This document shows positions 1 to 56,323 of a stretch of DNA of 56,323 nucleotides, in pieces (positions within the stretch are counted from its first letter, which is position 1; each line of letters opens with the position of its first letter). The translations under genes and the position numbers were made by a program. The DNA is from a virus. Location: positions 1 to 56,323 of IMG/VR virus record IMGVR_UViG_3300046788_000223; one strand, written 5' to 3'. The notes beneath the pieces are model-generated. The model was not told the origin of the DNA and made no database searches. It saw nothing but the letters and a program-made list of their open reading frames with translations.

Positions 1-127
1 TCTCTCTGTAGGGCGGCGATGGCGCGCGAGGCGGAAATTCGCGTGTCATACATGTAGGCCACAAGCAGCGAGAGAGCGGCGATCAAGACGATTTCAAGTC
101 GTGTCAGCCCCAGCACTCGCGCCTCCT
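1..127. repeat. Terminal direct repeat, copy 1 (circular-assembly overlap)
   Basis: Bases 1-127 are identical to 56197-56323, read directly from the sequence. Confidence 0.95.
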
Positions 128-761
128 AACGTTTCGTTGCCTTGCGGAACGGTCGCCCGCTCGCGCCGGTTGCATTCGGCTCACCAGCGGCGCGCTTCAT
201 GTCGCGCACCACGTGCCACATCACGAACTGATCGACGGCGAAACCGAGCCGCTTGCTCGCTGCCTTGGCCGCGTCGTCGTTTTCTTCATTCCTCACGCTG
301 AACCACTCTTGCCAGATGATGTCTTTCTGCGCGTCTGACCACTTGCGCTTCTGTCGGCCGCGCACGGCGGTGTGGCTCGGTTGGCGCCCGCGTGCGACGG
401 CCTCAAAGGCGTCAGAAAGCATTGCGCGGCGCTCTTTTGTGTCGCTTGTACGCCGGCCGCTGCCGATCTCAAGTATCTCGGCGCCCTTCTCGCGGACGTA
501 GTCCACAAACGCCATGATGCGCTCGCGCTTCTGCTTGGCGTCGCCCCTCTTGATGTTGACCAGGGAAAGCCACAGCACGGCGTATGTGCGACCGGGGCAC
601 GGGCGCGGGATGACCGCCTCAATGTCCTTCGCGCTGGCTTTGACCTCGATGGTCCCGCGCACGTCGGCCGTCTCAAGGGCGAGCCTTTGAGCCTCCAGCG
701 TGTGGTACTTGCTGTGAACATGGATCAGCAGCCCGAGGGTGTCGTTTTGCACAACTTGCAT
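126..761 (-). CDS. Serine-recombinase (resolvase/invertase)-like protein with a divergent catalytic motif
   Basis: 211-aa ORF. By eye it is collinear with the resolvase catalytic domain (LVNIKRGD, VREKGAEILEI, DTKERRAMLSDAFEAVARG) plus a C-terminal HTH-like tail. The N-terminal motif reads HVHSKY instead of Y-x-R-x-S. Confidence 0.45.
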   Translation of the reverse strand: MQVVQNDTLGLLIHVHSKYHTLEAQRLALETADVRGTIEVKASAKDIEAVIPRPCPGRTYAVLWLSLVNIKRGDAKQKRERIMAFVDYVREKGAEILEIGSGRRTSDTKERRAMLSDAFEAVARGRQPSHTAVRGRQKRKWSDAQKDIIWQEWFSVRNEENDDAAKAASKRLGFAVDQFVMWHVVRDMKRAAGEPNATGASGRPFRKATKR

Positions 762-768
762 GATTTAA

Positions 769-797
769 TAAATAGCACAGCACCTTTACAAAGGCAA
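769..797 (-). promoter_or_regulatory. Candidate sigma70-type promoter for ORF 126-761, possibly giving a leaderless mRNA
   Basis: The minus strand reads TTGCCT-N17-TATTTA, followed by 7 nt to the ATG at 761. No SD is visible. Confidence 0.3.
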
Positions 798-813
798 GCG
801 GTCGTGCTACATA
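785..813 (+). promoter_or_regulatory. Candidate sigma70-type promoter for the rightward small-gene cluster
   Basis: TTTACA-N17-TACATA lies upstream of AGGAGA-N6-ATG (863). Its -35 box is adjacent to the minus-strand -35 box. Confidence 0.35.
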
Positions 814-862
814 TCCACCCATCAGTCTGGCGCCTCGCAGTATCAGGGGCAGGAGATACCCG

Positions 863-1168
863 ATGATCAGCCACCCGAACCGCAGCAAGCATAACCGCCA
901 CCTCGCCGTAGACGTTCTGGCCACGCTCCAGAAGCTGCCGCCCGAGAGTTTTTCTGTGCTGCCGTCAGAGCCTAGACTGATCGGTATCCATCGCGGCATA
1001 CCCGGCTACACGCCCTTGAAGCTGTGCGAGAGCAAGGAAGCGGCGCACGAGATGGCGGCCCGGCTCAACGCAGAACGCGGCGTGGACGAGGCACAAGCCG
1101 AGGCGATGAAGTGCGGTTCAATGTTCGGCTGGCACACGCCGAGCGCTGATCCAGACCTGTACCGTTAG
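863..1168 (+). CDS. Hypothetical protein
   Basis: 101-aa ORF with a good SD (AGGAGA). No family recognised. Confidence 0.6.
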   Translation: MISHPNRSKHNRHLAVDVLATLQKLPPESFSVLPSEPRLIGIHRGIPGYTPLKLCESKEAAHEMAARLNAERGVDEAQAEAMKCGSMFGWHTPSADPDLYR

Positions 1169-1182
1169 CGGAGGCCTCTAAG

Positions 1183-1524
1183 ATGCGACGCAGGTACAAA
1201 GAGCGCGCTCTGACCGCTGCCGAGCTTGCCGCCGCGTGCGCGCAACCGCTCCTTGTCGTCACCAAGGCGGGCGCCCTACGCAACGGCGCCGAGCGTGGGC
1301 ACGGGGCGACTTGGCATCTCGCGCCCGGCAAGGATCACTGGAATGCGGGTCGAGCGCTCTGCGGTGCCGCGCCGGCCATCCAATGGACAACGTGGGGCAC
1401 GCCCAAGGCGACGTGTTCGCGCTGCCTACGCAAAGCGGAAGGTGAGATGACTAGATTGGGCGCCATCGGACTAATCGACCGCTCCGACGACATTCGTCTT
1501 ACCCTTCGCGCCAACCGCAGTTGA
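1183..1524 (+). CDS. Hypothetical protein
   Basis: 113-aa ORF, 15 nt after the previous stop. No family recognised. Confidence 0.55.
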   Translation: MRRRYKERALTAAELAAACAQPLLVVTKAGALRNGAERGHGATWHLAPGKDHWNAGRALCGAAPAIQWTTWGTPKATCSRCLRKAEGEMTRLGAIGLIDRSDDIRLTLRANRS

Positions 1525-1535
1525 GGCCCGAGGCC

Positions 1536-1673
1536 GTGACCACGCTGCAAATCAAAGTCGCTAACACCGGACTGAAAATCTGGAAGGGCAGAACGCCCAG
1601 TCAGATGACGGACGATGAGTGCCGCGAATTCCTAGATTTCATGTGGCGCCGCCTCGGCGTTCTCTACATATAG
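1536..1673 (+). CDS. Small hypothetical protein (45 aa, GTG start)
   Basis: Hand translation gives VTTLQIKVANTGLKIWKGRTPSQMTDDECREFLDFMWRRLGVLYI. It fills an otherwise empty gap. Confidence 0.3.
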   Translation: MTTLQIKVANTGLKIWKGRTPSQMTDDECREFLDFMWRRLGVLYI

Positions 1674-1687
1674 GAAAGGCCGCATCG

Positions 1688-1804
1688 ATGAGCTGGCTAG
1701 ACACTCCTGTAGAGCCGTGGGTTGCCACCACATTTTACATGATGGTGGGTGCTGCCCTCGTGCAGCTTGGGATGTGGGCACAGCGATGGATAGACCGCCT
1801 ATGA
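1688..1804 (+). CDS. Small membrane protein (38 aa)
   Basis: ATG with GGAAAGG upstream. One hydrophobic segment (ATTFYMMVGAALVQLGMWA). Confidence 0.35.
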   Translation: MSWLDTPVEPWVATTFYMMVGAALVQLGMWAQRWIDRL

Positions 1805-2025
1805 AACTGCGTGAGGCGACCCCCGTCCTGCTGAAGCGGTACAAGACCGGCACTGTCGACGTGCAGCTTACTTGGCCGAACGGCATCCTGCGAACTTTCA
1901 GTGTGCCGACTGAGGGGCACGCAATGCAACTCATCAGTGCTGCGCGCTCAGACAATTACACATGGCGTAGGCTGAGAGAGTACCGTCATACGCTTGAGCT
2001 TCGCGACATTGTCGCGACCCTATAA
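1801..2025 (+). CDS. Hypothetical protein (74 aa)
   Basis: ATGA overlap with the previous ORF. The in-frame part of track ORF 1717-2025 is protein-like. Confidence 0.5.
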   Translation: MKLREATPVLLKRYKTGTVDVQLTWPNGILRTFSVPTEGHAMQLISAARSDNYTWRRLREYRHTLELRDIVATL

Positions 2026-2143
2026 GAAAGGCCACCCAAGGTGGCAGCTACAAGGAACAAGACAAAAATAAGCGCTCAGCTGTGCATGAGTGCTGCAACG
2101 ACTGCCGACGCCAGGAAGGCTATGGCCCCTAGAAGCATCCTAT

Positions 2144-2494
2144 CTAACCACCAATTAAGCTCTTGATGGCCTCTGGGAGGACTGTCATTACGGAGCTTCG
2201 TAACGCCCCAGGCGCTATGTGCCCGATGCATCCTAAGATGATGAGGCCAATCAGCGTGGCTATCTTCGCCCACGGCAGATGGTGGCCGTTCCCGTTCTTG
2301 CCATTGCCATTCTTCCGGCGATCCACGTGCCTGATATAGGCCAGTACCTCCCTGTGCTGCTCCGTTGTGGCCCGCTCCCTGTCGTCTATCCTGCGGTGCA
2401 GTTCTTGGAACCCCATAGAGACCACCGTCTCTATGCGGGTCATGGTCTGAATAATCCAGGCCGTCTCCATGTGCCATTTATCCCCCCTTACCAA
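2144..2494 (-). CDS. Hypothetical single-pass membrane protein (start uncertain: 2494, or ATG at 2470)
   Basis: Hydrophilic N-terminus, a KNGNGKNGNG repeat, then a TM segment (WAKIATLIGLIILGCIGHI). It is separated from the lysis cassette only by the HNH gene. Confidence 0.5.
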   Translation of the reverse strand: MVRGDKWHMETAWIIQTMTRIETVVSMGFQELHRRIDDRERATTEQHREVLAYIRHVDRRKNGNGKNGNGHHLPWAKIATLIGLIILGCIGHIAPGALRSSVMTVLPEAIKSLIGG

Positions 2495-2510
2495 AAGATG
2501 AGGACCATCG

Positions 2511-2972
2511 ATGTCGATATACCCATCAGCTAAGCGTAGGCTGCTTGCGGGACTTTCACCTGAGCCGAACTCTGGATGTTGGTTATGGACAGGCTACATT
2601 CGCCCACATAATGCCTATGGCGCTATTTGGGCGGAAGGCAGATCTCAGCAGGTTCACCGATTGGCTTATGCCCTATTTAAGGGGCCGATCCCTGACAATC
2701 TATGCGTTCTTCACAAATGTGACACTAGACTCTGCGCCAATCCGGATCATTTATTTCTCGGTACTCAGACCGACAACATGCGCGACTGCTGGCTTAAAGG
2801 CAGACATACCGGCCAGATACTGATGCGCTTAGAACGATGCAGGCGGTGTGGCAACGAAAAAACAAAAGAAAACACGGTCATTAGGCGAAGCGGAAGAGCG
2901 GAATGCATTCCTTGCAGAAATGCAGACAACATGAAATATAGGGCTCGAAGGAAATCCAGATCCGCTTTATGA
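2511..2972 (+). CDS. HNH homing endonuclease
   Basis: CWLWTGY..YG, VHRLAY, HKCDTRLCANPDHLFLGTQTDNMRD and a C-terminal CxxC..CxxC. This is the classic HNH_3 pattern. Confidence 0.85.
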   Translation: MSIYPSAKRRLLAGLSPEPNSGCWLWTGYIRPHNAYGAIWAEGRSQQVHRLAYALFKGPIPDNLCVLHKCDTRLCANPDHLFLGTQTDNMRDCWLKGRHTGQILMRLERCRRCGNEKTKENTVIRRSGRAECIPCRNADNMKYRARRKSRSAL

Positions 2973-3251
2973 TGTTGGCTTCTTCTGCTCCCTCAACAAC
3001 ACCCGCAACTCCTCATAGCATGCGCTTCGATACGCACTGGCGATCCGATGCGCTTGCTTGAATGCAAGCCTATCCTTGGCCGCCGCTAAGTCCGTTATGT
3101 CCTCATCTGGGAGCGTCGGCGCTTTTGGCGTTGGCCGTTGCGCTGTGTCGCAATGCAATGGGATCTCTGGGAGGTCTTGGGTCACATAGATCGGCGCTTG
3201 TTGAGTGGCGCAACCTCCCAACAGCAGGAGCAACATCAGGCCGCGAGTCAT
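2967..3251 (-). CDS. Outer-membrane lipoprotein spanin (o-spanin)
   Basis: Lipobox LLLLGGC near the N-terminus. 94 aa. A 4-nt overlap with the upstream i-spanin-like gene. Sits at the end of the lysis cassette. Confidence 0.7.
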   Translation of the reverse strand: MTRGLMLLLLLGGCATQQAPIYVTQDLPEIPLHCDTAQRPTPKAPTLPDEDITDLAAAKDRLAFKQAHRIASAYRSACYEELRVLLREQKKPTS

Positions 3252-3637
3252 TTATTAAGTTCCTGCGCTACCTTACGCGGGAAACAAATCACCCTGCCTT
3301 GCGGATTGCATTGATGATCAGCTAGCTTTTTCTCGAGACCGTTTATGATGCCTTCGCTGACATCAAGCTCCTGAAGCAAATCTTTCTCGGCTCGAGCACC
3401 GATTGCCGTCGCCTGTTTTTCGGCCCGCTGGCGCAATAGCAGTTGCTGAACTCTGGCATTTGCCATTTGCGTTGCCATTTTGGCCCGCTCCTCTTGCCGG
3501 GCATCTTCCCGAAGCCACCAGAAACCGAGGCCGAGTCCAACGAATATGATGACGGCAACCGTAACAATAGCGACAGCCTGGGCGGCGATGCCTGAGAGCT
3601 TTTGGAGCCACCATGCGCCGGAAAGGAGGGCGATCAT
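3248..3637 (-). CDS. Inner-membrane spanin (i-spanin)
   Basis: N-terminal TM segment followed by a charged coiled-coil region. Lies immediately upstream of the lipoprotein gene. Confidence 0.65.
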   Translation of the reverse strand: MIALLSGAWWLQKLSGIAAQAVAIVTVAVIIFVGLGLGFWWLREDARQEERAKMATQMANARVQQLLLRQRAEKQATAIGARAEKDLLQELDVSEGIINGLEKKLADHQCNPQGRVICFPRKVAQELNK

Positions 3638-4680
3638 TGCTCTTGCGATGTTGGAGATGGTTGCGAGAGAATACTTGCTAGAGTTGCGCCGCCCACTGGA
3701 GCTGCGGCAGCCAACCCATACTTCCTCAGTATCTCTATGATCTCAGGAGACCAGACGACGTAATTGCTTGAACCCTCGCCCTTAGCTCTTGACCCCTGGT
3801 CTAGGTAGCGGATGCCGGGGATGCCGGCTTCACGAAGCGCCTCAACCGCTCCGACGCCAGGGCCTTCTGGATGGTGAGAACTGGCTTTCTCGAATGACTG
3901 ATAGTGCGCTTCTCCAGCATTCTCCGGACGCAGCGGAACTTTGTAACCTGTAACGCCCTGCAATTTTCTATAGGCGTCCTGAAGCTGCGCAGGCTGCCCG
4001 CTCAGCGGCTTATCCCAGTCCAGGAATGACTCTGGTGAGGCGTGAAGGGCGACTTCGTACATCTTGCCGGGCGAAATCTGAGGAAGCTGCTGACCCCGCT
4101 CAAGCGCCGCCGCTGCCGTTCGCAACCTTTGCGCATAGCCTGGATCTGCAAGCCTATTACGCTCGGCTTTCGCGCGGAGCTCCACAATGGCCTTGGCTGG
4201 ATCTCCGCCAACGTCATGCAGCGTTAGAGCGCCCTGATGTCGCCAGTCGTATTCGTCAAACGGCTTTCCCCCTACGATGTTGCCAGCCAGATTGTCGCGA
4301 TAGCCTTTCGCAACTGGCTCATGCTCCGCAAAATACAACCCATGCCCATAGGCTTGGGCTCCTTCTCCGGTGCCGATCTTGGATAGGTCGAAGGCATCGA
4401 AGTCATGGGGAGAGCCGTGATAGGCTTTGATTGGATTGGGAACACGAACTGGAGCGCGCGGCCCAATGAGGCCCGCCAACACATCCATAGCTCCCGAAGG
4501 CAGGCGACTGGCTAAAGGCTCGTTAAAACCTAAGGGACTCTGAATAGGCCCGCCGGGCGCCGACCGAACCTCAGTGTAGTTAGGGTTGACCGTATCCCCT
4601 TCCACGGCCTGCCGGACAGGCGATCGGTAAGTCATCGCCGGATCAAGACCAGCCAGGATCCGCGCCAAATCGTCAGACAT
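3634..4680 (-). CDS. ADP-ribosyltransferase-fold (PARP-like, H-Y-x) protein of the polyvalent-protein type
   Basis: AYHGSPHDFDAF...GEGAQAYGHGLYFAEHEPVAKGY resembles the HGS / GxGxYFA NAD-binding signature. It is followed by MYEVALHASPESFLDWDKPLSGQ. Assignment is by eye only. Confidence 0.45.
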   Translation of the reverse strand: MSDDLARILAGLDPAMTYRSPVRQAVEGDTVNPNYTEVRSAPGGPIQSPLGFNEPLASRLPSGAMDVLAGLIGPRAPVRVPNPIKAYHGSPHDFDAFDLSKIGTGEGAQAYGHGLYFAEHEPVAKGYRDNLAGNIVGGKPFDEYDWRHQGALTLHDVGGDPAKAIVELRAKAERNRLADPGYAQRLRTAAAALERGQQLPQISPGKMYEVALHASPESFLDWDKPLSGQPAQLQDAYRKLQGVTGYKVPLRPENAGEAHYQSFEKASSHHPEGPGVGAVEALREAGIPGIRYLDQGSRAKGEGSSNYVVWSPEIIEILRKYGLAAAAPVGGATLASILSQPSPTSQEQ

Positions 4681-5503
4681 GCTTTCTGCGCCAAAGCCAA
4701 GTTGTAACAGCGCCGAATAAGGCTAGAGCACCGACCCAAACCAGAGGCTCTTGCAAAGCCGCTAAAACGAGCCCTGAGAGGGTGAACTTGCCGCTGGCTG
4801 TATACCTAGCCACGATACCCGGACCGGCCGCCACAAGCCCTCCTGACCCCCCTAGCGTTAATCCTGCTTGGGTGGCGAGGGGAGGGGCTGGGTTTTGGGC
4901 TGGCGCACGGCCTTGGGAGGCTGCTTGGAGGTCCGGATCGGGGTTTGGCTTGGGTAAATCGGCCGGGGGCACAAAGGCGATTATATTGCCAGCCGATGCC
5001 ATGGCGGCGTGCTCGATGCCGTCGCATCGGCTCATCCAGCCTCGGCCGAAATACTGGAACGTGCTCAAGCTGCGTAGGTAGGCGCGGCGAGCATCCATGT
5101 ATTTCGCGATCAGCCCGTGCACATCTCCGGATTGATGAACCGCGTCGATGGTTTGGGTTCCCATGTGGCCATCGGCCACAATGCCTAGGCACTGCTGCAG
5201 CTTGCGAATAGCCGTCACAGGGCCTGAATTTATGCCGAAGTCGTTGGTTGCCAGATCCAGCCCTGGCGGCAATTCATCGGCGCGAACCGGCATCCAGTAG
5301 GAGGAGCGGTAGATATCCCTTAGCTCATCCTCTGAAATGTTGCGCACCGTTTGCGTCTGCAAGCCGCGTTTCCGCCTATAGGCATCATATTCTTTCTGGA
5401 TGATGCCCTTCATGGTCGCCCCACCGGGGTCGTGGGCATCATTAGAAAAATTGCCTTCCCATTTAAGGGTCTCGGCAAGGCAAGCGCTGAAGCGATCCAC
5501 CAC
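4673..5503 (-). CDS. Endolysin: GH108 lysozyme-like domain + PG_binding_3-like domain, with a C-terminal TM anchor
   Basis: TLKWEGNFSNDAHDPGGATMKGI is the GH108 signature. ADGHMGTQTIDAV looks like a peptidoglycan-binding motif. The C-terminus LVWVGALALFGAVTTWLWRRKHV is hydrophobic. Confidence 0.8.
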   Translation of the reverse strand: MVDRFSACLAETLKWEGNFSNDAHDPGGATMKGIIQKEYDAYRRKRGLQTQTVRNISEDELRDIYRSSYWMPVRADELPPGLDLATNDFGINSGPVTAIRKLQQCLGIVADGHMGTQTIDAVHQSGDVHGLIAKYMDARRAYLRSLSTFQYFGRGWMSRCDGIEHAAMASAGNIIAFVPPADLPKPNPDPDLQAASQGRAPAQNPAPPLATQAGLTLGGSGGLVAAGPGIVARYTASGKFTLSGLVLAALQEPLVWVGALALFGAVTTWLWRRKHV

Positions 5504-5505
5504 GA

Positions 5506-6036
5506 TCAGCTCATCGGGTTAATGTGGATGGTAACGACGGCGGTCGCCGTGGCGCCTTCAGCCGTTGCAACGCGCCAGTAGAGAGTTCCGACTGCCCACG
5601 ACTGCGTATTCTGGTTGCCGACCGTCATAGACTGCATGTTGGCGTTGGTGCCCTCGGCGGTTGCCGTGACGGTAATAGTAGTTCCACCAGTGACGATCGC
5701 GGTGCCGGTCGCCCCCGCCCCCGTGTAAAGCCCAGCCGTCGCTGTGCTGATATCGTGGCTTGCTCCTGATATGAACACGCCAGCGACCCGGTAGCGCGTG
5801 AAACCGCTCGGCAGCGTTATTGTGAACGACGTGTCTGTGTTACCCGAATTGAAATTGACAGACTGAGCAAAGGCAAGAGTTGCAGGGTATTGCGAAACAA
5901 CCGTGTTGAGCGCCGTTTTAAGGTCGTTCAGCGTGCTGGTTGCGTCGGTTGGGTCGATAGTCGTTCCCTGCACAGGCTGTGCAAAGCTGTTCGTCGGCAG
6001 CGCGTAGGTTTTGGTGTACGTCCCTGAGATGGCCAT
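5506..6036 (-). CDS. Hypothetical virion protein, fibre-associated by position
   Basis: 176 aa, rich in Thr/Ala/Gly and beta-rich in character. Start overlaps the fibre gene stop. Confidence 0.55.
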   Translation of the reverse strand: MAISGTYTKTYALPTNSFAQPVQGTTIDPTDATSTLNDLKTALNTVVSQYPATLAFAQSVNFNSGNTDTSFTITLPSGFTRYRVAGVFISGASHDISTATAGLYTGAGATGTAIVTGGTTITVTATAEGTNANMQSMTVGNQNTQSWAVGTLYWRVATAEGATATAVVTIHINPMS

Positions 6037-7172
6037 TATTGGAAAATCTCCTGGGCGATAAGGGTTGTGGCTTGTGCTCCGCCGTACTTTCGACCAGCAG
6101 TGCTGTTGCCGTTCATGAATGAGTTGCCGGAATTTGATCCTACGCGAAGCGCGATCGTTTGGGCGCTCGTGCTGCCGGGGGCATACGAATACTCAAAGGA
6201 GCATGGGTATTCTGTGTTAACGCTAGTGGTCTGGAATACCGCAGCCTGCACCGCATCCGATCCCCCATTTACGAATAGCGCGGCCGTCATGGGTCCTGCC
6301 GACGCGACGCCGCCTTGACCTGCAAAACTGACTTTGATTTTACTGGTGGATCGAATTGGCGTTATGGAGATTGATATAATCTCGGTGCCCTCGCCGATCT
6401 GCGGGATTGTATCGTCATAGGGGATCGTGCCGCTGATCGTCGTGTTAGTCGCATAGGTTCCGGCGGCATAAGCTGGGATGATTGCTTGGAACGTCGGCGT
6501 AGAGCCCGCGCCATTTGAAAGGAGCGCTTGGCCGGACGAACCGACAGAGGCTACGGATTGGAACGCTCCAGTCGAAGTCGTACCGCCGCAGAGGACGGCA
6601 TAGGCCGTCGCAGATGTTATGCCTGTCCCGCCTCCGGCAACGACCGCCGTCCCATAGACTGGATCTGAGCTCGATCCCTGGCTGATAAGGGGAACGCCAG
6701 ATGTTGCGCTGGGCGCCACTAGGGTAAGCGCTGACGTTCCGTTGCCGACGAGCAGGTAATGCGCGGTGAGTGCGCTGACGCCTGTGCCGCCATCGGCAAC
6801 CGCAACGTCGGTCCCGCCGCTTACATAGGCCGTTCCAGTCCCGACCTTGAGAGCGAGACCGCTAGCGACCGTCAATCCGGTCGTGTCCCATTCCCAGATT
6901 TTGGTGGAGTTGGCGGCGGCGCCCCAGTTGTTGCTTCCGATCCTGTAGAAGCCGCCCGTTGTCTCAGAACCAAAGGTGATGCCAGGAGCAGAGACCGAAC
7001 CAACCGCCGCCTTGAACGGGCCAGACATGGAGGTCTGGCCGTCTGTGCAAAGCGAGCTCGTTAGCATGGACGCCACATCCGAAAAGTTCGCATTCATAGT
7101 CGAACTTTGGATTGTGGTTCCTGCGCTGAACGAGTTCGGAATGGAAGCTGTGCCTGATCCGTTGCGGGCCAA
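6036..7172 (-). CDS. Tail fibre protein
   Basis: N-terminus SGPFKAAVGSVSAPGITFGSETTGGFYRIGSN is typical of phage fibre N-termini. The rest is long and Gly/Thr/Ser-rich. Confidence 0.65.
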   Translation of the reverse strand: MARNGSGTASIPNSFSAGTTIQSSTMNANFSDVASMLTSSLCTDGQTSMSGPFKAAVGSVSAPGITFGSETTGGFYRIGSNNWGAAANSTKIWEWDTTGLTVASGLALKVGTGTAYVSGGTDVAVADGGTGVSALTAHYLLVGNGTSALTLVAPSATSGVPLISQGSSSDPVYGTAVVAGGGTGITSATAYAVLCGGTTSTGAFQSVASVGSSGQALLSNGAGSTPTFQAIIPAYAAGTYATNTTISGTIPYDDTIPQIGEGTEIISISITPIRSTSKIKVSFAGQGGVASAGPMTAALFVNGGSDAVQAAVFQTTSVNTEYPCSFEYSYAPGSTSAQTIALRVGSNSGNSFMNGNSTAGRKYGGAQATTLIAQEIFQ

Positions 7173-7182
7173 AATCGCCTCC

Positions 7183-7803
7183 TTACTTAGTCGTGAATGT
7201 CCCGGTCATCTGCGGTCGCAATAGCGACGCTGCCCAAGGCTGCTGCGGCTGTTGGGGCTGGGTCTGAGTGCCCTGCTGGGGCTGGAAGATGTTTCCTATG
7301 GGCGTGGGCTGCTGTTGGGTCTGCGCGCTTGGGGCGGCAAACGTCCCAGTGGCTTGGCCGCCCAAGGCGGTTGGCGGCGGCGCTGGCTGCGTGACCTGCC
7401 CGGGCAGTTGGACCGGAGGCGCTTGGGTTGGGCTATTGGCAAAGGTGCCAGTCATTTGCCCGCCAGTTGGCGCTTGCGCTGGGGGCGGCGCCATAGGAAC
7501 CCGCCAAGGCATCATGGGTTGCTGAGTTCCGAGTGGAGTTTGGCCGCCTTGGCCCATCTGTGGTGGCGGCTGAGTGCCCGTGATAGGGCTCTGGCCTATC
7601 GGAGGCTTCTGGCCCGTGCCGGTGCCGCCCCAAGGCTCCCTAGGCATTCCCCAAGGCATTTGGCCGCCACCTCCGGTTGGAAGGCCGCCTTGGGCGAACC
7701 TCTGCCTGAACTGCTGTATTCGCTGCATCCAGTCGTTCGGATTTTGACCTCCGGACGCGAGCGTGTTGGCTAGATCGCCGAAGGGATTTGGATAGCCTGC
7801 CAT
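7183..7803 (-). CDS. Pro/Gln/Gly-rich low-complexity protein
   Basis: 206 aa. The motif GGQ(M/A)TGTFA appears three times. Compositionally extreme. Confidence 0.55.
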   Translation of the reverse strand: MAGYPNPFGDLANTLASGGQNPNDWMQRIQQFRQRFAQGGLPTGGGGQMPWGMPREPWGGTGTGQKPPIGQSPITGTQPPPQMGQGGQTPLGTQQPMMPWRVPMAPPPAQAPTGGQMTGTFANSPTQAPPVQLPGQVTQPAPPPTALGGQATGTFAAPSAQTQQQPTPIGNIFQPQQGTQTQPQQPQQPWAASLLRPQMTGTFTTK

Positions 7804-7806
7804 TGC

Positions 7807-9357
7807 TTATTCTTCCGGTGGTGAGGTATAACGACCAGTCTCGGGATCGCGGTGCTTTTGATTGCCGCTACTATCGACTTCGGGGCTGGGCCTGGGTCGA
7901 GCGTTTCGATTGGCTGGTATGGGGAATTGACCCAATGTCCGCACAAGTTGATTGGCAGACGCTTCGGTCTCAGGCAGTTGACCTTCAGGAGGGACAACAT
8001 CCTGCCCAGCACGCATCTTCTCGATCAAGGGTTGCGGCGTTCTTTCCGGCACTAGCGTTATTGGCGATGGTCCCCCTGTGCCCGCATTACCCAGAGTACC
8101 AATGGGCGATCCTCCATTACTTGGTCCCGCTGGCCCTCCTGATGGGAGTGCTGGACCTCCTCTTCCTCTGAAGGGCGCGGCTAAAGCGGCACCGCCCTTT
8201 GCAAATAGGGACGCAAAAAGATGGCCGAGGCCTCCTCCGGCTCCTCCCTCCACTGCGCCTACGCCGCTGCGCTCAGCTAGGCGCTGGGGATCGAAAAATT
8301 CTGCGCCCGCGCGTTCTCTGATGGGGTTTGCCTTAGGAAGATATTTATCAATGTATTCCTGCATCTCTGCCCGTCTCGTGGGAGCTCCAGTTGGATCTTT
8401 GGAGGGAATATCCCGGACATAATCCTCATATGCCTCCCGCGTCGGATTGTACGAAGGAGGCCCGATATAGGCGTCCCAGCCCAAGGGTAGGTTTGCCCCA
8501 ATAACCCCCTCTGGCACGCCGCCAAGTATTGCGGCTAGCTTTGTTCCCTTGCTATCGCCGCCGATGGCCCGGATTGCAGCTCCCTGCGCGAAGGGAACGA
8601 GCGCGGGCGTATATCCAGCGGTAGCGTCATAAACTTTTTTGGTGTTGCTATCTTCGAACCTGCCTCGCTTCGCTCTGGCGAGATCTTCCTGCAGTCTCGC
8701 GTCTGCAGCCGACATCTGGCGGTCGAATGCCTCACGGTCTTTCGATGCCGCTTGAGTTTTTAGGCTCCTGGCGGCCTCCGCATCCAGCTCCTGCTCCTTT
8801 ATCTTTGAGGCTTGCTCGCTGCGCTGCTTTTCGATTTCCAGTGCGCGACGTTGCCGCGCTGTCAATTCAGCGGCGGAGGCCGAAGACGGGTCGAATAGCC
8901 CAAGATCCTTCGCGACAGCGCCAGCATATCCAGCGCCAAGCGAGCCGGCGACAATACCAGGCCTGAATAGGGCCGCCCCAGTAGCGGCTCCAGCCTTAGC
9001 CGCATTTGGGATGGATGGGTCGCTCGCCGCTTCTCCAACGGCTTCGCCAGCGCGAACCACCCCAGGAATGCCCGTCATTTCGCGGGCCGGTCTGGCCGCT
9101 TCGTTCAAAGCATCGATCTGAGCTTCTGGGCTCATGCCAGCCATGTGCTCGCCACGCGCCCGGAAATAAGAGAACGGATCGCGCAATAGATCGCCTATTG
9201 GCGGCTCTGGCGGTGCGGCGGATCGCGCTTCAGCGCTTCTCTGGGGCAACGGCGGCAAGTAGGGCAATCCGCCTGGCCGGACGCGAGCCTTATCGAGCTC
9301 CCGCGCGACCAACGGCAGTAGTTCCTGCACTAGCCGTGGATCGATCTCATCAGCCAT
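7807..9357 (-). CDS. Large virion (internal/ejection-type) protein candidate
   Basis: 516 aa, Ala/Gly/Pro-rich with a coiled-coil stretch. Part of a run of large ORFs after the tail genes. Confidence 0.5.
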   Translation of the reverse strand: MADEIDPRLVQELLPLVARELDKARVRPGGLPYLPPLPQRSAEARSAAPPEPPIGDLLRDPFSYFRARGEHMAGMSPEAQIDALNEAARPAREMTGIPGVVRAGEAVGEAASDPSIPNAAKAGAATGAALFRPGIVAGSLGAGYAGAVAKDLGLFDPSSASAAELTARQRRALEIEKQRSEQASKIKEQELDAEAARSLKTQAASKDREAFDRQMSAADARLQEDLARAKRGRFEDSNTKKVYDATAGYTPALVPFAQGAAIRAIGGDSKGTKLAAILGGVPEGVIGANLPLGWDAYIGPPSYNPTREAYEDYVRDIPSKDPTGAPTRRAEMQEYIDKYLPKANPIRERAGAEFFDPQRLAERSGVGAVEGGAGGGLGHLFASLFAKGGAALAAPFRGRGGPALPSGGPAGPSNGGSPIGTLGNAGTGGPSPITLVPERTPQPLIEKMRAGQDVVPPEGQLPETEASANQLVRTLGQFPIPANRNARPRPSPEVDSSGNQKHRDPETGRYTSPPEE

Positions 9358-9388
9358 TGGCTATTGCGCCTTCTGAAGGTATTAAGCT

Positions 9389-11821
9389 TTACTGATTGCC
9401 TTGATTGCCAGCCTGCCGCGCCGATGCGGACGTTGCTTGGCGCTGGTATTCGTTCATTAGCTGCGTGAACTGCGCCGCTCGATCCCGCCCCAGTCTTTGC
9501 TCCACTGCCGCAACGAAGCGGGCTTGCTGTGCCTTGTTGGCCGTGAATAGGTTTTGAGCGATCTGGGCGGCGGTATCCGCCTGTAGGCCAAACGTCCTAT
9601 TCAGCAGATGCGCCGCGTATTTGATGCCGGCCATAGTGGCGCTGGACGAGTTCTTGAGTTCTTGCCACTTGGATAGGATGTCGAAGCTGTTCACGTCTGA
9701 CTCGATGCGGGCAGTTGGCGAGCCGCCTTGCACCATGTTGCGGGTTTCGGCTTGACCCTTTTGCAGATCGACGAACTGGCCGAACCGTTCCGGCCTATTG
9801 GCAAATGGGGCGTTTGCTCCAGACGACCGCTCTATGGCATGAGCCAAGAATTGGTTCATATTCGGCGTGTCGAAAATTGCGCTCTTGTCTGCGCCGTGCT
9901 TCATGCCGCCGATTTTGCCTTCTACGTGCCCAAGGACGCCAAGGCGCGCGAGCTTTTCGTTGCCTGGGGTTGTGGCCGCCGCATCGAAAATTTTGATGCC
10001 CTGCTGCCCACCAACCTCCGCCGCCTGTTTGCCAGCCTCTAACGCCTCTTTAGCCTCCATGCGGGAGCTGAACTTTCCGCGCGTTTCCTTGTATAGCGGG
10101 CCTAGATTGCCTTCCGCGATGTTATCGATCCCGCCAGCAACTTTGCCGCTCTCGTCCGTGACGCCCTTGATTAGATCGTTCTTCAGATCCATGAGGCCCC
10201 TGGATAGTTGCCTCTGTGGGGCTCTCGGGCTTTCCAGCAGTGCGCTAATGCGATCATCAAGCAGCTGCTTTGCCCTATCGAACGTCTCTATGTTGGAGAC
10301 GATCTTTCCATTGGGCGCGAATAGCTGCGTGATTTGCCGTCCAACCGCAGCCTTGATGGGTCCTGGAATGGCCGACGCCGGATCAGCTATGATCGCACGC
10401 CATTTCTGGATAGCTGGAGCGACTGCGCTGGACACGTCTATGGATTGGCCGGCTTTATAGAGAGCGTTATAGGCCGGTTGGGCCTCCGCTCGAGCCGCAT
10501 CAACAATAGCGTCGGCAGTGCTAGCGGCATTGTCGGCATGGCCGTGAAGTTCGCTATCTTTGATCCGGAACGCGCGCTTGAGCGCATCTATGTAGCGCTC
10601 GCCCTGTCCCATCGGGACAATGTTGTCGTTTCCGGCGCCGAAGTTCGTTCCATAAAGATCGGTTGCTTCGCTTCCCTTGATTGGTTCTGCGAAACGCTCT
10701 CGCGTGGGCAATCCCCTGGCCGCCATATCATCGGCCGTGGTTCCTGGCGGCGTCAATCCTGTCTGCCGTGCCTCCAGGAACTGCTTGGCTTGCGTGTTAG
10801 CGTCTTGCGATCTCGTGGCTACCGCTCGCCCAAGACGTTGCAATCCAGGCGTCATATCAACTAGCGCGCTGGCATCCTGTGCTTGTCCGCTAGTATGGTA
10901 TTTGGTCGCCTCAACGATCTGGCGCATTCTCTCTGGGATTTGTCCGGGCGGCACGCCTTCAGTAGCTAGCCAGTTCGCAACGGTTTGCTCTGCTGCTGCC
11001 CTGGCTCCAGCGGTTTCCGGAGTCGCCCCATCCGCACTCATAGCTGGCAAGCCGATCTTGCGCGGAAGCTTCTCGCTTATAGATGCGCCAAGTCTCGCAA
11101 GCGTTGGCGACGCGACGTCATATGCTGCCCTAGCGACTTTGCCTGTCAGCGCAGCACCGCCAGGTATTGCGGCACCAATGGTCATGCCTACTGGGAGCGC
11201 TCCCAGTGCTGCATCGTTTCTTTCCCCTAGATCACCCTCGGCATTGCCAAGAGCGGACGAATAAGCAGCGCCGCCGCCAACGCCGGAGGATAGAGCCGTC
11301 TTGGCTAACAGACCTTTGCCGCTTCCGATGATCGCCTTGGCGATCGGCGCTCCAGTTCCGAATGCGCCAGCTAGCTGCCCTACCGTCGATCCCAGGCCAA
11401 GATCCTGATCTATGGCTCTATCGGTCGCGCGTTGGTACGCAACGGCCTCGTCATAGGGCGCACCCAACTTGCCGCCCGACACCTTATGCAGCCCAGCAGC
11501 CGTCAAGGCGTTCATCTCATCGGCCCAGCTGCCGGCGATCGTACCGCGAGCGATATTGCGGACGAGGTCCGTTCTATGCTCCGTGCCGCCGCGTTCTTTC
11601 GCAACATAAGCATCCGCCCATTGCTTTAGAGCTTCCTGGCGCTGATCGTCTGGGAGCTTGGCGACCTCGGCGCGGACTTCCTCGACAGGCTTTGAGAAGT
11701 CAATGTTGAACTTGGGCGCCGCTGGCGTTTTTGCCTGCGCCGGCAGATACTTTGCAAACGGATCTCCGCTCGGCGCAGCAGGCGCCGCAGGTAGATATTG
11801 CGCGAATGGATCGTCTGCCAT
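9389..11821 (-). CDS. Large virion (internal/ejection-type) protein candidate
   Basis: 810 aa. N-terminal duplicated DPFA(Q/K)YLPA motif. No enzymatic motif recognised. Confidence 0.5.
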   Translation of the reverse strand: MADDPFAQYLPAAPAAPSGDPFAKYLPAQAKTPAAPKFNIDFSKPVEEVRAEVAKLPDDQRQEALKQWADAYVAKERGGTEHRTDLVRNIARGTIAGSWADEMNALTAAGLHKVSGGKLGAPYDEAVAYQRATDRAIDQDLGLGSTVGQLAGAFGTGAPIAKAIIGSGKGLLAKTALSSGVGGGAAYSSALGNAEGDLGERNDAALGALPVGMTIGAAIPGGAALTGKVARAAYDVASPTLARLGASISEKLPRKIGLPAMSADGATPETAGARAAAEQTVANWLATEGVPPGQIPERMRQIVEATKYHTSGQAQDASALVDMTPGLQRLGRAVATRSQDANTQAKQFLEARQTGLTPPGTTADDMAARGLPTRERFAEPIKGSEATDLYGTNFGAGNDNIVPMGQGERYIDALKRAFRIKDSELHGHADNAASTADAIVDAARAEAQPAYNALYKAGQSIDVSSAVAPAIQKWRAIIADPASAIPGPIKAAVGRQITQLFAPNGKIVSNIETFDRAKQLLDDRISALLESPRAPQRQLSRGLMDLKNDLIKGVTDESGKVAGGIDNIAEGNLGPLYKETRGKFSSRMEAKEALEAGKQAAEVGGQQGIKIFDAAATTPGNEKLARLGVLGHVEGKIGGMKHGADKSAIFDTPNMNQFLAHAIERSSGANAPFANRPERFGQFVDLQKGQAETRNMVQGGSPTARIESDVNSFDILSKWQELKNSSSATMAGIKYAAHLLNRTFGLQADTAAQIAQNLFTANKAQQARFVAAVEQRLGRDRAAQFTQLMNEYQRQATSASARQAGNQGNQ

Positions 11822-13473
11822 TAGGTCGGGGGCTGAAGCTGAGGTTGAGGTTGAGCTTGGGGCTGCGGCGGCGCCACGCCGCGCGACTTGATGAACGCCA
11901 GCGCCTTATCAAGTGCATCTTGGCCGAAGTGACCTCTAAAGTATTGCTGCCGCTCTGGGTTCGTCGGATCCTTGGCGAGTTCCGAGATCACGCTGCGTTG
12001 AACAGAATCGGGCAGAGACCCAAGGTTGTATGTTGGCGCATTCACCAAGGGGCCATGATCAATTTTGGCCGCAGCGTTAGACGATGACTCGACCGAGGCT
12101 TGCGGAACAATAGCGCCCGCTTTGGTGAGTTCCGCATCCGTTGGCTTGCGCCCGAGCGTATTCCACAGTGCAGCCTTCTTTTTTAAGGCGTCGAACCCCT
12201 GTTGTATTTCAGGGCGGACAAACGGCCTCGGCGGCTCTCGGCCAGTACCGCGCACGTAAGTTTCGTGCAATTCATCCGCGCGTCCCTGCATCAATTGAAT
12301 CGCTTCCGCGATTGAGCCGTGAAGCGCTTGCGGAGATGAGGCATCACTCCAACGCTGTTTCCAAGCTTCGACAGCGGCGACATTGCTTCCGCCGTGGAGC
12401 ACCTTCTCCACTTCCTCCGCCACGCCGTCTTTTACGGTGTTAAAGTTCTTGATCTTGGTTTCGGAGGCTGGAGATACCCCGGCGGCTATCTGGTTAGTGA
12501 TATGCCGAAGCGCTGTCCCGCCGGCAACATTCCAATTCCCTAGCTTGTCGATGGCATCGTCGAACTGGACGAGATGGTGCAAGCTTGTGGTAATGGCGGT
12601 CAAATTTCGGGATTCTGGACCGCTGCCCAGGAAATTTTTATTAGCGCTATTGAGAGCCGTCCATTTGGCTCCGCTGAAGGTGGGATCATAGTTCTGCACC
12701 CACGCCATGATCTGCTGGTTGCGCTGACTGGCGCGACCAGCAACCGGCAACATCGGTTGTTCGCCGCTCGCAATGCCTTTGACCTGGTTGGCGATCGCGT
12801 TGCCATACTGCTTACGGAGGCCCTCTAGGAAATCATCGCCGCTTAGACCATCAAGCGGCGTTCCGGCTGCGCTAGAATTGACACCGCTAATCGGCTTGCC
12901 ATCTGGACCCGTTACAGTTGCTGGCGTGATCGTTTGCGTTCCCGGCTTGACCCACGCATTGATAGGCCGGTTAAACTCATCTTGGCCGACTTGTTTGAAT
13001 TCGTTTTCGGATGCCGCTATCTGTGCCTTTGTCGCTTGCTGCTGAAGCGGATCCATCGCCTGCGCATGCTTCAAGGCTTGCGCTTGGGTTGCAAGCTCCA
13101 TCTGCGCCTTTGGGCTTATGCTTTCCCCAAGGTTCTTCGCATAAAGGCTTGTTGCGAGATCTTGACCCCACGGATTGCGCGCCAGGGCGGCCATTTTGTC
13201 CTGAGGCGATCCGGTGCCAGCCAGAATTTCCCCAAGAGACGCCTTGCCCTGCCTCTCTGCGTCCAGCGCATTACCGGCCGCTATTCCGCCGCCAATAGCC
13301 GGCCCCAGCATCGCAAATAATTGCCAAGGACCTGCCGGCCCATTTACGGGCTGCATACCTTTGGCGAGCAGCTGTTGGGCATACTTGCGCTGAAAATCGA
13401 CCTGTTCAGGCGTCGAGCCAGCGGTCGCATCTGGCGCCGCCCCTGACTGCGGATCGAAGAATCCTAAGGCCAT
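11821..13473 (-). CDS. Large virion (internal/ejection-type) protein candidate
   Basis: 550 aa. Stop overlaps the next start. C-terminal PQPQAQPQPQLQPP tail. Confidence 0.5.
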   Translation of the reverse strand: MALGFFDPQSGAAPDATAGSTPEQVDFQRKYAQQLLAKGMQPVNGPAGPWQLFAMLGPAIGGGIAAGNALDAERQGKASLGEILAGTGSPQDKMAALARNPWGQDLATSLYAKNLGESISPKAQMELATQAQALKHAQAMDPLQQQATKAQIAASENEFKQVGQDEFNRPINAWVKPGTQTITPATVTGPDGKPISGVNSSAAGTPLDGLSGDDFLEGLRKQYGNAIANQVKGIASGEQPMLPVAGRASQRNQQIMAWVQNYDPTFSGAKWTALNSANKNFLGSGPESRNLTAITTSLHHLVQFDDAIDKLGNWNVAGGTALRHITNQIAAGVSPASETKIKNFNTVKDGVAEEVEKVLHGGSNVAAVEAWKQRWSDASSPQALHGSIAEAIQLMQGRADELHETYVRGTGREPPRPFVRPEIQQGFDALKKKAALWNTLGRKPTDAELTKAGAIVPQASVESSSNAAAKIDHGPLVNAPTYNLGSLPDSVQRSVISELAKDPTNPERQQYFRGHFGQDALDKALAFIKSRGVAPPQPQAQPQPQLQPPT

Positions 13474-13485
13474 TGGCGCGATTCC

Positions 13486-14382
13486 TTATTGATGCCCTAT
13501 TCCGCCCTGTCCGCCTGTAGACGTTGGCGTGCCGCTGCCAAACAGATACTTACCCAAGCCAGCAAATCCCCCCATGCCGCTAAGGCCGCCGGACAATAGG
13601 CCGCCCCCGAGACCGCCGAGGCCCTGACCGATCGCAGACCATTGCGCGTTCTGCTGCTGCAACTGCGCCTGGTATTGCTGCATCAGATTGTTGTATGCGT
13701 TCTGGTCAATTCCTGCGATGTCCGTATTGGCGACATTTACTCCGGGAAGACCAGCAAATTGGCCGTTGAGCGTAGAGCCGCCATAGCTCACTCCAGGCTG
13801 CAACAGGCCAAGCGATTGCTCTTGCATTGCTAGACCTTGGGCGCCTTGGTTCCACAGCTGGTTTTGTAGACCAGACGCCAAAGTATTCTGCTGCGCGTGC
13901 TGCGACGTTTGAAGTTGGCGAAGGGCGTTTTGGCCAGCTTGGCTATCTTCTGGAATGCCTTGGTTCGCTAGTTGCGTTTTCAGAGCATTTGTGTCCTGCG
14001 TCCATTGCGGCTGCATTTCCGCAGTGGCCGATTGATAGGCCTGATTAAATGCGTCCTGGCTGCTTCCTGGGGCTTTCCCAGCCAATTGGCCTGCCTGATC
14101 AATGTACTGCTGCCCGAGCCCAGCAAAGCCACCTTGGAATTGCTGACCCAGCGCGCCAAGATTTACGCTTTGACTATAGATCGGCGTCCCGTCTGGGTTC
14201 GTGCCAATCCGTGTGTAATTAAGCTGATTGCCCGCCGCATCAGTCTGGCCGATACGGTTATATTCTGCCTGCTGCTGGGCGTTCTGGGAGTTTTGCGCTT
14301 TCTGTGCGTCTATTGTTGGCTGTGCCTGACTTCGCGCCTGATCCATGCTTGGCGGGGAATAGCTTTTGAATAGGCTTCCCAT
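13486..14382 (-). CDS. Gln/Gly/Asn-rich virion protein candidate
   Basis: 298 aa of low complexity. Overlaps the upstream ORF by about 125 nt; the start may be internal. Confidence 0.5.
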   Translation of the reverse strand: MGSLFKSYSPPSMDQARSQAQPTIDAQKAQNSQNAQQQAEYNRIGQTDAAGNQLNYTRIGTNPDGTPIYSQSVNLGALGQQFQGGFAGLGQQYIDQAGQLAGKAPGSSQDAFNQAYQSATAEMQPQWTQDTNALKTQLANQGIPEDSQAGQNALRQLQTSQHAQQNTLASGLQNQLWNQGAQGLAMQEQSLGLLQPGVSYGGSTLNGQFAGLPGVNVANTDIAGIDQNAYNNLMQQYQAQLQQQNAQWSAIGQGLGGLGGGLLSGGLSGMGGFAGLGKYLFGSGTPTSTGGQGGIGHQ

Positions 14383-14791
14383 TTTCGTCTCGTCCTCTGG
14401 TCCAGCGACAGTTGTCCTTAGTCATGGAGTAGCGCAGCGCATCGCGCCCGGCGCCATAGTAGTCCTTTGCGATGCCCTCAAATTTAAAGCCCCACTTAGG
14501 CATATTCCTTTTTACGGTGCGGTTGCATCTGCTAGTGGAAACCTGAATCCGCCAATAGCGCAGGAAATAGAGGCGGAAGAAATCCTTAACGACTCCGTTC
14601 GTGAATGCCTGAGTTCCGCAGATAGTTACTTCAGCCGTCCACGGATTGCACTGATCACCAATGATGGCGCCCCGAAGCACGCCACCTCCGTCCACGATTC
14701 CAAATGCCCAATCCGGCCGGCTGAACGTGCCCTCAAAGAACTTGCTTGCCCATCGGCATACAAGGTCTGTGTTCCCAGTGACGAGATGCAC
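14258..14791 (-). CDS. GNAT-like acetyltransferase-fold protein
   Basis: RIQVSTSRCNRTVKRNMPKWGFKFEGIAKDYYGAGRDALRYSMT resembles the C-terminal half of GNAT enzymes. No clear Q/RxxGxG/A motif was seen. Confidence 0.35.
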   Translation of the reverse strand: MHLVTGNTDLVCRWASKFFEGTFSRPDWAFGIVDGGGVLRGAIIGDQCNPWTAEVTICGTQAFTNGVVKDFFRLYFLRYWRIQVSTSRCNRTVKRNMPKWGFKFEGIAKDYYGAGRDALRYSMTKDNCRWTRGRDENGKPIQKLFPAKHGSGAKSGTANNRRTESAKLPERPAAGRI

Positions 14792-14792
14792 A

Positions 14793-14999
14793 TTACCCGC
14801 CGACTAATCCGGTGTTCTGGCGACGTTGGAGCCAAGTGACTAGGGTTGCCACTTGCGAATTGGTCAAGGCCACCTGCCCGCGATCTGCCGCCATGTAGAC
14901 CATCATCGATCCATCTGGGCAGCGGCTGACCCGCAGCACATCGTCATTGGCCGAAACCTCGAAAGTCGTCTCGTTCTGATGTGCAATATGCCCCATCAC
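14793..14999 (-). CDS. Hypothetical protein
   Basis: 68 aa, tightly coupled to both neighbours. Confidence 0.5.
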   Translation of the reverse strand: MMGHIAHQNETTFEVSANDDVLRVSRCPDGSMMVYMAADRGQVALTNSQVATLVTWLQRRQNTGLVGG

Positions 15000-16621
15000 A
15001 TAAACGCTCCGGTCTCATAGAGGGTCATAAACCCGTTGATGCGCATTATTTCGTTGGTTCGGCTAGATGCGCCCCAGGTCGCCGACCCCCACGTGCCTAT
15101 GCCCCATTGGCCAATCGATACGGTCGTGCCGGTCTGGGCTTGAAACTTGACGCTAGCGAAGCGCCCCAACGCCGGACTAGATGTCCAGTCATTGACGTTG
15201 GCGTCAGTAGAGCTCCATTCCGAGCTGTCCCATGTCGAGCTATCCCACGTCGAGCCAGCACCCGTTGCAGACGACGGGCTAGATAGGCTTGAGGTCTCGA
15301 CAAAGTCCGTTGAAATGCCGACAGATGGACGGTTCGGCGAATTCACCGTAATCATCGGCTGAAGCATGGTGAACCGCTTCAGATTTCCAGGCGAGTTGAA
15401 CGCCTGATACGCAGCCTGTCCCGTGCATGTGATCGGCGTAAAGAGGTCTAGCGGCCCAACGTCGGCCTTGTAGACCCGCCCATTGTTGGCGCCGAAGTAG
15501 AGGTTGTTGTTGTAGATCGCCCAGCAGTTGGCGTTGTGGCTGTCGAATTCACACCATGCGCCCGTCACCGTGTTCATGACGTATTGCTTGGCGGCGGCGT
15601 TCTCGGATGTTGGAATGTTGACAACGAGGCGCGTGCCCTGCGGATAGACGATGGGCTGCCAGCCGAAGTTAGATCCGTAGCTAAAGGCCGCTTGGTTGAA
15701 GCTGTTGGCAATGAGGGCCGAAAGGGACTGGAATTTGATCTGCGCTTGGTCAACGCCGCCCAATACCTTGCTCATGGGGATCACGCCATCTAACGTGAGA
15801 ATGAGCAAGTCGGCGCCGAGCTTGGTAAAGCATCGCCGTCCCAGAGGCGTTCCCACATTGAAAACGCCCACGAGATCCCAGGTCGTGGCGCTAGATGGAT
15901 CGGTTCCTTGATAGACGGACAACTGTCCCTGACTCGATATAAAGATCGTAAAGTCGTCAGCGCCGGCGCCACCGTCACGCGTCCAGTTTGCCGTGGCTAC
16001 CAGATACCCGCCACGATCAAACGTCGCACCGACATCAAACTGAGTAGCGGCCCCAGCAATTGCATCAGTTGGCAGATACCAAGCGGAGGTCGTGCCAGAC
16101 TGGACGAACCAAAGACGATGCTTGTGCAGGTTTACGTTGATAAAGTTGGCTGAACTCGCGCCGGTTATGCTGGGCGTGCTCCAGACGGAGCCATTGTAAT
16201 TCCGGACGCTATCAGCGCCATTGCAGATGACGAGGAACGCGCCGGCCGCCGTCGTCATGTTCGTGTATTGCCAACGGGCATTGCTTAGCCCGGTCACGGC
16301 AGACGTAGCAACGGCGTTGCTGCTCACATCGTAGATGGCCGTAGAGGCCGCCGCAAACATCTTCTGCGAGCTCGGCCCGTTCCAGACCATCAGGCTCTCG
16401 ACCGAGGTCGAGGACGTGCCGACTTCCCAGGCCCAATTGTCAAAGCCGTTTCTTGCTTCCCCATATCCTGGCTGGGGAAACCAGTTCTTGAGCTGGACGG
16501 CGCGCTGCGGGTCCATGATCGCAAGCGCCGAGGTCGTGTCCCATCCCTGCACAGGGAACGGAACCGGCGCCGGCTGCGAAACAGCTTGCCGCGTTGTGTT
16601 TGGTATCAGCGCCTGGAGCAT
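14996..16621 (-). CDS. Tail structural protein (nozzle / tubular-B-like by position), beta-rich
   Basis: 541 aa. N-terminus VQGWDTTSALAIMDPQRAVQLKNWFP, then repeated W/F/G-rich beta-type segments. Flanked by fibre and adaptor-like genes. Confidence 0.4.
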   Translation of the reverse strand: MLQALIPNTTRQAVSQPAPVPFPVQGWDTTSALAIMDPQRAVQLKNWFPQPGYGEARNGFDNWAWEVGTSSTSVESLMVWNGPSSQKMFAAASTAIYDVSSNAVATSAVTGLSNARWQYTNMTTAAGAFLVICNGADSVRNYNGSVWSTPSITGASSANFINVNLHKHRLWFVQSGTTSAWYLPTDAIAGAATQFDVGATFDRGGYLVATANWTRDGGAGADDFTIFISSQGQLSVYQGTDPSSATTWDLVGVFNVGTPLGRRCFTKLGADLLILTLDGVIPMSKVLGGVDQAQIKFQSLSALIANSFNQAAFSYGSNFGWQPIVYPQGTRLVVNIPTSENAAAKQYVMNTVTGAWCEFDSHNANCWAIYNNNLYFGANNGRVYKADVGPLDLFTPITCTGQAAYQAFNSPGNLKRFTMLQPMITVNSPNRPSVGISTDFVETSSLSSPSSATGAGSTWDSSTWDSSEWSSTDANVNDWTSSPALGRFASVKFQAQTGTTVSIGQWGIGTWGSATWGASSRTNEIMRINGFMTLYETGAFM

Positions 16622-17649
16622 TAGGACCAGTTGCCCACCGATTGCACTGTATTAGTTCCAACTGGATAGCAGAGGAAGAAGCTATTGACGCCAACGACAG
16701 CAGCGGCTGCGTTCGTCAGTGCGACTGATGGAATGATGGTTCCAGCTGAACTGACTCGGAAGATACCCCAGATATCCACAACGCACCCCGTGTTGACTGC
16801 AGCGCCCACGATGTCCCCAGAGGAGGCATTAGTCGCTGTAAAGCACCCGGATTGTGATCCGGCGGTTCCGGGCGCTGACGTATCCACGCCAACCGAGTGA
16901 AAGGCGGCAGACGTAAAGCTCGCGGTCCCCGCACCAAGCACGTCGAACTTCATATTGCCGCTCGTTGCGGACATGCTCGATAGGTTCAGCTGGCAGTGGA
17001 AGAAGTAGGTTGTTGAGCCGAGAACCGTCAGCGTACCATTAGACGGCGTGTTGAAGACGGCCTGTGTGTTGGTGTTGTTTCCGAGCGTATAAGTGGCAGT
17101 CAGAGAAATGAATTGCATACACGGCAAGACACCACGCTGACTTGCCGCAAAGTCATAGTAAGGGACTTTTCCGTCATATTCCATCGCCCCTGCAGTTGGG
17201 GTCGTAAGATTGGTTCCCGATTGAAACTGCAACGGCGCAACACTTGTTGTACCAGCGACCAGCGTCTGAGTTCCGGTGAATGTGTTGGCTCCAAGGATGG
17301 CCAGAGTTCCGGACGCTGGCAGGGTTAGGCTTGTGGTTCCGCTTACCGTCAACGTTGTCGCGAAGTTGCCGGATATTGTTAGGGTGCTGGCTGCATTGTT
17401 GGCGATTCCTGTTCCGCCGGACGCCGGCCCAAGCACGCTTCCGCCACTGAGAACCAGCGAAGAATCCTTGAGCAATCGGCCCGTGGTTCCGTCCCAAACG
17501 GCAATGGCGTTGTTGGTGCTGCTCCCGCCGCTTGGCCCCACCACCAGCGTATCAAGGAAGGTGTTTAAGCTCTTGGGGTTGCTGGCGTCCCCATTGGGGT
17601 AATGGGTGTAGTTGTTGCTCCGGTTCTGAAGATGTTGCTTGGAGCCCAT
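16621..17649 (-). CDS. Tail fibre / receptor-binding protein (full-length paralogue)
   Basis: Has the N-terminal NAIAVWDGTTGRLLKDS fibre-anchor motif. VAPLQFQSGTNLTTPTAGAMEYDG and the C-terminal VGNWS are shared with ORF 20205-21002. Confidence 0.65.
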   Translation of the reverse strand: MGSKQHLQNRSNNYTHYPNGDASNPKSLNTFLDTLVVGPSGGSSTNNAIAVWDGTTGRLLKDSSLVLSGGSVLGPASGGTGIANNAASTLTISGNFATTLTVSGTTSLTLPASGTLAILGANTFTGTQTLVAGTTSVAPLQFQSGTNLTTPTAGAMEYDGKVPYYDFAASQRGVLPCMQFISLTATYTLGNNTNTQAVFNTPSNGTLTVLGSTTYFFHCQLNLSSMSATSGNMKFDVLGAGTASFTSAAFHSVGVDTSAPGTAGSQSGCFTATNASSGDIVGAAVNTGCVVDIWGIFRVSSAGTIIPSVALTNAAAAVVGVNSFFLCYPVGTNTVQSVGNWS

Positions 17650-18359
17650 TAGCTGATAGACCAGGAACCATCAGGGAACGTGGGCATGCGTGGACGGCGA
17701 TAGTCGTAGGCGCGGCCCATGTTGACGGTACGCTTGCCGCCGTCTCGAGAGGTCGCGAGCATCACGTGCAGCTCATACGTGCGGAAGGCCTCGCTATAGT
17801 CCATTCCCTTGGCCTTGAGGAACCGCCAGCAAACGCCGTCCGTGATCAGTTCTTCGTCCAGCAGAGAAACGTTGTCGTCGGCCGTCCAGGTTGTAAGGCT
17901 GCCAGATGAACCGGCTGCGGTGCGTATCCTGTAGGTTGATACGTACTCAAACCCATAGGTCTGGCCAGCCGCAGGGACTGGCGTAAGCAAGAGCGAATTG
18001 CCCCTGATGCGGAAAGCGTCCCAGACGAGGGTTATTGTCATCGCTTGGAAGCGCTGCCATTCCACGGGATCAAGAGGACCTTCAACCCTTCTGTGCGCAG
18101 TGCGGTTGTGCATCGTCTCGTTTATGTACCGATCGAAATCGGCAGGAATAACTGACGTTTGTTCTTCCTGCGCGATTGAAACAAACGTGGTTTCCTTTAC
18201 AATGGCTTGCCAAGGATGCCGCCGCGCAAGTTCCGTTACCTCCTCCTGGGCCAAGCCCTGGAGTTGGCGCACTTGCTGGTCGGTTGAGCCTATGACCGAC
18301 GAGGGACGAACGATCCCCATTCGGTCACAGGCAGCTTGGACGAGAGTTAGGAGGCTCAC
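17649..18359 (-). CDS. Virion structural protein (adaptor / tubular-A-like by position)
   Basis: 236 aa. GTG start. Start and stop abut the neighbouring genes. No enzymatic motif. Confidence 0.45.
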   Translation of the reverse strand: MSLLTLVQAACDRMGIVRPSSVIGSTDQQVRQLQGLAQEEVTELARRHPWQAIVKETTFVSIAQEEQTSVIPADFDRYINETMHNRTAHRRVEGPLDPVEWQRFQAMTITLVWDAFRIRGNSLLLTPVPAAGQTYGFEYVSTYRIRTAAGSSGSLTTWTADDNVSLLDEELITDGVCWRFLKAKGMDYSEAFRTYELHVMLATSRDGGKRTVNMGRAYDYRRPRMPTFPDGSWSIS

Positions 18360-18360
18360 G

Positions 18361-18561
18361 GTGGCTGGAACCCCGCGCGAACGCGCACAGAAGATTGCGG
18401 ACGATTTCTACGCTAAGATTGAGCAATACGCCCCGCCCTGCGTTCAGGACGAAGACAGGACTTGGCTGGTCGACCGGATCGAGGCTGCAATTAAGGAAGC
18501 GCCAGGCCAGCTAACTAACGAAGAGCTAGCTAGGTGGCAGCACATCAACACTAACTGTTAA
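18361..18561 (+). CDS. Opposite-strand small ORF (66 aa) embedded in the late operon
   Basis: TAGGAGG-N6-GTG. It exactly fills the only 198-nt gap between two minus-strand virion genes. The protein sequence is hydrophilic and looks plausible. Confidence 0.5.
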   Translation: MAGTPRERAQKIADDFYAKIEQYAPPCVQDEDRTWLVDRIEAAIKEAPGQLTNEELARWQHINTNC

Positions 18562-19268
18562 GCTGCCGCCTCTGCCTTAGCCGGACGTCCGCGCTTCCTA
18601 GCTACTGCCGGAACCGCCTCGTCTAGCTCTTTCTCGGCATCTCTTGCGCGCTTGTCGGAGTCAGCTTGAGCCCTGCGAAGCTCCTCAAGCTGCTTCCTCA
18701 GCTCATCAAGTTGGGCTTTGCTCTCATCGAGATCGCGCACGGCGATCGCCACGTCCTTGGTCTCGAGGTATTTCCTGGCGCGCTCGCGATAACGAACCAT
18801 GTTCGGGTTCGGCACTCGGTTTAGGACGTCATCCTTGGCAATCGACAGGTCCTCGACCGTGTAGATACGGAACGGCTTCAAGGCCTCCACGACATCGCGG
18901 GTCACAGCCGGCCAGATCGATAGCGGCATCCCGTTGGTGATGGCGTCGGCCTCGCCGCCAGCCTTCCAATTATCATAGAAGGGTTTGATGGCCCGCCACT
19001 TCGCGGCGTACTCGTCGTCAGGCTCCGTTGCCTTCTTGGCGGCGCGCTCGATCTTATGGATTGGCTCGACAACCGTTGCCGGGATGGTTACGCCCTTCTT
19101 GGCCCAGGTCACATATTCCCTGGCGATGAGCTTGGTCGGATCGTTCGGGTCGGGCAGATATCGAAGGAAGAACGCGATAGGCTGGATGGACGCCGTAGCC
19201 TCCTTGCCGCCTTCCATCGGGATCATCTGCATTGGCATAGGTGCGCCGCCGCCTACCATGGCATTCAT
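18558..19268 (-). CDS. Hypothetical virion-module protein with a C-terminal coiled coil and basic tail
   Basis: 236 aa, coupled to the upstream glycosyltransferase gene by a 4-nt overlap. Confidence 0.55.
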   Translation of the reverse strand: MNAMVGGGAPMPMQMIPMEGGKEATASIQPIAFFLRYLPDPNDPTKLIAREYVTWAKKGVTIPATVVEPIHKIERAAKKATEPDDEYAAKWRAIKPFYDNWKAGGEADAITNGMPLSIWPAVTRDVVEALKPFRIYTVEDLSIAKDDVLNRVPNPNMVRYRERARKYLETKDVAIAVRDLDESKAQLDELRKQLEELRRAQADSDKRARDAEKELDEAVPAVARKRGRPAKAEAAA

Positions 19269-19969
19269 AGAGATTTCTCCGCTCGTTTACGTGCTAGTCG
19301 CTCAGTCAAAGTAAGCTTTGGCGGCTCCGGTTCGTACGTGACCGCGCCGCCAGATCTCCAAGCCAGTTGCGCCCATCGGGCTGCTTCGTGTGGCTTTGGA
19401 TCTCGCGTGAAGTAGATGAGGCGCGCGTCTTTGGGTGGTCCGGCCTCACACTTGTGGAACTTGTACTGGTAGAAGCCGCCGAACTGTCGCTGGAGGCGTA
19501 ATGCCCTGGACTGCGTTATCTTGTCGATCCACTCATCGTCGCCGTTCCCCAGGATCGGCTGGGCGGCTTTTAGCCATTCCGTCCATATGAAGTCGCATTC
19601 GCCCGCCTGCCACGCCATGACCCCCGACGAAAAGATTCGATTACGGCGAGCACAACCGAGACCAGCAAAAGCGCCAGCATAGTTCGCAAGATCGTCAAGG
19701 TTGGCAAGCAGCAGGCTATCAAGATCGAGATATAGAACCCGGCCACGGAAAACGCCTGGGCAAAACAGAAAAAGCTTACACCACCACCCGAAGGCGTTGG
19801 GCTTTGGTATGACTCGGATGTCCGGGGCAAAGCCAAGGGGATTGTCCGTGATGCATGCAAACTCAAACGGCACGGTTATCTGCTTCTTGCAAGCGAGGCG
19901 TAGATTGTTGACGTACTCGGCTTGCCGCTTGCAATAGTTGTTGACCGCAACACAGGCGATCGTCAGCAC
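19265..19969 (-). CDS. Soluble nucleotide-sugar glycosyltransferase-like protein (GT-A/GT8-like), paralogue of 20999-21589
   Basis: WWCKLFLF and YLDLDSLL (D-x-D) motifs. No TM segments. Confidence 0.45.
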   Translation of the reverse strand: MLTIACVAVNNYCKRQAEYVNNLRLACKKQITVPFEFACITDNPLGFAPDIRVIPKPNAFGWWCKLFLFCPGVFRGRVLYLDLDSLLLANLDDLANYAGAFAGLGCARRNRIFSSGVMAWQAGECDFIWTEWLKAAQPILGNGDDEWIDKITQSRALRLQRQFGGFYQYKFHKCEAGPPKDARLIYFTRDPKPHEAARWAQLAWRSGGAVTYEPEPPKLTLTERLARKRAEKSL

Positions 19970-20202
19970 GGCCTCATTTCATCCTGATACTGGTTGGCGC
20001 CGTGGCCGTTGCTATAGGGCGCCGCTTCGAGCTCTTTGATCTTTGCCGCCTGCTCCGCAACCCTGCGCTCTAGCGCCTTGTGGCTAGCAGCCAACCTGAT
20101 CATGTCGTTGTGAGCCGTCCTTAGCAGGCTATCCCGCTGTGCCTCGAGGGCCGACAGCATGTCCTGGGCATTCCTTAACTTCTCTTCATATTCTTGCGTC
20201 AT
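19963..20202 (-). CDS. Small coiled-coil protein
   Basis: 79 aa with heptad-like charged sequence. Overlaps the downstream start. Confidence 0.5.
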   Translation of the reverse strand: MTQEYEEKLRNAQDMLSALEAQRDSLLRTAHNDMIRLAASHKALERRVAEQAAKIKELEAAPYSNGHGANQYQDEMRPC

Positions 20203-20204
20203 AG

Positions 20205-21002
20205 TTACGACCAGTTTCCTACGTTGGTTGCGGTATTAGATCCGATCGGCCACAGCGCTATGTATGAGCCCGCCAGCATTTTCTCGGTGCCGGTTGGCTG
20301 CGCTGATGCCTTGATCTGCGGGATTAGCGTTCCGCCCGCGTTGATGTTGATGCGGCCGGAGATCCTGATCACGACGTTTTCCGTCGCGCTGGTAGAGGCG
20401 GCCGTTACAGCCGTAACCGACGAGATGCCAGCGCCCACGATGTAGATGCTGCTCTTGGCTGTTAGCGCGTTCGATGTCGCTGTGTAGGCATCCACCATTA
20501 ACGCGGTGCCAGCGGCCGTGATCGTCGCCCCACCGGCAAAGAGAATGCCCCAGGTATGCGAGCTTGTGCCCGTGTTAGTCAGATAATATATCGCATCAAC
20601 CATATACCCCGTGCTGCCGGGGAGCGTCACAGCGCCAGCCGCAGTTCCGTTGAATGCCGCTTGTGCCGATGCGCTGTCCGCCAAGGTATAGTCGGCAACC
20701 AGCGACTGATATTGGATGGTATCGATAAGCTGCCGAGTGGATGCAACCGCCGTGGCATAGAAGAGCGTGCCATCGTATTCGATAGCTCCCGCAGCAGCCG
20801 TCGTCAGGTTCGTTCCGCTCGTAAGCACAAGAGGGGCAACCGTGGCGGTTCCAGCCGGCAAGATTGCCCCAGGCGTGCCCGCCGCCAACGCAAGACCTGA
20901 TGCGGATGATGTCTGGGTGCCAATTTTGATGTTGCTGCCATCCTCCTGAACGGCCAACAAGCCCCGCACGATCTCAACGAAGCCTGTCTTCTGGTTGCTC
21001 AT
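20205..21002 (-). CDS. Fibre-like protein lacking the N-terminal anchor (paralogue of 16621-17649)
   Basis: VAPLVLTSGTNLTTAAAGAIEYDG and C-terminal GTLIP...IGSNTATNVGNWS match the 342-aa fibre along about 230 aa. Confidence 0.6.
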   Translation of the reverse strand: MSNQKTGFVEIVRGLLAVQEDGSNIKIGTQTSSASGLALAAGTPGAILPAGTATVAPLVLTSGTNLTTAAAGAIEYDGTLFYATAVASTRQLIDTIQYQSLVADYTLADSASAQAAFNGTAAGAVTLPGSTGYMVDAIYYLTNTGTSSHTWGILFAGGATITAAGTALMVDAYTATSNALTAKSSIYIVGAGISSVTAVTAASTSATENVVIRISGRININAGGTLIPQIKASAQPTGTEKMLAGSYIALWPIGSNTATNVGNWS

Positions 21003-21589
21003 TGCGTCAGTCCTTCACCTGTCCAGTGATTTTGGAACCAGCGGGCCGTGATCTGGTGAGGCCTTGGCGACCCATGGCATATGCACGCAATGGCACCTGG
21101 GGGCGGCTCATCCAGCGTAAAGAGCCGATGGACTTTCCAGCTTGGAAACCATGTTGGAGGGAATGTTGCTGCGCCAGGCATGGCCACGTTTAGCCAGTCT
21201 TGATCGCCTCGCATTGTGGCCATGACGCCGGGCGTGAACCGCGACCAAACGTCCGTTTCCCAGCCAGTCAACTTGATGACGGAGGTATTGTAGCCTTTCA
21301 ACCACGGATTTTTCAGCGTTCCAAAGCCTTGCCATTCCAGCAGCGGCTGCAAACTTCCTAGGATCACGATATCTAGGTCCAGACAGATCAGCGGCTGGCC
21401 CAGCATATAGGCGCCAATTTTACACCACCATTTCGGCAGATCGACCGGCAATGGCCTGCAATCGACGCCGGGAACCGGATCGTTGGTGAAGCAGACCAAG
21501 TCTTGGTCGCTGTGCCGGCGTACGCCGTCTCGCAGTCGCAGGACGTATTCATTCCCGAACTTCGTCCCGGTCTTGAAACAACAGATCAT
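20999..21589 (-). CDS. Soluble nucleotide-sugar glycosyltransferase-like protein (GT-A-like)
   Basis: PKWWCKIGAY, CLDLDIVI (D-x-D) and GDQDWL motifs. No TM segments. Confidence 0.45.
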   Translation of the reverse strand: MICCFKTGTKFGNEYVLRLRDGVRRHSDQDLVCFTNDPVPGVDCRPLPVDLPKWWCKIGAYMLGQPLICLDLDIVILGSLQPLLEWQGFGTLKNPWLKGYNTSVIKLTGWETDVWSRFTPGVMATMRGDQDWLNVAMPGAATFPPTWFPSWKVHRLFTLDEPPPGAIACICHGSPRPHQITARWFQNHWTGEGLTQ

Positions 21590-23316
21590 GCAGCCGTGTG
21601 CAGCATTGGACTACCTGGAGCCACGGCTTTACCGCTAGCCGCCAGCTCCGAATGCATGCGGATCATGCTTTGGAGCAGGCCAGTCCCATAGAGCTGGATA
21701 TCGACCCCAACGCTCATGCGCTGGATCATTTCAACGAATTCCGTCGCATAGCCAATGAGCACGAGGCTTGTGTGGAAGATTTCGCCCTCGACGGTCGCGA
21801 TCTTCACAACCTCCTGGCTCAATCCAGCGTGCTTCCCAGCCCATTGCTCCTTGCCTTCGTCGGCAAAGCTGCAATCCATCCCGTAGATGTGGTACTCGCG
21901 ATAGCCCATGGCATAGAGCAGGGAGATTGCCCGCAGCCCTACCGAGCCGCCGCCCGTGACTATGAGCTTGCCTGGTTCTTTGAGCTCCTGCAGGAACTTG
22001 GCGATGTGCTCATCGGTTGCGATATGCCAGAGGGCAACGTCACCACCCTCCAGCTTATCGAACATCGCTGGATGGCATGCACTCCCGATCAGATATTGCA
22101 CTTCGGAATGCCATGTCCCGATGTTGTCCGCTTTGTGCGCGCGGGGGTCGCATTCGACGTGATACTTTGGGACAATCCCTGAGTAGATCAGGAAATCATG
22201 GCTTCCGGAGACCGAGATAACGTCAGCATCCTCGGCCTGCGCCTGATACCTCAACATCCCGAGATTGTCTTTGATCGATGGCCCATAGCAGGCAAGGATT
22301 GCCTTGCGCTTGTGGGCTGGGCCTACAAGGACACGCTTGGGGATACGGGCACACGCTGCCTTGGCTTGCTCCCAGCGCTCTTCGCTGGGCCTGGCGCCGA
22401 CCATCTTGACGCCTGCGACGCCTACTCTTGGTGTGCCAATGACAACAAGCTTATCCTCGTCAACCTGCCAGTTGCCAATGCGCAGGATGCGCTCAAACAA
22501 TGGTCTCCAATACTCCTCCGTGCGCTCCTCAGTAAGCTGGACGCGGGCTAGGTAGACCTTGCGGGTATAGCGAAGAGCATCGAGGATCTTGGGCTTGGGA
22601 TCTTCCGGGCCATCAAGGATGTCCGCCACTATCTGTAGATCAGCCAACCTGTCGTTGTACCCTTCCCACATGCTGATGCTCTCTATGGAGCTCATCGCAT
22701 CGGAATGCGCCTCCATCTGCACTCTAACCATCTCACAGAAGGCGGAGACTTCCGGCGTCATGCGGCGACGCTTGGATGTGAGCTTGGGCGCTCCCTTGGG
22801 CACCGCTTCGCCATAAACGAAGTGGTTGGAAATGGCCCGGTCGCCCCAAGAGATGATGTCAAATAACCTGGACAGCTTTTCTCGCCACCAGTCCCCCGAC
22901 TCAACGATCAGGTGAGCGTTGCGCCCGTCTGATAGTGTCTTGAAGGCTGGTTGAGTGCAGATATCGAAGAACAGCTTGCGCTTGGTGATGCGAGCCAATT
23001 CGGCCAGCACATTGTCCAGCAACTCAGGTTCGACGTGCTCGAGCACGTCCAGACAGACCACTAGATCGGCCGGTTCAGGCTGCGTGTCTTTGCCAGCGAT
23101 AGCCGGATCGTATTCCGCGACCGAGATCCCTGCCCTTGATAACGTTTTAGCAAGCGTGCCTTTGCCAGATCCATAGTCAAGGATGGTTTCGTGCTTGTCT
23201 TCAATGACGAGTTGTTCGACATAGGCGGCCCATTGCATTCCTTTGGAGCCGAAGCCAGCATAAGCCTCGTGCATCTCGCGGTTTTGCTGCGCGTACGCTT
23301 CCGTTATCAGAGTCAA
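21586..23316 (-). CDS. Fusion protein: class-I SAM methyltransferase + DUF115/MptE-like (Maf-type glycosyltransferase) domain
   Basis: N-terminus has ILDYGSGKG and VVCLDVLEHV. The C-terminal half has ACYGPS, VSGSHDFLIYSGIVPKYHVECDPR and GGSVGLRAISLLYAMGYREYHIYGMDCSF. Confidence 0.55.
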   Translation of the reverse strand: MTLITEAYAQQNREMHEAYAGFGSKGMQWAAYVEQLVIEDKHETILDYGSGKGTLAKTLSRAGISVAEYDPAIAGKDTQPEPADLVVCLDVLEHVEPELLDNVLAELARITKRKLFFDICTQPAFKTLSDGRNAHLIVESGDWWREKLSRLFDIISWGDRAISNHFVYGEAVPKGAPKLTSKRRRMTPEVSAFCEMVRVQMEAHSDAMSSIESISMWEGYNDRLADLQIVADILDGPEDPKPKILDALRYTRKVYLARVQLTEERTEEYWRPLFERILRIGNWQVDEDKLVVIGTPRVGVAGVKMVGARPSEERWEQAKAACARIPKRVLVGPAHKRKAILACYGPSIKDNLGMLRYQAQAEDADVISVSGSHDFLIYSGIVPKYHVECDPRAHKADNIGTWHSEVQYLIGSACHPAMFDKLEGGDVALWHIATDEHIAKFLQELKEPGKLIVTGGGSVGLRAISLLYAMGYREYHIYGMDCSFADEGKEQWAGKHAGLSQEVVKIATVEGEIFHTSLVLIGYATEFVEMIQRMSVGVDIQLYGTGLLQSMIRMHSELAASGKAVAPGSPMLHTAA

Positions 23317-24074
23317 GCATGCACCCCCAGTCCGTTGCGTTTAGGCTCTCGCGGGATCGTTCCTAGGCGGCCATTGAGCCAAGCCCGGCGCTCGGCTAAC
23401 CACTCATCGGCATATGGCGCGTCTTCATAACCGGGGATGTTTGGTGTTCCGTTTGTGAAGTGCACTAATGAAGGGTCACATGATTTGGGCGAATAACCGG
23501 CGAGCCAGTTCCAGGCTTGTGGGAGCGCGCCGATTTCATCATCCTCCAGCCAACAAAAGCGATGAAGATCCCTGCCAGGAACCGTATTGATGAGCTCAAC
23601 GGTCAATCTCCTGTTGGCGGGATGGTCGCAATTGAACAGCATGACTGACGACCAGTTCTTGCGCGCGTAGAGCGTCTGCAATTGGCCGTCCATCTTGACG
23701 CCTTCCGGCGGCACATGGTGATGCTTGACGCACATCACGGCATAGCTTGGATCGGCTAGGTCGAAGAGGTCGTAGAGGTCATTTCTGGCCAGCACGTCGC
23801 AGTCCATGAAGAGCGCCCATCCAGATTTGGCCAGGATTGGCGTCAGGAACCGCGAGATTGCGAACGCGGTGCTCATTGGGGCTTCCGAGATATCATCCCA
23901 GAGCCTTCCGTCTTTGCGAGAGGTTGGCCGGTGATAAAGGCCAGCCTCTCGCATTTCGTCTAGCGCCACAGCGCTGATCGGAATGTTTCCGGATAAGCGC
24001 CGAATTGATTGCCGGCAAACGGCAAACGCTTCGGTCTCTCGTGGATCGTATCCGATGAATACGCTGCGGCGCAT
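23313..24074 (-). CDS. GT8-like glycosyltransferase
   Basis: IGYDPRE...AFAISRFLTP, ALFMDCDVL (D-x-D) and HFTNGTP motifs. Soluble. Confidence 0.55.
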   Translation of the reverse strand: MRRSVFIGYDPRETEAFAVCRQSIRRLSGNIPISAVALDEMREAGLYHRPTSRKDGRLWDDISEAPMSTAFAISRFLTPILAKSGWALFMDCDVLARNDLYDLFDLADPSYAVMCVKHHHVPPEGVKMDGQLQTLYARKNWSSVMLFNCDHPANRRLTVELINTVPGRDLHRFCWLEDDEIGALPQAWNWLAGYSPKSCDPSLVHFTNGTPNIPGYEDAPYADEWLAERRAWLNGRLGTIPREPKRNGLGVHA

Positions 24075-24079
24075 TGTCG

Positions 24080-24589
24080 TTAGGCCTGGCTGATACGTGG
24101 GAAGTTAATGAAACAGGCAGACAGGGTTGCCGTGCTCGCCGTGGCGGTCAGGACAAGGCCGTTGATGTAGAGAGAGGCCGTTCCTGATAGCGCCTTGACC
24201 TCGCCCGGCGTCGAGCCCATGACCAACAGATGGTTGGGCAAGTTCGATGCGGTGAGGTCAGTGACGCGCACGTTTCCTTGACCGAATATTTGGGCAAAGA
24301 AAAACTGACTTGCACTGGCCGTGATCGAGCAAACCGCAACGCCAAGCATGAACATGTTGGCGCCGGCCGGAGTACCCGGACCGGAGACCATGATCGTGGC
24401 GTTGTAGCTTCCGTCCCAGAAGATCACGTTTCCATTGATGATGTTCTGGGATGCGGTTGCCTTCACGCACATGAACACGGCGCCAGTATTGTCCGTCACG
24501 ACCGTGCCGGATTTCATGCCGCGCCCGCGCGTCAGCGCTTCAGTCTCACTGATCACGTCGTTGAGCAGCGCTCCAACGTTACCATGCAT
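24080..24589 (-). CDS. Capsid-adjacent hypothetical protein (decoration-protein candidate by position)
   Basis: 169 aa, rich in Ser/Thr/Ala/Gly/Val. Lies directly after the major capsid gene. Confidence 0.5.
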   Translation of the reverse strand: MHGNVGALLNDVISETEALTRGRGMKSGTVVTDNTGAVFMCVKATASQNIINGNVIFWDGSYNATIMVSGPGTPAGANMFMLGVAVCSITASASQFFFAQIFGQGNVRVTDLTASNLPNHLLVMGSTPGEVKALSGTASLYINGLVLTATASTATLSACFINFPRISQA

Positions 24590-24632
24590 AGGATTTTCCT
24601 TTCAGGGATGGAGTTCTGGACTTGGCCGCCGC

Positions 24633-25607
24633 TTACGAAGCGTCGAGCAGATAGCCCTGACGAGCGCGGTTGCTGCAGCAGAGCTGGCCCTGCCAGATGA
24701 TCGGGATGAGCACCGCGTCTTGGTTGACGGGCACTTTGTCATCTAGCTGCGTCCAGTTGGCCTGGCGATGCACGCAGAGCTGCAGATAGTCCAGGTTCAA
24801 GAAGAACATCTTCTCGCCGGTTGCCGAGAAGTTGCTGTTGCTGTCGAAGACAACATCAGCGTTGACGTACTTCAGGGCGGGGAATCCGGCCGTGACCTTG
24901 GTTCCCGGCGTGATGTCGTTATATCGGGTGAGGTCTTGCAAGCTCTCCCAATATGCGGCGTAGAAGTCGTTCGTGCTGATGATCAGGTTAGGCGCATCCG
25001 AGCCGCGAACTGTCGACAGATAGATCGCGTTCATGTCGCCCTTGATCGTGCTCTTAGACCAGGTGTTCGTGCCGGTCATCTCGCGGAACTGGTTGCCCCA
25101 GAAGGTATATACCGAGGCGTCAATGCCGCCGACCGTGCCGACACCTGTCGTTGACAGGATCGAGCCAAGGCCGCCCATTTGGTTCGTCAGAGAGCCAGAC
25201 GAGAACAGATCAATCGACATGTTGTTGGCGGCGGTACGCATGGCGTTTTTCACGCGCGCCTTCATCAAGTTGATGAGCTGTTCCTTGCCAGAGTTTTTGC
25301 GGAGCTCGTCGCCCGAAGCAACGACGTGGACAGCTGCCTGTACCCAGTCGTATTTGGCTGCAGTCAGGACGTTGGAGGCGTTCACGTTGAGCTGATCGAA
25401 GCCGGCAAAGCGCTGATAGGTGCTGTTGTTTTGCCAATCCAGCGGGCGAACGATCTCGTAGCCGCCGTCAAGGAGCTCGATCTGGTTTTTGTCCTTGAGG
25501 TAGCGGTAAAGAGCGTTGTGAGCGCTGACGTTGTCGGCAATCTCAGTAGGATGGTTACGGAGGGTCATGGTGACCATTTCCGTAAAGGTGCTGTTGGGGG
25601 ATGCCAT
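24633..25607 (-). CDS. Major capsid protein
   Basis: 324 aa, follows the scaffold-like gene. The sequence pattern (TMTLRNHPTEIADNV...LLDGGYEI..P, QRFAGFDQL) is typical of podovirus HK97-fold capsid proteins. Confidence 0.75.
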   Translation of the reverse strand: MASPNSTFTEMVTMTLRNHPTEIADNVSAHNALYRYLKDKNQIELLDGGYEIVRPLDWQNNSTYQRFAGFDQLNVNASNVLTAAKYDWVQAAVHVVASGDELRKNSGKEQLINLMKARVKNAMRTAANNMSIDLFSSGSLTNQMGGLGSILSTTGVGTVGGIDASVYTFWGNQFREMTGTNTWSKSTIKGDMNAIYLSTVRGSDAPNLIISTNDFYAAYWESLQDLTRYNDITPGTKVTAGFPALKYVNADVVFDSNSNFSATGEKMFFLNLDYLQLCVHRQANWTQLDDKVPVNQDAVLIPIIWQGQLCCSNRARQGYLLDAS

Positions 25608-25621
25608 GGGTTGTTAGTCCT

Positions 25622-26731
25622 CTAGCGTGATTGGATTCGGTCGTACATGGCTCCGAGAGCATCCTTGTCATCCCACCGACCATCGAACGTTGGCGTCGAC
25701 GCTGATGCGCCGGTCCGCACATTCATGGCCCGAGCACGCATTGCCTCGGCCTGTTTCTTTTTCGCTTCCTCTTGAGACTTCGCCTGCTCAGCCGCGCGTT
25801 GCTCTGTGAGGATGCGTTCGCGGTGTGCGGGGTTTGCCCATCGGGCGCGGTCGTAGGCCTGTTCCAGGACCTTATCCATCGGCAGTTTGGGGTTGCTCTC
25901 CTTGATGATCCTCGCCTCTCTGGCGACTTCATCCTGGAGCTCAACAAAGTCCGCTTTGCCGTTGGAAAAGTTCTGGATGAGTTCGTTTGCGTAGTCGGTT
26001 CGCTGGCTTTGTTCGGCTTGCTCGCGAGCGTTTACATGGCCGCCAAGCTGGGAGATATACGCCTTTAACTGATGGATCTCTTGCTGCAGCGGATCAACAC
26101 GTGGGTCTTTGAACAAGTCATCGACCGCATTGCCGGTCTGCTGCTGCCCAGGCTGCTGTTGGCCATTTACTAGATGAGCCGGGTTGACGCCGTAAGTTTG
26201 CGCGAGCCATTTCAGCCCCTCTACTGGATTACGATCGAGGAAGGCTTGGGCACGCAGCCAGTTGCCGATGACCTCATGCTCTTGGCCTTGAGGTACACCT
26301 AACTGGTGCATTCCCGCGTAGACATCGCGTAGAGGCTGGTACGTCCTTAGCTCACTGCCCTGCCGAGATATCGCTTGATGGGCTTCGCTTTCCCTCTGTG
26401 CGATGTACTGTTGCACTTGGGGTGGAAGCGATGACCATTGCTGCTGATACTCGGCCGACCACGACTGAGGCGCAGCGATGGCCGGCGAGGACTGAGCCGG
26501 TTCGCTTGCCCGAGTCGAGGGCTGGTCGGGTTTTGCATCACGCTCAGCTAACGAGCTTTGCGTTTGCAATTCGTCGTAACGCTTCGACAAAATTTCATCG
26601 AGCGTTAGTTGTACGGGCTCTGGCGCGCTAGAGCTTGACGTCTCTTGCGCGGGCGCAGAGGTTGTCTCGGGTGCGGTTTGGCCTCCCGTATCTTGCGATA
26701 CGGGTTGGGCAGTCTCGACCTGTTCTGACAT
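25622..26731 (-). CDS. Scaffolding protein candidate
   Basis: 369 aa, acidic and Gln-rich, helical in character. Immediately upstream of the capsid gene. Confidence 0.55.
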   Translation of the reverse strand: MSEQVETAQPVSQDTGGQTAPETTSAPAQETSSSSAPEPVQLTLDEILSKRYDELQTQSSLAERDAKPDQPSTRASEPAQSSPAIAAPQSWSAEYQQQWSSLPPQVQQYIAQRESEAHQAISRQGSELRTYQPLRDVYAGMHQLGVPQGQEHEVIGNWLRAQAFLDRNPVEGLKWLAQTYGVNPAHLVNGQQQPGQQQTGNAVDDLFKDPRVDPLQQEIHQLKAYISQLGGHVNAREQAEQSQRTDYANELIQNFSNGKADFVELQDEVAREARIIKESNPKLPMDKVLEQAYDRARWANPAHRERILTEQRAAEQAKSQEEAKKKQAEAMRARAMNVRTGASASTPTFDGRWDDKDALGAMYDRIQSR

Positions 26732-27208
26732 TTAGTCCTTTACCGTGCTGTTCTTAAAAATAGGGGCATCCTTCGTGTTGCCCCGGACGAACTTCGCCAA
26801 CTCTGGATCAGTCTTGTCTGGGCCTGACATTGCGGCGGCCTCAGCCTCTTTGAACTTGCGACGCTTTTCCTTTGACCAGGCTCGCTCGTCCTTGGTCATG
26901 GGAGGCGGAACGTCGGCGCCCATGTAGGGAAGCCTATTGCGCTGGCAAAACTCATAATTCCTGTAGTTGGGCTTGTATTCGCTGGGATCGACCTCGCGGC
27001 AACCGGAGCGCGCCAGATCCTCGCGCCTAGCGGCCCTGCCCTCGATGACCTTGCCCGTCACGGGGCTCTTGTAGGCTGGCAGATCCCCTCTGACGTAGGG
27101 CATCGGCAGATTGCTCATCTTGGCTGCTACCTCGCCATACTTCTTGGCGTAGTAGAGCGCTGACGGAACCAGCTTGCCGTCTTTGGGATCGAACACGTAG
27201 GAAGTCAT
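26732..27208 (-). CDS. Hypothetical head-module protein
   Basis: 158 aa, basic. Its stop abuts the scaffold gene start. Confidence 0.55.
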   Translation of the reverse strand: MTSYVFDPKDGKLVPSALYYAKKYGEVAAKMSNLPMPYVRGDLPAYKSPVTGKVIEGRAARREDLARSGCREVDPSEYKPNYRNYEFCQRNRLPYMGADVPPPMTKDERAWSKEKRRKFKEAEAAAMSGPDKTDPELAKFVRGNTKDAPIFKNSTVKD

Positions 27209-27214
27209 TTCCCC

Positions 27215-27772
27215 TCACATCAGCAGCATTAGGACTTCTTCGTCGTCTTCCTCGAGCGCTTTAAGGCGCGCCAATTCGCGTTCTCTCGCTTGCTGCTGCT
27301 CAACGGCGAGCTGGCGTCCCCGCAGTTCATGCTCGATGGCCAGACGTTGGTTGTGGGCATCGAAGCGCTGTTGAGCGGCCCTAATCTGCTGCTCAAACTG
27401 CCGAACCGATTGCTGTAGGTCCGGAAGATTGAGGCTGCGACCCTCACCAACAAGCGCGCCGGCAATCTGTTGACTAATAATGCCCGCCGTCTTAATGACT
27501 GCGGCGGGCCGGGGTGCGGATACCTCTTTAGCTTCTTCCTTGACGCCGTTGACGGCGTCTTCTATCGACTTGTCTAGACGCTCAAGGGCTGCTCTTCGCT
27601 CTTTTTCCTTATGGGCATTGACGGCATCCATGTGCCGCCACATGCGCTCGAAATCGACCGAGCGCCGACGCCTTGAACCGCCAAATGGTCCGCCGCCACC
27701 TGACCCAAGCCCGCTACTGCTGGTGCCTGATACAATCGCGCCTGACGAAGTGAAAAGAAGCAGCAATGACAT
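27215..27772 (-). CDS. Hypothetical coiled-coil protein
   Basis: 185 aa. Gly/Ser-rich N-terminus, then a charged helical region. Confidence 0.5.
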   Translation of the reverse strand: MSLLLLFTSSGAIVSGTSSSGLGSGGGGPFGGSRRRRSVDFERMWRHMDAVNAHKEKERRAALERLDKSIEDAVNGVKEEAKEVSAPRPAAVIKTAGIISQQIAGALVGEGRSLNLPDLQQSVRQFEQQIRAAQQRFDAHNQRLAIEHELRGRQLAVEQQQARERELARLKALEEDDEEVLMLLM

Positions 27773-27779
27773 TTGTCAG

Positions 27780-29081
27780 CTACAATGTCTGAATAGCAGT
27801 AGCAACGATGCTCGCAACAATCGCATATCCCGTATCATTGAGATGGGTCTTATCGGCATCGTAATAAGTCGTGTCGTCGCTATCCCCGAAATCCCCGATA
27901 CGATTGTCGGCGGCCACGTCCGCAAGAGCATCAGCGTAGCTTGTATAGTTGGCCCTAATAGAAGTATTTACGGTTTGCCTGTCGGTCTCAAAATTCGCGT
28001 AAAGCCCGCCATTCGATCTCGGTAGGCATGTCACGGCAACTACCTTGTATCCAGCGCTGCGCACATCTGAGCACCAGCTGGAAAAGTCGCTAATCACAGT
28101 CGCAGCGTTCTGAGTATTAGTCAGATCGTTCGTAAGTTCCCACAGAACGGCGACGTTGCGGGAGCGATGTGATCCGTACTTATTTTTAATCTGAACTTGT
28201 GCGTCGGCCGCTCTCTGCGTGGTCGTCTGGCCAGGCACACCAAGATTTGTGTAGTCCCAGCTGCCTGCTAACAATGCAACGCATTGTGTTGGATAATAAA
28301 ACGACGGACCGCTGGCTCCGTTGCCGGCTGTAAGAGAATTGCCGTCGAACTTGATCTGTTGTGTCGCGGAGTAATCGAGGGCGTATTTCCCTCGCAAATA
28401 TTCCGTAACAACTAGATGTTCGGCATCAGTGAGGGTGCGGTTATATGCAAGAACCTCAAGCACCTGTCCATTCCAAGTGAACCCACCAGCGCTAAAATCT
28501 CCAATTGTAAAGGCCCCAGACAGAAGCGTATTGCCGCTAGATGATTGGCTGACCGCCGTATATTGATTAGTGGGATCATAGACGGCCAGCTTTTGTGTCG
28601 AGCCGTCGTAACGGAATGCATGCAGATATCCTGTAGTCGGCATAGTGTTAAGAATGGTTTGGGGCGTAGAAAGGTTAGATTGCGTGGTGATTACTTCGTT
28701 AAGTGAGCCGCAATAAAGTCTATCGGATTGGTTGGAAATCCACACCTGCAGAGCCGCATTTGCTGTCGCAACGACGCCATAGACCGACAGCGAAGTATCG
28801 AAACTGCTATCAAGGAAGCTTGTCGTTACGACCTTGTTGCCAGCTGTTACGAACTCAACCCCGGCTTTTCCGTTAAGAACGCTCGCGCGATACACAGGCG
28901 TCCCGCTTGCGGTGCCGGTGCGGCCGTTCCCGGAGAGGTCTGGCCAAGTCGTGACTGTATCGCCGTCGCTAAGGCCTCTTATGCTATCTCCGGCACACCA
29001 AAAGGCCAGATTTTGAATAGTCAGAGGCAGCGCTCGGCTGTCCTTCCGAGCCAACAACGGTGTTAAGACCTGAGGAATCAC
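27780..29081 (-). CDS. LamG/concanavalin-like domain + SGNH/GDSL-type esterase domain protein
   Basis: N-terminus WPDLSGNGRTGT...VLNGKAGVEF is LamG-like. The C-terminal half has FDGNSLTAG (block I), LWELTNDL (block III) and DKTHLND (block V). Confidence 0.5.
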   Translation of the reverse strand: MIPQVLTPLLARKDSRALPLTIQNLAFWCAGDSIRGLSDGDTVTTWPDLSGNGRTGTASGTPVYRASVLNGKAGVEFVTAGNKVVTTSFLDSSFDTSLSVYGVVATANAALQVWISNQSDRLYCGSLNEVITTQSNLSTPQTILNTMPTTGYLHAFRYDGSTQKLAVYDPTNQYTAVSQSSSGNTLLSGAFTIGDFSAGGFTWNGQVLEVLAYNRTLTDAEHLVVTEYLRGKYALDYSATQQIKFDGNSLTAGNGASGPSFYYPTQCVALLAGSWDYTNLGVPGQTTTQRAADAQVQIKNKYGSHRSRNVAVLWELTNDLTNTQNAATVISDFSSWCSDVRSAGYKVVAVTCLPRSNGGLYANFETDRQTVNTSIRANYTSYADALADVAADNRIGDFGDSDDTTYYDADKTHLNDTGYAIVASIVATAIQTL

Positions 29082-29836
29082 TAGGATGCGCGCCCTTGGA
29101 ACCCGCGAACTGTTCCTATGATCGTCGTACTATTGGCGCTAGGCGTGAACGCATCCTCGGCCACATATTGTATGAATAGGGTCTTAGCTCCGCTAGTTGG
29201 CTTGGTGACAAAAAACCCACCAGCAGGCGTGTAATTGGCATCTCGGAAGCTAGGCACGAGGCGGCCGACAGTCCCGTCGCTAAACCCCGTCTCCAACGTT
29301 CCGACGAATGTTCCAACGTAGCCATTGACTTTCTGACTATAAGCTGCGTTGTCGCCACCGCCTACGCCGCTTGAGGCGGTCGGATCAGCGTTGAAAAGGT
29401 TAGCCCTTAGCCTCTTTCCTGCCAGCCCTGTGTCGGTGCTCTTTATGAGAATGTCGCAGATTGTCAACGGATCATCGTTTGTGTCTGATACAGTTGCAGA
29501 CAGCGCCGTAACGCTGCCAGCCGTGCCGTTGTCGCTGATGCTGTCGTTTGCGGTGTACGCTGTCGTATTTGCTGGCCGCGTAAGCGTCGAAAAGACGGCA
29601 ACGAAACTCTTTGGGCTCATTCCAATGGGCCAAGTCTGATTTGGCCCAACGGAAACAACTAACGCCGGATCGCTTGCGGCGGGCGTCGTGGAGGCATCCT
29701 TTACCGCCGCCACTCCCGTGTTACTACTGGGGTCGCCAATGACGACGACCTGGCGATGCTGGCCATTGGCCGACTCGGTCCGGGTATCAATCGATGTTCC
29801 GCTGCCGGCCGTGATGTTAACTGATGAATCAGCCAT
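29081..29836 (-). CDS. Hypothetical virion protein
   Basis: 251 aa, Thr/Ser/Ala/Gly-rich. Follows the portal gene. Confidence 0.5.
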   Translation of the reverse strand: MADSSVNITAGSGTSIDTRTESANGQHRQVVVIGDPSSNTGVAAVKDASTTPAASDPALVVSVGPNQTWPIGMSPKSFVAVFSTLTRPANTTAYTANDSISDNGTAGSVTALSATVSDTNDDPLTICDILIKSTDTGLAGKRLRANLFNADPTASSGVGGGDNAAYSQKVNGYVGTFVGTLETGFSDGTVGRLVPSFRDANYTPAGGFFVTKPTSGAKTLFIQYVAEDAFTPSANSTTIIGTVRGFQGRAS

Positions 29837-29872
29837 TTACTGACCCTCGATTCCAATTGCTTGATAGAGCCA

Positions 29873-32548
29873 TTAGGCGCCTTCAATCCCTACTGCACGG
29901 CCATCTGGGCCTCGGATGATTACGCCAACGCCGTCCTCAGATTTGACCCCTACAGCCTTGCCGGTATGGTCGCGGATGAGGGTGCGCGGTCCCTTGGGCT
30001 TCTTGGCTGTAGCCTTGGCGACCTCTTGAGCAACGTGGGCCTGGATGTGGTGTGGCACAATCGCCGCCGCCAGCTCCTTGACGATCTTGTCAAAGCGGCT
30101 TGGCTGTGGCGGCCCCGCAGGCGGCTTAATGCCCTTGCCATCCTTCTTGGGTGCTTGCTGACCATCCGCCAGTAGTGCTTGCCATTCCTGCTCTGAATGC
30201 TGCATCTCTCGCTGGTGCTGCAGCTCGTGCGCCTTGGAGACGGCTTCCTTTTCCATCTTCACGAGATCGGAATTGTGCTCGTATTCGGCCAACGCGCGTT
30301 CGTGATTGAACTGAGCCACTTTCATGGCTTGATCATGCTGCTGCTGCTGGGTCTGCAATTGTGCCTGCACTTGAGCCTTGAACTGCTCAAGCTGGGCGCT
30401 GTTCTGCATGTCCTGTTGTTTCAATTGCGCATCAGAGGCTGCTTGCTGCTGGCGCAACTGCATATCGGCTTGGGCTTGTTGCGCTTTGAACTGCATTTCC
30501 TGATCGGCTTGCTTCTGCTGCGCCTGGAGCTTGAGGATTTCTGGGTTGGGTTGCGGAGGAGGCGGATTGAGCGCTTCCTTAGTCGCCTCGGCGCTCATGC
30601 GGCTTAGGGCGTCCTCGGCCTGCCTGCCCAGCTTGAACTTGCGGGCGAATGCCGAGAAGATGTCCATTGCGACATCTTTTTTGATAAATCCACCCATAAC
30701 TGCAGGCCCCATTGCCTGCACAAACTGAGCCGTAGCCTGGACGAACATATTGGCTTGGTTCTGGGACGCCTGAACGTCGCCCTGGATCGTGCTATCTGTT
30801 TCGACATCGATCCGATAGGAGCGCATTACTCCTGATTTCAGGGTCTCGAGGACATCCTCCCAGCTTACCTTGTTGGCGAGGTCTACCAGCTGTTGGGGCG
30901 GTTGCTGGGGTTGCGGAGGCTGCGCGGGAGGGCCGCCTTGGGGCTGCAGCGCGACCGGAGCCCCGTTCTGGCCAGGTGAGGGAGGACCTGGCTGTGGCGG
31001 CCCTCCCGGCTGGGCTGGCGGCGGTCCGCCATTCTGCGGAGGAGGCAGCATTGGCCGCCCCATTGGCGGCGGCATCATCTGTGGTGGAGGCGGCTGCTGC
31101 ATCATCTGCAGCTGCTGCTTTGCCATCATGACCTGCTGACGCGACGGGAGATTGAGGCCCGTCATCATCGAGAGGTTGTTGGAGTCAAACAGATTGCATG
31201 CTATCTCGGCCTTTAGGCGGAACAGCTCCCGACAGAAGCGCTGAACGTCCTTCTGGCCCTCCTGCATCCGCATGGTGCCCCATTGGGCCTTAATCTGTTG
31301 GGCGCCTAGGGTCTCGCTCGGATCGGTTTGGCCGCGCATGATGTCAGCGAGGCCAGAGACTTCAAAGATGGTCTGCTTGATTGACTCGCGCTGAGTGTAG
31401 AGCTGCTGGAGCACAGCAATCAGCTGGTCGATCGGCATCAACCAGACGAACTTGTCAATGCCGCCAGCCTCGATCAGCGCGCTAAGCTCTGAGCCCTCCA
31501 GAGTTGGGACGAGTTCGCCATCAACGGCTTCCTCGAGACGTTCAAACGACGGAATGGCGGGATGTCGGACGCCGCGCCATTTGCACACCCTAATCAAGGC
31601 TTGGATGCGGATGGTAATTTCTTCGAGCTCATCAACCAACGGCTTGATCTGCCGATAGGGGCAGACCGGAACCATCGTGGACGAGGTCCGGATCGCGTAC
31701 AACGGTTCCGGGACCGGATAGAACTGCATCAACCCAAGCGGATCTTGGTCGAGCCGAACCGGCCCAGCCGAATAGCTTGGTGCAATCCAGAGGATCTGGC
31801 GCGATCCCTTGTCCCAGATTTCCCAACAGCGTCCGCGTTTGAAGACGTTGGGCGCTACATCAGGCTTCAGGTTGGCCGGCTTGCCAGCTCCATCGGATAG
31901 AGAGATATCGAGCTTGATGCTTCCCCCGATCTTGGGGTTCAGCTTCATGAATTGGTCGCGGTTTAGGAAGTGCTCGAATGCGATCCATGATGCATCCGGC
32001 CACGTTATGGCTGGGCCATGAATGAAGTGCTTCCAGGGCACATGCTCGCAGACGACTTCCTGGTAAATTTTGCCCTCGTAGACCTCAGGCATATAGCGGA
32101 CGCGAGCCACGCCGCGCCCCGCTAGCTCCCTATCCTGCACAACAGCCTTAAGAACTCCGTCGAAGTTGTAGCTGTCGATGGAGTAGCTGAGCACGCGCTC
32201 AATTGCCTGCCCAGAAACCCGCGAAACCTCATCGGTCTCATTGTAGCGGGTTCGCACATCAGGCGTTGGCGTGGAGTTGTAGAGCGACGGCGCGCTCGTC
32301 TGGACGTTGCTATAGAGGATGTTGAACCGCTGATCAGTTGCGGTTTTCTCCGACCGAAAGACATCCGTTGCCTTGTCAGCCTCTTGCCGCCAGTCCTTTT
32401 CCCCGTCCTGCGCAAGCGAAATCTCGGCAAGCCAGCGCTTGACCAGGTCCTCGCTGGTCTTGTCGCTTTCTTGCTTTGACTCATAGACGCCGTCAGACAA
32501 CCCGGATGGGTTATCTGAGATGTCTATGAATTGGGAGATGCCGGCCAT
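29873..32548 (-). CDS. Portal protein with a long low-complexity and coiled-coil C-terminal extension
   Basis: 891 aa. The N-terminal half (FNILYSNVQTSAPSLYNSTPTPDVRTRY, RELAGRGVARVRY) is typical of podovirus portals. There is a PQ-rich insert and a Q-rich coiled coil. Confidence 0.75.
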   Translation of the reverse strand: MAGISQFIDISDNPSGLSDGVYESKQESDKTSEDLVKRWLAEISLAQDGEKDWRQEADKATDVFRSEKTATDQRFNILYSNVQTSAPSLYNSTPTPDVRTRYNETDEVSRVSGQAIERVLSYSIDSYNFDGVLKAVVQDRELAGRGVARVRYMPEVYEGKIYQEVVCEHVPWKHFIHGPAITWPDASWIAFEHFLNRDQFMKLNPKIGGSIKLDISLSDGAGKPANLKPDVAPNVFKRGRCWEIWDKGSRQILWIAPSYSAGPVRLDQDPLGLMQFYPVPEPLYAIRTSSTMVPVCPYRQIKPLVDELEEITIRIQALIRVCKWRGVRHPAIPSFERLEEAVDGELVPTLEGSELSALIEAGGIDKFVWLMPIDQLIAVLQQLYTQRESIKQTIFEVSGLADIMRGQTDPSETLGAQQIKAQWGTMRMQEGQKDVQRFCRELFRLKAEIACNLFDSNNLSMMTGLNLPSRQQVMMAKQQLQMMQQPPPPQMMPPPMGRPMLPPPQNGGPPPAQPGGPPQPGPPSPGQNGAPVALQPQGGPPAQPPQPQQPPQQLVDLANKVSWEDVLETLKSGVMRSYRIDVETDSTIQGDVQASQNQANMFVQATAQFVQAMGPAVMGGFIKKDVAMDIFSAFARKFKLGRQAEDALSRMSAEATKEALNPPPPQPNPEILKLQAQQKQADQEMQFKAQQAQADMQLRQQQAASDAQLKQQDMQNSAQLEQFKAQVQAQLQTQQQQHDQAMKVAQFNHERALAEYEHNSDLVKMEKEAVSKAHELQHQREMQHSEQEWQALLADGQQAPKKDGKGIKPPAGPPQPSRFDKIVKELAAAIVPHHIQAHVAQEVAKATAKKPKGPRTLIRDHTGKAVGVKSEDGVGVIIRGPDGRAVGIEGA

Positions 32549-32549
32549 A

Positions 32550-33086
32550 TTAGTTGCAGAATGTCCAGAAGAGAACCACGGTGCCGGTCAGCAAAGCAGC
32601 GGGATCGCCGGATGCCGCCCAAGCTGCCGCCGCATTGAAGTGTATGGTTTTCGTTCCAGCGACTTCCGTAACCAAGGGAACGCTAGCGGTAGGATTGGCG
32701 GTCTTGACGGTTGCCGTGCCGGTGCAGTTGGCTGCGCTTTGGCCGGTAATGATGTCCTGGAAAGTCGCAGTGCCGCTCAGAACCGAGATCGCACCAGAGG
32801 CGATGATCGACCCCAGGCCCACCGTAGGCGTGTTGGCGTTGATGTGACCTGTCGTCTGGGTGATCGCGACGCTCATATAAGCTTTGTCGATGAGCTGGGC
32901 GCCAGCGGGGAGCGTATAGAGAAGCTTGCCAACACCGAGCGACGCGCCGCCGGCTATGCTGGGCAGCGTCGTGTTGAGGGTTATGACGGATGTGTGGGAG
33001 AAGCCGCTGCCGTACTCGACAACAGTGCAGCCGGTTCCTACCGTGCCAACATTAGCTGGCGGGATGATGCCGCTGGTGCGGAGCAT
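32550..33086 (-). CDS. Hypothetical protein
   Basis: 178 aa, Thr/Ala/Gly-rich. Lies between the terminase and portal genes. Confidence 0.5.
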   Translation of the reverse strand: MLRTSGIIPPANVGTVGTGCTVVEYGSGFSHTSVITLNTTLPSIAGGASLGVGKLLYTLPAGAQLIDKAYMSVAITQTTGHINANTPTVGLGSIIASGAISVLSGTATFQDIITGQSAANCTGTATVKTANPTASVPLVTEVAGTKTIHFNAAAAWAASGDPAALLTGTVVLFWTFCN

Positions 33087-33089
33087 GGC

Positions 33090-33446
33090 TTATGACCCGT
33101 AACCAGTGGTTGCGTAAAGCGTACCGGAGCCGCTTGAGGTAATAGCGGCGACGCTCGTGACCGATGGCCCGATCTGGAAGACCTCAACGCCGCCTGGGGG
33201 GATCGGCATGTGAGAGGTTGTTGCCGTTGTGCCGCTCGTTCCGAACTGAACGAACACGACCACGGCAGTTGAGTTATAGAGCCTGACGCTAATGCCGCCC
33301 ATGTTCGAGCTGCGCGTGCCACCAACGGGGTTGGAGCTGTCGGTTGTGGCGGTTGGCAGGTTCAGGGCGCTGGTGGCCGTAACGCTCGAGACCGAGACGG
33401 CCACCGTATTGCTGCCAAAGGGGCAAAAGTTGTCAAGTGAGGCCAT
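33090..33446 (-). CDS. Hypothetical protein (start re-set to MASLDN)
   Basis: The ATG at 33446 sits 1 nt after the upstream stop. 118 aa, Ser/Thr-rich and beta-type in character. Confidence 0.5.
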   Translation of the reverse strand: MASLDNFCPFGSNTVAVSVSSVTATSALNLPTATTDSSNPVGGTRSSNMGGISVRLYNSTAVVVFVQFGTSGTTATTSHMPIPPGGVEVFQIGPSVTSVAAITSSGSGTLYATTGYGS

Positions 33447-33447
33447 T

Positions 33448-33810
33448 TTACTTCTGTCCCCTCTGCAAATAATCCTGCACGTCATGCTCCATAAGCGGAT
33501 GCTGGGTCGGATCATTCATGTAGTTGAAAAGCGTGCGCGTCGGGCTAAAGGAGCCCGGAAAGCGCCACAGCCCCTGCGCTTGCGCACGGGCATATGCAGC
33601 GTCTGGGTTCAAGATTTGGCCGCCCCATACGGTTGGCAACATCCGGGAGCGCCCGCTTGGATCGCCAGCCGTCATGCCGTATATGGTTGATATGCTGCCG
33701 TCCTGATTATGGACGCCGCCTCTCGCCAGCTCTTGCAGATGATGCTGATAGAGATAGTCCTCCGGCGTTCCCGTGAGAGCGCGGACAAGCGGTGAAGGTT
33801 CGTCAGCCAC
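33448..33810 (-). CDS. Hypothetical protein
   Basis: 120 aa. Overlaps the terminase stop by 8 nt. Confidence 0.55.
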   Translation of the reverse strand: MADEPSPLVRALTGTPEDYLYQHHLQELARGGVHNQDGSISTIYGMTAGDPSGRSRMLPTVWGGQILNPDAAYARAQAQGLWRFPGSFSPTRTLFNYMNDPTQHPLMEHDVQDYLQRGQK

Positions 33811-35173
33811 GTAGTCCCCTCTTAGCCTTGCGCTCGCGCATCTTCATCATCTCAGCCCAGGTGAGATTGGACTTGGTCTCGCCGGCCGGCGTGACTTCAA
33901 ACACGAGGGCCGTTGGCTTTGGCTTCTTGATCTCTGGCGCTTTGAGCTCGTGCCAGGCCATGGCGAGATAGCGGAAGGAGTCGGCGCAATGGCTTGACCA
34001 ATCTTGCTTAGGGTTCGATTTGAACACCTTAGCCTTCTCATCGAACTCGGCGCGGTATTGGCGAAGCGCTTCAAGGCCAAACTTGCAGCGTTCCTGATCG
34101 AACCAGCAGCGCTTGAGAGTAAGCTTTGCTGCGTGGATACCGTCCATGACTCCGTGATCGCGGACTATGTCGCAGATGCCGTGTCCCTTCATTAGGGCCA
34201 TGATCTGCTCAATTCTCGTACGCTTCATCCCCAAGATGCCTTGGCGCGCATCATGGGGGAGGAAATGCGTCCCGTAGGTGTAGCCGCGCGATTTGAGCTC
34301 GTCGGCATAGTGATCTAGGTCGAACATCTGGTTCTCATAGAAATCGATGACCCGGATTCCGCCGTGGGTCATCTGAAAGAACCAGATGGATGTGCTACCA
34401 GTTTTTCCCAGGTCCCAGCTAGTGTGGGTTGGCAATACTGGGTCAACCGGCAATTCGCATACGCGGCCCTCGCGTTCTGCGTCGGCTATTTCCTTACCGT
34501 AGTAGGCACCGATGATGGCCGCGTCGAATGAACATTCATACTCTTGCGCATACTGTTCAGGCGTCTGGGACTTGCGAGCGTCGGCCAGCTCGCTTTCTGG
34601 CAATATCCCAGTTTCTGACGCCCTTAGAAGGAAGGTGAACCATTCAGCCGGGTTTTGTTTGGCCGTTTCGTAGAGCTCGTGGAAACTGTTTCTTCCCTTG
34701 GGCGTTCCGATGAAGGTTGCCCAACCCTGACGATCAGACAAGGCCGGCCGGATGACTTCGGGCCATACTCTAGGGTCCATGTCACCGAATTCGTCGAGCA
34801 CGACCCCGTCAAGCCAGACGCCTCTAAGTCTTTCGTAGTTCTCGGCACCGTAGAGCCTGACCCTGCCGCCATTCGGGAAATCAACTCTGAGTTCGCTCTC
34901 GTTGATCTCAATTCCGGGAACTGCTGACGAGAACTGCTTGACGTAGCCCCACGCGATGTCCTTGGCCTGGACGTGGAGCGGAGCGAGGTAGGCAAATCTC
35001 GGGTTCTCAAACTGGCAGCTAAGGGCGCCCTTGATGAGTTCATTGACGGCAGCAACCGTCTTCCCGCATCTCCGGTGCGCTACGCCACAGGCCCATCGTT
35101 GCGTGCGGTTGTGGTACGCCCAGAACTGCTCGCGGGGGCTGTACGGGATAATAATCCTTTGGACGCCAGCCAT
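33803..35173 (-). CDS. terL: Terminase large subunit
   Basis: Walker A HRRCGKT, Walker B VVLDEFGD, and nuclease-type acidic motifs (SWDLGKTGSTSIWFFQ, HFLPHDA). Confidence 0.9.
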   Translation of the reverse strand: MAGVQRIIIPYSPREQFWAYHNRTQRWACGVAHRRCGKTVAAVNELIKGALSCQFENPRFAYLAPLHVQAKDIAWGYVKQFSSAVPGIEINESELRVDFPNGGRVRLYGAENYERLRGVWLDGVVLDEFGDMDPRVWPEVIRPALSDRQGWATFIGTPKGRNSFHELYETAKQNPAEWFTFLLRASETGILPESELADARKSQTPEQYAQEYECSFDAAIIGAYYGKEIADAEREGRVCELPVDPVLPTHTSWDLGKTGSTSIWFFQMTHGGIRVIDFYENQMFDLDHYADELKSRGYTYGTHFLPHDARQGILGMKRTRIEQIMALMKGHGICDIVRDHGVMDGIHAAKLTLKRCWFDQERCKFGLEALRQYRAEFDEKAKVFKSNPKQDWSSHCADSFRYLAMAWHELKAPEIKKPKPTALVFEVTPAGETKSNLTWAEMMKMRERKAKRGLRG

Positions 35174-35379
35174 TTGGTTCCGTTCACCGCTTCGTATTGC
35201 TTGGGCGGCCCAGGCTTTGAATATCTAGCCCGCACATCATCCCGTGTTTGCTTGGCCCAGAAATAGCGCCAGATGGCCAGCAGCAGCCCTGCGAAGGCCA
35301 GGAGCCCGCAAAGAACCAGGATCATCTCCAGGTGCTGAGCATTGCTGCCCTGGACCAGAAAGATCACTTGGACGCCCAC
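35080..35379 (-). CDS. Possible small membrane protein between terS and terL (boundaries uncertain)
   Basis: TM segment ILVLCGLLAFAGLLLAIW followed by a basic region. The frame runs 94 nt into terL, so this may be a shadow ORF. Confidence 0.25.
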   Translation of the reverse strand: MGVQVIFLVQGSNAQHLEMILVLCGLLAFAGLLLAIWRYFWAKQTRDDVRARYSKPGPPKQYEAVNGTKWLASKGLLSRTAPASSSGRTTTARNDGPVA

Positions 35380-35666
35380 GCGAACTCGATCTTGACCGGG
35401 CCGCCTTCGTCATCGCCAGCAATCGTGACGCCTTGGGGCGCTTTGCCGTGGCCTCTATCCAGCAGCTCTTTGATCGCGGCTATGCGCGCTGTGTCCATGG
35501 TCGAGCCAGACAGGCCCGGAATAAGCCCAGCCATAGCGGCCAGTTGTTGAATGCCGTCCGCTGTATAAACTTGGGCTAGCTCTTTGATTTCGCGCGGTAT
35601 TTTGTTCGGCACGCCTGGTTTGCGGCCGCCCGTCTTAGGTCCGCCTGGTGGTCTTCCTCGGGGCAT
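35364..35666 (-). CDS. Terminase small subunit candidate
   Basis: 100 aa. Basic N-terminus MPRGRPPGGPKTGGRKPG, then a helical region. The call rests mainly on its position upstream of terL. Confidence 0.4.
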   Translation of the reverse strand: MPRGRPPGGPKTGGRKPGVPNKIPREIKELAQVYTADGIQQLAAMAGLIPGLSGSTMDTARIAAIKELLDRGHGKAPQGVTIAGDDEGGPVKIEFAWASK

Positions 35667-35687
35667 TTATTTTCTACTTATTTTCTA
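35667..35687. repeat. AT-rich tandem 11-bp repeat directly upstream of the terS-candidate start
   Basis: TTATTTTCTAC followed by TTATTTTCTA, in an otherwise GC-rich genome. Confidence 0.6.
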
Positions 35688-35690
35688 TTT

Positions 35691-35873
35691 TCACTTCTTT
35701 GCGAGGGTTTCGGCCAACCTCTTGCGAGATGCCGCCTGCTTAAAGCTCTTGCCCTTATCGGCATCGGCAAAGTCTTGGCCTACGGATTGGGGAACGCCGG
35801 CTTTCTTGGCGAACCCTGGATCATGGGCCACGGCTTCCATAAACCTGTGTTGTTTGGCGGAGGTCGATGGCAT
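35691..35873 (-). CDS. Small DUF3008-like protein (start re-set to MPSTSAKQHRF)
   Basis: KQHRFMEAVAHDPGFAKKAGVPQSV pattern. The ATG lies 4 nt after the upstream stop. Confidence 0.5.
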   Translation of the reverse strand: MPSTSAKQHRFMEAVAHDPGFAKKAGVPQSVGQDFADADKGKSFKQAASRKRLAETLAKK

Positions 35874-35877
35874 TGGC

Positions 35878-36090
35878 TTATATCCTGCCGACTTTCTTGG
35901 CCTGGGTTGCCGGCGCCCAGCTCTCGACCACGGGTTTCCAATAATTGAAGACGTGGGAAGCCAGGGGAATGACGACAGCGGCGATGACGGCCAGATAAAC
36001 AACGATCAGCGTATGGGACTTAACGAGATCGTGCGTCTTGCTGGCGATTGCCACTGCTTTCTGATGGATACTGGAGATTATCGCAGCCAT
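35878..36090 (-). CDS. Small single-pass membrane protein (weak holin candidate)
   Basis: 70 aa. TM segment LIVVYLAVIAAVVIPLA. Confidence 0.5.
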   Translation of the reverse strand: MAAIISSIHQKAVAIASKTHDLVKSHTLIVVYLAVIAAVVIPLASHVFNYWKPVVESWAPATQAKKVGRI

Positions 36091-36181
36091 GGTTAGTCCG
36101 CCCTTGTTTGGACACGAACTGTTTCTATATGTTGCAGCAAGTCAGTCGTCGGCGTCCCCGAGTTTAGTCTCGCGTACAGAA

Positions 36182-36215
36182 AGCCCCGGTCGTTGCCACA
36201 AGCAGCACCGGGGCT
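36182..36215 (-). terminator. Intrinsic-terminator-like hairpin upstream of the packaging genes
   Basis: The minus strand reads AGCCCCGGT-N16-ACCGGGGCT followed by TTCTGT. It starts 3 nt after the stop of ORF 36219-36626. Confidence 0.5.
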
Positions 36216-36218
36216 TCA

Positions 36219-36626
36219 TCATTTTTTGAGCTCAGGGGGCAAATCTGGGGGAAGCTCTGGAGCTGGCAAATCCACTCTCTTGGTGGGCGCAGTTCTCCCA
36301 AGCGCCATTGTGCCGCCCGCATATAGCGCATTTAGAAGCCTTGGAAACGTGGCCATTGGAAGGGCGGCCATGCCTCCATGAAGCAAAACGCCCTGATGGC
36401 GGTAAAGCCAATCCCCGACCAAAGATTCCGGCAGATAATAGGGCGCGTCGTCGGTGGCGGTTTTTGGTCCCCACCAGCCGATAGGATTTTGGCGCTGAAT
36501 GCCGCCCTCTAAGGAGTTCTGTTCCTTGGGCTGCTCTGGCTTTTGAGCTAAAATCTTGGCCAGAGTGTCGATGTCGGCCATTAGTATCGTTCCCAGTCCC
36601 AGGAGAGCCGCACAGACGCCTTTCAA
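36219..36626 (-). CDS. Hypothetical protein (start is TTG 36626 or ATG 36581)
   Basis: 135-aa ORF. No family recognised. Confidence 0.5.
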   Translation of the reverse strand: MKGVCAALLGLGTILMADIDTLAKILAQKPEQPKEQNSLEGGIQRQNPIGWWGPKTATDDAPYYLPESLVGDWLYRHQGVLLHGGMAALPMATFPRLLNALYAGGTMALGRTAPTKRVDLPAPELPPDLPPELKK

Positions 36627-36705
36627 TACCTACCCCGCTACCTACCTAGCCAGAAACCAAATCGACCGTTCTTGGCCCGTCCAGGGCATTTTCGAGTTGT
36701 ATATC

Positions 36706-36719
36706 GTTTCACGTGAAAC
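36706..36719. promoter_or_regulatory. Perfect 14-bp palindrome GTTTCACGTGAAAC
   Basis: Read directly from the sequence. It lies 11 nt downstream of the RHH gene stop, in a 103-nt intergenic region. Confidence 0.6.
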
Positions 36720-36729
36720 AACACGGCGT

Positions 36730-36939
36730 TCAGATCATGCCCTTGTCTTTGCGCTTTGCATACTCGAGGCCGTATTCTATCAACTGACGAACGGCGGCCG
36801 AGCGAGTCCGGAAGCGGTGCTCGTAGAAATAATCCTCGATTGCCTGGACCAGTGAAGGCGGCGCAGCTGTCCATATGCGCGCCGATGCTTCTTCGGGCTC
36901 GTCTTCTGGTCTAACGACATTGAGGGCCGGATGGGCCAT
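36730..36939 (-). CDS. Ribbon-helix-helix (CopG/Arc-like) DNA-binding protein
   Basis: ARIWTAAPPSLVQAIEDYF...RTRSAAVRQLIEYGLEY fits a beta-strand/helix/helix pattern. Confidence 0.6.
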   Translation of the reverse strand: MAHPALNVVRPEDEPEEASARIWTAAPPSLVQAIEDYFYEHRFRTRSAAVRQLIEYGLEYAKRKDKGMI

Positions 36940-37165
36940 CTCTCAGGACATGTTTTGGGATTTGGTCGCCGTGCTGGCTATTCTGGCACGTCTCGCGGGG
37001 CTCTTGCCCTTACGCGGGGAGATCCGGCCAGCTGCGCACTAAGACCGCCATTCACAAATTCACAGTTGCACGCGTTCACTTATACAAGGCACCCTCTGCC
37101 ATTGTTCGCGCGATTTTGCAAGAGAATGTTGGCGCGAACTATCGAGTTTTTCGATATTGTTGCTC
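36940..37165 (-). promoter_or_regulatory. 226-nt non-coding region downstream of the NusG-like gene (candidate late promoter / regulatory leader)
   Basis: No plausible ORF. Direct repeats ATTCACA at 37050 and 37058. An 8-bp inverted repeat GTTCGCGC...GCGCGAAC spans 37104-37139. Confidence 0.3.
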
Positions 37166-37747
37166 TCAGGCCACCGCCAATTGATCCGCCTCCATTGAAA
37201 CCACCCGCATTGATCCGAATAGGTGGAGCATTACATCGATTTTCTTGCGGGCGACGGTGCTGACTTTGGCTGGGAAGCCCATAAATGGCCCGTCGATGAT
37301 TTTGACCTTGGCGCCGGGCTGGAATGGGCTCAGCTGTTTGATGGACTGGCGCCAGCCGGTCTCAGACAGGCTTTTTATGAACTCCGCATCGGTTTCGGTC
37401 AGGACCACAGGCTTAAAATCGGTGCGGGATCGGCTTAGGATGCCTTTGACCCCGTCGATTTGCCTGAGTGTGTAGAACTCCTGGTTGATTTTGCGGGTCT
37501 CGAGCTGAACGAAGACATAGGACGGGTACAGCGGAACCCTTACCTTCTTGGGGTGGCGCTTGCCACGCTGGGGGATTTTCTGCAGTTCGAACGGGACCAG
37601 AGCCGGCCGCTCGCTCTGGCGCAGCATCCGGGCGACCTCAAATTCAATGCCGCGCGCCTCCTCATTCGAATTCGGATTGACGCGCACCTTGACGCGGCGG
37701 GAGGGGTCAGTTCCGAGGATGTACCAGCCATAGACTAGTTCGATCAT
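37166..37747 (-). CDS. NusG/RfaH-family transcription antitermination-like factor
   Basis: NGN-like N-terminus (WYILGT..., PLYPSYVFVQ) and a KOW motif (GAKVKIIDGPFMGFPAKVSTV). Confidence 0.8.
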   Translation of the reverse strand: MIELVYGWYILGTDPSRRVKVRVNPNSNEEARGIEFEVARMLRQSERPALVPFELQKIPQRGKRHPKKVRVPLYPSYVFVQLETRKINQEFYTLRQIDGVKGILSRSRTDFKPVVLTETDAEFIKSLSETGWRQSIKQLSPFQPGAKVKIIDGPFMGFPAKVSTVARKKIDVMLHLFGSMRVVSMEADQLAVA

Positions 37748-37890
37748 GCTTGTCCCTTGCGTGCAATGCGCACCTTTTTTGAACCGCGCTGACGCAACCG
37801 GGCACTTACGTCGAGATGCTTGATCGACTTAATGAGCTTGCCGCCCCGATCGATCCTCCACCCCTTGATGGCGATCCCCTGGAGCTTCAT
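37744..37890 (-). CDS. Small basic protein (48 aa)
   Basis: Hand translation gives MKLQGIAIKGWRIDRGGKLIKSIKHLDVSARLRQRGSKKVRIARKGQA. ATGA overlaps at both ends. Confidence 0.4.
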   Translation of the reverse strand: MKLQGIAIKGWRIDRGGKLIKSIKHLDVSARLRQRGSKKVRIARKGQA

Positions 37891-38354
37891 TGGGTCGTCT
37901 CGTCATAACGCTGAACGCTTGCTTCGAAGTGTTCGGCCATAAGCCGGGCGCATGTCTCGCCATCCGCATGGCTGAACGCCGCGCTGATCCAAAGCTTGTC
38001 CTTGTCTGGGACTAGGTGGAGTAGCGTTATCTTGTTGGCGAGGTTGTTGCGGACTTGCTCGACTCGTTGGAGCTTTTCTAGATAGGCTGGATCGTTGGAT
38101 GGCTGGCGGAGGTCCTTATAGATTTGCTCTATGAGTTCTGTGTTGCGTTTGACTTCTGCGATTAGGTCTGCGTGATCCTTGGCGAGGATTTCGTCGGCCT
38201 TGGCCTCCAGCCTTGCCAGTTCCTCCAACGGAGCTTTGACATAGCCTGCTGAGCGCAGAAGCTTCTCCTCGCGCTCCTTCCGTTCTTCTGCCGCGTTCGG
38301 ATTAAACACGTAGGCTGGCGCACCGGGCGTGGGTGATTTCTTTTTGCGGCTCAT
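37887..38354 (-). CDS. Hypothetical protein (start re-set to MSRKKK)
   Basis: ATGA overlap with the upstream stop. 155 aa, helical and charged. Confidence 0.55.
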   Translation of the reverse strand: MSRKKKSPTPGAPAYVFNPNAAEERKEREEKLLRSAGYVKAPLEELARLEAKADEILAKDHADLIAEVKRNTELIEQIYKDLRQPSNDPAYLEKLQRVEQVRNNLANKITLLHLVPDKDKLWISAAFSHADGETCARLMAEHFEASVQRYDETTQ

Positions 38355-38992
38355 TGGGGCGGGCTCACATCCACTTCGCGACGCGATCGGCACGGGGTAG
38401 CCCATACTTGGCAGCGCTGGTTCATTCCTTCTGGATTGATCGGGCCGCCTGGGCCAGTCTGACCAGTGGCAGCGCCGTATAGCCTGGTAATAGCCTTCCC
38501 CCCCTTGGCTGCCCAACTGTCGCCAGGCGAGCTAGGCCCACACCTGAACTCGCGATTGATGGCCAACGAATAATCCATGAACTCGCCGCCCCCGCCGCTC
38601 CAGCTGACCATCTTGCGCCAGCGCTCGATTGCGTCGGTGCGTGCCTTATCAACGTCCTTGTGCTCATCTGAGACCGCAGTTATCCGCTCGGTCTTGCACG
38701 CTCCACGCTCTGACGGATCGCTGTCGGCCTCTCGGCGCTCGTACCCATAGACGCGCTCTGGCCTGGGGTCATATCGGCGGTAATATTCTTCCCGATCGCG
38801 ATGCACCCACCGCGCACAGTGGCGCTCTATGCGATAGCTCCAGCCATCGGAAACCCTTACCCCGTACCAATGCGCGCAGTAGCGCTCAGCATGGGCAGCG
38901 CGAGCAATGGCAATCGCCGCAAACATGACCGCGCCAGCGAGTACGACAGCGCATGCCACGACCATTGCGGCTTGGAATAAAACGCGCTTCAT
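38351..38992 (-). CDS. Signal-anchored / secreted hypothetical protein (start re-set to MKRVLF)
   Basis: AGGAAAGG SD. The hydrophobic N-terminus AAMVVACAVVLAGAVMFAAIAIARA is followed by a Cys/Arg/Trp-rich domain. Confidence 0.5.
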   Translation of the reverse strand: MKRVLFQAAMVVACAVVLAGAVMFAAIAIARAAHAERYCAHWYGVRVSDGWSYRIERHCARWVHRDREEYYRRYDPRPERVYGYERREADSDPSERGACKTERITAVSDEHKDVDKARTDAIERWRKMVSWSGGGGEFMDYSLAINREFRCGPSSPGDSWAAKGGKAITRLYGAATGQTGPGGPINPEGMNQRCQVWATPCRSRREVDVSPPQ

Positions 38993-39147
38993 GGAGACCA
39001 CCTTTCCTGCTCTTTCGTATAGTGGTGCCATTCGGCGTTCTTGTATGCCGTTAGGTCGGCGCAGCCCATGGCTAGGCTTGCGAAGAGCAGCCCGAGGCTG
39101 ATGGCGACCCACAGCAAGGCAATGCTGACGTCCTTTTCAATGGGCAT
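38989..39147 (-). CDS. Small membrane protein (52 aa)
   Basis: GGGGTGGA SD. TM segment VSIALLWVAISLGLLFASLA. Confidence 0.4.
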   Translation of the reverse strand: MPIEKDVSIALLWVAISLGLLFASLAMGCADLTAYKNAEWHHYTKEQERWSP

Positions 39148-39361
39148 TATTTCCACCCCACGAACTGTTACGCGCGCGCGCGTGATCGGCTTGGGCGGTG
39201 AAGATCGCTTGCTCCTCAAGCCAGTTGTTCTTGATGATTAGCCGCTTGTTTTCTGCCCTCAATTCCATGTTCTCGGCATCTAGATGCTCAAGCTTCTCTA
39301 GGGCTCGATCTAGACGGCGCTGGAGCAACTGCCTTTGTTCCTCTTTGACTTTGACGGTCAT
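39137..39361 (-). CDS. Small coiled-coil protein
   Basis: 74-aa ORF with a heptad-like charged sequence. Confidence 0.45.
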   Translation of the reverse strand: MTVKVKEEQRQLLQRRLDRALEKLEHLDAENMELRAENKRLIIKNNWLEEQAIFTAQADHARARNSSWGGNNAH

Positions 39362-39534
39362 CTCAGCACCCCAACGGTGATAGGATCGTTGTCTCGGGTT
39401 TTGTCCCTTGGCCTGACCACGCGGCGGCGGACTTGGTGGATCTCATCGACAAGCCTGGCCGACTCTTCCGGACTTAACATGCCGGTGGCGAGCTGCCTTT
39501 TGAGATGGGCCTCTAGGGCTTTGACCATATCCAT
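39358..39534 (-). CDS. Small hypothetical protein (58 aa)
   Basis: Hand translation gives MDMVKALEAHLKRQLATGMLSPEESARLVDEIHQVRRRVV... It has an ATGA overlap with the next gene. Confidence 0.4.
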   Translation of the reverse strand: MDMVKALEAHLKRQLATGMLSPEESARLVDEIHQVRRRVVRPRDKTRDNDPITVGVLR

Positions 39535-39639
39535 CTAATCAAGCCCCAGGTCGCGCTGTTCTTTGTCGTCGTCATGCCAGGGCCTGATCCACAGAATGAA
39601 ACAGCCCAAGGCAACCAAGAAAATCCCCGCACCAAACAT
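39535..39639 (-). CDS. Possible membrane peptide (34 aa)
   Basis: GGAGGGAGG SD, then MFGAGIFLVALGCFILWIRPW... Confidence 0.25.
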   Translation of the reverse strand: MFGAGIFLVALGCFILWIRPWHDDDKEQRDLGLD

Positions 39640-39668
39640 GATCCAACCTCCCTCCATGTTGAATTAAA

Positions 39669-39763
39669 CCCGACGACGGAACAGCTGCGAGGAACCTATT
39701 GCAGCCTCTAAACCCTCGGCTCGCTCTTGGGGAAACGTGAGGTTCAGGGGTTCCATCGTCGGG
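39669..39763 (-). other. Structured intergenic element / compound terminator downstream of the OMP gene
   Basis: 14-nt arms at 39669-39682 and 39750-39763 pair at 13 of 14 positions and enclose smaller hairpins. The minus-strand transcript ends with TTTAATT. Confidence 0.4.
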
Positions 39764-39770
39764 AACTCAA

Positions 39771-40397
39771 TTAGCGACCGACCGGGAACGCGAAGATCAC
39801 GCGCCCCATGACGGTTTGCTCGCGAGCGGCGCTAAGCGCGTCCCACTCGATGTGGTTGTATTCAAGGGCTAGGCGCCAGTGCTTGGTAACGGCCGTCTCG
39901 ATGCCGCCGCCTACGTCAATGCCCTTCGTGTTGCCGAGATTGTTGCTCAGATATAGCCACTTATAGCCAACCAGTCCGTAGACCAGTGTGCTTGGCGTAG
40001 GCAGAACGCCTGCGCGAGCGCCGCACCCGTACTCCTGGGCCGAGACAGTGGTTCCAAGGAATGACGTGTTGACGTGATCCCACTGCGCATCACAGAACCC
40101 GCCAAACACCAACTTATCGAGCTGCACGTCTGCGCCGGCCCGGCCGTTGATCCCCCAGCCATCAACCCCAATGCCATAATCCGAGGTCAACGAACCCGTG
40201 ACGACGCCGGCCGACACGTAAAACGCCGTCCAAGGCGCAGTCGGGAACATCTGCTCAGCTTCTGCGCGGCTTACACCAGGAATGGGTCCGCCCTTATCAG
40301 CGGCCCAGCCCTTGGAGTGGGCAAACATGAAAATCGCCAACGCCACCAAGACGGTGATGACCCCCGCCAGTAACTTGTTCTCTTTGAGGAACTGCAT
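39771..40397 (-). CDS. Outer-membrane beta-barrel protein, Omp25/Omp31/RopB-like (moron)
   Basis: Signal-like N-terminus. Alternating beta-strand motifs: WTAFYVSAGV, GRAGADVQLDKLVFGGFCDAQW, GARAGVL..LVYGLVGYKW, GGGIETAVTKHWRLALEYNHIEW. GGAGA SD. Confidence 0.7.
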   Translation of the reverse strand: MQFLKENKLLAGVITVLVALAIFMFAHSKGWAADKGGPIPGVSRAEAEQMFPTAPWTAFYVSAGVVTGSLTSDYGIGVDGWGINGRAGADVQLDKLVFGGFCDAQWDHVNTSFLGTTVSAQEYGCGARAGVLPTPSTLVYGLVGYKWLYLSNNLGNTKGIDVGGGIETAVTKHWRLALEYNHIEWDALSAAREQTVMGRVIFAFPVGR

Positions 40398-40442
40398 GTT
40401 GCGTCTCCGCTGTTGAGGTTGAACGCACTTTCGAAGACGCAA

Positions 40443-41384
40443 CTAACGCGCGGCCGTTCTAAGGTTCCAGCCCATACGCGCTGGCAAAACGTAATCCTTC
40501 GGCAAAATGGCCTCAGCCTCTTCGCTGGCATTGATCAGGCATGGGGGAATAGGGATTAGCCTGCCTGGATCAAGGTGATGCTTGCGGTAGTGGCCACGGC
40601 GCCAGTGCATCCTGGGGCTCTTGCGACCAAGACCATTTATCGGTTCTCTCGACGCTCCGGCATTTTGTGCGCCTCCAAATCTGAGACGGATTTCATAAGC
40701 GTCCCGGATGCACGGCTTTCCCTTCTTCTCTCTGGCTTTGTTGAGCTTGTCGGAGGCCGGAATGCTGATCTTGATGACGTCCTTGCTCAACAACATAGAG
40801 ACAAGTCCAGCCACGACGCCAGCCGATCGACACGCATCCGCTTGCTGATCTTCAACCGAAACAGGTGTCATATGTGGTAATCTGTTCGTCAGTCCCGCAA
40901 TATGCCACCAGCGCAGTTCAAAATTGTGAGGATAATGTCCGCGCGCCACTATGTTTGAACTGGGGATGAGGCTTCCCAGGCGTGTCCAATCCAGCTGTGT
41001 CACAAATAAAGTTCCCGGCACGAGTGCGTCGTTGGCCTCTTCAACAGAAAATCTAAAGGCCGCGATGTCTTTGGCTCTTTCATAGAGTTCAGCTGCACGC
41101 TCTGCGTCGCCGTCTGTAACCATATGAGCTACGAAATGCCCCATCCCACACGAGAAAAACGTTACATCGTAAGGAAGCCTAAGAAGCCGCCTCGATAGCA
41201 GATCAAGGCCGAATTCTGTATGCTCATTCTCTGGCGATATTTGACCAAAATCGAAGGTTACCGCTTGCTCTAAAAGCATCTTTGACGCCTTCACTTCAGT
41301 GACAACGGGAGCCATAACATCCGAAAAATCCATATTTACCTGTAGGTTATTCAACGCCTCGATAGCCTTGTGTGCACGCATCAA
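40443..41384 (-). CDS. Hypothetical protein
   Basis: 313 aa. C-terminal SPRMHWRRGHYRKH basic motif. No family assigned. Confidence 0.55.
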   Translation of the reverse strand: MMRAHKAIEALNNLQVNMDFSDVMAPVVTEVKASKMLLEQAVTFDFGQISPENEHTEFGLDLLSRRLLRLPYDVTFFSCGMGHFVAHMVTDGDAERAAELYERAKDIAAFRFSVEEANDALVPGTLFVTQLDWTRLGSLIPSSNIVARGHYPHNFELRWWHIAGLTNRLPHMTPVSVEDQQADACRSAGVVAGLVSMLLSKDVIKISIPASDKLNKAREKKGKPCIRDAYEIRLRFGGAQNAGASREPINGLGRKSPRMHWRRGHYRKHHLDPGRLIPIPPCLINASEEAEAILPKDYVLPARMGWNLRTAAR

Positions 41385-41944
41385 CGCCTCCCCCGTACGC
41401 GATCGGCAAGCTGTTGGCGTCGCTCAAGAAGCATGATCTTGTTTTTGGCGACGATCGGATTGCTGCCGTTCCAAGTCTCGACTGCTTTTGCTTCGCGTTT
41501 CATCTCCGCGATCACGCCAGGATCTTCCGGTAATCGCCCATGCTTGAAGCAGTAGGGGACGAGCATTCCAATCCAACCCTCGTTGGCGGCTTTCTTGGCC
41601 AGAGGATTGACCATCAGCACGTTCCACACGTGGTCTTCGCTCGCCTCTTCTGTTTTTTCCGCCACTGCGGGCAATGCGCTCGCCTGCCTTTCCGTTTCGA
41701 AGATGCGCTTGGCTTTGATGCATGCCTGGATGCACTCGGCCACCAGCGGCGTTTTTTCGTTCATCCTAGATTCAACCATCTGACGCGCAGCGAGATCGAC
41801 CACGTCATCGCTAAACGTCGAGGCTGATAGGGCATCCACTAGGGCATCCGCCCAAGCCTCCTCCTTGCCCTCTTCCCATTTGTTGGTCTGAAAATTGGCA
41901 AGGATCTTGGTCGCGAAGGCTAGAATGGCTTTCTTGCTGGCCAT
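41381..41944 (-). CDS. Hypothetical protein (replication module by position)
   Basis: 187 aa, with 4-nt and 1-nt overlaps to its neighbours. Confidence 0.55.
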   Translation of the reverse strand: MASKKAILAFATKILANFQTNKWEEGKEEAWADALVDALSASTFSDDVVDLAARQMVESRMNEKTPLVAECIQACIKAKRIFETERQASALPAVAEKTEEASEDHVWNVLMVNPLAKKAANEGWIGMLVPYCFKHGRLPEDPGVIAEMKREAKAVETWNGSNPIVAKNKIMLLERRQQLADRVRGRR

Positions 41945-42951
41945 TAGCGTGTCGTCCTCTGTGCGGTTTTCTCCTCGACTAGTCGCATAAGACGATCCGC
42001 TCGACTTTGTTTTGGTACGGCGGCGGCCTTCTTCGCCATCCTCTCCTTCGCGTTTCTGGCTGCGCCAATAAGATACTTGTACGGCGCACTGATAAGACCG
42101 CCAGCCATATCGGCAAGCGTTATGGAAAACGCCTCCAGCATTGCTGGGGCAGTGAATGTCTTGATGTTGGTGGTGAGCATGCGCTGGGCGGTTTGCTCGT
42201 CCACTCGCGCGTGCCGGCCGATGAAGGCGATCAAATCGACCGCTGTTCCATTCAGCTCATCCAAATACCCACTACTACCCCCCGCAGCGTCTACCTCTAC
42301 GTTTGTAGTAGGTATTATTTCTTTCTTTTCTGGCTTCTGGATTCTGGATTCTGGATTAGTGCCACAGTCGTGGTCTGGCTGTGCCACAGCTGTGGTGGGG
42401 GTATCGTTGATTTCATTGGATAATTTCGTGGTCGACTGGGTGGGTAACCCCAGGGATGGAATTGGGGTAACCCCAGGGTTGACCCTAGGGTTGACCCCAG
42501 GGTTGACTGGGGGGTTGACCCTAGGGTTGGCCCTTTTGGCAGCTAGGTCCGCCTCGAGCTCCTGGGCTATCTGCCGGCGCTTTGCCTCACGCTCTTTGGC
42601 CGCCCTGACACGGGCAACGTACTCGCGCCTATAACGGTCAATTTCCTCCTGCACGCGCTCGTTTATGAGGATGCCTTGGGCGCGGATAATCTTGCCCTTG
42701 GCAACGAGCGATGCCATTACCTTGCGGTATTGCAGGATATGGACGTTCAGGAGCCTGGACGTGATTTTGTCATCATCCGGGGGCGCGCTTCCGGTGTCGT
42801 ACATATAGGCGCAAAACCGGATATATAGCCCCTCCTCCTCAAGGTTCAGGCACAGGCATCCGGTGCGCCAATCACTGGGAAAAAAGCGCGCATACGTCAT
42901 GCCGCCAAGCGGATGGGCGGCTGCCCTTTCCATCGATGTCGGATAGGTCAT
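41944..42951 (-). CDS. DUF1376-type replication-associated protein containing in-frame DNA iterons
   Basis: N-terminus YARFFPSDWRTGCLCLNLEEEGLYIRFCAYMYDTG fits the DUF1376 pattern. The central NP(R/G/P)V peptide repeat is encoded by 12-bp DNA repeats. Confidence 0.55.
   Translation of the reverse strand: MTYPTSMERAAAHPLGGMTYARFFPSDWRTGCLCLNLEEEGLYIRFCAYMYDTGSAPPDDDKITSRLLNVHILQYRKVMASLVAKGKIIRAQGILINERVQEEIDRYRREYVARVRAAKEREAKRRQIAQELEADLAAKRANPRVNPPVNPGVNPRVNPGVTPIPSLGLPTQSTTKLSNEINDTPTTAVAQPDHDCGTNPESRIQKPEKKEIIPTTNVEVDAAGGSSGYLDELNGTAVDLIAFIGRHARVDEQTAQRMLTTNIKTFTAPAMLEAFSITLADMAGGLISAPYKYLIGAARNAKERMAKKAAAVPKQSRADRLMRLVEEKTAQRTTR
42311..42357. repeat. AT-rich tract plus 7-bp tandem repeats next to the iterons
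   Basis: GGTATTATTTCTTTCTTTTC is followed by TTCTGGC TTCTGGA TTCTGGA TTCTGGA. Confidence 0.55.
42442..42533. repeat. Iteron-like repeats (candidate replication origin)
   Basis: GGGTAACCCCAGGG occurs twice (42442 and 42465). There are then about 4.5 tandem copies of the 12-bp unit GGGTTGACCC(C/T)A across 42476-42533. Confidence 0.6.
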
Positions 42952-43190
42952 GACACGACCTCGCCTTCATCGCCGCGAAGGCGGGTGAATATGGCCAATA
43001 GCATCCGCTGCTCGCGATTAGGGCGCGGAGCCGCCTTGGCGCGGATTAGAGAACGAACCAATTCCCCGGTTTCACGCAAGGAAAGTTTGTCAGCCATTGA
43101 CCGCCACGCGGTCAGATCAATGTCGATCTCACCCAAAGGGTTGGGCGTGAATGTCGGCTTGACATCCTGTGAGTTGTGTGTATTTTCCAT
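42948..43190 (-). CDS. Hypothetical protein
   Basis: 80-aa ORF with a 4-nt overlap to the DUF1376 gene. Confidence 0.5.
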   Translation of the reverse strand: MENTHNSQDVKPTFTPNPLGEIDIDLTAWRSMADKLSLRETGELVRSLIRAKAAPRPNREQRMLLAIFTRLRGDEGEVVS

Positions 43191-43251
43191 CTCAATCTTC
43201 TCGTGTTTGGAGCCGTGGTCAGCGGCTCTGTTTGACTAACCGGCAGCATCC

Positions 43252-43280
43252 AAAACCCTCGATCGGCAATCGGGGGTTTT
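43252..43280 (-). terminator. Rho-independent terminator inside the early leftward operon
   Basis: The minus strand reads AAAACCCCCGAT-TGCCG-ATCGAGGGTTTTGG, starting 4 nt after the stop at 43285. Confidence 0.6.
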
Positions 43281-43284
43281 GCAT

Positions 43285-44262
43285 TTACGCTCCATCCTTA
43301 CCTCCCTTCAGCAAGCGGAGGTTCTTACTACGGACAAAGCACTTACGGTTCCCGCGCCATTCATAGTCACATACTCCTTCCTTGACTAAATCTTCAGCCC
43401 AGCGAGTGACTTGGCCTGGGTCTACGTTCCAGCGCTCTGCGTATTCTTTGTTACAGAGCTCGATGCCCGCAGCGACGTTTACCTCTACATCCTTCTTGGC
43501 GTCTTCGTAGGAAGTTCGGCCGACAATTGTTGTCAATTGTCCCGATTTTCCTGGGCGCGGAGCGCCGCGAGGGCCGTGGGTTAAAGAGGAGACTTCCGGC
43601 TCAATTTCATGCCGCATGTACCCAGCAAACCAGAGGCAGGAATATTGGGCGATTAAGAACGCGAGCGTCATAAAGGCCGTCGTCCAGCTCCGCGCAGTGT
43701 CCTCGCTAACCCCAGTTAGCCGCGATATGAGAGTTGACTGCCCATCGGCAACGGCGGCGATTTCACCGCTTTGCAGCTTGTCTTGCTGTTCCTTGACGGC
43801 CTTGCCGACGCTCTCCATTCCAGCGACCATCGCATCAGTGTTGGTGCTGGTTGCGCCCTTGGCGCTCTTTTCCTTGGTGAATTCCTTGGTTATGGTCTTG
43901 AACCATTCAATGGAATTATCGGCCAGACCAACCACCTTCTTGCGGGCGGCGACCTGGCTTTCGCGGTTCTCGGCCTGGAATCCGCCGATTCCCAACAGCG
44001 TGACGGCGCAACACAGAAGGGCGGCAACCATGGCGCCAAAGCATGCGCGGTGCCGCTTGTTGCCGGCGAAAACGCCAGATGCTGCCATCAAGGCGGCCCC
44101 GGCAACGTCAATTGACACGAGGCCAACGGTGTAAAGAATCTTGTCGAACGTGGTTCGACCGATGGTCCACCCAAACGTCCCCGTCATGCTGGCGCAAGTC
44201 AAAAGCAATAGCGCCGACACCAAGAACAACACACGTCCTTGGTTACGGACTTGCCGTTCCAT
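43285..44262 (-). CDS. Multi-pass membrane protein with a soluble C-terminal domain (start re-set to MERQVRN)
   Basis: About four hydrophobic segments flank a charged coiled region. No family recognised. Confidence 0.55.
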   Translation of the reverse strand: MERQVRNQGRVLFLVSALLLLTCASMTGTFGWTIGRTTFDKILYTVGLVSIDVAGAALMAASGVFAGNKRHRACFGAMVAALLCCAVTLLGIGGFQAENRESQVAARKKVVGLADNSIEWFKTITKEFTKEKSAKGATSTNTDAMVAGMESVGKAVKEQQDKLQSGEIAAVADGQSTLISRLTGVSEDTARSWTTAFMTLAFLIAQYSCLWFAGYMRHEIEPEVSSLTHGPRGAPRPGKSGQLTTIVGRTSYEDAKKDVEVNVAAGIELCNKEYAERWNVDPGQVTRWAEDLVKEGVCDYEWRGNRKCFVRSKNLRLLKGGKDGA

Positions 44263-44279
44263 TCTTGTGGCGCTGGAGC

Positions 44280-44537
44280 TCACGCAGCCTCCCCTAGGGG
44301 ATAAAGCCTGCGCTGCGCGTTGTAGTGGCGGCCGTACCGGCGCCATGCCTCGTGAAGGGTTCGGGCGCCGAACCTCTTCTTCAGATAGCGCACGTCACTT
44401 TTCGAAACGCCCCAAGCATTGGTTCTCTGACGAGCGCAAACGCGGACATATTCAGGGAGGCAATCAACCTCTTCTGCTATCTCGTTAACAGTTAGACCGA
44501 TCGCGTACAGGTTCCTGATTTTGCTTGCTTTCGACAT
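44280..44537 (-). CDS. Small HTH DNA-binding protein
   Basis: IRNLYAIGLTVNEIAEEVDCLPEYVRV resembles a sigma-region-4/LuxR-type HTH. Confidence 0.45.
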   Translation of the reverse strand: MSKASKIRNLYAIGLTVNEIAEEVDCLPEYVRVCARQRTNAWGVSKSDVRYLKKRFGARTLHEAWRRYGRHYNAQRRLYPLGEAA

Positions 44538-45133
44538 TATGCTGGCTCCGCGTCGAATTCCTTTAGGGAGGTGCTTTGCGTGCCCAGCGGAATGTTGTTC
44601 AACGCAAAAAAGGCATTCCCGACGCGGCTGACGGAGGTTCCGTGGTAGGTTGGCTGGAGCGGCCTGTAGGCGCGCTTAGCGTGAAATTCGCAGTAGGGAG
44701 TTCCTGGGGTTTTCGTCAGGCCGCAGTGTAAGAATGGGCCGTCGCCGTAGACCCAGCGGCAATGGTGCTGCTCGAGGTCAACCGTTTTGACCATTTCATG
44801 GACCGGCCTAAGAAGGTCTGGCCCAGCTTGATTGTCGCAACGCTCAATTGAGATGGCAGCAACCGCTCTGCGGCGCTGGCGCTCGATCGCCTCTACCTCG
44901 CTAATGGGCTGACGCCGTCTGCGACGGCGCGTTTGCGCGCCGGTGCGGACGCTCTTGCGGGTTGGGGTATCTCGGCCGCTGAGCCCTAGGCGGTGCAATC
45001 GTCCGATGACCGCGTTCCTCGTGGTGCCGCCGAGCTCCCTGGCTATTTCGCTGGCGCTGCATCCGGCGAGCCAGCGTTCGGAAGCGAGCGCAGAGCGCTC
45101 CTCGGTCCAAGGCAAGCGGTGCGGATGCAACAT
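44537..45133 (-). CDS. gcrA-like: GcrA-family cell-cycle-regulator homologue
   Basis: PWTEERSALASERWLAGCSASEIARELGGTTRNAVIGRLHRLGLSGR, and C-terminal HHCRWVYGDGPFLHCG...GTPYCEFHAKRAYRP. GGAAGGA SD before the ATG at 45133. Confidence 0.85.
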   Translation of the reverse strand: MLHPHRLPWTEERSALASERWLAGCSASEIARELGGTTRNAVIGRLHRLGLSGRDTPTRKSVRTGAQTRRRRRRQPISEVEAIERQRRRAVAAISIERCDNQAGPDLLRPVHEMVKTVDLEQHHCRWVYGDGPFLHCGLTKTPGTPYCEFHAKRAYRPLQPTYHGTSVSRVGNAFFALNNIPLGTQSTSLKEFDAEPA

Positions 45134-45568
45134 TTCCTTCCCCGGTAGAAAGAAGGCGGGCCGGAGCCCGCCCAGTTGGAGGCATGGCGCGCTAGAAGAG
45201 GCCCAGGTGGGCTGGGGCATGCCCGAAGCGCGTGACGGGCACCGCAGGGCTGATGCATCGCCGAGGGAGGCTCCACAGCTGGCGGAGCAACGTCAGCCAG
45301 CCGTTTCCTGCATCAGCCCAGCGCTGCACGCCGGGCAACTCACTCTTGACGCGGAACTTCAGATCTCCCCGGTTTGGGGGATGCCAGAACGCAACAGCAT
45401 GGATTAGTGTTTTAGGAGACCAAACCACGAACGCTCGTTGACAATAGTCTGACAAGATGCATACTCAACCCGTGGCGGACTTGCGGCAAGTCAACTCTTC
45501 GGAGACGCCACCACGAACAAAACTTGGTGAGGGTGTGGTTATGTTTTACGCAATCGACTTGAAACTAT

Positions 45569-45856
45569 TCATCCCGTGGCAAGGCGGGCTTCCACCCGCT
45601 GCCTAGGGCGCCCAACGCGCTTACGTCTCTCCCTCATTCTTGCGAGCTCATCATGCGTGACCTCAACGCCACGCCGTTTTCCGGCGCGGATAACGCTTGG
45701 CCAAAAATCTGCGTTCACCGAACTCCGGTAGCGCATCATTTGCGCGTGGTAGTAGGCTACGCCTATGTCGGCCGCGAACGTGGCGATGGAGGTCTGACCT
45801 TCAGCGCGGGGCCACGTGCCGATCAACTCCGCGAACGAGGTTTTGAGGGTCGCCAT
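45569..45856 (-). CDS. Cro-like early regulator (start re-set to MATLKT)
   Basis: Divergent from the repressor gene. SIATFAADIGVAYYHAQMMRYRSSVNADFWPSVI is HTH-like. A consensus promoter lies 9 nt upstream. Confidence 0.5.
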   Translation of the reverse strand: MATLKTSFAELIGTWPRAEGQTSIATFAADIGVAYYHAQMMRYRSSVNADFWPSVIRAGKRRGVEVTHDELARMRERRKRVGRPRQRVEARLATG

Positions 45857-45865
45857 GGGGGAGAA

Positions 45866-45908
45866 TGTATACGTATCGGATACACAGATGTCAATACCAC
45901 GGGTATTG
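45866..45908. promoter_or_regulatory. Immunity switch: two operator palindromes and a leftward promoter
   Basis: IR1 is TGTATACGTATCGGATACA (45866-45884). IR2 is CAATACCACGGGTATTG (45892-45908). The minus strand reads TTGACA-N17-TATACA (45894 down to 45866). Confidence 0.6.
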
Positions 45909-45930
45909 ACGGAATGTGCATTCTTGCCGT

Positions 45931-46620
45931 ATGGAACTATCGGACGTGGATAGGCGGCGACGGCTGCAGGCGGCACGGCTCAAAGAGGCGCGCCGCAAAA
46001 GGGGGTTCAGAAGCGCGCGCGCCGCCGCTGAGCGGTTTCATTGGGTTTATGTGACGTACAGTAAGCACGAGTCAGGTGAACGGGCCATAGGGCGGGCTGC
46101 CCGTAAGTATGCGCGGGCCTTTAAGGTCGACGAAGTCTGGTTATTAGGCTTCGAGAAAGACGCATCTAGCTCAGTTACGGGCATCCCAGTCGTTGGCGAA
46201 GCGGCGATTGGAAGGTGGCAAGACGTGGATATTCAACAAGTTGCTCCGATCGGGCAGGTTAGCGCTCCGGAGCGTGCATTTGATGATAACGAGCGATTTG
46301 CTATCAGGCTTGCAGACGCGAGCATGAATAGAGAATTTCCCCAAGGGTCTTATGCGATTTGCGTTCATCTGGATAAGGATGACGCTGCGGATCTCGTCAT
46401 TGGAGACGTGGTCTATATCGAACGGACGCGCGGCGGATTGATGGAGAAGACATTGCGCCGTGTGATGTCCAAAGACGCAAACGGTGGCATGCGGCTATCT
46501 ACTCTATCGAACGATCCAAAGTTGCGGCAGGAACTCTCTTTCTCCACAGCCCGCAGCGATGAAAAGATCCGCCTGCTGGGCAAGGTAGTCGGCAAATACG
46601 TCGACTACGCACCAGTCTAA
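45931..46620 (+). CDS. cI-like: CI-like repressor (XRE-type HTH + S24 LexA-like peptidase domain)
   Basis: N-terminus LKEARRKRGFRSARAAAERF is HTH-like. The C-terminus has ADASMNREFPQGSY (Ser) and GGLMEKTLRRV (Lys). The start could also be the GTG at 45916. Confidence 0.8.
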   Translation: MELSDVDRRRRLQAARLKEARRKRGFRSARAAAERFHWVYVTYSKHESGERAIGRAARKYARAFKVDEVWLLGFEKDASSSVTGIPVVGEAAIGRWQDVDIQQVAPIGQVSAPERAFDDNERFAIRLADASMNREFPQGSYAICVHLDKDDAADLVIGDVVYIERTRGGLMEKTLRRVMSKDANGGMRLSTLSNDPKLRQELSFSTARSDEKIRLLGKVVGKYVDYAPV

Positions 46621-46634
46621 ATCTGACACACTCC

Positions 46635-46664
46635 AAGGGGCGTTGCAAATCCGCAACGCCCCTT
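46635..46664 (+). terminator. Hairpin terminator after the repressor gene
   Basis: AAGGGGCGTTGC-AAATCC-GCAACGCCCCTT, a perfect 10-12 bp stem. Confidence 0.55.
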
Positions 46665-46680
46665 CGTCATTCGAAAATAA

Positions 46681-46722
46681 AATACATCTCGTATTGACAC
46701 ACGCCATCGAAATACGTATTGT
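46681..46722 (+). promoter_or_regulatory. Rightward early promoter with operator copies
   Basis: AATAC-N5-GTATT (46681-46695) overlaps TTGACA (46694-46699), which is followed by N17 and TATTGT (46717-46722). An ATACGTAT copy lies at 46712-46719. Confidence 0.5.
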
Positions 46723-46729
46723 ATATTTC

Positions 46730-46812
46730 GTCACTGAGGCGGGCAACTCTCACCCCACCGAGAGGTCCCAAGCCGAAGTAAACAGCGCGCTTCGGCCGCT
46801 CGCCTCAGTGAC
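46730..46812 (+). other. Structured 5' leader of the rightward early operon
   Basis: A perfect 12-bp inverted repeat GTCACTGAGGCG / CGCCTCAGTGAC encloses the inner hairpin GCCGAAG...CTTCGGC. It ends 6 nt before the AGGAGG SD of ORF 46828. Confidence 0.5.
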
Positions 46813-46827
46813 CTCTAGGAGGCGAAC

Positions 46828-47115
46828 ATGGATTTCCCCTTTACCTGGCGCGATCACTCAGACGACGGCTATTGCCTCATCGAGTTGGAAGGCGTCGCCC
46901 ACATCGTCAAGTCAGACTGGGAAGACGGCGGCTGGACGATTGATGGCCTCTCGGCCTTCGGGTGCAAAGGCGGCACGTATGTGCTCAAGGCGCTCCGCCG
47001 CCATCATCCCCTCTATGGTCCAATAAAGCGCTGGCTCTCCTTCGGAGACATGTGGGTCGCGATCGACCGCGACTGGCAGCAGCACCAGCAGAACGAAGTC
47101 GCGGAGGCCGTGTGA
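46828..47115 (+). CDS. Hypothetical early protein
   Basis: 95 aa, AGGAGG SD. Confidence 0.6.
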   Translation: MDFPFTWRDHSDDGYCLIELEGVAHIVKSDWEDGGWTIDGLSAFGCKGGTYVLKALRRHHPLYGPIKRWLSFGDMWVAIDRDWQQHQQNEVAEAV

Positions 47116-47333
47116 TGAGCATCCTCTCCGAGCGGCCAGACGGTTTCAATTTTTACTACGGCTTCATGCAGGGCGACCATCGCCAGATCAACGTGCGCTA
47201 CGAGGGAGGATGGTGGCGCGCCTATGTCGGCGGCGAGTTGATGCCGGAGAAGTACGGATACAAGGCAGCCGCAGAGGCTGGCGCCATCGAGTGGGCCAAG
47301 GCCACCAACATCGAGGATGAGGCCGTCGAATGA
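47115..47333 (+). CDS. Hypothetical early protein (start re-set to MSILSE)
   Basis: ATGA overlap with the previous ORF. 72 aa. Confidence 0.55.
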   Translation: MSILSERPDGFNFYYGFMQGDHRQINVRYEGGWWRAYVGGELMPEKYGYKAAAEAGAIEWAKATNIEDEAVE

Positions 47334-47539
47334 GCCCGCAGCAGCGCAAGCACATGCTGGCGGTTCTCGCCGCCGCATTCTCAAGAGCAAAGCTAAGGGC
47401 CGCCAATTACGACCACGGAGCGCTGATCATAGAGCGCATTCTGGAAGAGGCTGGATTCAGCGTCAGACGAAAGAAGCAGATCACAATAAGGAGTTTACAG
47501 CCATCCGCTGCGGGGGCGGACGGGGGAGTGCAAGCGTAG
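47330..47539 (+). CDS. Hypothetical early protein
   Basis: ATGA overlap with the previous ORF. 69 aa. Confidence 0.5.
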   Translation: MSPQQRKHMLAVLAAAFSRAKLRAANYDHGALIIERILEEAGFSVRRKKQITIRSLQPSAAGADGGVQA

Positions 47540-47578
47540 AAGCCGTATCGCGGGGGTACAGAGTTTCCGTTCGCACTT

Positions 47579-47615
47579 GGGGCCGGTTCTTTGAGGGACT
47601 TGGGGGACCGGCCCC
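47579..47615 (+). terminator. Terminator/attenuator-like hairpin in the rightward early operon
   Basis: GGGGCCGGT-N19-ACCGGCCCC followed by ACCACTTTC, in a 103-nt gap. Confidence 0.35.
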
Positions 47616-47642
47616 ACCACTTTCAAACCGAGGGAGACCACT

Positions 47643-47912
47643 ATGGACATGTTCGTACATTCTACCCTGACCTCAGAAGACATCACAGAACTGCGGCGCA
47701 TCTTAGGCGATGAAATCGAGCGCACCTGCATGATGGTCGAAACGCTTGAGAGGCAATTGAAGGTTGAAGCGTTAATCCGCGAAGGCCTCAAGAAAATGCG
47801 CCGAGAAATCCAAGAGCGCGAATGGACAATTGACAACGCAATTGCAGCGGTTGATCGCGCAAGAAGTCGCCACCCTAGCGAAATGCCGAGGATGCCGTGG
47901 ATTATGGAGTGA
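47643..47912 (+). CDS. Hypothetical early protein (coiled-coil)
   Basis: GAGGGAG SD. 89 aa. Confidence 0.55.
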   Translation: MDMFVHSTLTSEDITELRRILGDEIERTCMMVETLERQLKVEALIREGLKKMRREIQEREWTIDNAIAAVDRARSRHPSEMPRMPWIME

Positions 47913-47917
47913 GTGTC

Positions 47918-48124
47918 GTGGCGAAATATATCGTCCAATATATCATCGAAGGCGAGCGCGAAATCGAAGCCGATACCCGCGAAGCAGCGCAAGAGATGTT
48001 TGAGCTGATTTCCCAGTGCGACCTCGGGACAGATGGCTTGTTGGCCGCCGACGACCCGCGAACGCCAGAGGAAATCAAGGAAGGCATTTTTGGTGACGAG
48101 CCCGTTTATGGAGACGGATCATGA
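47918..48124 (+). CDS. Hypothetical acidic early protein (start is GTG 47918 or GTG 47897)
   Basis: GGAG lies 8 nt upstream of the GTG at 47918. Acidic, about 68 aa. Confidence 0.5.
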   Translation: MAKYIVQYIIEGEREIEADTREAAQEMFELISQCDLGTDGLLAADDPRTPEEIKEGIFGDEPVYGDGS

Positions 48125-48231
48125 GTGACCTAATCTTAGCCCTGCTATTCCTTTGGCTTGGCGTCAACCTAGGTTTTGTTGGGGGCGCTTGGTGGGTGTG
48201 CACACAACGAGGAGGGCAGTTCTATGACTAA
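48121..48231 (+). CDS. Small membrane peptide (36 aa)
   Basis: ATGA overlap with the previous ORF. Sequence MSDLILALLFLWLGVNLGFVGGAWWVC... Confidence 0.35.
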   Translation: MSDLILALLFLWLGVNLGFVGGAWWVCTQRGGQFYD

Positions 48232-48460
48232 TAACGTCCTCAAGATCGATTGGCGCGCCATCGACAGAGACGCAAAGCTGGAATCCTACCGCAGGCTGCA
48301 GAAGCTGCAAAAGGATCTGGTCAGCTCGGACAGATTGCTGGCGCTAGCTGATAAGGTCCGCCCCCTAATCGACCGAATGTGCGCCATCGACAAGCTTGAA
48401 GGCTTGCTTTTGATCGAACAGATATTGAAGCCCCACAGGAGCCTGAACAATGACGCTTGA
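48224..48460 (+). CDS. Hypothetical early protein (start re-set to MTNNV)
   Basis: GAGGAGGG SD. 78 aa. Confidence 0.55.
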   Translation: MTNNVLKIDWRAIDRDAKLESYRRLQKLQKDLVSSDRLLALADKVRPLIDRMCAIDKLEGLLLIEQILKPHRSLNNDA

Positions 48461-48695
48461 TGACGCTTTGCGTGAGTTCGCGCTTGATGTCTTGCCGACA
48501 TTCCTGGCGACAGACGGTTCTGGCGACAAGCGGATAAGACCCAACGCCGTTTCCTATGTTCTCCGCCGCGCTGAAGATCTCGGCCTCGTCGATAGGGTTC
48601 CGGCCACGGAAGAGCACATCGCCAATGGCGCCAAGTGCGAAATCGGTGATGAGGTTTGGGTGCTGGCGGATCGGCTCAAGACCGGAGATTGCTGA
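48450..48695 (+). CDS. Hypothetical early protein
   Basis: AGGAG SD. 81 aa. Confidence 0.55.
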   Translation: MTLDDALREFALDVLPTFLATDGSGDKRIRPNAVSYVLRRAEDLGLVDRVPATEEHIANGAKCEIGDEVWVLADRLKTGDC

Positions 48696-48696
48696 G

Positions 48697-49458
48697 ATGA
48701 ACCCATATAACAACGGCTTACACGCCAGCGCGGAAACCGTGAACCATGCTCCGCCGACTCCGCCCCAGCCCATGACGCTGATACCAGGATCAATCGTCAA
48801 GGCTATCTCCAGGATACAAGTCTCGGTCGAGGCTATCAGCAAGTCGCAGCGCAACAACCATGGCGGCTATCAGTTCGCCTCTACGGACGACATCTATGCT
48901 GGCGTCACCCGCAAGATGGGCGAGGTTGGGTTAGTCATCATTCCCCTGGAAACCAAGCATGAAATCGTCAAGGTCGAGAAAGACGGCAAAACGGTCCAAT
49001 GGCTCCATGCCTGTTTCTCTTTCGTACTTGCAACTGAGGATGCGACTTGGGAGCACCCATCTTGCCGGCGTTCGCTCTATATCCAAGTCACTGGCCCCCA
49101 GACCCATCAGGCAGCACAGAGTTACGCCGAAAAGGCGTTTCTTCGGTCCTTATTCAAATTACCCACTGGGGACATGGATCTCGATAGCCTGCCGCAAGCC
49201 GATACCGAAGAGGATCAAGTAGCGCTGGCTAGCAAAAAGCCGAAATCCGCATATCGGGCTAGGAAAGACGGCGCAAACAAGGTCTTTGAGACCGTCGACA
49301 AAGAGTTTCGCGCCGCGAAAACTCAAGACGATCTCGATGAGATCCGAGACAAGCATGCCCAAGAGATCGCAGACATGCCTCCCGAATGGATCAAGCATGT
49401 CGCGGACAAATACGAGTATCACAGCGAGCGCATTGCCGTTGATGGGGAAGCGGCATGA
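48697..49458 (+). CDS. erf-like: ERF-family single-strand annealing protein candidate
   Basis: IVKAISRIQVSVEAISKSQRNNHGGYQFASTDDIYAGVTRKMGEVGLVIIP fits the ERF N-terminal pattern. The C-terminal tail is acidic/basic. Confidence 0.55.
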   Translation: MNPYNNGLHASAETVNHAPPTPPQPMTLIPGSIVKAISRIQVSVEAISKSQRNNHGGYQFASTDDIYAGVTRKMGEVGLVIIPLETKHEIVKVEKDGKTVQWLHACFSFVLATEDATWEHPSCRRSLYIQVTGPQTHQAAQSYAEKAFLRSLFKLPTGDMDLDSLPQADTEEDQVALASKKPKSAYRARKDGANKVFETVDKEFRAAKTQDDLDEIRDKHAQEIADMPPEWIKHVADKYEYHSERIAVDGEAA

Positions 49459-49919
49459 CAACCGCGTGTCCCGAGTGCGGAGCGGTTCTTGGTAAGGCGA
49501 GAAGCCTACCAGACCATCGTAGGTTCTTCGGGTTGCTCAAAGTTGCGTTCTCGAACTGGAGTCATAGTCATGCGTTTCAACCGTCAAGTGAAGATCAATT
49601 GCGCGCGTGGGCGCTCATCCAAGCGGGGCACACCAATGTGGCTACAGTGGAAATTCCGGAGGGCTATGCGTCGAGCGACACAACCCGCGCAGCTTTCAGA
49701 TCAGCTGTTGAGGGAGCGTGTCGAGCACTTGATGGCCCAGCAGGTTATCATGAACTGCGAGTTACGAGTAATGGCCTTGAGATTGTCACAGCTGCTAGCA
49801 TCGCGTTCGGAGCGGTCGGACAGCGAGATTTTGGACGAATTCGAGAAGCCGTCGAGCACATACTTGAATTAGCTCTCGGAGTATCAGCAGATCAGCTATC
49901 GCGGGGGAAAGCTGCGTGA
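49455..49919 (+). CDS. Hypothetical protein with N-terminal CxxC, recombination-associated by position
   Basis: ATGA overlap with the erf-like gene. 154 aa. Confidence 0.55.
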   Translation: MTTACPECGAVLGKARSLPDHRRFFGLLKVAFSNWSHSHAFQPSSEDQLRAWALIQAGHTNVATVEIPEGYASSDTTRAAFRSAVEGACRALDGPAGYHELRVTSNGLEIVTAASIAFGAVGQRDFGRIREAVEHILELALGVSADQLSRGKAA

Positions 49920-50101
49920 TCCAGTTACCACCAAGAGGCATAGCCAAATCCGTCAAAGAAGCCCGCGTCAATGCTCGCATCGAGAAATTGGTTATCAAGG
50001 GCTACAGCGACGACCAGATCTCCGTAAAGGTCAGGGTTTGGCCGCTGCAGATCGCCAGAGTGCGCCATAAGGTTTGGCTTGAGGAGCTGGCGGGAAAATG
50101 A
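49916..50101 (+). CDS. Hypothetical small protein
   Basis: GTGA overlap with the previous ORF. 61 aa. Confidence 0.45.
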   Translation: MIQLPPRGIAKSVKEARVNARIEKLVIKGYSDDQISVKVRVWPLQIARVRHKVWLEELAGK

Positions 50102-50454
50102 GCAGCAGACCCAGAGCGGCAAAGGATCGGCGCGAGTGTTTCGAGAAGCATAAGCGCCTCGATATGCTAAACCGCGTCTATATGGAATGCCACCTGTGCG
50201 GGCTTCCGATCTACCCGGCTCGGGAAGGCTGGGAAGCAGAGCACCCATCGCCGTATGCCAACGGAGGCCGAGAGGTGCTGCCGGCCCACGCTTCCTGCCA
50301 TAAGCCGAAAACGGCCGAGGACATCTCAAAGATAGCCAAAGGGAAACGGGTTTCTAATCGACACTTCGGCATCGCCCCCAAAGGTCGATCATTCGCGACC
50401 AATAGGAATGGGCGATGGAAGAAGAAACTCAATGGAGAGGTCGTTGAGAGATGA
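50098..50454 (+). CDS. HNH nuclease
   Basis: CHLCGLPI...WEAEHPSPYANGGREVLPAHASCHKPKTAED is an H-N-H/zinc-finger pattern. Confidence 0.7.
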   Translation: MSSRPRAAKDRRECFEKHKRLDMLNRVYMECHLCGLPIYPAREGWEAEHPSPYANGGREVLPAHASCHKPKTAEDISKIAKGKRVSNRHFGIAPKGRSFATNRNGRWKKKLNGEVVER

Positions 50455-50564
50455 CACGCTGCGGCAAGTGCCCCCAATGCGGCTATGGCCCGACGCTCCT
50501 TGAGCGAATTGCCTGCTGGATATTCGGCAAAGACACCCACCGCTGCGACCACGAAGGAGAGTAG
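50451..50564 (+). CDS. Small zinc-ribbon-like peptide (37 aa)
   Basis: ATGA overlap with the previous ORF. Sequence MTRCGKCPQCGY...HRCDHEGE. Confidence 0.35.
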   Translation: MTRCGKCPQCGYGPTLLERIACWIFGKDTHRCDHEGE

Positions 50565-50566
50565 CG

Positions 50567-50746
50567 ATGAGAACCTACGAGATCATGTCCGCCAATTCCG
50601 ACTGGCTAATCCCATCAGCTCTAGCTGTTGGTGTCGTCTTAATCGGCTGGAGCCTGACGACGATTGTTAGGCTGTTGCGGGAGAGAGCGGATCGAGGACC
50701 GACGCGCACCATAGAGACGCATGACGGCCCAGAGGCGCCGTTCTAA
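50567..50746 (+). CDS. Small membrane protein (59 aa)
   Basis: GAAGGAGAG SD. TM segment LIPSALAVGVVLIGWSLTTIV. Confidence 0.45.
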   Translation: MRTYEIMSANSDWLIPSALAVGVVLIGWSLTTIVRLLRERADRGPTRTIETHDGPEAPF

Positions 50747-50853
50747 TGCTGGAAACCCTTGCAGGCATAGCGATCTTTGCTCTGGCCTCCTTCGGGGCTT
50801 TTATTCTGATCGGTTTGTTGGTCGGCTGGATCTCCAACAAGAGATGGCGGTAG
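50746..50853 (+). CDS. Small membrane peptide (35 aa)
   Basis: Its start overlaps the previous stop. Sequence LAGIAIFALASFGAFILIGLLVGWI. Confidence 0.35.
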   Translation: MLETLAGIAIFALASFGAFILIGLLVGWISNKRWR

Positions 50854-50855
50854 CA

Positions 50856-51221
50856 ATGGCCGAGACTGAGCGCCGTTATATGAGCGAGCCAGACGCAGCC
50901 AAATATATTGGCCTGAGCGAGCGAGCATTAAGGAGCCTGCCAATCCCGGTCTGTCGCCCGAACCGGCGCAAGCTGTATGATGTGCGGGATCTGGACGCCT
51001 ACATGAGGGGATCGAAATGCCTACCGTCTACCGTCGTCGCAACGCGGACGGCACCCAAGCGGAAACGTTCACGGCAGACGTTTGGGTCGGCGGCAAAAAG
51101 TTTTCGCGAGGCACTGGCAAGACAACCCGCAGGGATGCCGAAAAACGGGCCAGCGAAATCGAGTCAGAAATCCGACAAGAACTCGCCCGCAGATACGAGC
51201 CCCTTACCCTCGACGGGATGA
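50856..51221 (+). CDS. xis-like: Excisionase / AlpA-like HTH protein (the C-terminal tail overlaps int)
   Basis: MSEPDAAKYIGLSERALRSLPIP...RKLYDVRDLDAYM fits the MerR-like excisionase pattern. The frame stays open to 51221, which is 205 nt into int. Confidence 0.5.
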   Translation: MAETERRYMSEPDAAKYIGLSERALRSLPIPVCRPNRRKLYDVRDLDAYMRGSKCLPSTVVATRTAPKRKRSRQTFGSAAKSFREALARQPAGMPKNGPAKSSQKSDKNSPADTSPLPSTG

Positions 51222-52147
51222 TGGCGAAATACTGGGAGGAGCACGCCGGCCCCCTCCCGTCAGCCAAGAGCGTCAAATATCACATTGAACGCCTGCTCGA
51301 GATCATCGGTCGCGACAAGCCGCTGGCCGAGCTCGGCAACGCCGACGTTAACCGTTATGTAACGACTAGATCCAGGATGCCCGTCAGCCGGGCAACCATC
51401 AATCGCGAATTGGACGTGCTCCAGTCCGCCTACTGCATGGCGCGGGATCGGTGGGAGCACCCCGTTAGGGCCATTCGCTGGCGGGACCACCGCTTTCCTG
51501 CCGATGGCAAGAGGACAGCCACCCTGACGGTGGAGGAGGCCAGCAAGGCCGTCCGTTTAATGGACCCCAGGAGCCGCGACATGGCCGATGCCATTGAGCT
51601 GACGGTTTACACCGGGGTCCGCAAGAACGAGCTGGAAACCGTCACCAAGGGCCGCGTAGACCTAGCCAACCGGCGCATGACGGTCCTGGCCAAGCGGAAG
51701 GCTCGCCAGGGCTACCGCGAGCGGACCGTTTACCTGAACACGGCCGCCGTCGCGCTGCTGGCGGAGCGCATCAGTCCCGAGATGGACGATGACGCCTTCC
51801 TGTTCGATCTAAAGAACGATCGGAAGCTCTGGGAGTGGGTCAGGAAGGAAATTGGCCGGGAGGATGTCCGGTGGCATGACCTCCGCCATACCCACGGAAC
51901 ACTCCTGGGCAAGACGACGGACAACACGCGGATCATTCAGACCCAGCTCGGCCACAGCAACCCGTCAACGTCGATCAGGTACGTCCACACCGACCAGGCT
52001 CAAGTTGTAGAGGCAGTGGAGACGATACCGGCGCTGACCGAGCGGAAGGTCGTAAAGCTGCCCGATGCAGAAAAAGAGCCAAAACCACCAGTGGAAACCA
52101 CCAGCAGGTTACGTTTTCGACTGAGAACGCCCCGGAAACATCGATAA
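51017..52147 (+). CDS. int: Tyrosine integrase
   Basis: Arm-binding-type N-terminus. Catalytic motifs TGVRKNEL (R), WHDLRHTHGT (HxxR) and LGHSNPSTSIRYVH (Y). Confidence 0.9.
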   Translation: MPTVYRRRNADGTQAETFTADVWVGGKKFSRGTGKTTRRDAEKRASEIESEIRQELARRYEPLTLDGMMAKYWEEHAGPLPSAKSVKYHIERLLEIIGRDKPLAELGNADVNRYVTTRSRMPVSRATINRELDVLQSAYCMARDRWEHPVRAIRWRDHRFPADGKRTATLTVEEASKAVRLMDPRSRDMADAIELTVYTGVRKNELETVTKGRVDLANRRMTVLAKRKARQGYRERTVYLNTAAVALLAERISPEMDDDAFLFDLKNDRKLWEWVRKEIGREDVRWHDLRHTHGTLLGKTTDNTRIIQTQLGHSNPSTSIRYVHTDQAQVVEAVETIPALTERKVVKLPDAEKEPKPPVETTSRLRFRLRTPRKHR

Positions 52148-52170
52148 AATCGAGAGATCCTGAGCAATCC

Positions 52171-52216
52171 TCCGCATCTGTGTAAACGAAGCGCTCTACC
52201 GCTGAGCTAACCGCCC
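52171..52216 (-). other. attP core candidate: truncated tRNA-Val(UAC)-like segment (5' acceptor, D-arm and anticodon arm only)
   Basis: The minus strand reads GGGCGGT TA GCTCAGCGGTAGAGC G CTTCG TTTACAC AGATGCGGAGG. No T-arm or 3' acceptor strand follows. It starts 24 nt after the int stop. Confidence 0.6.
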
Positions 52217-52247
52217 ACGCCCAATGTTTTCAATGATATAGGTTGGC

Positions 52248-52282
52248 ACAGAACGGAACAGAATGGCGCCGAACATAGAATG
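52248..52282. repeat. Direct repeats next to the core (candidate integrase arm-type sites)
   Basis: ACAGAACGG (52248), ACAGAATGG (52258) and ACATAGAATG (52273). Confidence 0.3.
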
Positions 52283-52335
52283 AATCCACCAGCAATCACC
52301 ACCAGCGCGAGCGCCGTTCAAGCTGGCCATACAAC

Positions 52336-52464
52336 TCACCGATCAGGAACATGACCACCTAGCCCTGCGATGATCGCCTTTAGGTGCTCAATCTGCGCCT
52401 CGAGTTCCAGAATTCTCCCCTCGGCCTTGTCTAGACTAGCCTTGAGATCTTCCTCTGCACCCAC
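52336..52464 (-). CDS. Possible small coiled-coil protein (42 aa, GTG start)
   Basis: AAGGAG-N6-GTG. Sequence VGAEEDLKASLDKAEGRILELEAQIEHLKAIIAGLGG... Confidence 0.35.
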   Translation of the reverse strand: MGAEEDLKASLDKAEGRILELEAQIEHLKAIIAGLGGHVPDR

Positions 52465-52480
52465 GTTACGCTCCTTTGTT

Positions 52481-52501
52481 ATTGCCGAAATTCTCGGCAA
52501 T
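52481..52501. promoter_or_regulatory. 21-bp near-perfect palindrome ATTGCCGAAATTCTCGGCAAT
   Basis: Read directly from the sequence. 8-bp arms with one further mismatch. Lies in a 121-nt intergenic region. Confidence 0.55.
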
Positions 52502-52535
52502 TCAGTGTGTAAGGAATTCTTAAGGTTGCCACTGC

Positions 52536-52574
52536 ACTTGACCTAACTTGACCAAGTCGGGGGTGAACTTGACG
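52536..52574. repeat. Three direct ACTTGAC(C/G) repeats
   Basis: Copies at 52536, 52546 and 52567. Each contains a TTGAC -35-like core on the plus strand. Confidence 0.5.
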
Positions 52575-52585
52575 TTCCCTGACGC

Positions 52586-52765
52586 TCAAGATTGAGTCCG
52601 CTTGCGCTTATGCGCCTCTATGGTCTCGCGCATCTCGTTTAACCGAAGCACGTCATTTGAGACGATACGTTCCATGGCATCCACGAGAGCGTCCAACGGG
52701 GCGCCGGGCAGCTTGACGTTGTACTTGCGCAAAACCTCAATGATCCGTTCGCGTATGGGTGTCAC
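52586..52765 (-). CDS. Small hypothetical protein (59 aa, GTG start)
   Basis: AGAGGAG-N8-GTG. Sequence VTPIRERIIEVLRKYNVKLPGAPLDALVDAMERIVSNDVLRLNEMRETIEAHKRKRTQS. Confidence 0.5.
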   Translation of the reverse strand: MTPIRERIIEVLRKYNVKLPGAPLDALVDAMERIVSNDVLRLNEMRETIEAHKRKRTQS

Positions 52766-52778
52766 TGGGCGGGCTCCT

Positions 52779-53192
52779 CTACTTCTGTTCGATTTTCGTC
52801 AATGCCTCACAGAATTCGCAGCGCTCCTCGCCACGATACTCCGACGTGCCCCATTTTGGGTCTTTCCAATTCGCGCGCGCGTGGCCGCATGCGGCAGGGT
52901 TAGTGGCATTCACTATAGCAATCGCCAAGTCAGCCGGGCTCACTCTCAAGTGTCCCGCGAGTTGCCGAGCTAGATTTGCTATTTCGCTCGCCCAACCATT
53001 TCTCTCGAAGCCGATCACTTTGGCTCCGCAAATGGCGCCATCATCCATCGAGTAATCGATCTCAATGCCACGCGGTAGGCCGTCGCCCTCGTACTCCGTC
53101 GGCGCCCCGACCGTGATGTGCAGCACATCGACCGGACGGTCGTAGCTTACCCTCAGGGCGGGCACGTTTAGTTGTCTGAGTGAGGGAGCCAT
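52779..53192 (-). CDS. DUF2283-like N-terminal domain protein with a Cys/His-containing C-terminal extension
   Basis: LRVSYDRPVDVLHITVGAPTEYEGDGLPRGIEIDYSMDDGAICGAKVIGFE fits the DUF2283 pattern. Confidence 0.5.
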   Translation of the reverse strand: MAPSLRQLNVPALRVSYDRPVDVLHITVGAPTEYEGDGLPRGIEIDYSMDDGAICGAKVIGFERNGWASEIANLARQLAGHLRVSPADLAIAIVNATNPAACGHARANWKDPKWGTSEYRGEERCEFCEALTKIEQK

Positions 53193-53313
53193 AGCACTGC
53201 GTGTTTGCTCAGGTCAGTAAAGTCGCGCCTATAACCCCAACTTGCAACAGCTGGTTTCGGGTCCCCACCTGGATCTACAAATACGACAAAAGGATTTCCG
53301 GAATTTTGGCTCC

Positions 53314-53493
53314 TCAATTTGGCTTCGGTTTCGTCTCTAAAAATTTGAAAATGGAAGTCAAGGCTTGCTCCGGATCTCGTCGAAGAATGGCTCGCTTGAG
53401 TCCGTCCTGGAGGTCTCGGCTCCGGGTGCTCTTGCCAGTCGGATAGCAATACTCTCCCCAATGACATTGCTTGTCCTTGCACACGCTGCACAT
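53314..53493 (-). CDS. Small Cys-rich hypothetical protein (59 aa)
   Basis: GAGGAGG-N5-ATG. Sequence MCSVCKDKQCHWGEYCYP... The overlapping track ORF 53168-53491 is less well supported. Confidence 0.45.
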   Translation of the reverse strand: MCSVCKDKQCHWGEYCYPTGKSTRSRDLQDGLKRAILRRDPEQALTSIFKFLETKPKPN

Positions 53494-53503
53494 GCGGGCC
53501 TCC

Positions 53504-53689
53504 TCACTTAGACAGTCGATTTTGGAAAGCCGTAACCACTTCCGCGATGAAGTCATCGCCAGCGCTTGGAATCGGGTAAGGAAGTTCACCATCCCGAAAC
53601 GTGGACACATCAACTGCCGCTAGGACGGCCAAGACCTCGACGGCTTTCGGTAGTTGTCGCAGAGCATCCTCCGCCTCATCGACCGTCAT
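53504..53689 (-). CDS. Small acidic hypothetical protein
   Basis: GAGGAA SD. 61 aa. Confidence 0.5.
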   Translation of the reverse strand: MTVDEAEDALRQLPKAVEVLAVLAAVDVSTFRDGELPYPIPSAGDDFIAEVVTAFQNRLSK

Positions 53690-53701
53690 TTGGTCGGTTC
53701 C

Positions 53702-53941
53702 TCATGTTTCGTTGGATTTTTTGAAATCTCGATGCGACGCCTCTGCGGCGTTTGCGGCATCCATTAGCGCTACGCCTAACCGCCGCGCTTCGTCGGGATC
53801 TAGGTAGACGCTCACGTCGACTAGGTTGCTGTCGAGCGTCAGCGTTAGCTTTGGGGCGTAGCCGCCATAGCTATACGAGACGGATGCATCAAAATCGCAC
53901 TCGCCAAGGTTGACGCGCCCAGCTTCCTTTGAGATCTCCAC
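53702..53941 (-). CDS. Hypothetical protein (GTG start)
   Basis: TAGGAG-N5-GTG. 79 aa. Confidence 0.5.
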   Translation of the reverse strand: MEISKEAGRVNLGECDFDASVSYSYGGYAPKLTLTLDSNLVDVSVYLDPDEARRLGVALMDAANAAEASHRDFKKSNET

Positions 53942-53949
53942 GGCCGCTC

Positions 53950-54102
53950 CTATCTTGACAGCTCATTGAACTGACGTTTCAGGTCCTCGATCTGGGCGGC
54001 GATAAGCTTTAGAGCCTCTGCTCGGCTCGCGTTCAAAACGGTAGCGTAAGCCGTCGTTAGGCCATCGATCACCCCAGCAATACGCGCCTGCGTCTCAGTC
54101 AA
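53950..54102 (-). CDS. Small helical protein (50 aa, TTG start)
   Basis: AGAGGAG-N8-TTG directly after the upstream stop. Confidence 0.35.
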   Translation of the reverse strand: MTETQARIAGVIDGLTTAYATVLNASRAEALKLIAAQIEDLKRQFNELSR

Positions 54103-54115
54103 CGGCCTCGCTCCT

Positions 54116-54292
54116 CTACTTCTGCTCGGGTTTCGACAATACCGCATAGAGTTCGCGATCATGCGTGCTCGCAACCTGCTTGGGATCGCTGCCCCAGATC
54201 CAATTCCGATGTTTGCGAATTGCGGCCTCAAGCTCCGCGATGCGCTTATCTTGCGATGCGGCGAGCCGTTTCCAGTCTCGGTCAGTCGGCAC
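54116..54292 (-). CDS. Small hypothetical protein (58 aa, GTG start)
   Basis: GAGGAG lies 10 nt upstream. Contains a RIAELEAAI coiled motif and ends ...EQK, like ORF 52779-53192. Confidence 0.4.
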   Translation of the reverse strand: MPTDRDWKRLAASQDKRIAELEAAIRKHRNWIWGSDPKQVASTHDRELYAVLSKPEQK

Positions 54293-54306
54293 CCTCTTCG
54301 CGCTCC

Positions 54307-54492
54307 TCAATTGACAATGGGTTCTATCAGGCGGAACCCTCGCTCGCATGTCCACTTAGCCGCCATGCATTCAACCAACGGTTTGGTTGTGTGCCAGTTT
54401 GACTGGCGCACCACTTCGCATTGCTGGCGGCTCATCGGCACATAGCTGATAGCTTGTGCGTTCCAGATGATCGCCGCGAATACGATTTCCAT
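54307..54492 (-). CDS. Small hypothetical protein with a hydrophobic N-terminus
   Basis: TAAGGA SD. 61 aa. Confidence 0.45.
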   Translation of the reverse strand: MEIVFAAIIWNAQAISYVPMSRQQCEVVRQSNWHTTKPLVECMAAKWTCERGFRLIEPIVN

Positions 54493-54501
54493 ATGGCATC
54501 C

Positions 54502-54705
54502 TTAACTAGCGCTTAGCGCACGCTTGATCGCATCTATGATCGCCGCTTTGCTGCTGTCGCCCCAACACGTCGTGGCAACCAACCCGCCAGCTTGCCAACG
54601 ATCAGTGCGCAAATGCACATCTGGGTCAGCTAGCGCCTCGATAAACTCGTGCACGGAGTCGCATGGTGGCCTTGCTTTCTCCATGGCGTCACTTCGACCA
54701 TTCAT
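54502..54705 (-). CDS. Small hypothetical protein
   Basis: AAGGAGAG SD. 67 aa. Confidence 0.5.
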   Translation of the reverse strand: MNGRSDAMEKARPPCDSVHEFIEALADPDVHLRTDRWQAGGLVATTCWGDSSKAAIIDAIKRALSAS

Positions 54706-54716
54706 TTTTTCTCTCC

Positions 54717-54872
54717 TTAACTGACAAGGCCAATCAATTGCTTGGCGCGATGACGAACACTGTCGCTAACACTGCCTTCTGGGGCGAAAGCGATGGCCCT
54801 CAGGAAGCTCTCAAGCTCCGCGATGCGCTCGCGCAGGTTCTTTATTAGGTCGCGCTGTTCGTCGCAGGTCAC
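54717..54872 (-). CDS. Small hypothetical protein (51 aa, GTG start)
   Basis: AAGGAG-N5-GTG directly after the upstream TAG. Contains a RIAELESFL motif. Confidence 0.4.
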   Translation of the reverse strand: MTCDEQRDLIKNLRERIAELESFLRAIAFAPEGSVSDSVRHRAKQLIGLVS

Positions 54873-54885
54873 AGCGGCTCCTTTG

Positions 54886-55194
54886 CTATGCAGCCCGCAG
54901 CGCGTCGCGCGCGCGGTCGATGAACTCTCGCTCAAGAACGCCCTTGTTGTCTTCCCAGCGGCCTATGACGCCAAGGAGAGCAATCGTCATCCGCTCCATT
55001 TTGCGGGCGGCAGCCGCCGCCCCGATTCCATCAAGGAGGTCCGCAGCGGTGTTGTTGATCTGGCTGATGGCGCTAGCGCTGTTGACGTATGGCCACTCGG
55101 TCTTGGATTCCATGAGGTACTTGCTATGAGCACGCAGGAACTTGGCGCACATATCCGCGTCCGGCACGTGTCGCCCGTCGTGATCGAATGGCAT
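54886..55194 (-). CDS. Hypothetical protein (start re-set to MPFDHDG)
   Basis: AAGGGG SD. 102 aa. Confidence 0.5.
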   Translation of the reverse strand: MPFDHDGRHVPDADMCAKFLRAHSKYLMESKTEWPYVNSASAISQINNTAADLLDGIGAAAAARKMERMTIALLGVIGRWEDNKGVLEREFIDRARDALRAA

Positions 55195-55224
55195 AGCCAC
55201 CCCTTTGTTGTGCGTCACACGCGA

Positions 55225-55245
55225 GTTACGGGAAATTCCCGTAAC
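55225..55245. promoter_or_regulatory. Perfect 21-bp palindrome GTTACGGGAAATTCCCGTAAC
   Basis: Read directly from the sequence. It lies between the methyltransferase stop (55279) and the next start (55194). Confidence 0.6.
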
Positions 55246-55278
55246 GCTCCTCCGTTGTGCGGTCCTCAACCGCTCTGC

Positions 55279-56076
55279 TTACTGATCGAACACTAGCACG
55301 TCTTCGACGTTGACCATGCCGGTTCGGCCCTGTCGTTTCCCGCGATCCGCGTTGAAGCGCGCCCACAGGGACGGCTTGGCCTCGAAGCCGTGCCGCTCCG
55401 TCAAGCGCCACCCGACCGACTGAGCCATGAGTATCGTGTCGAGGTCTAGGCGCAACTCCACGCCGAGGCGCATCCAGTTCTTGGTGACCACGATCATCCG
55501 GTCGCATTGGGTGCACAGGGCGCCGTACACGTCAGTCATCTGCGCGCGGTAGCGCAAGATCGCATTCACGCCACCGGGGTTGCCGATGGCGGCCGGATGG
55601 TCGCTGTTGTAACAGTCACGGAACCCGACAACCGGGCCGCGCTTGGCGTCGTCGTGCGCGTTGGGCACGCACCTGTCAGTACGCGGGTAGTATGGCGGTG
55701 AGAAGATGCACGCATCGCGCTTCCATGGGATGTCCGTCGCCGGTCGGTAGGTGACGGTGCATCCGCGCCGCGCGAGCGGCTGCAAGAACTGTGACATACC
55801 CCTATCGATGTCGTTTAGGGCGACCGTGGGCAGTCCGGTCTCCCACGCCAGTGTCCCTGTGCCGGCCATAGGGTCGCCCACGTGAACGGTGCCTGCGATC
55901 TTGACTAGCTCGGTAGCGAGACCCGGCGGAAACTTCGCGCGATGGTGCTGCGAGCCCGGTATTTTCACGCCTTTTGAGGCGTCTAGCGCCAAGTCGCAGA
56001 CGTGCTCGCGCAGCGCGGCCGGGATGCTCGCGCACTCCGCTTCCGTCCGCAGATGCTTAGGCACGGGCGACACCAC
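55279..56076 (-). CDS. Orphan DNA methyltransferase (N6-adenine or N4-cytosine type)
   Basis: Motif I VGDPMAGTGT precedes motif IV IFSPPYY. TGAGGAG-N7-GTG start at 56076 (the track start is 56109). No adjacent nuclease-sized ORF. Confidence 0.7.
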   Translation of the reverse strand: MVSPVPKHLRTEAECASIPAALREHVCDLALDASKGVKIPGSQHHRAKFPPGLATELVKIAGTVHVGDPMAGTGTLAWETGLPTVALNDIDRGMSQFLQPLARRGCTVTYRPATDIPWKRDACIFSPPYYPRTDRCVPNAHDDAKRGPVVGFRDCYNSDHPAAIGNPGGVNAILRYRAQMTDVYGALCTQCDRMIVVTKNWMRLGVELRLDLDTILMAQSVGWRLTERHGFEAKPSLWARFNADRGKRQGRTGMVNVEDVLVFDQ

Positions 56077-56087
56077 GCTTCGGCTCC

Positions 56088-56312
56088 TCAGTTGCCGCGC
56101 CACGCACATGCAAATGCATCGACCTCGGCGCCGTTCTTGTCGAACGCCCTAGCAACGCGACACGTCGACCCCACTAGATAGATGTCTGTGTATCCGTCTC
56201 TCTGTAGGGCGGCGATGGCGCGCGAGGCGGAAATTCGCGTGTCATACATGTAGGCCACAAGCAGCGAGAGAGCGGCGATCAAGACGATTTCAAGTCGTGT
56301 CAGCCCCAGCAC
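56088..56312 (-). CDS. Small membrane-anchored protein
   Basis: 74 aa. N-terminal TM segment LEIVLIAALSLLVAYM. In the circular molecule it directly follows ORF 126-761. Confidence 0.5.
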   Translation of the reverse strand: MLGLTRLEIVLIAALSLLVAYMYDTRISASRAIAALQRDGYTDIYLVGSTCRVARAFDKNGAEVDAFACAWRGN

Positions 56313-56323
56313 TCGCGCCTCCT
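56197..56323. repeat. Terminal direct repeat, copy 2
   Basis: Identical to bases 1-127. It duplicates the 5' part of ORF 56088-56312. Confidence 0.95.

Follow-up and report, generated by a model that had tools for sequence, protein, structure and literature searches.

The ADP-ribosyltransferase (ART) domains known as ART-PolyVal apparently match the 'N4-like ART' family of the literature, within the H-Y-[EDQ] clade. Members of the family occur only in phages and mobile elements and are tied to virion-internal proteins (PMC5512222; PMC9503650). Its prototype is a domain of the vRNAP of Roseovarius Plymouth podovirus 1 (RPP1; CBX87992.1), described by Iyer et al. (PMC5512222). Members of the family have been predicted to be packaged in the head and injected (PMC5512222; PMC9503650), and a role as head-packaged, injected ADP-ribosyltransferases was thus proposed already in 2017; no assay of an ART-PolyVal protein is reported in the literature that we searched. 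Gp27 of cyanophage A4 has been located inside the capsid by cryo-EM, as part of the pre-ejectosome, and the domain that we describe below as ART-like sits in a structural, DNA-contacting layer (PMC12002296). Gp5 of Sulfitobacter phage phiGT1 has been detected in purified virions with 12 spectra and a SC/MW of 0.29, a low-abundance signal that exceeds 0.2, the level ascribed to contamination in that study (PMC10386132, Table S3). The ADP-ribosyltransferase Alt of phage T4 is made late, packaged in the head and injected, and modifies the host RNA polymerase and other proteins (PMC5512222).

The window, which is the whole stretch of 56,323 nucleotides that was analysed, contains a minus-strand open reading frame (3634..4680) that starts with ATG and encodes a product of 348 residues. 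An initial annotation had read this product as a stand-alone, PARP-like ART located in the slot of a holin. The ORF and every motif quoted in that annotation are present on the minus strand at positions 3634-4680: AYHGSPHDFDAF...GEGAQAYGHGLYFAEHEPVAKGY corresponds to residues 86-127, MYEVALHASPESFLDWDKPLSGQ to residues 207-229, and SSNYVVW to residues 304-310. We conclude that the protein, referred to below as the window ART, is a stand-alone member of the ART-PolyVal family (PF18760), of a long form containing two helical inserts.

Family membership and domain architecture

The Pfam ART-PolyVal profile (PF18760) matched the 348-aa ORF with a score of 32.3 bits for a gathering cut-off of 31.2 bits (E 2.1e-7), over positions 6-54 only of the 140 positions of the profile. 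Following deletion of the inserts, the score was 35.8 bits and the coverage of the profile was not extended. Comparison by hhalign with the canonical reference set, which consisted of five ART-PolyVal domains assembled from phage records, gave a probability of 95.9% (E 6e-9). The long-form subfamily comprised 18,616 clusters at 50% identity (E ≤ 1e-3), and approximately 24 columns were invariant in an alignment of 120 homologues (40-55% identity). Together, the Pfam score above the cut-off, the number of clusters, and the invariant columns indicate that the resemblance is not due to chance. Searches of NCBIfam and PADLOC gave no match to the 348-aa ORF. A sequence profile search of the PDB with the family alignment returned only noise, with no ART match, and no match was obtained when the RPP1 prototype domain served as the query for a word-indexed search of homologues.

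Members of the subfamily are proteins of 300-600 residues and also modules in polyvalent proteins of up to 7,242 residues. Giant ejection-slot or polyvalent proteins into which the ART module is fused include vir555 (1,974 aa), LS06-MD07 (~3,100 aa), and the largest protein (7,242 aa), which contains 10 copies of the module. The window ART is composed of a single domain with disordered ends, in place of the multiple effectors by which polyvalent proteins are defined (Iyer et al., 2017). The MYEV...DWDKPL motif, associated with polyvalent proteins in the initial annotation, was indeed found again in such proteins. The stand-alone state, which had been presented as special, is shared by most relatives, since the ORF did not exceed 650 residues in 64 of 73 related loci.

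Foldseek comparison with BFVD, in which the targets are predicted models, gave 28 matches at E < 1e-3 (best E 1.5e-18). The leading targets bore the name ART-PolyVal-like or large polyvalent protein, and the matches included an 'ART-PolyVal-like domain-containing protein' (E 1.1e-15) and a 191-aa 'PolyVal ADP-Ribosyltransferase' (TM 0.62 on the target). In the comparison of the full-length AF2 model with the PDB, the best E was 1.5, and PARP catalytic domains accounted for 12 of the 50 matches listed. With the model trimmed of its disordered ends (pLDDT 86.5), ART-fold proteins accounted for 12 of the best 14 matches. The ART enzymes in this comparison, tankyrases 1 and 2 and the diphtheria, Albireti, and RES toxins, were individually non-significant (E 0.3-2), with values of E 0.34 (probability 0.72) for tankyrase 2, E 0.85 for diphtheria toxin, and E 1.5 for a RES toxin. 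The best match to a solved structure, a modest one taken at the level of the whole chain, was chain B of 9k3a, which is gp27 of the cyanophage A4 pre-ejectosome (E 5.9e-3, probability 1.00, TM 0.41). The Pfam, hhalign, and Foldseek results support an identity of the ART-PolyVal type, and ART-fold enzymes dominate the weak PDB matches. Alignment by hhalign with the PARP1 catalytic sequence (an approximate query) was limited to 11 columns around GxYFA, with a probability of 4.9%. The PARP likeness first proposed holds for the His/Tyr signature, but resemblance at the sequence level is confined to the GxYFA motif.

The window ART contains the following features.

3634..4680, minus strand: stand-alone ART-PolyVal (long form, putative H-Y-N), 348 aa; ORF, PF18760, AF2 core pLDDT mostly >90, BFVD and PDB fold matches
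4441..4680, minus strand: N-terminal ~80 residues, variable and predicted disordered; pLDDT 38-68, variable columns in 40 homologues, alignable with phiGT1 gp5
4273..4434, minus strand: N-terminal half of the ART, residues 83-136; Pfam positions 6-54, hhalign to the RPP1 prototype and five canonical domains
within 4273..4434, minus strand: strand 1 (His88, nt 4417-4419) and invariant Gly-rich loop, GTGEGAQAYGHG
within 4273..4434, minus strand: strand 2 with Tyr116 (nt 4333-4335), and the helix with Tyr127 (nt 4300-4302)
4072..4272, minus strand: helical insert 1, residues 137-203; helices 146-156, 161-174, and 180-194
3991..4071, minus strand: strand 3 and hairpin, residues 204-230, GKMYEVALHASPESFLDWDKPLSGQ; strand 206-212, conservation
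3829..3990, minus strand: helical insert 2, residues 231-284; helices 231-244, 256-268, and 278-284, variable sequence
3715..3828, minus strand: three C-terminal strands, residues 285-322; strands 289-293, 305-309, and 315-321
3634..3714, minus strand: Ala/Gly-rich C-terminal tail and stop, not a transmembrane (TM) segment; Kyte-Doolittle maximum 1.29, pLDDT <60

The N-terminal segment ends in a semi-conserved LxGLIGPRAPVRVPNP motif and is a candidate for a packaging or anchoring segment. Insert 1 is variable in sequence, was found in every subfamily member examined, and measured at least 56 residues in 300 domain copies. Since the inserts are kept in all subfamily members, there was no compact core to model. 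Strands of the hEVh type, similar to the GKMYEVALHASPESFLDWDKPLSGQ region, are present as VKEVAV in the RPP1 domain and as IHEVL in A4 gp27. The C-terminal strands appear in the order GIPGIRYLDQGSR (Tyr292, Asp294, Ser297, and Arg298), SNYVVW with Asn306 (nt 3763-3765), and IIEILRKY. The Ala/Gly tail that had been described as mildly hydrophobic does exist but is not membrane-spanning, as its Kyte-Doolittle 19-residue mean peaks at 1.29 for a TM call threshold of 1.6.

Residues of the predicted active site

ARTs normally require a Glu or an Asp residue at the catalytic position. In agreement with the initial annotation, the His of HGS (His88) and the Tyr of YFA (Tyr116) are the conserved S1 and S2 residues, kept in 298 of 303 and in 308 of 310 domain copies, respectively, and aligned by hhalign with their counterparts in the RPP1 prototype and four other canonical domains. 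Tyr127 was kept in 302 of 308 copies, and Tyr208 and Asp223 were near-invariant. Tyr292, Asp294, Ser297, and Arg298 were invariant in the 120-sequence alignment; among domain copies, Asp294, which is located 12 residues upstream of Asn306, was present in 288 of 296.

The third catalytic position is presumably occupied by Asn306, as predicted by motif comparison with the canonical domains and with NEYIVY of PARP1. An Asp in strand 5 has been described for the family (Iyer et al., 2017). In hhalign alignments, the canonical Asp of GYDG was placed opposite Pro288. In each of the five canonical domains, the strand that comes next begins with an acidic residue, which matched Asn306 by motif correspondence, and SNYVVW-SPE-IIEILRKY seems to resemble NEYIVY-DIAQ-VNLKYLL of PARP1. 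Asn306 was found in 301 of 302 domain copies, the exception being an Asp variant. Glu209 of MYEV was considered as the catalytic Glu and rejected, since it was present in only 223 of 302 copies (variants Gln, Lys, Asn, and His) and belongs to a strand equivalent to S3, which is non-catalytic in PARP and in the canonical ART-PolyVal domains. The earlier proposal that SSNYVVW stands at the NEYIVY position without a Glu is therefore the one that fits best. The triad would read H-Y-N, the almost invariant Asn306 presumably standing where relatives have Glu or Asp, and this replacement may reduce or change the chemistry.

The lysis block and the genomic context of relatives

The genes and elements surrounding the ART gene are the following.

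4673..5503, minus strand: GH108 and PG_binding_3 endolysin, 276 aa; Pfam E 2.6e-24, PHROG 315, hydropathy
3248..3637, minus strand: i-spanin candidate, 129 aa, N-terminal TM at residues 21-39; weak Rz-like PHROG match
2967..3251, minus strand: o-spanin candidate, 94 aa, lipobox LLGGC; weak Rz1-type PHROG match
2511..2972, plus strand: HNH homing-type endonuclease; Pfam HNH_3 E 8.4e-14
2144..2494, minus strand: 116-aa single-TM protein, last gene of the conserved block; TM residues 73-96
2031..2048, minus strand: terminator-like hairpin and T-run, downstream of the final gene in the block; a consensus match only, sites of that consensus being fewer in the real than in the shuffled sequence

Inspection of the junctions confirmed both of the overlaps reported in the initial annotation: the start of the ART gene overlaps the stop of the GH108 gene by 8 nt (...GC ATGTCTGA CG), and its stop overlaps the start of the i-spanin gene by 4 nt (CA ATGA TC). 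The i-spanin and o-spanin genes are likewise overlapped via ATGA. The endolysin has a Pro-rich linker and, towards its C terminus, a TM helix spanning residues 245-263 (nt 4715-4771). It is the only muramidase identified in the window, since the 'amidase' label assigned by PHROG to a 541-aa protein is a mis-annotation of the tail tubular protein B. The HNH endonuclease gene is antisense to the operon and splits the cassette; the local GC content is 0.50 versus 0.57 for the window, and the gene is absent from this position in the related contig L002. The HNH endonuclease is not part of the lysis system.

The window ART is not a holin, being a protein of 348 residues that is predicted to be soluble, has no TM segment, and displays a well-folded alpha/beta core. 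In both contigs harboring the cassette, a small TM protein follows the spanins. In the window, this is the 116-aa protein, which has no family match; its 99-aa homologue in L002 is encoded directly after the o-spanin (46% identity). This conserved 99/116-aa single-TM protein is a candidate for the holin that had been expected in the ART slot.

The five-gene block GH108-ART-i-spanin-o-spanin-TM protein is common to the window and L002 (40-53% identity), with 51% identity for GH108, 52% for the i-spanin, and approximately 41% for the o-spanin. The 8-nt GH108/ART overlap is kept in L002, in which 355 nt separate the ART and i-spanin genes. The five genes upstream of the block in L002 displayed no similarity to the window (tblastn, E ≤ 1e-3). 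Placement in a lysis block was detected in the window and L002, L003 being a short contig with an identical gene, and no further GH108-ART junction was found when 136 retrieved loci were inspected, GTDB genomes and JGI metagenomes being among the sources scanned. Adjacency to GH108 was observed in 2 of 73 non-redundant related loci. In 32 of these 73 loci, a gene of the head module (portal, terminase, scaffold, or capsid) was located at most three genes away, the portal gene being immediately upstream of the ART gene in 14 of them. In phages with a portal similar to that of the window, the ART gene adjoins the portal gene. The usual home of the family is normally the head or ejection-protein module. 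Some homologues occupy other positions, near lysozyme genes (L004 and L005) or beside an integrase or RecT region far from head genes (L099).

In the window, the ART gene is away from the portal and ejection-protein genes, inside the lysis block. Pfam detected no MuF or other recognised capsid-targeting domain in the stand-alone ART, and a split-off N-terminal anchoring domain was not found, as no part of the window matched the N-terminal extensions present in homologues of 560-740 aa. The location of an ART inside a lysis cassette, as initially annotated, is real but specific to one lineage, the ART travelling with a host-specific five-gene block. The ART itself is an ordinary member of a family that is catalogued in Pfam and in UniProt labels, and its genome position alone is unusual.

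Proposed function and comparison with described systems

With moderate confidence, we predict that the window ART is a late-made, capsid-packaged, and injected NAD+-dependent effector, rather than a holin or a lysis protein. The gene lies at the end of the structural/lysis operon, and its translation would be late and coupled to that of the endolysin and spanin genes; the coupling is apparent at the junctions, and the timing is deduced from the position in the operon. Copies of the protein would enter the interior of the capsid alongside the ejection proteins, and would gain access to the cell together with the DNA at the next infection. NAD+ would then be used on a host macromolecule, most likely for mono-ADP-ribosylation of a protein, and host takeover would be favored or defence blunted, as in the case of T4 Alt. 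A virion-packaged effector was among the options of the initial annotation, and it is the function best supported, on indirect evidence, by the family context, phiGT1 gp5, and A4 gp27. Against this proposal, the conservation of the lysis block in L002 could mean that the ART is functionally linked to lysis.

Three other functions were considered. The ART may act in the cytoplasm of the producing cell as a late, unpackaged effector, for instance through consumption of NAD+ or modification of host or defence proteins, such that abortive infection or superinfection is blocked in the last minutes before lysis. Coupling to the endolysin and spanin genes, by which the protein is made at lysis time, agrees with this function, but packaging likewise requires late synthesis. 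The absence of a recognised head-anchoring domain such as MuF, the location of some homologues far from head genes, and the RES-type ART-fold NADases among the weak fold matches are also compatible with a cytoplasmic effector. We nevertheless regard it as unlikely, since head and ejection modules dominate the context of the family, gp5 is found in phiGT1 virions, and an ART-like domain is present in the A4 pre-ejectosome. Somewhat less probable again is a catalytically inactive module that would bind a nucleotide ligand (NAD+, ADP-ribose, or a related signal) or a host protein with no transfer of ADP-ribose, and that might be a structural or decoy part of the ejection machinery. Loss of activity could be suspected from Asn306 replacing the canonical Glu/Asp in all but one of the copies and from Pro288 opposite the GYDG Asp, and the DNA-contacting location of the A4 domain points in the same direction; up to ten copies per protein would suit binding as well as catalysis. 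However, PARPs devoid of the Glu (H-Y-I/L) still catalyze mono-ADP-ribosylation, and His88, Tyr116, Tyr127, Asp294, Ser297, Arg298, Asn306, and the Gly-rich loop are 97-100% conserved in sequences that are otherwise approximately 45% identical, which is typical of an active site.

A genuine component of the lysis module, regulating or triggering lysis, is highly improbable. Such a protein could act by collapsing NAD+ and the membrane potential to free the tethered GH108 endolysin, or by modifying a lysis or envelope protein. The five-gene block conserved between two contigs that have no detected similarity in the genes upstream in L002, the conserved 8-nt overlap, the unusual C-terminal TM anchor of the endolysin, and the few other homologues near lysozyme genes argue for a participation in lysis. 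On the other side, the ART has neither a TM segment nor a signal peptide, homologues of the ART are found in virions or as portions of ejection proteins, GH108 is adjacent in only two of the non-redundant loci, and the ART and i-spanin genes are separated by 355 nt in L002; moreover, lysis cassettes are swapped as whole units, and an adjacent gene can merely be carried along. There is likewise only a slim chance that the five genes form a portable lysis module in which lysis is timed by the NAD+-consuming or protein-modifying activity of the ART, which might for instance de-energise the membrane and so release the tethered endolysin; an enzymatic lysis trigger of this type would be previously undescribed.

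With its 18,616 clusters and near-invariant Asn, the long-form subfamily would account, whatever its function, for one of the most widespread uncharacterised activities that cells receive from phages. The 348-aa stand-alone form, which has a homologue detected in virions, is far more tractable for biochemistry than the giant polyvalent proteins. The conserved placement of the gene in a lysis block is unusual, the adjacent endolysin being anchored to the membrane by its C terminus.

Among described systems, the ART-PolyVal prototype shares with the window ART the S1 motif xYHG[ST], the S2 motif GxY/F-F-[AT], the helix with Tyr, and the order of the strands. Compared to canonical ART-PolyVal domains, the window ART is unfused and differs by two helical inserts (~65 and ~55 residues), an invariant GTGEGAQ loop, Pro288 at the position of the GYDG Asp, and Asn306 at that of the strand-opening Asp/Glu. 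PARP/tankyrase and diphtheria toxin (H-Y-E) have the His, the Tyr, and the second Tyr in common with the window ART and are the top non-phage fold matches, but bear no significant sequence relation to it. With respect to PARP, the catalytic Glu is replaced by Asn306 and the regulatory domain is absent; neither the Glu of the NEYIVY strand nor a profile relation, which characterize PARP catalytic domains, was found in the window ART. T4 Alt, for which the packaging mechanism is known, provides a functional model for the proposed role but belongs to the R-S-E clade and is not homologous at the family level. That clade is defined by an Arg in strand 1, Ser-x-Ser in strand 2, and an ExE motif, whereas the window ART has His and Tyr in strands 1 and 2 and no Pfam match to the T4 Alt/VIP2 type. 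A4 gp27 contains C-terminal LYHGT...GTYFS...IHEVL motifs in the same order as the window ART. It differs by being a 1,717-aa multidomain structural protein with approximately 13% identity to the window ART; it has no Pfam ART match, and the description by its depositors does not name an ART. PhiGT1 gp5 (QLB38217.1) is a full-length stand-alone homologue (35% identity, E 3e-44, residues 3-331) that shares all key residues with the window ART. The window phage and phiGT1 are of related podovirus lineages with the same tubeB type, and the portal of the window falls in the Mx8/Brucella-Pr group, which has been placed in the ancestry of phiGT1 (PMC10386132). The two ART genes differ by their location, in the head module two genes past the portal in phiGT1 and in the lysis block in the window.

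Family membership and fold of the ART ORF

The 348-aa ORF (3634..4680, minus strand) contains all the motifs quoted in the initial annotation, namely AYHGSPHDFDAF...GLYFAEHEPVAKGY (residues 86-127), MYEVALHASPESFLDWDKPLSGQ (residues 207-229), and SSNYVVW (residues 304-310). The proposed overlaps were also found, with 8 nt shared by its start codon and the stop of the upstream GH108 gene (ATGTCTGA) and 4 nt (ATGA) by its stop and the start of the downstream i-spanin-like gene.

Pfam matched the ORF to ART-PolyVal (PF18760) with 32.3 bits, for a gathering score of 31.2, over profile positions 6-54 of 140 only; coverage was no longer after removal of the inserts. A word-indexed search returned over 7,800 homologues, almost all of which have the PF18760 tag. 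Exhaustive profile searching yielded 18,616 cluster representatives at a cut-off of E ≤ 1e-3, of which 10,431 remained at E ≤ 1e-30, from 300-aa stand-alone proteins up to 7,242-aa polyvalent proteins with up to 10 copies. Representatives P0121-P0124 and P0143 are polyvalent proteins of 5,500-7,200 aa with 8-10 tandem long-form ART modules. An insert-trimmed family profile was compared with five canonical short domains (RPP1 vRNAP, two roseophage vRNAPs, Pseudoalteromonas phage Y3, and crAss-like cr130_1) and matched them with a probability of 95.9% (E 6e-9); RPP1 vRNAP is the prototype of the domain according to Iyer et al. (PMC5512222). Locus L022 encodes a 577-aa protein (7125-8858) in which a short canonical domain (LYHGS...EGYDSVRF...HDQIAVFD) directly precedes a long H-Y-N form; thus, both forms coexist in one polypeptide.

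AlphaFold models displayed six strands that follow one another as they would in an ART core, with two helical inserts breaking up the series. The pLDDT was 77 at full length, with a confident core, and 86.5 for residues 80-325. Foldseek against predicted viral structures gave 28 matches at E < 1e-3, headed by entries labelled ART-PolyVal-like or 'large polyvalent protein associated domain', in agreement with the ART fold initially proposed. The best PDB match of the trimmed model was 9k3a chain B (E 5.9e-3, probability 1.00, TM 0.41), followed almost exclusively by ART-fold proteins: tankyrases 2 and 1 (best E 0.34), then diphtheria toxin, its Albireti homologue, and the RES NADase toxin. The enzyme matches are singly non-significant; however, 12 of the 14 top matches are ART-fold proteins and 12 PARP domains appear among the 50 PDB matches listed for the full-length model, which is hard to ascribe to chance. 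On these models, the protein very likely adopts an ART fold. Membership of ART-PolyVal is held with high confidence, the ORF being a stand-alone long-form protein and a newly found member of an already known family.

Reading of the active site

Conservation was counted over 348 domain copies from 223 proteins, the number of scorable copies varying slightly with position:

His88, 298/303
Tyr116, 308/310
Tyr127, 302/308
Tyr208, 300/302
Asp294, 288/296
Ser297, 283/294
Arg298, 286/292
Asn306, 301/302 (sole exception, Asp)

Glu209 of MYEV, conserved in just 223/302 copies, was therefore rejected as the catalytic residue. The ART-PolyVal signature comprises H in strand 1, Y in strand 2, and D in strand 5 (Iyer et al., PMC5512222). 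Canonical domains have two conserved acidic positions, the Asp of GYD[GS] and an Asp/Glu opening the following strand. Alignment by hhalign placed the former opposite Pro288. Comparison of SNYVVW with GEIMVV, DQISVF, QDVRIVF, and NEYIVY of PARP1 leads us to infer that Asn306 is the counterpart of the second position. From its motifs, the long-form subfamily is thus best read as H-Y-N (His88, Tyr116, Asn306), consistent with the earlier remark that the third catalytic position has no Glu. Asp294 is the alternative for this position.

Lysis block and genomic home of the family

The ART gene lies among the following features:

4673-5503, minus, GH108 + PG_binding_3 muramidase/endolysin upstream of the ART gene, with a TM segment at 4715-4771
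downstream of the ART gene, i-spanin-like gene, 129 aa, N-terminal TM helix, weak Rz-type PHROG match
after the i-spanin, o-spanin-like gene, 94 aa, LLGGC lipobox, weak Rz-type PHROG match
2511-2972, plus, HNH_3 homing-type endonuclease, antisense, between the o-spanin and TM-protein genes
2144-2494, minus, 116-aa protein, one C-proximal TM helix, no family match
2031-2048, terminator-like hairpin 3' of the TM-protein gene

Five consecutive genes of this block are common to the window and contig L002, with identities of 51% (GH108, 276 aa), 46% (ART), 52% (i-spanin), 41% (o-spanin), and 46% between the 116-aa TM protein and a 99-aa single-TM protein (L002 10117-10416). The five genes upstream in L002, four of them large, had no similarity to the window by tblastn (E ≤ 1e-3). 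The small TM protein directly follows the spanins in both and, being conserved, provides the block with its own holin candidate. The ART protein, previously placed in the holin slot, does have the Ala/Gly tail described but no membrane segment (hydropathy maximum 1.29), and no lysis function is missing that it would fill. The HNH gene (local GC 0.50 versus 0.57 in the window) is not at the corresponding spot in L002 and therefore looks like a recent insertion.

The GH108 endolysin, whose 276-aa form also occurs in L002, has a Pro-rich linker and a C-terminal TM helix (residues 245-263); its phage-database homologues cover residues 1-178 only. Tail-anchored endolysins are uncommon, and the anchor may bear on lysis triggering.

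Fetching 80 IMG/VR loci and others gave 73 non-redundant loci. The stand-alone form predominates, with an ORF of ≤650 aa in 64 of these loci. In 32/73 loci, at least one gene for a portal, terminase, scaffold or capsid protein is no more than three genes away, and the portal is directly upstream in 14/73; in phages with a window-like portal, the ART gene adjoins the portal. Elsewhere the module is fused into giant ejection-slot proteins, as in vir555 (1,974 aa, after an 'internal virion protein') and LS06-2018-MD07 (about 3,100 aa). No locus examined other than the window and L002/L003 (MAG contig, GCA_009712145.1) has GH108 directly upstream of ART. Block-wise conservation with L002 is the sole observation keeping a lysis-linked role alive; the block occurs in 2/73 loci, and lysis cassettes are often swapped as whole units. 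We therefore consider it very improbable that the ART protein is a true lysis component.

Phage type and proposed role in the virion

The window corresponds to one complete JGI contig of 56,323 bp. The large terminase, portal and major capsid protein are all encoded on the minus strand, and a tail protein and a P22 gp10-type tail tubular protein B are also present. This part of the window includes:

29873-32548, minus, portal, 891 aa
21586-23316, minus, 576-aa protein with an N-terminal methyltransferase-like region (PHROG 24759), between capsid and tail genes
19265-19969, minus, glycosyltransferase-like gene (PHROG 1962), in the structural block between capsid and tail genes
14996-16621, minus, tail tubular protein B, 541 aa, PHROG 5107 match (E 6.5e-121)
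7183-7803, minus, 206-aa protein, nearly all Gln/Pro/Gly/Thr low-complexity repeats, no family match, between ejection-protein-sized genes and the fibre-like gene

The portal is closest to its counterparts in Mx8, the Brucella Tb/Pr phages and Rhizobiales phages, and tail tubular protein B also matches Sulfitobacter phage phiGT1. Because of these relatives, we assign the phage by homology to the P22-like/Mx8-Pr-type podoviruses, probably infecting an alphaproteobacterium; the few genome matches to the ART ORF were also to alphaproteobacterial MAGs. Portal homologues in phage databases align only over about the first 470-650 residues, indicating a long C-terminal extension. The PHROG 5107 label 'amidase / lysis' is ruled out because the 541-aa protein is a homologue of what phiGT1 and its relatives carry as tail tubular protein B / P22 gp10 'phage stabilization protein'; 'amidase' in PHROG and RefSeq appears to be a propagated mis-annotation. 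The ejection-protein slot comprises several large proteins without annotation, then a fibre-like protein.

We lean, somewhat beyond even chances, towards the following mechanism as a whole. The ART protein, translationally coupled to its neighbors, would be synthesized late, judging from operon position. It would be packaged with the ejection proteins, as its homologues suggest, and presumably injected with the DNA. Its fold and family point to a putative NAD+-dependent modification of a host macromolecule, with Asn at the presumed catalytic position. A late effector acting without packaging is unlikely, and an inactive module for binding or structure slightly less probable still.

Packaging finds parallels in two relatives. 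The ejection protein gp27 of cyanophage A4 (9k3a chain B; Anabaena phage A-4L 20116-25269) is one of four building the pre-ejectosome inside the capsid (PMC12002296). Its ART-PolyVal-like region (residues ~1420-1620) was not detected by Pfam search, is not mentioned in the structure paper (PMC12002296), and came to light only via Foldseek with the trimmed model; the motifs of this C-terminal region (LYHGT...GSGTYFS...IHEVL...GVDALTDGDTTLVIN) follow the same order as in the ART-PolyVal family. The other relative, gp5 of phiGT1, is a stand-alone protein homologous to the ART ORF at full length (35% identity, E 3e-44) and retains every key residue. It was present in purified virions with 12 spectra and an SC/MW of 0.29, which exceeds the value of 0.2 that the authors take as contamination (PMC10386132 Table S3).

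Follow-up and report, generated by a model that had tools for sequence, protein, structure and literature searches.

The window, the whole stretch of 56,323 nucleotides analysed here, contains the complete, circular, 56.2 kb genome of a temperate Mx8-like podovirus, which encodes a repressor, an integrase, an ERF recombinase and GcrA. No nucleotide-sugar pathway is encoded within the window, and four larger early-region ORFs (187-353 aa) plus several short ORFs are unannotated. Six minus-strand ORFs (19265-24074) form an island bracketed by the capsid gene and its 169-aa neighbor (CEM) on one side and by the p50-like and tail tubular genes on the other (Table 1). An earlier sequence-only reading had described these six ORFs as translationally coupled, as belonging to the late operon and as lying far from the integrase, and each of these points holds. 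The capsid protein is 35-47% identical to those of Mx8, Bradyrhizobium phage ppBjS10J-1 and MW202489.1.

Table 1. Coordinates and assignments of features in and around the island
Feature	Position	Strand	Evidence or remarks
Integrase	51017-52147		~27 kb from the cassette
Major capsid protein, 324 aa	24633..25607	-	phrog_9953 major head protein, 1.7e-78; upstream flank of insertion site
Small post-capsid protein (CEM), 169 aa, S+T 19%	24080..24589	-	Phage_cement_2 E 0.0048 (weak, sub-threshold)
GT8-like nucleotide-sugar transferase, 253 aa	23313..24074	-	Glyco_transf_8 E 0.0067 (sub-cut-off); phrog_28018 1e-57
576-aa protein	21586-23316	-	SAM methyltransferase, middle and MptE-fold domains
Class-I SAM-dependent methyltransferase domain, residues 1-175	22792..23316	-	Methyltransf_23, 9.1e-10
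Middle domain (MID), residues 176-330	22327..22791	-	Confidently modelled alpha/beta region
MptE-fold, Maf-like transferase domain, residues 331-576	21586..22326	-	PF01973, 7.5e-19
Predicted GT8-fold GT-A glycosyltransferase, 196 aa	20999..21589	-	phrog_1962; AF2 model pLDDT 93.9
Fibre-like protein, 265 aa, S+T 23%, Ala 17%	20205..21002	-	Paralogue of 342-aa protein
79-aa protein, predicted helical/coiled-coil	19963..20202	-	Weak coiled-coil-type Pfam matches only
Second phrog_1962-type glycosyltransferase, 234 aa	19265..19969	-	phrog_1962 1.8e-15; DxD motif YLDLDSLL
p50-like protein, 236 aa	18558..19268	-	phrog_20268, 6.5e-9; downstream flank of insertion site
Tail tubular gene	17649-18359		phrog_6013, 1.1e-45; next after p50-like gene
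Fibre-like protein, 342 aa	16621..17649	-	Between tail tubular and 'stabilization' genes; paralogue of 265-aa protein

Starting at the 169-aa gene and ending at the 236-aa gene beyond the island, successive junctions measure +5, -4, -4, -4, +2, -7 and -4 bases; the overlaps are of 4-7 bases, and the cassette is translationally coupled. Neither sigma-70-like promoters nor terminator-like hairpins occur in excess over shuffled sequence. Judged by homologue numbers, the ORFs are real genes and not chance ORFs, because more than 7,600 homologues (identity 60-74%) were found for the 253-aa protein and at least 556 full-length ones for the 576-aa protein, which 1,430 clusters (50% identity) match at E<=1e-30. 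The absence of TM segments noted earlier is borne out: no 19-residue window reaches typical TM hydrophobicity, and the Kyte-Doolittle mean in the enzymes peaks at 1.68, at the DxD-bearing beta-strand.

Enzymes of the cassette

The sequence-only reading had assigned three island products to the GT-A/GT8-type transferases. The motifs on which it relied (FMDCDVL, CLDLDIVI, YLDLDSLL and the WWCK shared by the 196-aa and 234-aa proteins) are all present in the translations, and the three assignments stand on differing grounds. The 196-aa protein is predicted from its model to fold as a GT8-type GT-A enzyme, the top Foldseek matches being GlyE, LgtC, glycogenin and UGGT (E ~1e-7, TM ~0.68), and its D71-L-D73 is invariant. 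The 234-aa protein, as proposed, is by sequence comparison its distant paralogue (phmmer E ~1e-9; BLASTP E 1e-4, 21% identity). The 253-aa protein appears GT8-like from its motifs and weak best matches: D91xD93 and H205 are invariant, the latter within the C-terminal motif VHFTxGxP, and its top PDB profile matches are the GT8 enzymes GlyE (5gvv, E 0.01) and WbbM.

The 576-aa protein had been described as a SAM methyltransferase fused to an MptE-like domain on the basis of ILDYGSGKG, VVCLDVLEHV, ACYGPS, VSGSHDFLIYSGIVPKYHVECDPR and GGSVGLRAISLLYAMGYREYHIYGMDCSF, all found in the translations, and profile and structure searches agree. The methyltransferase domain matches phrog_24759 methyltransferase (5e-20) and, in Foldseek, small-molecule and sugar O/C-methyltransferases; it is 40-43% identical to stand-alone methyltransferases adjoining GT8-like genes in Caulobacter phages. 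The middle domain, found again in relatives in MID-MptE and MT-MID-MptE architectures, may be an acceptor-binding module. The MptE-fold domain scores 68.6 bits against a Pfam cut-off of 34.6, and its nearest solved relative by both profile (E 9.5e-13) and fold (Foldseek E 1e-9) is the Maf flagellin glycosyltransferase 5MU5, followed by the archaeal HPPK 8sd5 (1.1e-4 and 5.6e-6, respectively). Phage D390 and D481, both invariant across the phage family, are the counterparts in the alignment of E324 and D415, which are critical in Maf. These matches, with those to GlyE and LgtC, support the enzyme assignments of the earlier reading. The domain does not, however, define Maf enzymes as the earlier reading had it, since PF01973 also covers the archaeal pterin pyrophosphokinase. 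Moreover, bacterial Maf carries flanking domains at both its N and C termini, among them the TPR or GlfM-type elements that make it specific for flagellin; in place of these the phage protein has the methyltransferase and middle domains, and its gene lacks the flagellin/nonulosonate context of Maf genes.

Distribution and insertion site

The cassette occupies one fixed junction, between CEM and the p50-like protein. It is carried by 12 of 73 capsid-matched relatives; in cassette-free relatives the p50-like gene adjoins CEM directly. Because 55 of 105 distinct capsid-to-p50 intervals are without it, the cassette is an accessory insertion, dispensable for this type of virion. Its sole constant member among relatives is the MptE-like gene, which in 62 viral contigs and 3 genome records lies, wherever the contig includes its flanks, nearly always between capsid/CEM and p50/tail tubular genes, co-directional with them. 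Among distinct proteins the MptE domain stands alone in 45, as MT-MID-MptE in 23, as MptE-MT in 2 and fused to a phrog_1962 glycosyltransferase domain in 4; the phrog_1962 domain of these fusions, seen in loci L128, L138, L152 and L153, is that of the 196-aa protein. Some relatives carry an extra FkbM methyltransferase, four have a GDP-mannose 4,6-dehydratase within the cassette, and GT8 was never found without MptE among the loci compared.

Of the island genes, only the GT8-like and MptE genes recur widely. The 196-aa glycosyltransferase is present in the closest relatives (L155, L156), and L156 has an 85% identical homologue of the 265-aa fibre-like protein at the same position. The 79-aa and 234-aa proteins have no homologue as a separate gene among the loci compared, and the former has none among the fetched loci. 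By median identity to the window, GT8 (60%) is the most conserved cassette gene; MptE follows at 47%, and the capsid protein and CEM stand at 36% and 34%.

The earlier reading was aware of no Maf-type enzyme in a podovirus structural operon. The cassette is, however, no peculiarity of this genome: it recurs in hundreds of uncultured phages and is widespread, as an accessory module, among uncultured Mx8-like podoviruses. UniProt viral entries are already auto-annotated 'MptE-like', whilst we found no publication that describes the cassette. Verrucomicrobiota and Planctomycetota MAGs also contain relatives, as does a prophage of Rhodomicrobium sp. R_RK_3. Cultured phiCbK-like Caulobacter phages have an equivalent trio straight after their tail genes (MptE-like gp126, GT8-like gp129 and methyltransferase gp130 in CcrColossus), and in podovirus MW202512.1 the head and tail genes enclose a GT8-like gene together with genes for a TPR protein and a methyltransferase.

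Acceptor and competing explanations

We have high confidence that the cassette is glycan-building. Glycosylation of a virion protein, most likely with a short methylated glycan, is the best reading of these sequences among those compared, and we hold it with moderate confidence. Maf enzymes act in the cytoplasm, where they O-glycosylate a self-assembling protein at Ser/Thr, and either CMP-Neu5Ac or CMP-Kdo can serve as their donor (10.1101/2020.06.03.131540). Among mycobacteriophages it is established that capsid and tail-tube subunits are glycosylated by phage-encoded means, according to the account of Freeman 2023 given in PMC12619734. We infer the donor sugars, reaction order and acceptor as follows. 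The late-expressed accessory cassette would work in the cytoplasm during virion assembly. Its Maf-like MptE-fold domain would take a sugar from an activated, host-supplied donor and attach it to a phage structural protein; if it behaves as Maf does, the donor would be a CMP-linked nonulosonic acid or Kdo and the attachment site Ser/Thr. Hexoses from host UDP-sugars would be added by the GT8-type enzymes (253, 196 and 234 aa), and the fused SAM methyltransferase would cap the glycan by O-methylation.

In favor of this reading we count the domain fusions, the dehydratase of four relatives and the failure of GT8 to occur without MptE in these loci, which indicate functional linkage, and the fixed head-tail position and translational coupling, which link the cassette to the virion, as do the comparable genes beside structural genes in CcrColossus and MW202512.1. 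Against it we count that the cassette is dispensable, that the window has no nucleotide-sugar pathway, that the MptE fold also covers a pyrophosphokinase and that cytoplasmic GT8 enzymes also build LPS. The enzymes are, moreover, better conserved than the structural proteins. Enzymes co-evolving tightly with a protein acceptor would not be expected to show this pattern, which fits the exchange of cassettes or a conserved acceptor other than a protein.

The likeliest general acceptor would be the capsid surface, that is CEM and/or possibly the capsid protein itself. From its position we guess that CEM is a surface or decoration protein; it directly follows the capsid gene in nearly all relatives and is kept in the lineage with or without the cassette. 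Its Ser/Thr-rich C-proximal strand, LVLTATASTATLSAC, makes it the leading candidate. The cassette is found only with the S/T-rich CEM subtype (37 vs 0 in the B/C subtypes, Fisher p 1e-9; 6 vs 0 in the capsid-sampled set, p 0.009), in which the aligned strand has 5.2 Ser/Thr vs 3.5, an association confounded by shared ancestry. The sequence-only reading had named both the 169-aa protein and fibres as candidate substrates; the comparative data, with that confounding, appear to favor CEM over a fibre as general acceptor. The in-island 265-aa protein, 35% identical to the 342-aa protein over 236 aa (E 8e-29), would be the second candidate in this genome, and may be either an alternative acceptor or cargo of the insertion site.

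The main rival, clearly less probable but to be taken seriously, is remodelling by the cassette of a glycan in the host envelope (LPS core or O-antigen, capsule or EPS), possibly for receptor masking, to block superinfection or to keep progeny off debris. The LPS-acting GT8 enzymes LgtC, WaaJ/WaaO and WbbM are among the best structural and profile matches, PHROGs classes phrog_1962 as 'moron, auxiliary metabolic gene and host takeover', and O-antigen pathways are where enzymes such as the relatives' GDP-mannose dehydratase and FkbM-type methyltransferases are typically met. The conservation pattern and accessory status of the cassette also suit this explanation, as do homologues in cyanophages and Pelagibacter phages, which lie within clusters interpreted by the respective authors as cell-surface modification. 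Yet the cassette has a fixed place in the late head-tail operon, translationally coupled and with no predicted promoter of its own, and it includes no flippase and no Gtr-like or other membrane protein. This, with the distance from the integrase, supports the earlier view that it is unlike a Gtr cassette. Expression late in lysis only would leave little time to export a modified polymer, and those relatives of the universal MptE-like member that have been characterised O-glycosylate proteins.

It is improbable that the MptE-like domain is a (pyro)phosphokinase or another nucleotide-dependent small-molecule or sugar enzyme in a metabolite-making cassette. PF01973 takes its name from archaeal 6-hydroxymethylpterin pyrophosphokinase, which also has the conserved acidic residues and provides the second-best match, but the Maf profile match is eight orders of magnitude better, folate/pterin genes are absent nearby, and the domain recurs as a fusion with, or a neighbor of, glycosyltransferase domains, sugar-type methyltransferases and GDP-mannose dehydratase. 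Marginally less credible is late glycosylation of a host filament (flagellin or pilin) in the manner of bacterial Maf. The closest characterised relative is indeed a flagellin glycosyltransferase, and GcrA and the Rhodomicrobium prophage point to flagellated Alphaproteobacteria among the hosts of related phages, but the specificity-conferring Maf flanks are replaced by other domains, relatives extend to Verrucomicrobiota and Planctomycetota MAGs, and gene timing and position fit virion genes. Glycosylation and methylation of phage DNA (base hypermodification) against restriction is very unlikely: phage GT-A enzymes resembling GT8 LPS transferases do glycosylate 5hmC in DNA (10.1101/2023.12.21.572611), and the methyltransferase domain weakly matches an NCBIfam dnd-associated methyltransferase (E 6e-4, far sub-cut-off), but searches of the window turned up no gene for a 5-methylpyrimidine dioxygenase/TET, a C5-methyltransferase, a hydroxymethylase or a DNA polymerase and none for nucleotide metabolism, an exclusion short of absolute given its unannotated ORFs, and, in support of the earlier contrast with hypermodification modules, the phage is temperate and the cassette lies among structural rather than replication genes.

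The cassette and its operon

The six minus-strand ORFs that the sequence-only reading had placed between the capsid and tail genes are all found where it put them (19265-24074), and every motif it quoted is present in the translations. The ORFs are genuine genes: homologues of the 253-aa protein at 60-74% identity number more than 7,600, those of the 576-aa protein over its full length at least 556, and 1,430 clusters (50% identity) match the latter at E<=1e-30 among 1.84 billion representatives. From the 169-aa gene that follows the capsid gene, through the island, to the 236-aa p50-like gene in the downstream flank, the successive junctions measure +5, -4, -4, -4, +2, -7 and -4 bases. Neither promoter-like nor terminator-like sites rise above shuffled expectation between 14 and 30 kb of the window, and the GC and GC3 contents of the island are like those of the rest of the genome. 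In the island, four genes transcribed together with the head and tail genes encode soluble enzymes whose folds are of the transferase or methyltransferase type; the late operon runs terminase, portal, SGNH esterase, scaffold, capsid, 169-aa protein, island, p50-like protein, tail tubular protein, 342-aa fibre-like protein and 'stabilization' protein. As the sequence-only reading had it, the island lies within this operon and far from the integrase gene, which is 27 kb off, and none of its proteins contains a TM-like hydrophobic window. Within the head-tail operon the one intergenic gap of any size is a 198-base stretch between the p50-like and tail tubular genes (18360-18557).

Bases 1-127 of the window are identical to bases 56197-56323, an exact 127-base terminal overlap, and neither tRNA genes nor recognisable host genes were found in the window. 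On these three grounds the record is a complete circular assembly of ~56.2 kb (56,196 bases) and its reading as a prophage is ruled out; the overlap marks a circular (or terminally redundant) complete genome rather than a prophage with host flanks. The window also makes up the whole of a JGI metagenome contig. Its gene set includes an integrase, an S24 repressor, an ERF recombinase, GcrA, a NusG-like protein and a GH108 endolysin. The capsid protein has counterparts at 35-47% identity in Myxococcus phage Mx8, Bradyrhizobium phage ppBjS10J-1 and the uncultured phage MW202489.1; in MW202489.1 and ppBjS10J-1, the relatives whose gene order was inspected, only one gene stands between the capsid gene and the p50 and tail tubular genes. 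The genome is thus that of a temperate Mx8-like podovirus, and the GcrA-family regulator suggests that its host is probably an alphaproteobacterium. There is no close cultured relative, since the sole match in a nucleotide search of GenBank phages is a 183-base methyltransferase stretch in Caulobacter jumbo phages. Elsewhere in the genome, the SGNH/GDSL protein may be a virion-associated deacetylase or receptor-modifying enzyme, and no homologue of it was seen in the related loci; the outer-membrane beta-barrel protein is a possible moron.

Positions of selected genes in the window and of dehydratase genes in related loci (L-numbers denote loci fetched for comparison)
Feature	Position	Strand	Remarks
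ART-PolyVal ADP-ribosyltransferase-domain protein (2.1e-7)	3634-4680	(-)	Adjoins the GH108 endolysin
GH108 endolysin with peptidoglycan-binding domain	4673-5503	(-)	Adjoins the ART-PolyVal protein
Fibre-like protein, tail copy	16621-17649	(-)	35% identical to the island copy; Ala/Ser/Thr-rich; ends VGNWS
79-aa protein	19963-20202	(-)	Inside island; predicted helical/coiled-coil
Fibre-like protein, island copy	20205-21002	(-)	35% identical to the tail copy; Ala/Ser/Thr-rich; ends VGNWS
576-aa methyltransferase/MptE-fold protein	21586-23316	(-)	Inside island
433-aa protein	27780-29081	(-)	Between portal and scaffold genes; C-terminal SGNH/GDSL esterase (Lipase_GDSL_2, 3.9e-13)
NusG/KOW-like protein	37166-37747	(-)	Early/lysogeny region
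Outer-membrane beta-barrel protein	39771-40442	(-)	Early/lysogeny region
GcrA-family cell-cycle regulator	44537-45220	(-)	Early/lysogeny region
GDP-mannose 4,6-dehydratase	L031:8231-9445		
GDP-mannose 4,6-dehydratase	L033:4695-5651		
GDP-mannose 4,6-dehydratase	L034:8319-9416		
GDP-mannose 4,6-dehydratase	L123:6264-7235		

The MptE-like domain and its GT8-like neighbours

The 576-aa protein joins a SAM methyltransferase (Methyltransf_23, 9e-10, residues 29-112) through a middle domain to a domain of the Maf_flag10/MptE-like family PF01973 (7.5e-19; 68.6 bits against a cut-off of 34.6; residues 335-486). A single-sequence search of the PDB gave nothing informative. The AlphaFold model, built with 35 homologues, has a pLDDT of 90.3 and a pTM of 0.85; its best fold match in the PDB is the Maf of Magnetospirillum magneticum (5MU5, E 1e-9), followed by the archaeal pterin pyrophosphokinase MptE, here called HPPK (8sd5, 5.6e-6), and its N-terminus matches the folds of many small-molecule and sugar methyltransferases. 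Searched against the PDB, a profile of the MptE domain made from 17 diverse phage members finds 5MU5 at 9.5e-13 and 8sd5 at 1.1e-4, and reaches the GT42 sialyltransferases Cst-I and Cst-II at E ~1 only. By both sequence and fold the domain is closer to Maf than to HPPK. Membership of PF01973, which the sequence-only reading took to define Maf, is insufficient by itself, HPPK being a member of the same family.

The Maf domain is described as a modified GT-A domain related to the GT42 sialyltransferases and able to use CMP-Neu5Ac and CMP-Kdo, and the M. magneticum enzyme needs both E324 and D415 for activity (10.1101/2020.06.03.131540). These residues align with D390 (in ECDPR) and D481 (in YGMDCSF), both invariant in 35 family members; the same two positions are acidic in HPPK too, so the pair does not discriminate between Maf and HPPK. 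The phage protein shares its PF01973 catalytic domain with the Mafs of M. magneticum (5MU5), Clostridium botulinum, Geobacillus and Shewanella (Maf-1 and Maf-2) and keeps their GxGPS-type loop and the two acidic residues needed for activity, and in both cases the enzyme is soluble, cytoplasmic and co-expressed with a self-assembling structural protein. It differs in lacking the flanking domains of Maf, in whose place members of the phage family have the methyltransferase with a novel middle domain, a GT8-like domain or no further domain at all, in its low identity to Maf (~15%), and in the position of its gene in a head-tail operon. The Maf architecture, an N-terminal domain with a C-terminal acceptor-binding/TPR domain or a GlfM partner, is absent from the phage protein, and no flagellin or CMP-nonulosonate biosynthesis genes were found in the window or the related loci, where the neighbours are capsid and tail genes.

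The structural prediction of the 196-aa protein (AF2 pLDDT 93.9) has a GT-A fold that superposes on GT8 structures. Its top 50 Foldseek matches are nearly all GT8 enzymes and close GT-A relatives, and it matches GlyE, LgtC, glycogenin and UGGT with E ~1e-7 (1.7e-7) and TM ~0.68 (0.6-0.7). A profile search with this family was uninformative, the fold assignment coming from structure prediction; within the protein, D71-L-D73 is invariant and H172 nearly so. The 234-aa protein is a distant paralogue (phmmer ~1e-9; 21% identity) with an LDLD motif, and both proteins match phrog_1962 'glycosyltransferase' and have no Pfam match, Glyco_transf_8 included. The 253-aa protein has an invariant D91xD93 and H205 and the motif H-F-T-x-G-x-P; the sole PDB matches of its profile are the GT8 enzymes GlyE (E 0.01) and WbbM (0.089), and against Pfam Glyco_transf_8 it scores 16.5 bits (E 0.0067), below the cut-off of 24.3. 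The GT8 enzymes GlyE of S. pneumoniae, glycogenin, LgtC and WbbM have a GT-A fold, DxD and C-terminal His motif alike, but are 13-16% identical to the phage proteins, which are shorter at 196-253 aa. Thus the enzyme assignments of the sequence-only reading hold, with the reservation on PF01973 made above and a second one: with the Pfam cut-off missed, the three small proteins are GT8-like rather than demonstrated members of GT8.

Distribution and variation of the cassette

A profile search with the 576-aa family returned 62 IMG/VR viral contigs and three genome records (a Rhodomicrobium prophage, a Terrimicrobiaceae MAG contig and a Xanthobacteraceae MAG contig). A synteny survey had been proposed from the sequence alone, and in it the position between the capsid/CEM genes and p50 recurs in nearly every relative with flanks: the order is capsid, CEM (the small post-capsid protein, ~150-195 aa, corresponding to the 169-aa gene of the window), an optional GT8-like gene, the MptE-like gene, p50-like, tail tubular and stabilization protein. 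Capsid-based sampling gave 80 loci, 73 of them classifiable, with the cassette in 12 and capsid-CEM-p50 in direct succession in the others; the closest cassette-free relatives have 64-67% capsid identity. Among all distinct intervals 55 are empty and 49 contain an MptE-like gene, and a GT8-like gene never occurs without one, the GT8 counts being underestimates as over-extended MptE ORFs mask some GT8 genes (e.g. in L004). ORFs in the related loci were called on the plus strand only because antisense ORFs mislead in GC-rich DNA. Since most capsid-sampled relatives lack the cassette, 55 intervals are empty and GT8-like genes occur only with MptE, the cassette is an accessory insertion at one fixed junction, of which the MptE-like gene is the only constant member.

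The domain make-up of the family was counted with domain-wise profiles, which replaced an iterated profile from the 196- and 234-aa transferases that had drifted into the MptE family; the cause of the drift is real GT-MptE fusion proteins. The distinct proteins comprise MptE alone (45), methyltransferase and one or two middle domains followed by MptE (23), middle domain and MptE (7), a phrog_1962-type transferase fused to MptE (4) and MptE followed by the methyltransferase (2). Some members carry an extra C-terminal FkbM methyltransferase. Inside the cassette, four relatives encode a GDP-mannose 4,6-dehydratase (E 1e-104 to 1e-122), which points to 6-deoxyhexose donors in those four phages, and other relatives encode additional methyltransferases; the window has no such dehydratase gene. 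Through these fusions and neighbour genes the MptE-like domain is linked in function to the making and methylation of glycans. The reversed domain order is seen at L104:2891-4273 and L116:10511-11893, and MptE and methyltransferase modules also occur in very large multi-domain proteins of up to 1,654 aa (P0293 and others).

Median identity to the window is 60% for GT8, 50% for the methyltransferase and 47% for MptE, as against 36% for the capsid protein, 34% for CEM and 33% for the tail tubular protein. This greater conservation of the enzymes suggests exchange of the cassette or strong constraint. The closest relatives, L155 and L156 (MptE proteins 75% and 66% identical), both retain the 196-aa transferase. 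L156 also retains the 265-aa fibre-like protein of the island, a paralogue of the fibre-like protein among the tail genes, at 85% identity, above every neighbouring gene. No homologue of the 79-aa helical protein was found.

A tblastn search of 50,697 phage genomes with the 576-aa protein matched the methyltransferase domain alone, with no match to the MptE domain at E<=1e-5, so that a profile search was needed for homologues in cultured phages such as gp126 of CcrColossus. In this Caulobacter phage (L073, NC_019406.1, 98832-103385) the tail genes are immediately followed by gp126, gp129, gp130 and gp131 and then by the lysis cassette. gp126 is annotated as an alpha-2,3-sialyltransferase and matches the Pfam MptE-like family at 1.5e-7, just below cut-off; an hhalign comparison of the 576-aa family with gp126 alone is not significant (probability 2.4%). 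gp129 is GT8-like and 39% identical to the protein of the window, gp130 is a methyltransferase 40% identical to the N-terminal domain of the 576-aa protein, and gp131 is GT9-like. The pair of GT8-like protein and methyltransferase is present in 15 phiCbK-like and Bertelyvirus records. In an unrelated podovirus, MW202512.1 (L003, 5952-9385), genes for a 525-aa TPR protein, an endonuclease, a methyltransferase and a GT8-like protein lie between the head and tail genes; the flagellin glycosyltransferases Maf-1 and FlmG have TPR domains that bind the acceptor, and the 525-aa protein is reminiscent of these. Pelagibacter phage Mosig has GT8-like and phrog_1962 transferases clustered with methyltransferases and a sulfotransferase, and BFVD holds MptE-like proteins from 'uncultured Caudovirales phage'. 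Our literature search on DUF115/MptE/Maf in phages, or on the CcrColossus glycosyltransferases, found no relevant paper.

Product and acceptor of the cassette

We consider it highly probable that the cassette builds a glycan. That the acceptor is a virion protein has about an even chance, and is favoured by the position and timing of the cassette, by the characterised relatives of its MptE-like member, which are cytoplasmic Ser/Thr O-glycosyltransferases of a self-assembling protein, and by the precedent of capsid and tail-tube glycosylation in mycobacteriophages. In mycobacteriophages Che8, Corndog and Myrna, phage-encoded cytoplasmic glycosyltransferases are thought to act on the phages' own capsid or tail proteins, as may be the case here, and the trait is accessory within a phage group, as is the cassette. 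Mass spectrometry placed those glycans on the C-terminal ends of the capsid and tail-tube subunits, in the account of Freeman et al. 2023 (Cell Host Microbe 31:1216) available via PMC12619734. The mycobacteriophage system differs in its enzyme families, its actinobacterial hosts and its siphovirus or myovirus virions, and the system described here is known from genes alone. We know of no report of a Maf/MptE-like enzyme in mycobacteriophage virion glycosylation. The capsid C-termini do not set phages with the cassette apart from those that lack it, and a C-terminal site of the mycobacteriophage type is therefore unsupported here.

A second precedent is chlorovirus PBCV-1, in which A064R is a GT-GT-methyltransferase, the virus encodes a GDP-mannose 4,6-dehydratase and the product is a methylated capsid glycan. 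The likeness lies in the joining of transferase and methyltransferase in one multi-domain enzyme and in the dehydratase of relatives L031, L033, L034 and L123. PBCV-1 is unlike the present phages in being a eukaryotic giant virus with N-linked glycans, sequence-unrelated transferase domains and no MptE-like domain.

Among the candidate acceptors CEM stands first, though at well below an even chance, and its association with the cassette is a lead rather than a result, since the tests ignore shared ancestry and its surface location is only inferred from its position. In these tests, all of which ignore shared ancestry, the Ser/Thr fraction of CEM is 0.203 in cassette-bearing and 0.176 in cassette-free phages (p 9e-6), the strand aligned to LVLTATASTATLSAC of the window holds 5.2 Ser/Thr with the cassette versus 3.5 without (p 3e-8), and the cassette accompanies only the S/T-rich CEM subtype and never the other two (37 versus 0, Fisher p 1e-9; 6 versus 0 in the capsid-sampled subset, p 0.009). 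The capsid protein and p50 have no higher Ser/Thr content in cassette-bearing phages. PDB and Pfam searches with CEM give nothing beyond one weak cement-protein match, and a decoration role for it is a guess. In the genome of the window a further candidate for the acceptor is the 265-aa fibre-like protein (S+T 23%); it is absent from most cassettes and so cannot be the general acceptor.

The MptE-like enzyme would act directly on the acceptor with a host-made donor, as the existence of MptE-only cassettes indicates that it can work alone; every Gram-negative host can supply CMP-Kdo, and some can supply CMP-nonulosonates. The GT8-like enzymes would extend the glycan with hexoses and the methyltransferase would cap it. 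The reverse order is equally possible, with the MptE-like enzyme serving as a terminal 'sialyltransferase'. Acceptor specificity in Maf systems comes from TPR domains or a small helical partner, GlfM, and the TPR protein of MW202512.1, the middle domain and the 79-aa helical protein are therefore worth considering, as speculation, as specificity elements; a role of the 79-aa protein like that of GlfM in Maf-2 systems is pure speculation.

The cassette might possibly act instead on a host envelope glycan, GT8, GDP-mannose dehydratase and FkbM-type enzymes being typical of O-antigen chemistry; its fixed late-operon position, its translational coupling, the lack of a membrane component and the distant integrase all argue against such a target. 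The sequence-only reading had set the island apart from both Gtr cassettes and DNA-hypermodification modules, and we concur: these too involve phage-encoded sugar transferases, but neither gene context is present here. Gtr systems are membrane proteins encoded by int/att and expressed from the prophage, whereas this cassette is in the late operon with no TM segments and no GtrA, GtrB or Gtr-type membrane proteins lie next to int/att, so a Gtr-type reading is rejected. Phage DNA glucosylation modules travel with base-hydroxymethylating or -oxidising enzymes and replication genes. Modification of phage DNA is rejected because, although GT8-like phage enzymes can glycosylate 5hmC (10.1101/2023.12.21.572611), the partner genes needed are missing: no TET/5mYOX, C5-methyltransferase, dNMP hydroxymethylase or replication enzymes were found among the window ORFs scanned, four larger early-region and several short ORFs being unannotated.

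Virion glycosylation encoded by the phage or virus itself is already known from mycobacteriophages and from chloroviruses, the latter with GT and methyltransferase domains and a GDP-mannose dehydratase. As far as we found, the literature describes no mobile late-operon cassette built around a Maf-like enzyme in podoviruses that infect Gram-negative bacteria. A bolder reading, less likely than not, is that the window is the founding case of a large and so far unnoticed phage family of Maf-like protein O-glycosyltransferases (at least 1,400 clusters at 50% identity) which, with GT8-like enzymes and methyltransferases, coats capsids with short methylated glycans. If so, the capsids of podoviruses and of Caulobacter phiCbK-like phages would be coated, possibly with a sialic-acid-like sugar or Kdo as the cap, by a 'virion coat' cassette that is modular and passed on horizontally. 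Among phages with Gram-negative hosts it would be the first such system for capsids. The coat might conceal capsid proteins from capsid-sensing immunity, or adjust how stable and how adhesive the virion is. To our knowledge, post-translational glycosylation of phage virions has been demonstrated in a few mycobacteriophages only; such glycosylation alters virion recognition. A second, unrelated and far wider route in Gram-negative phages would call for capsid surfaces to be read anew in proteomics, in cryo-EM maps, in the way host defences sense capsid proteins and in phage engineering. It would also extend the Maf/sialyltransferase-like fold from flagella to viruses, and glyco-engineering would gain protein-glycosylating enzymes that are compact, soluble and modular (GT-MT and GT-GT fusions). 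The cassette is abundant and the hypothesis testable in cultured phages: the Caulobacter phages CcrColossus, CcrBL9, CcrSC and CcrPW and Bertelyvirus isolates carry an analogous trio, and Rhodomicrobium sp. R_RK_3 has, at about 42-64 kb of MWLK01000033.1, a prophage with a minimal cassette.
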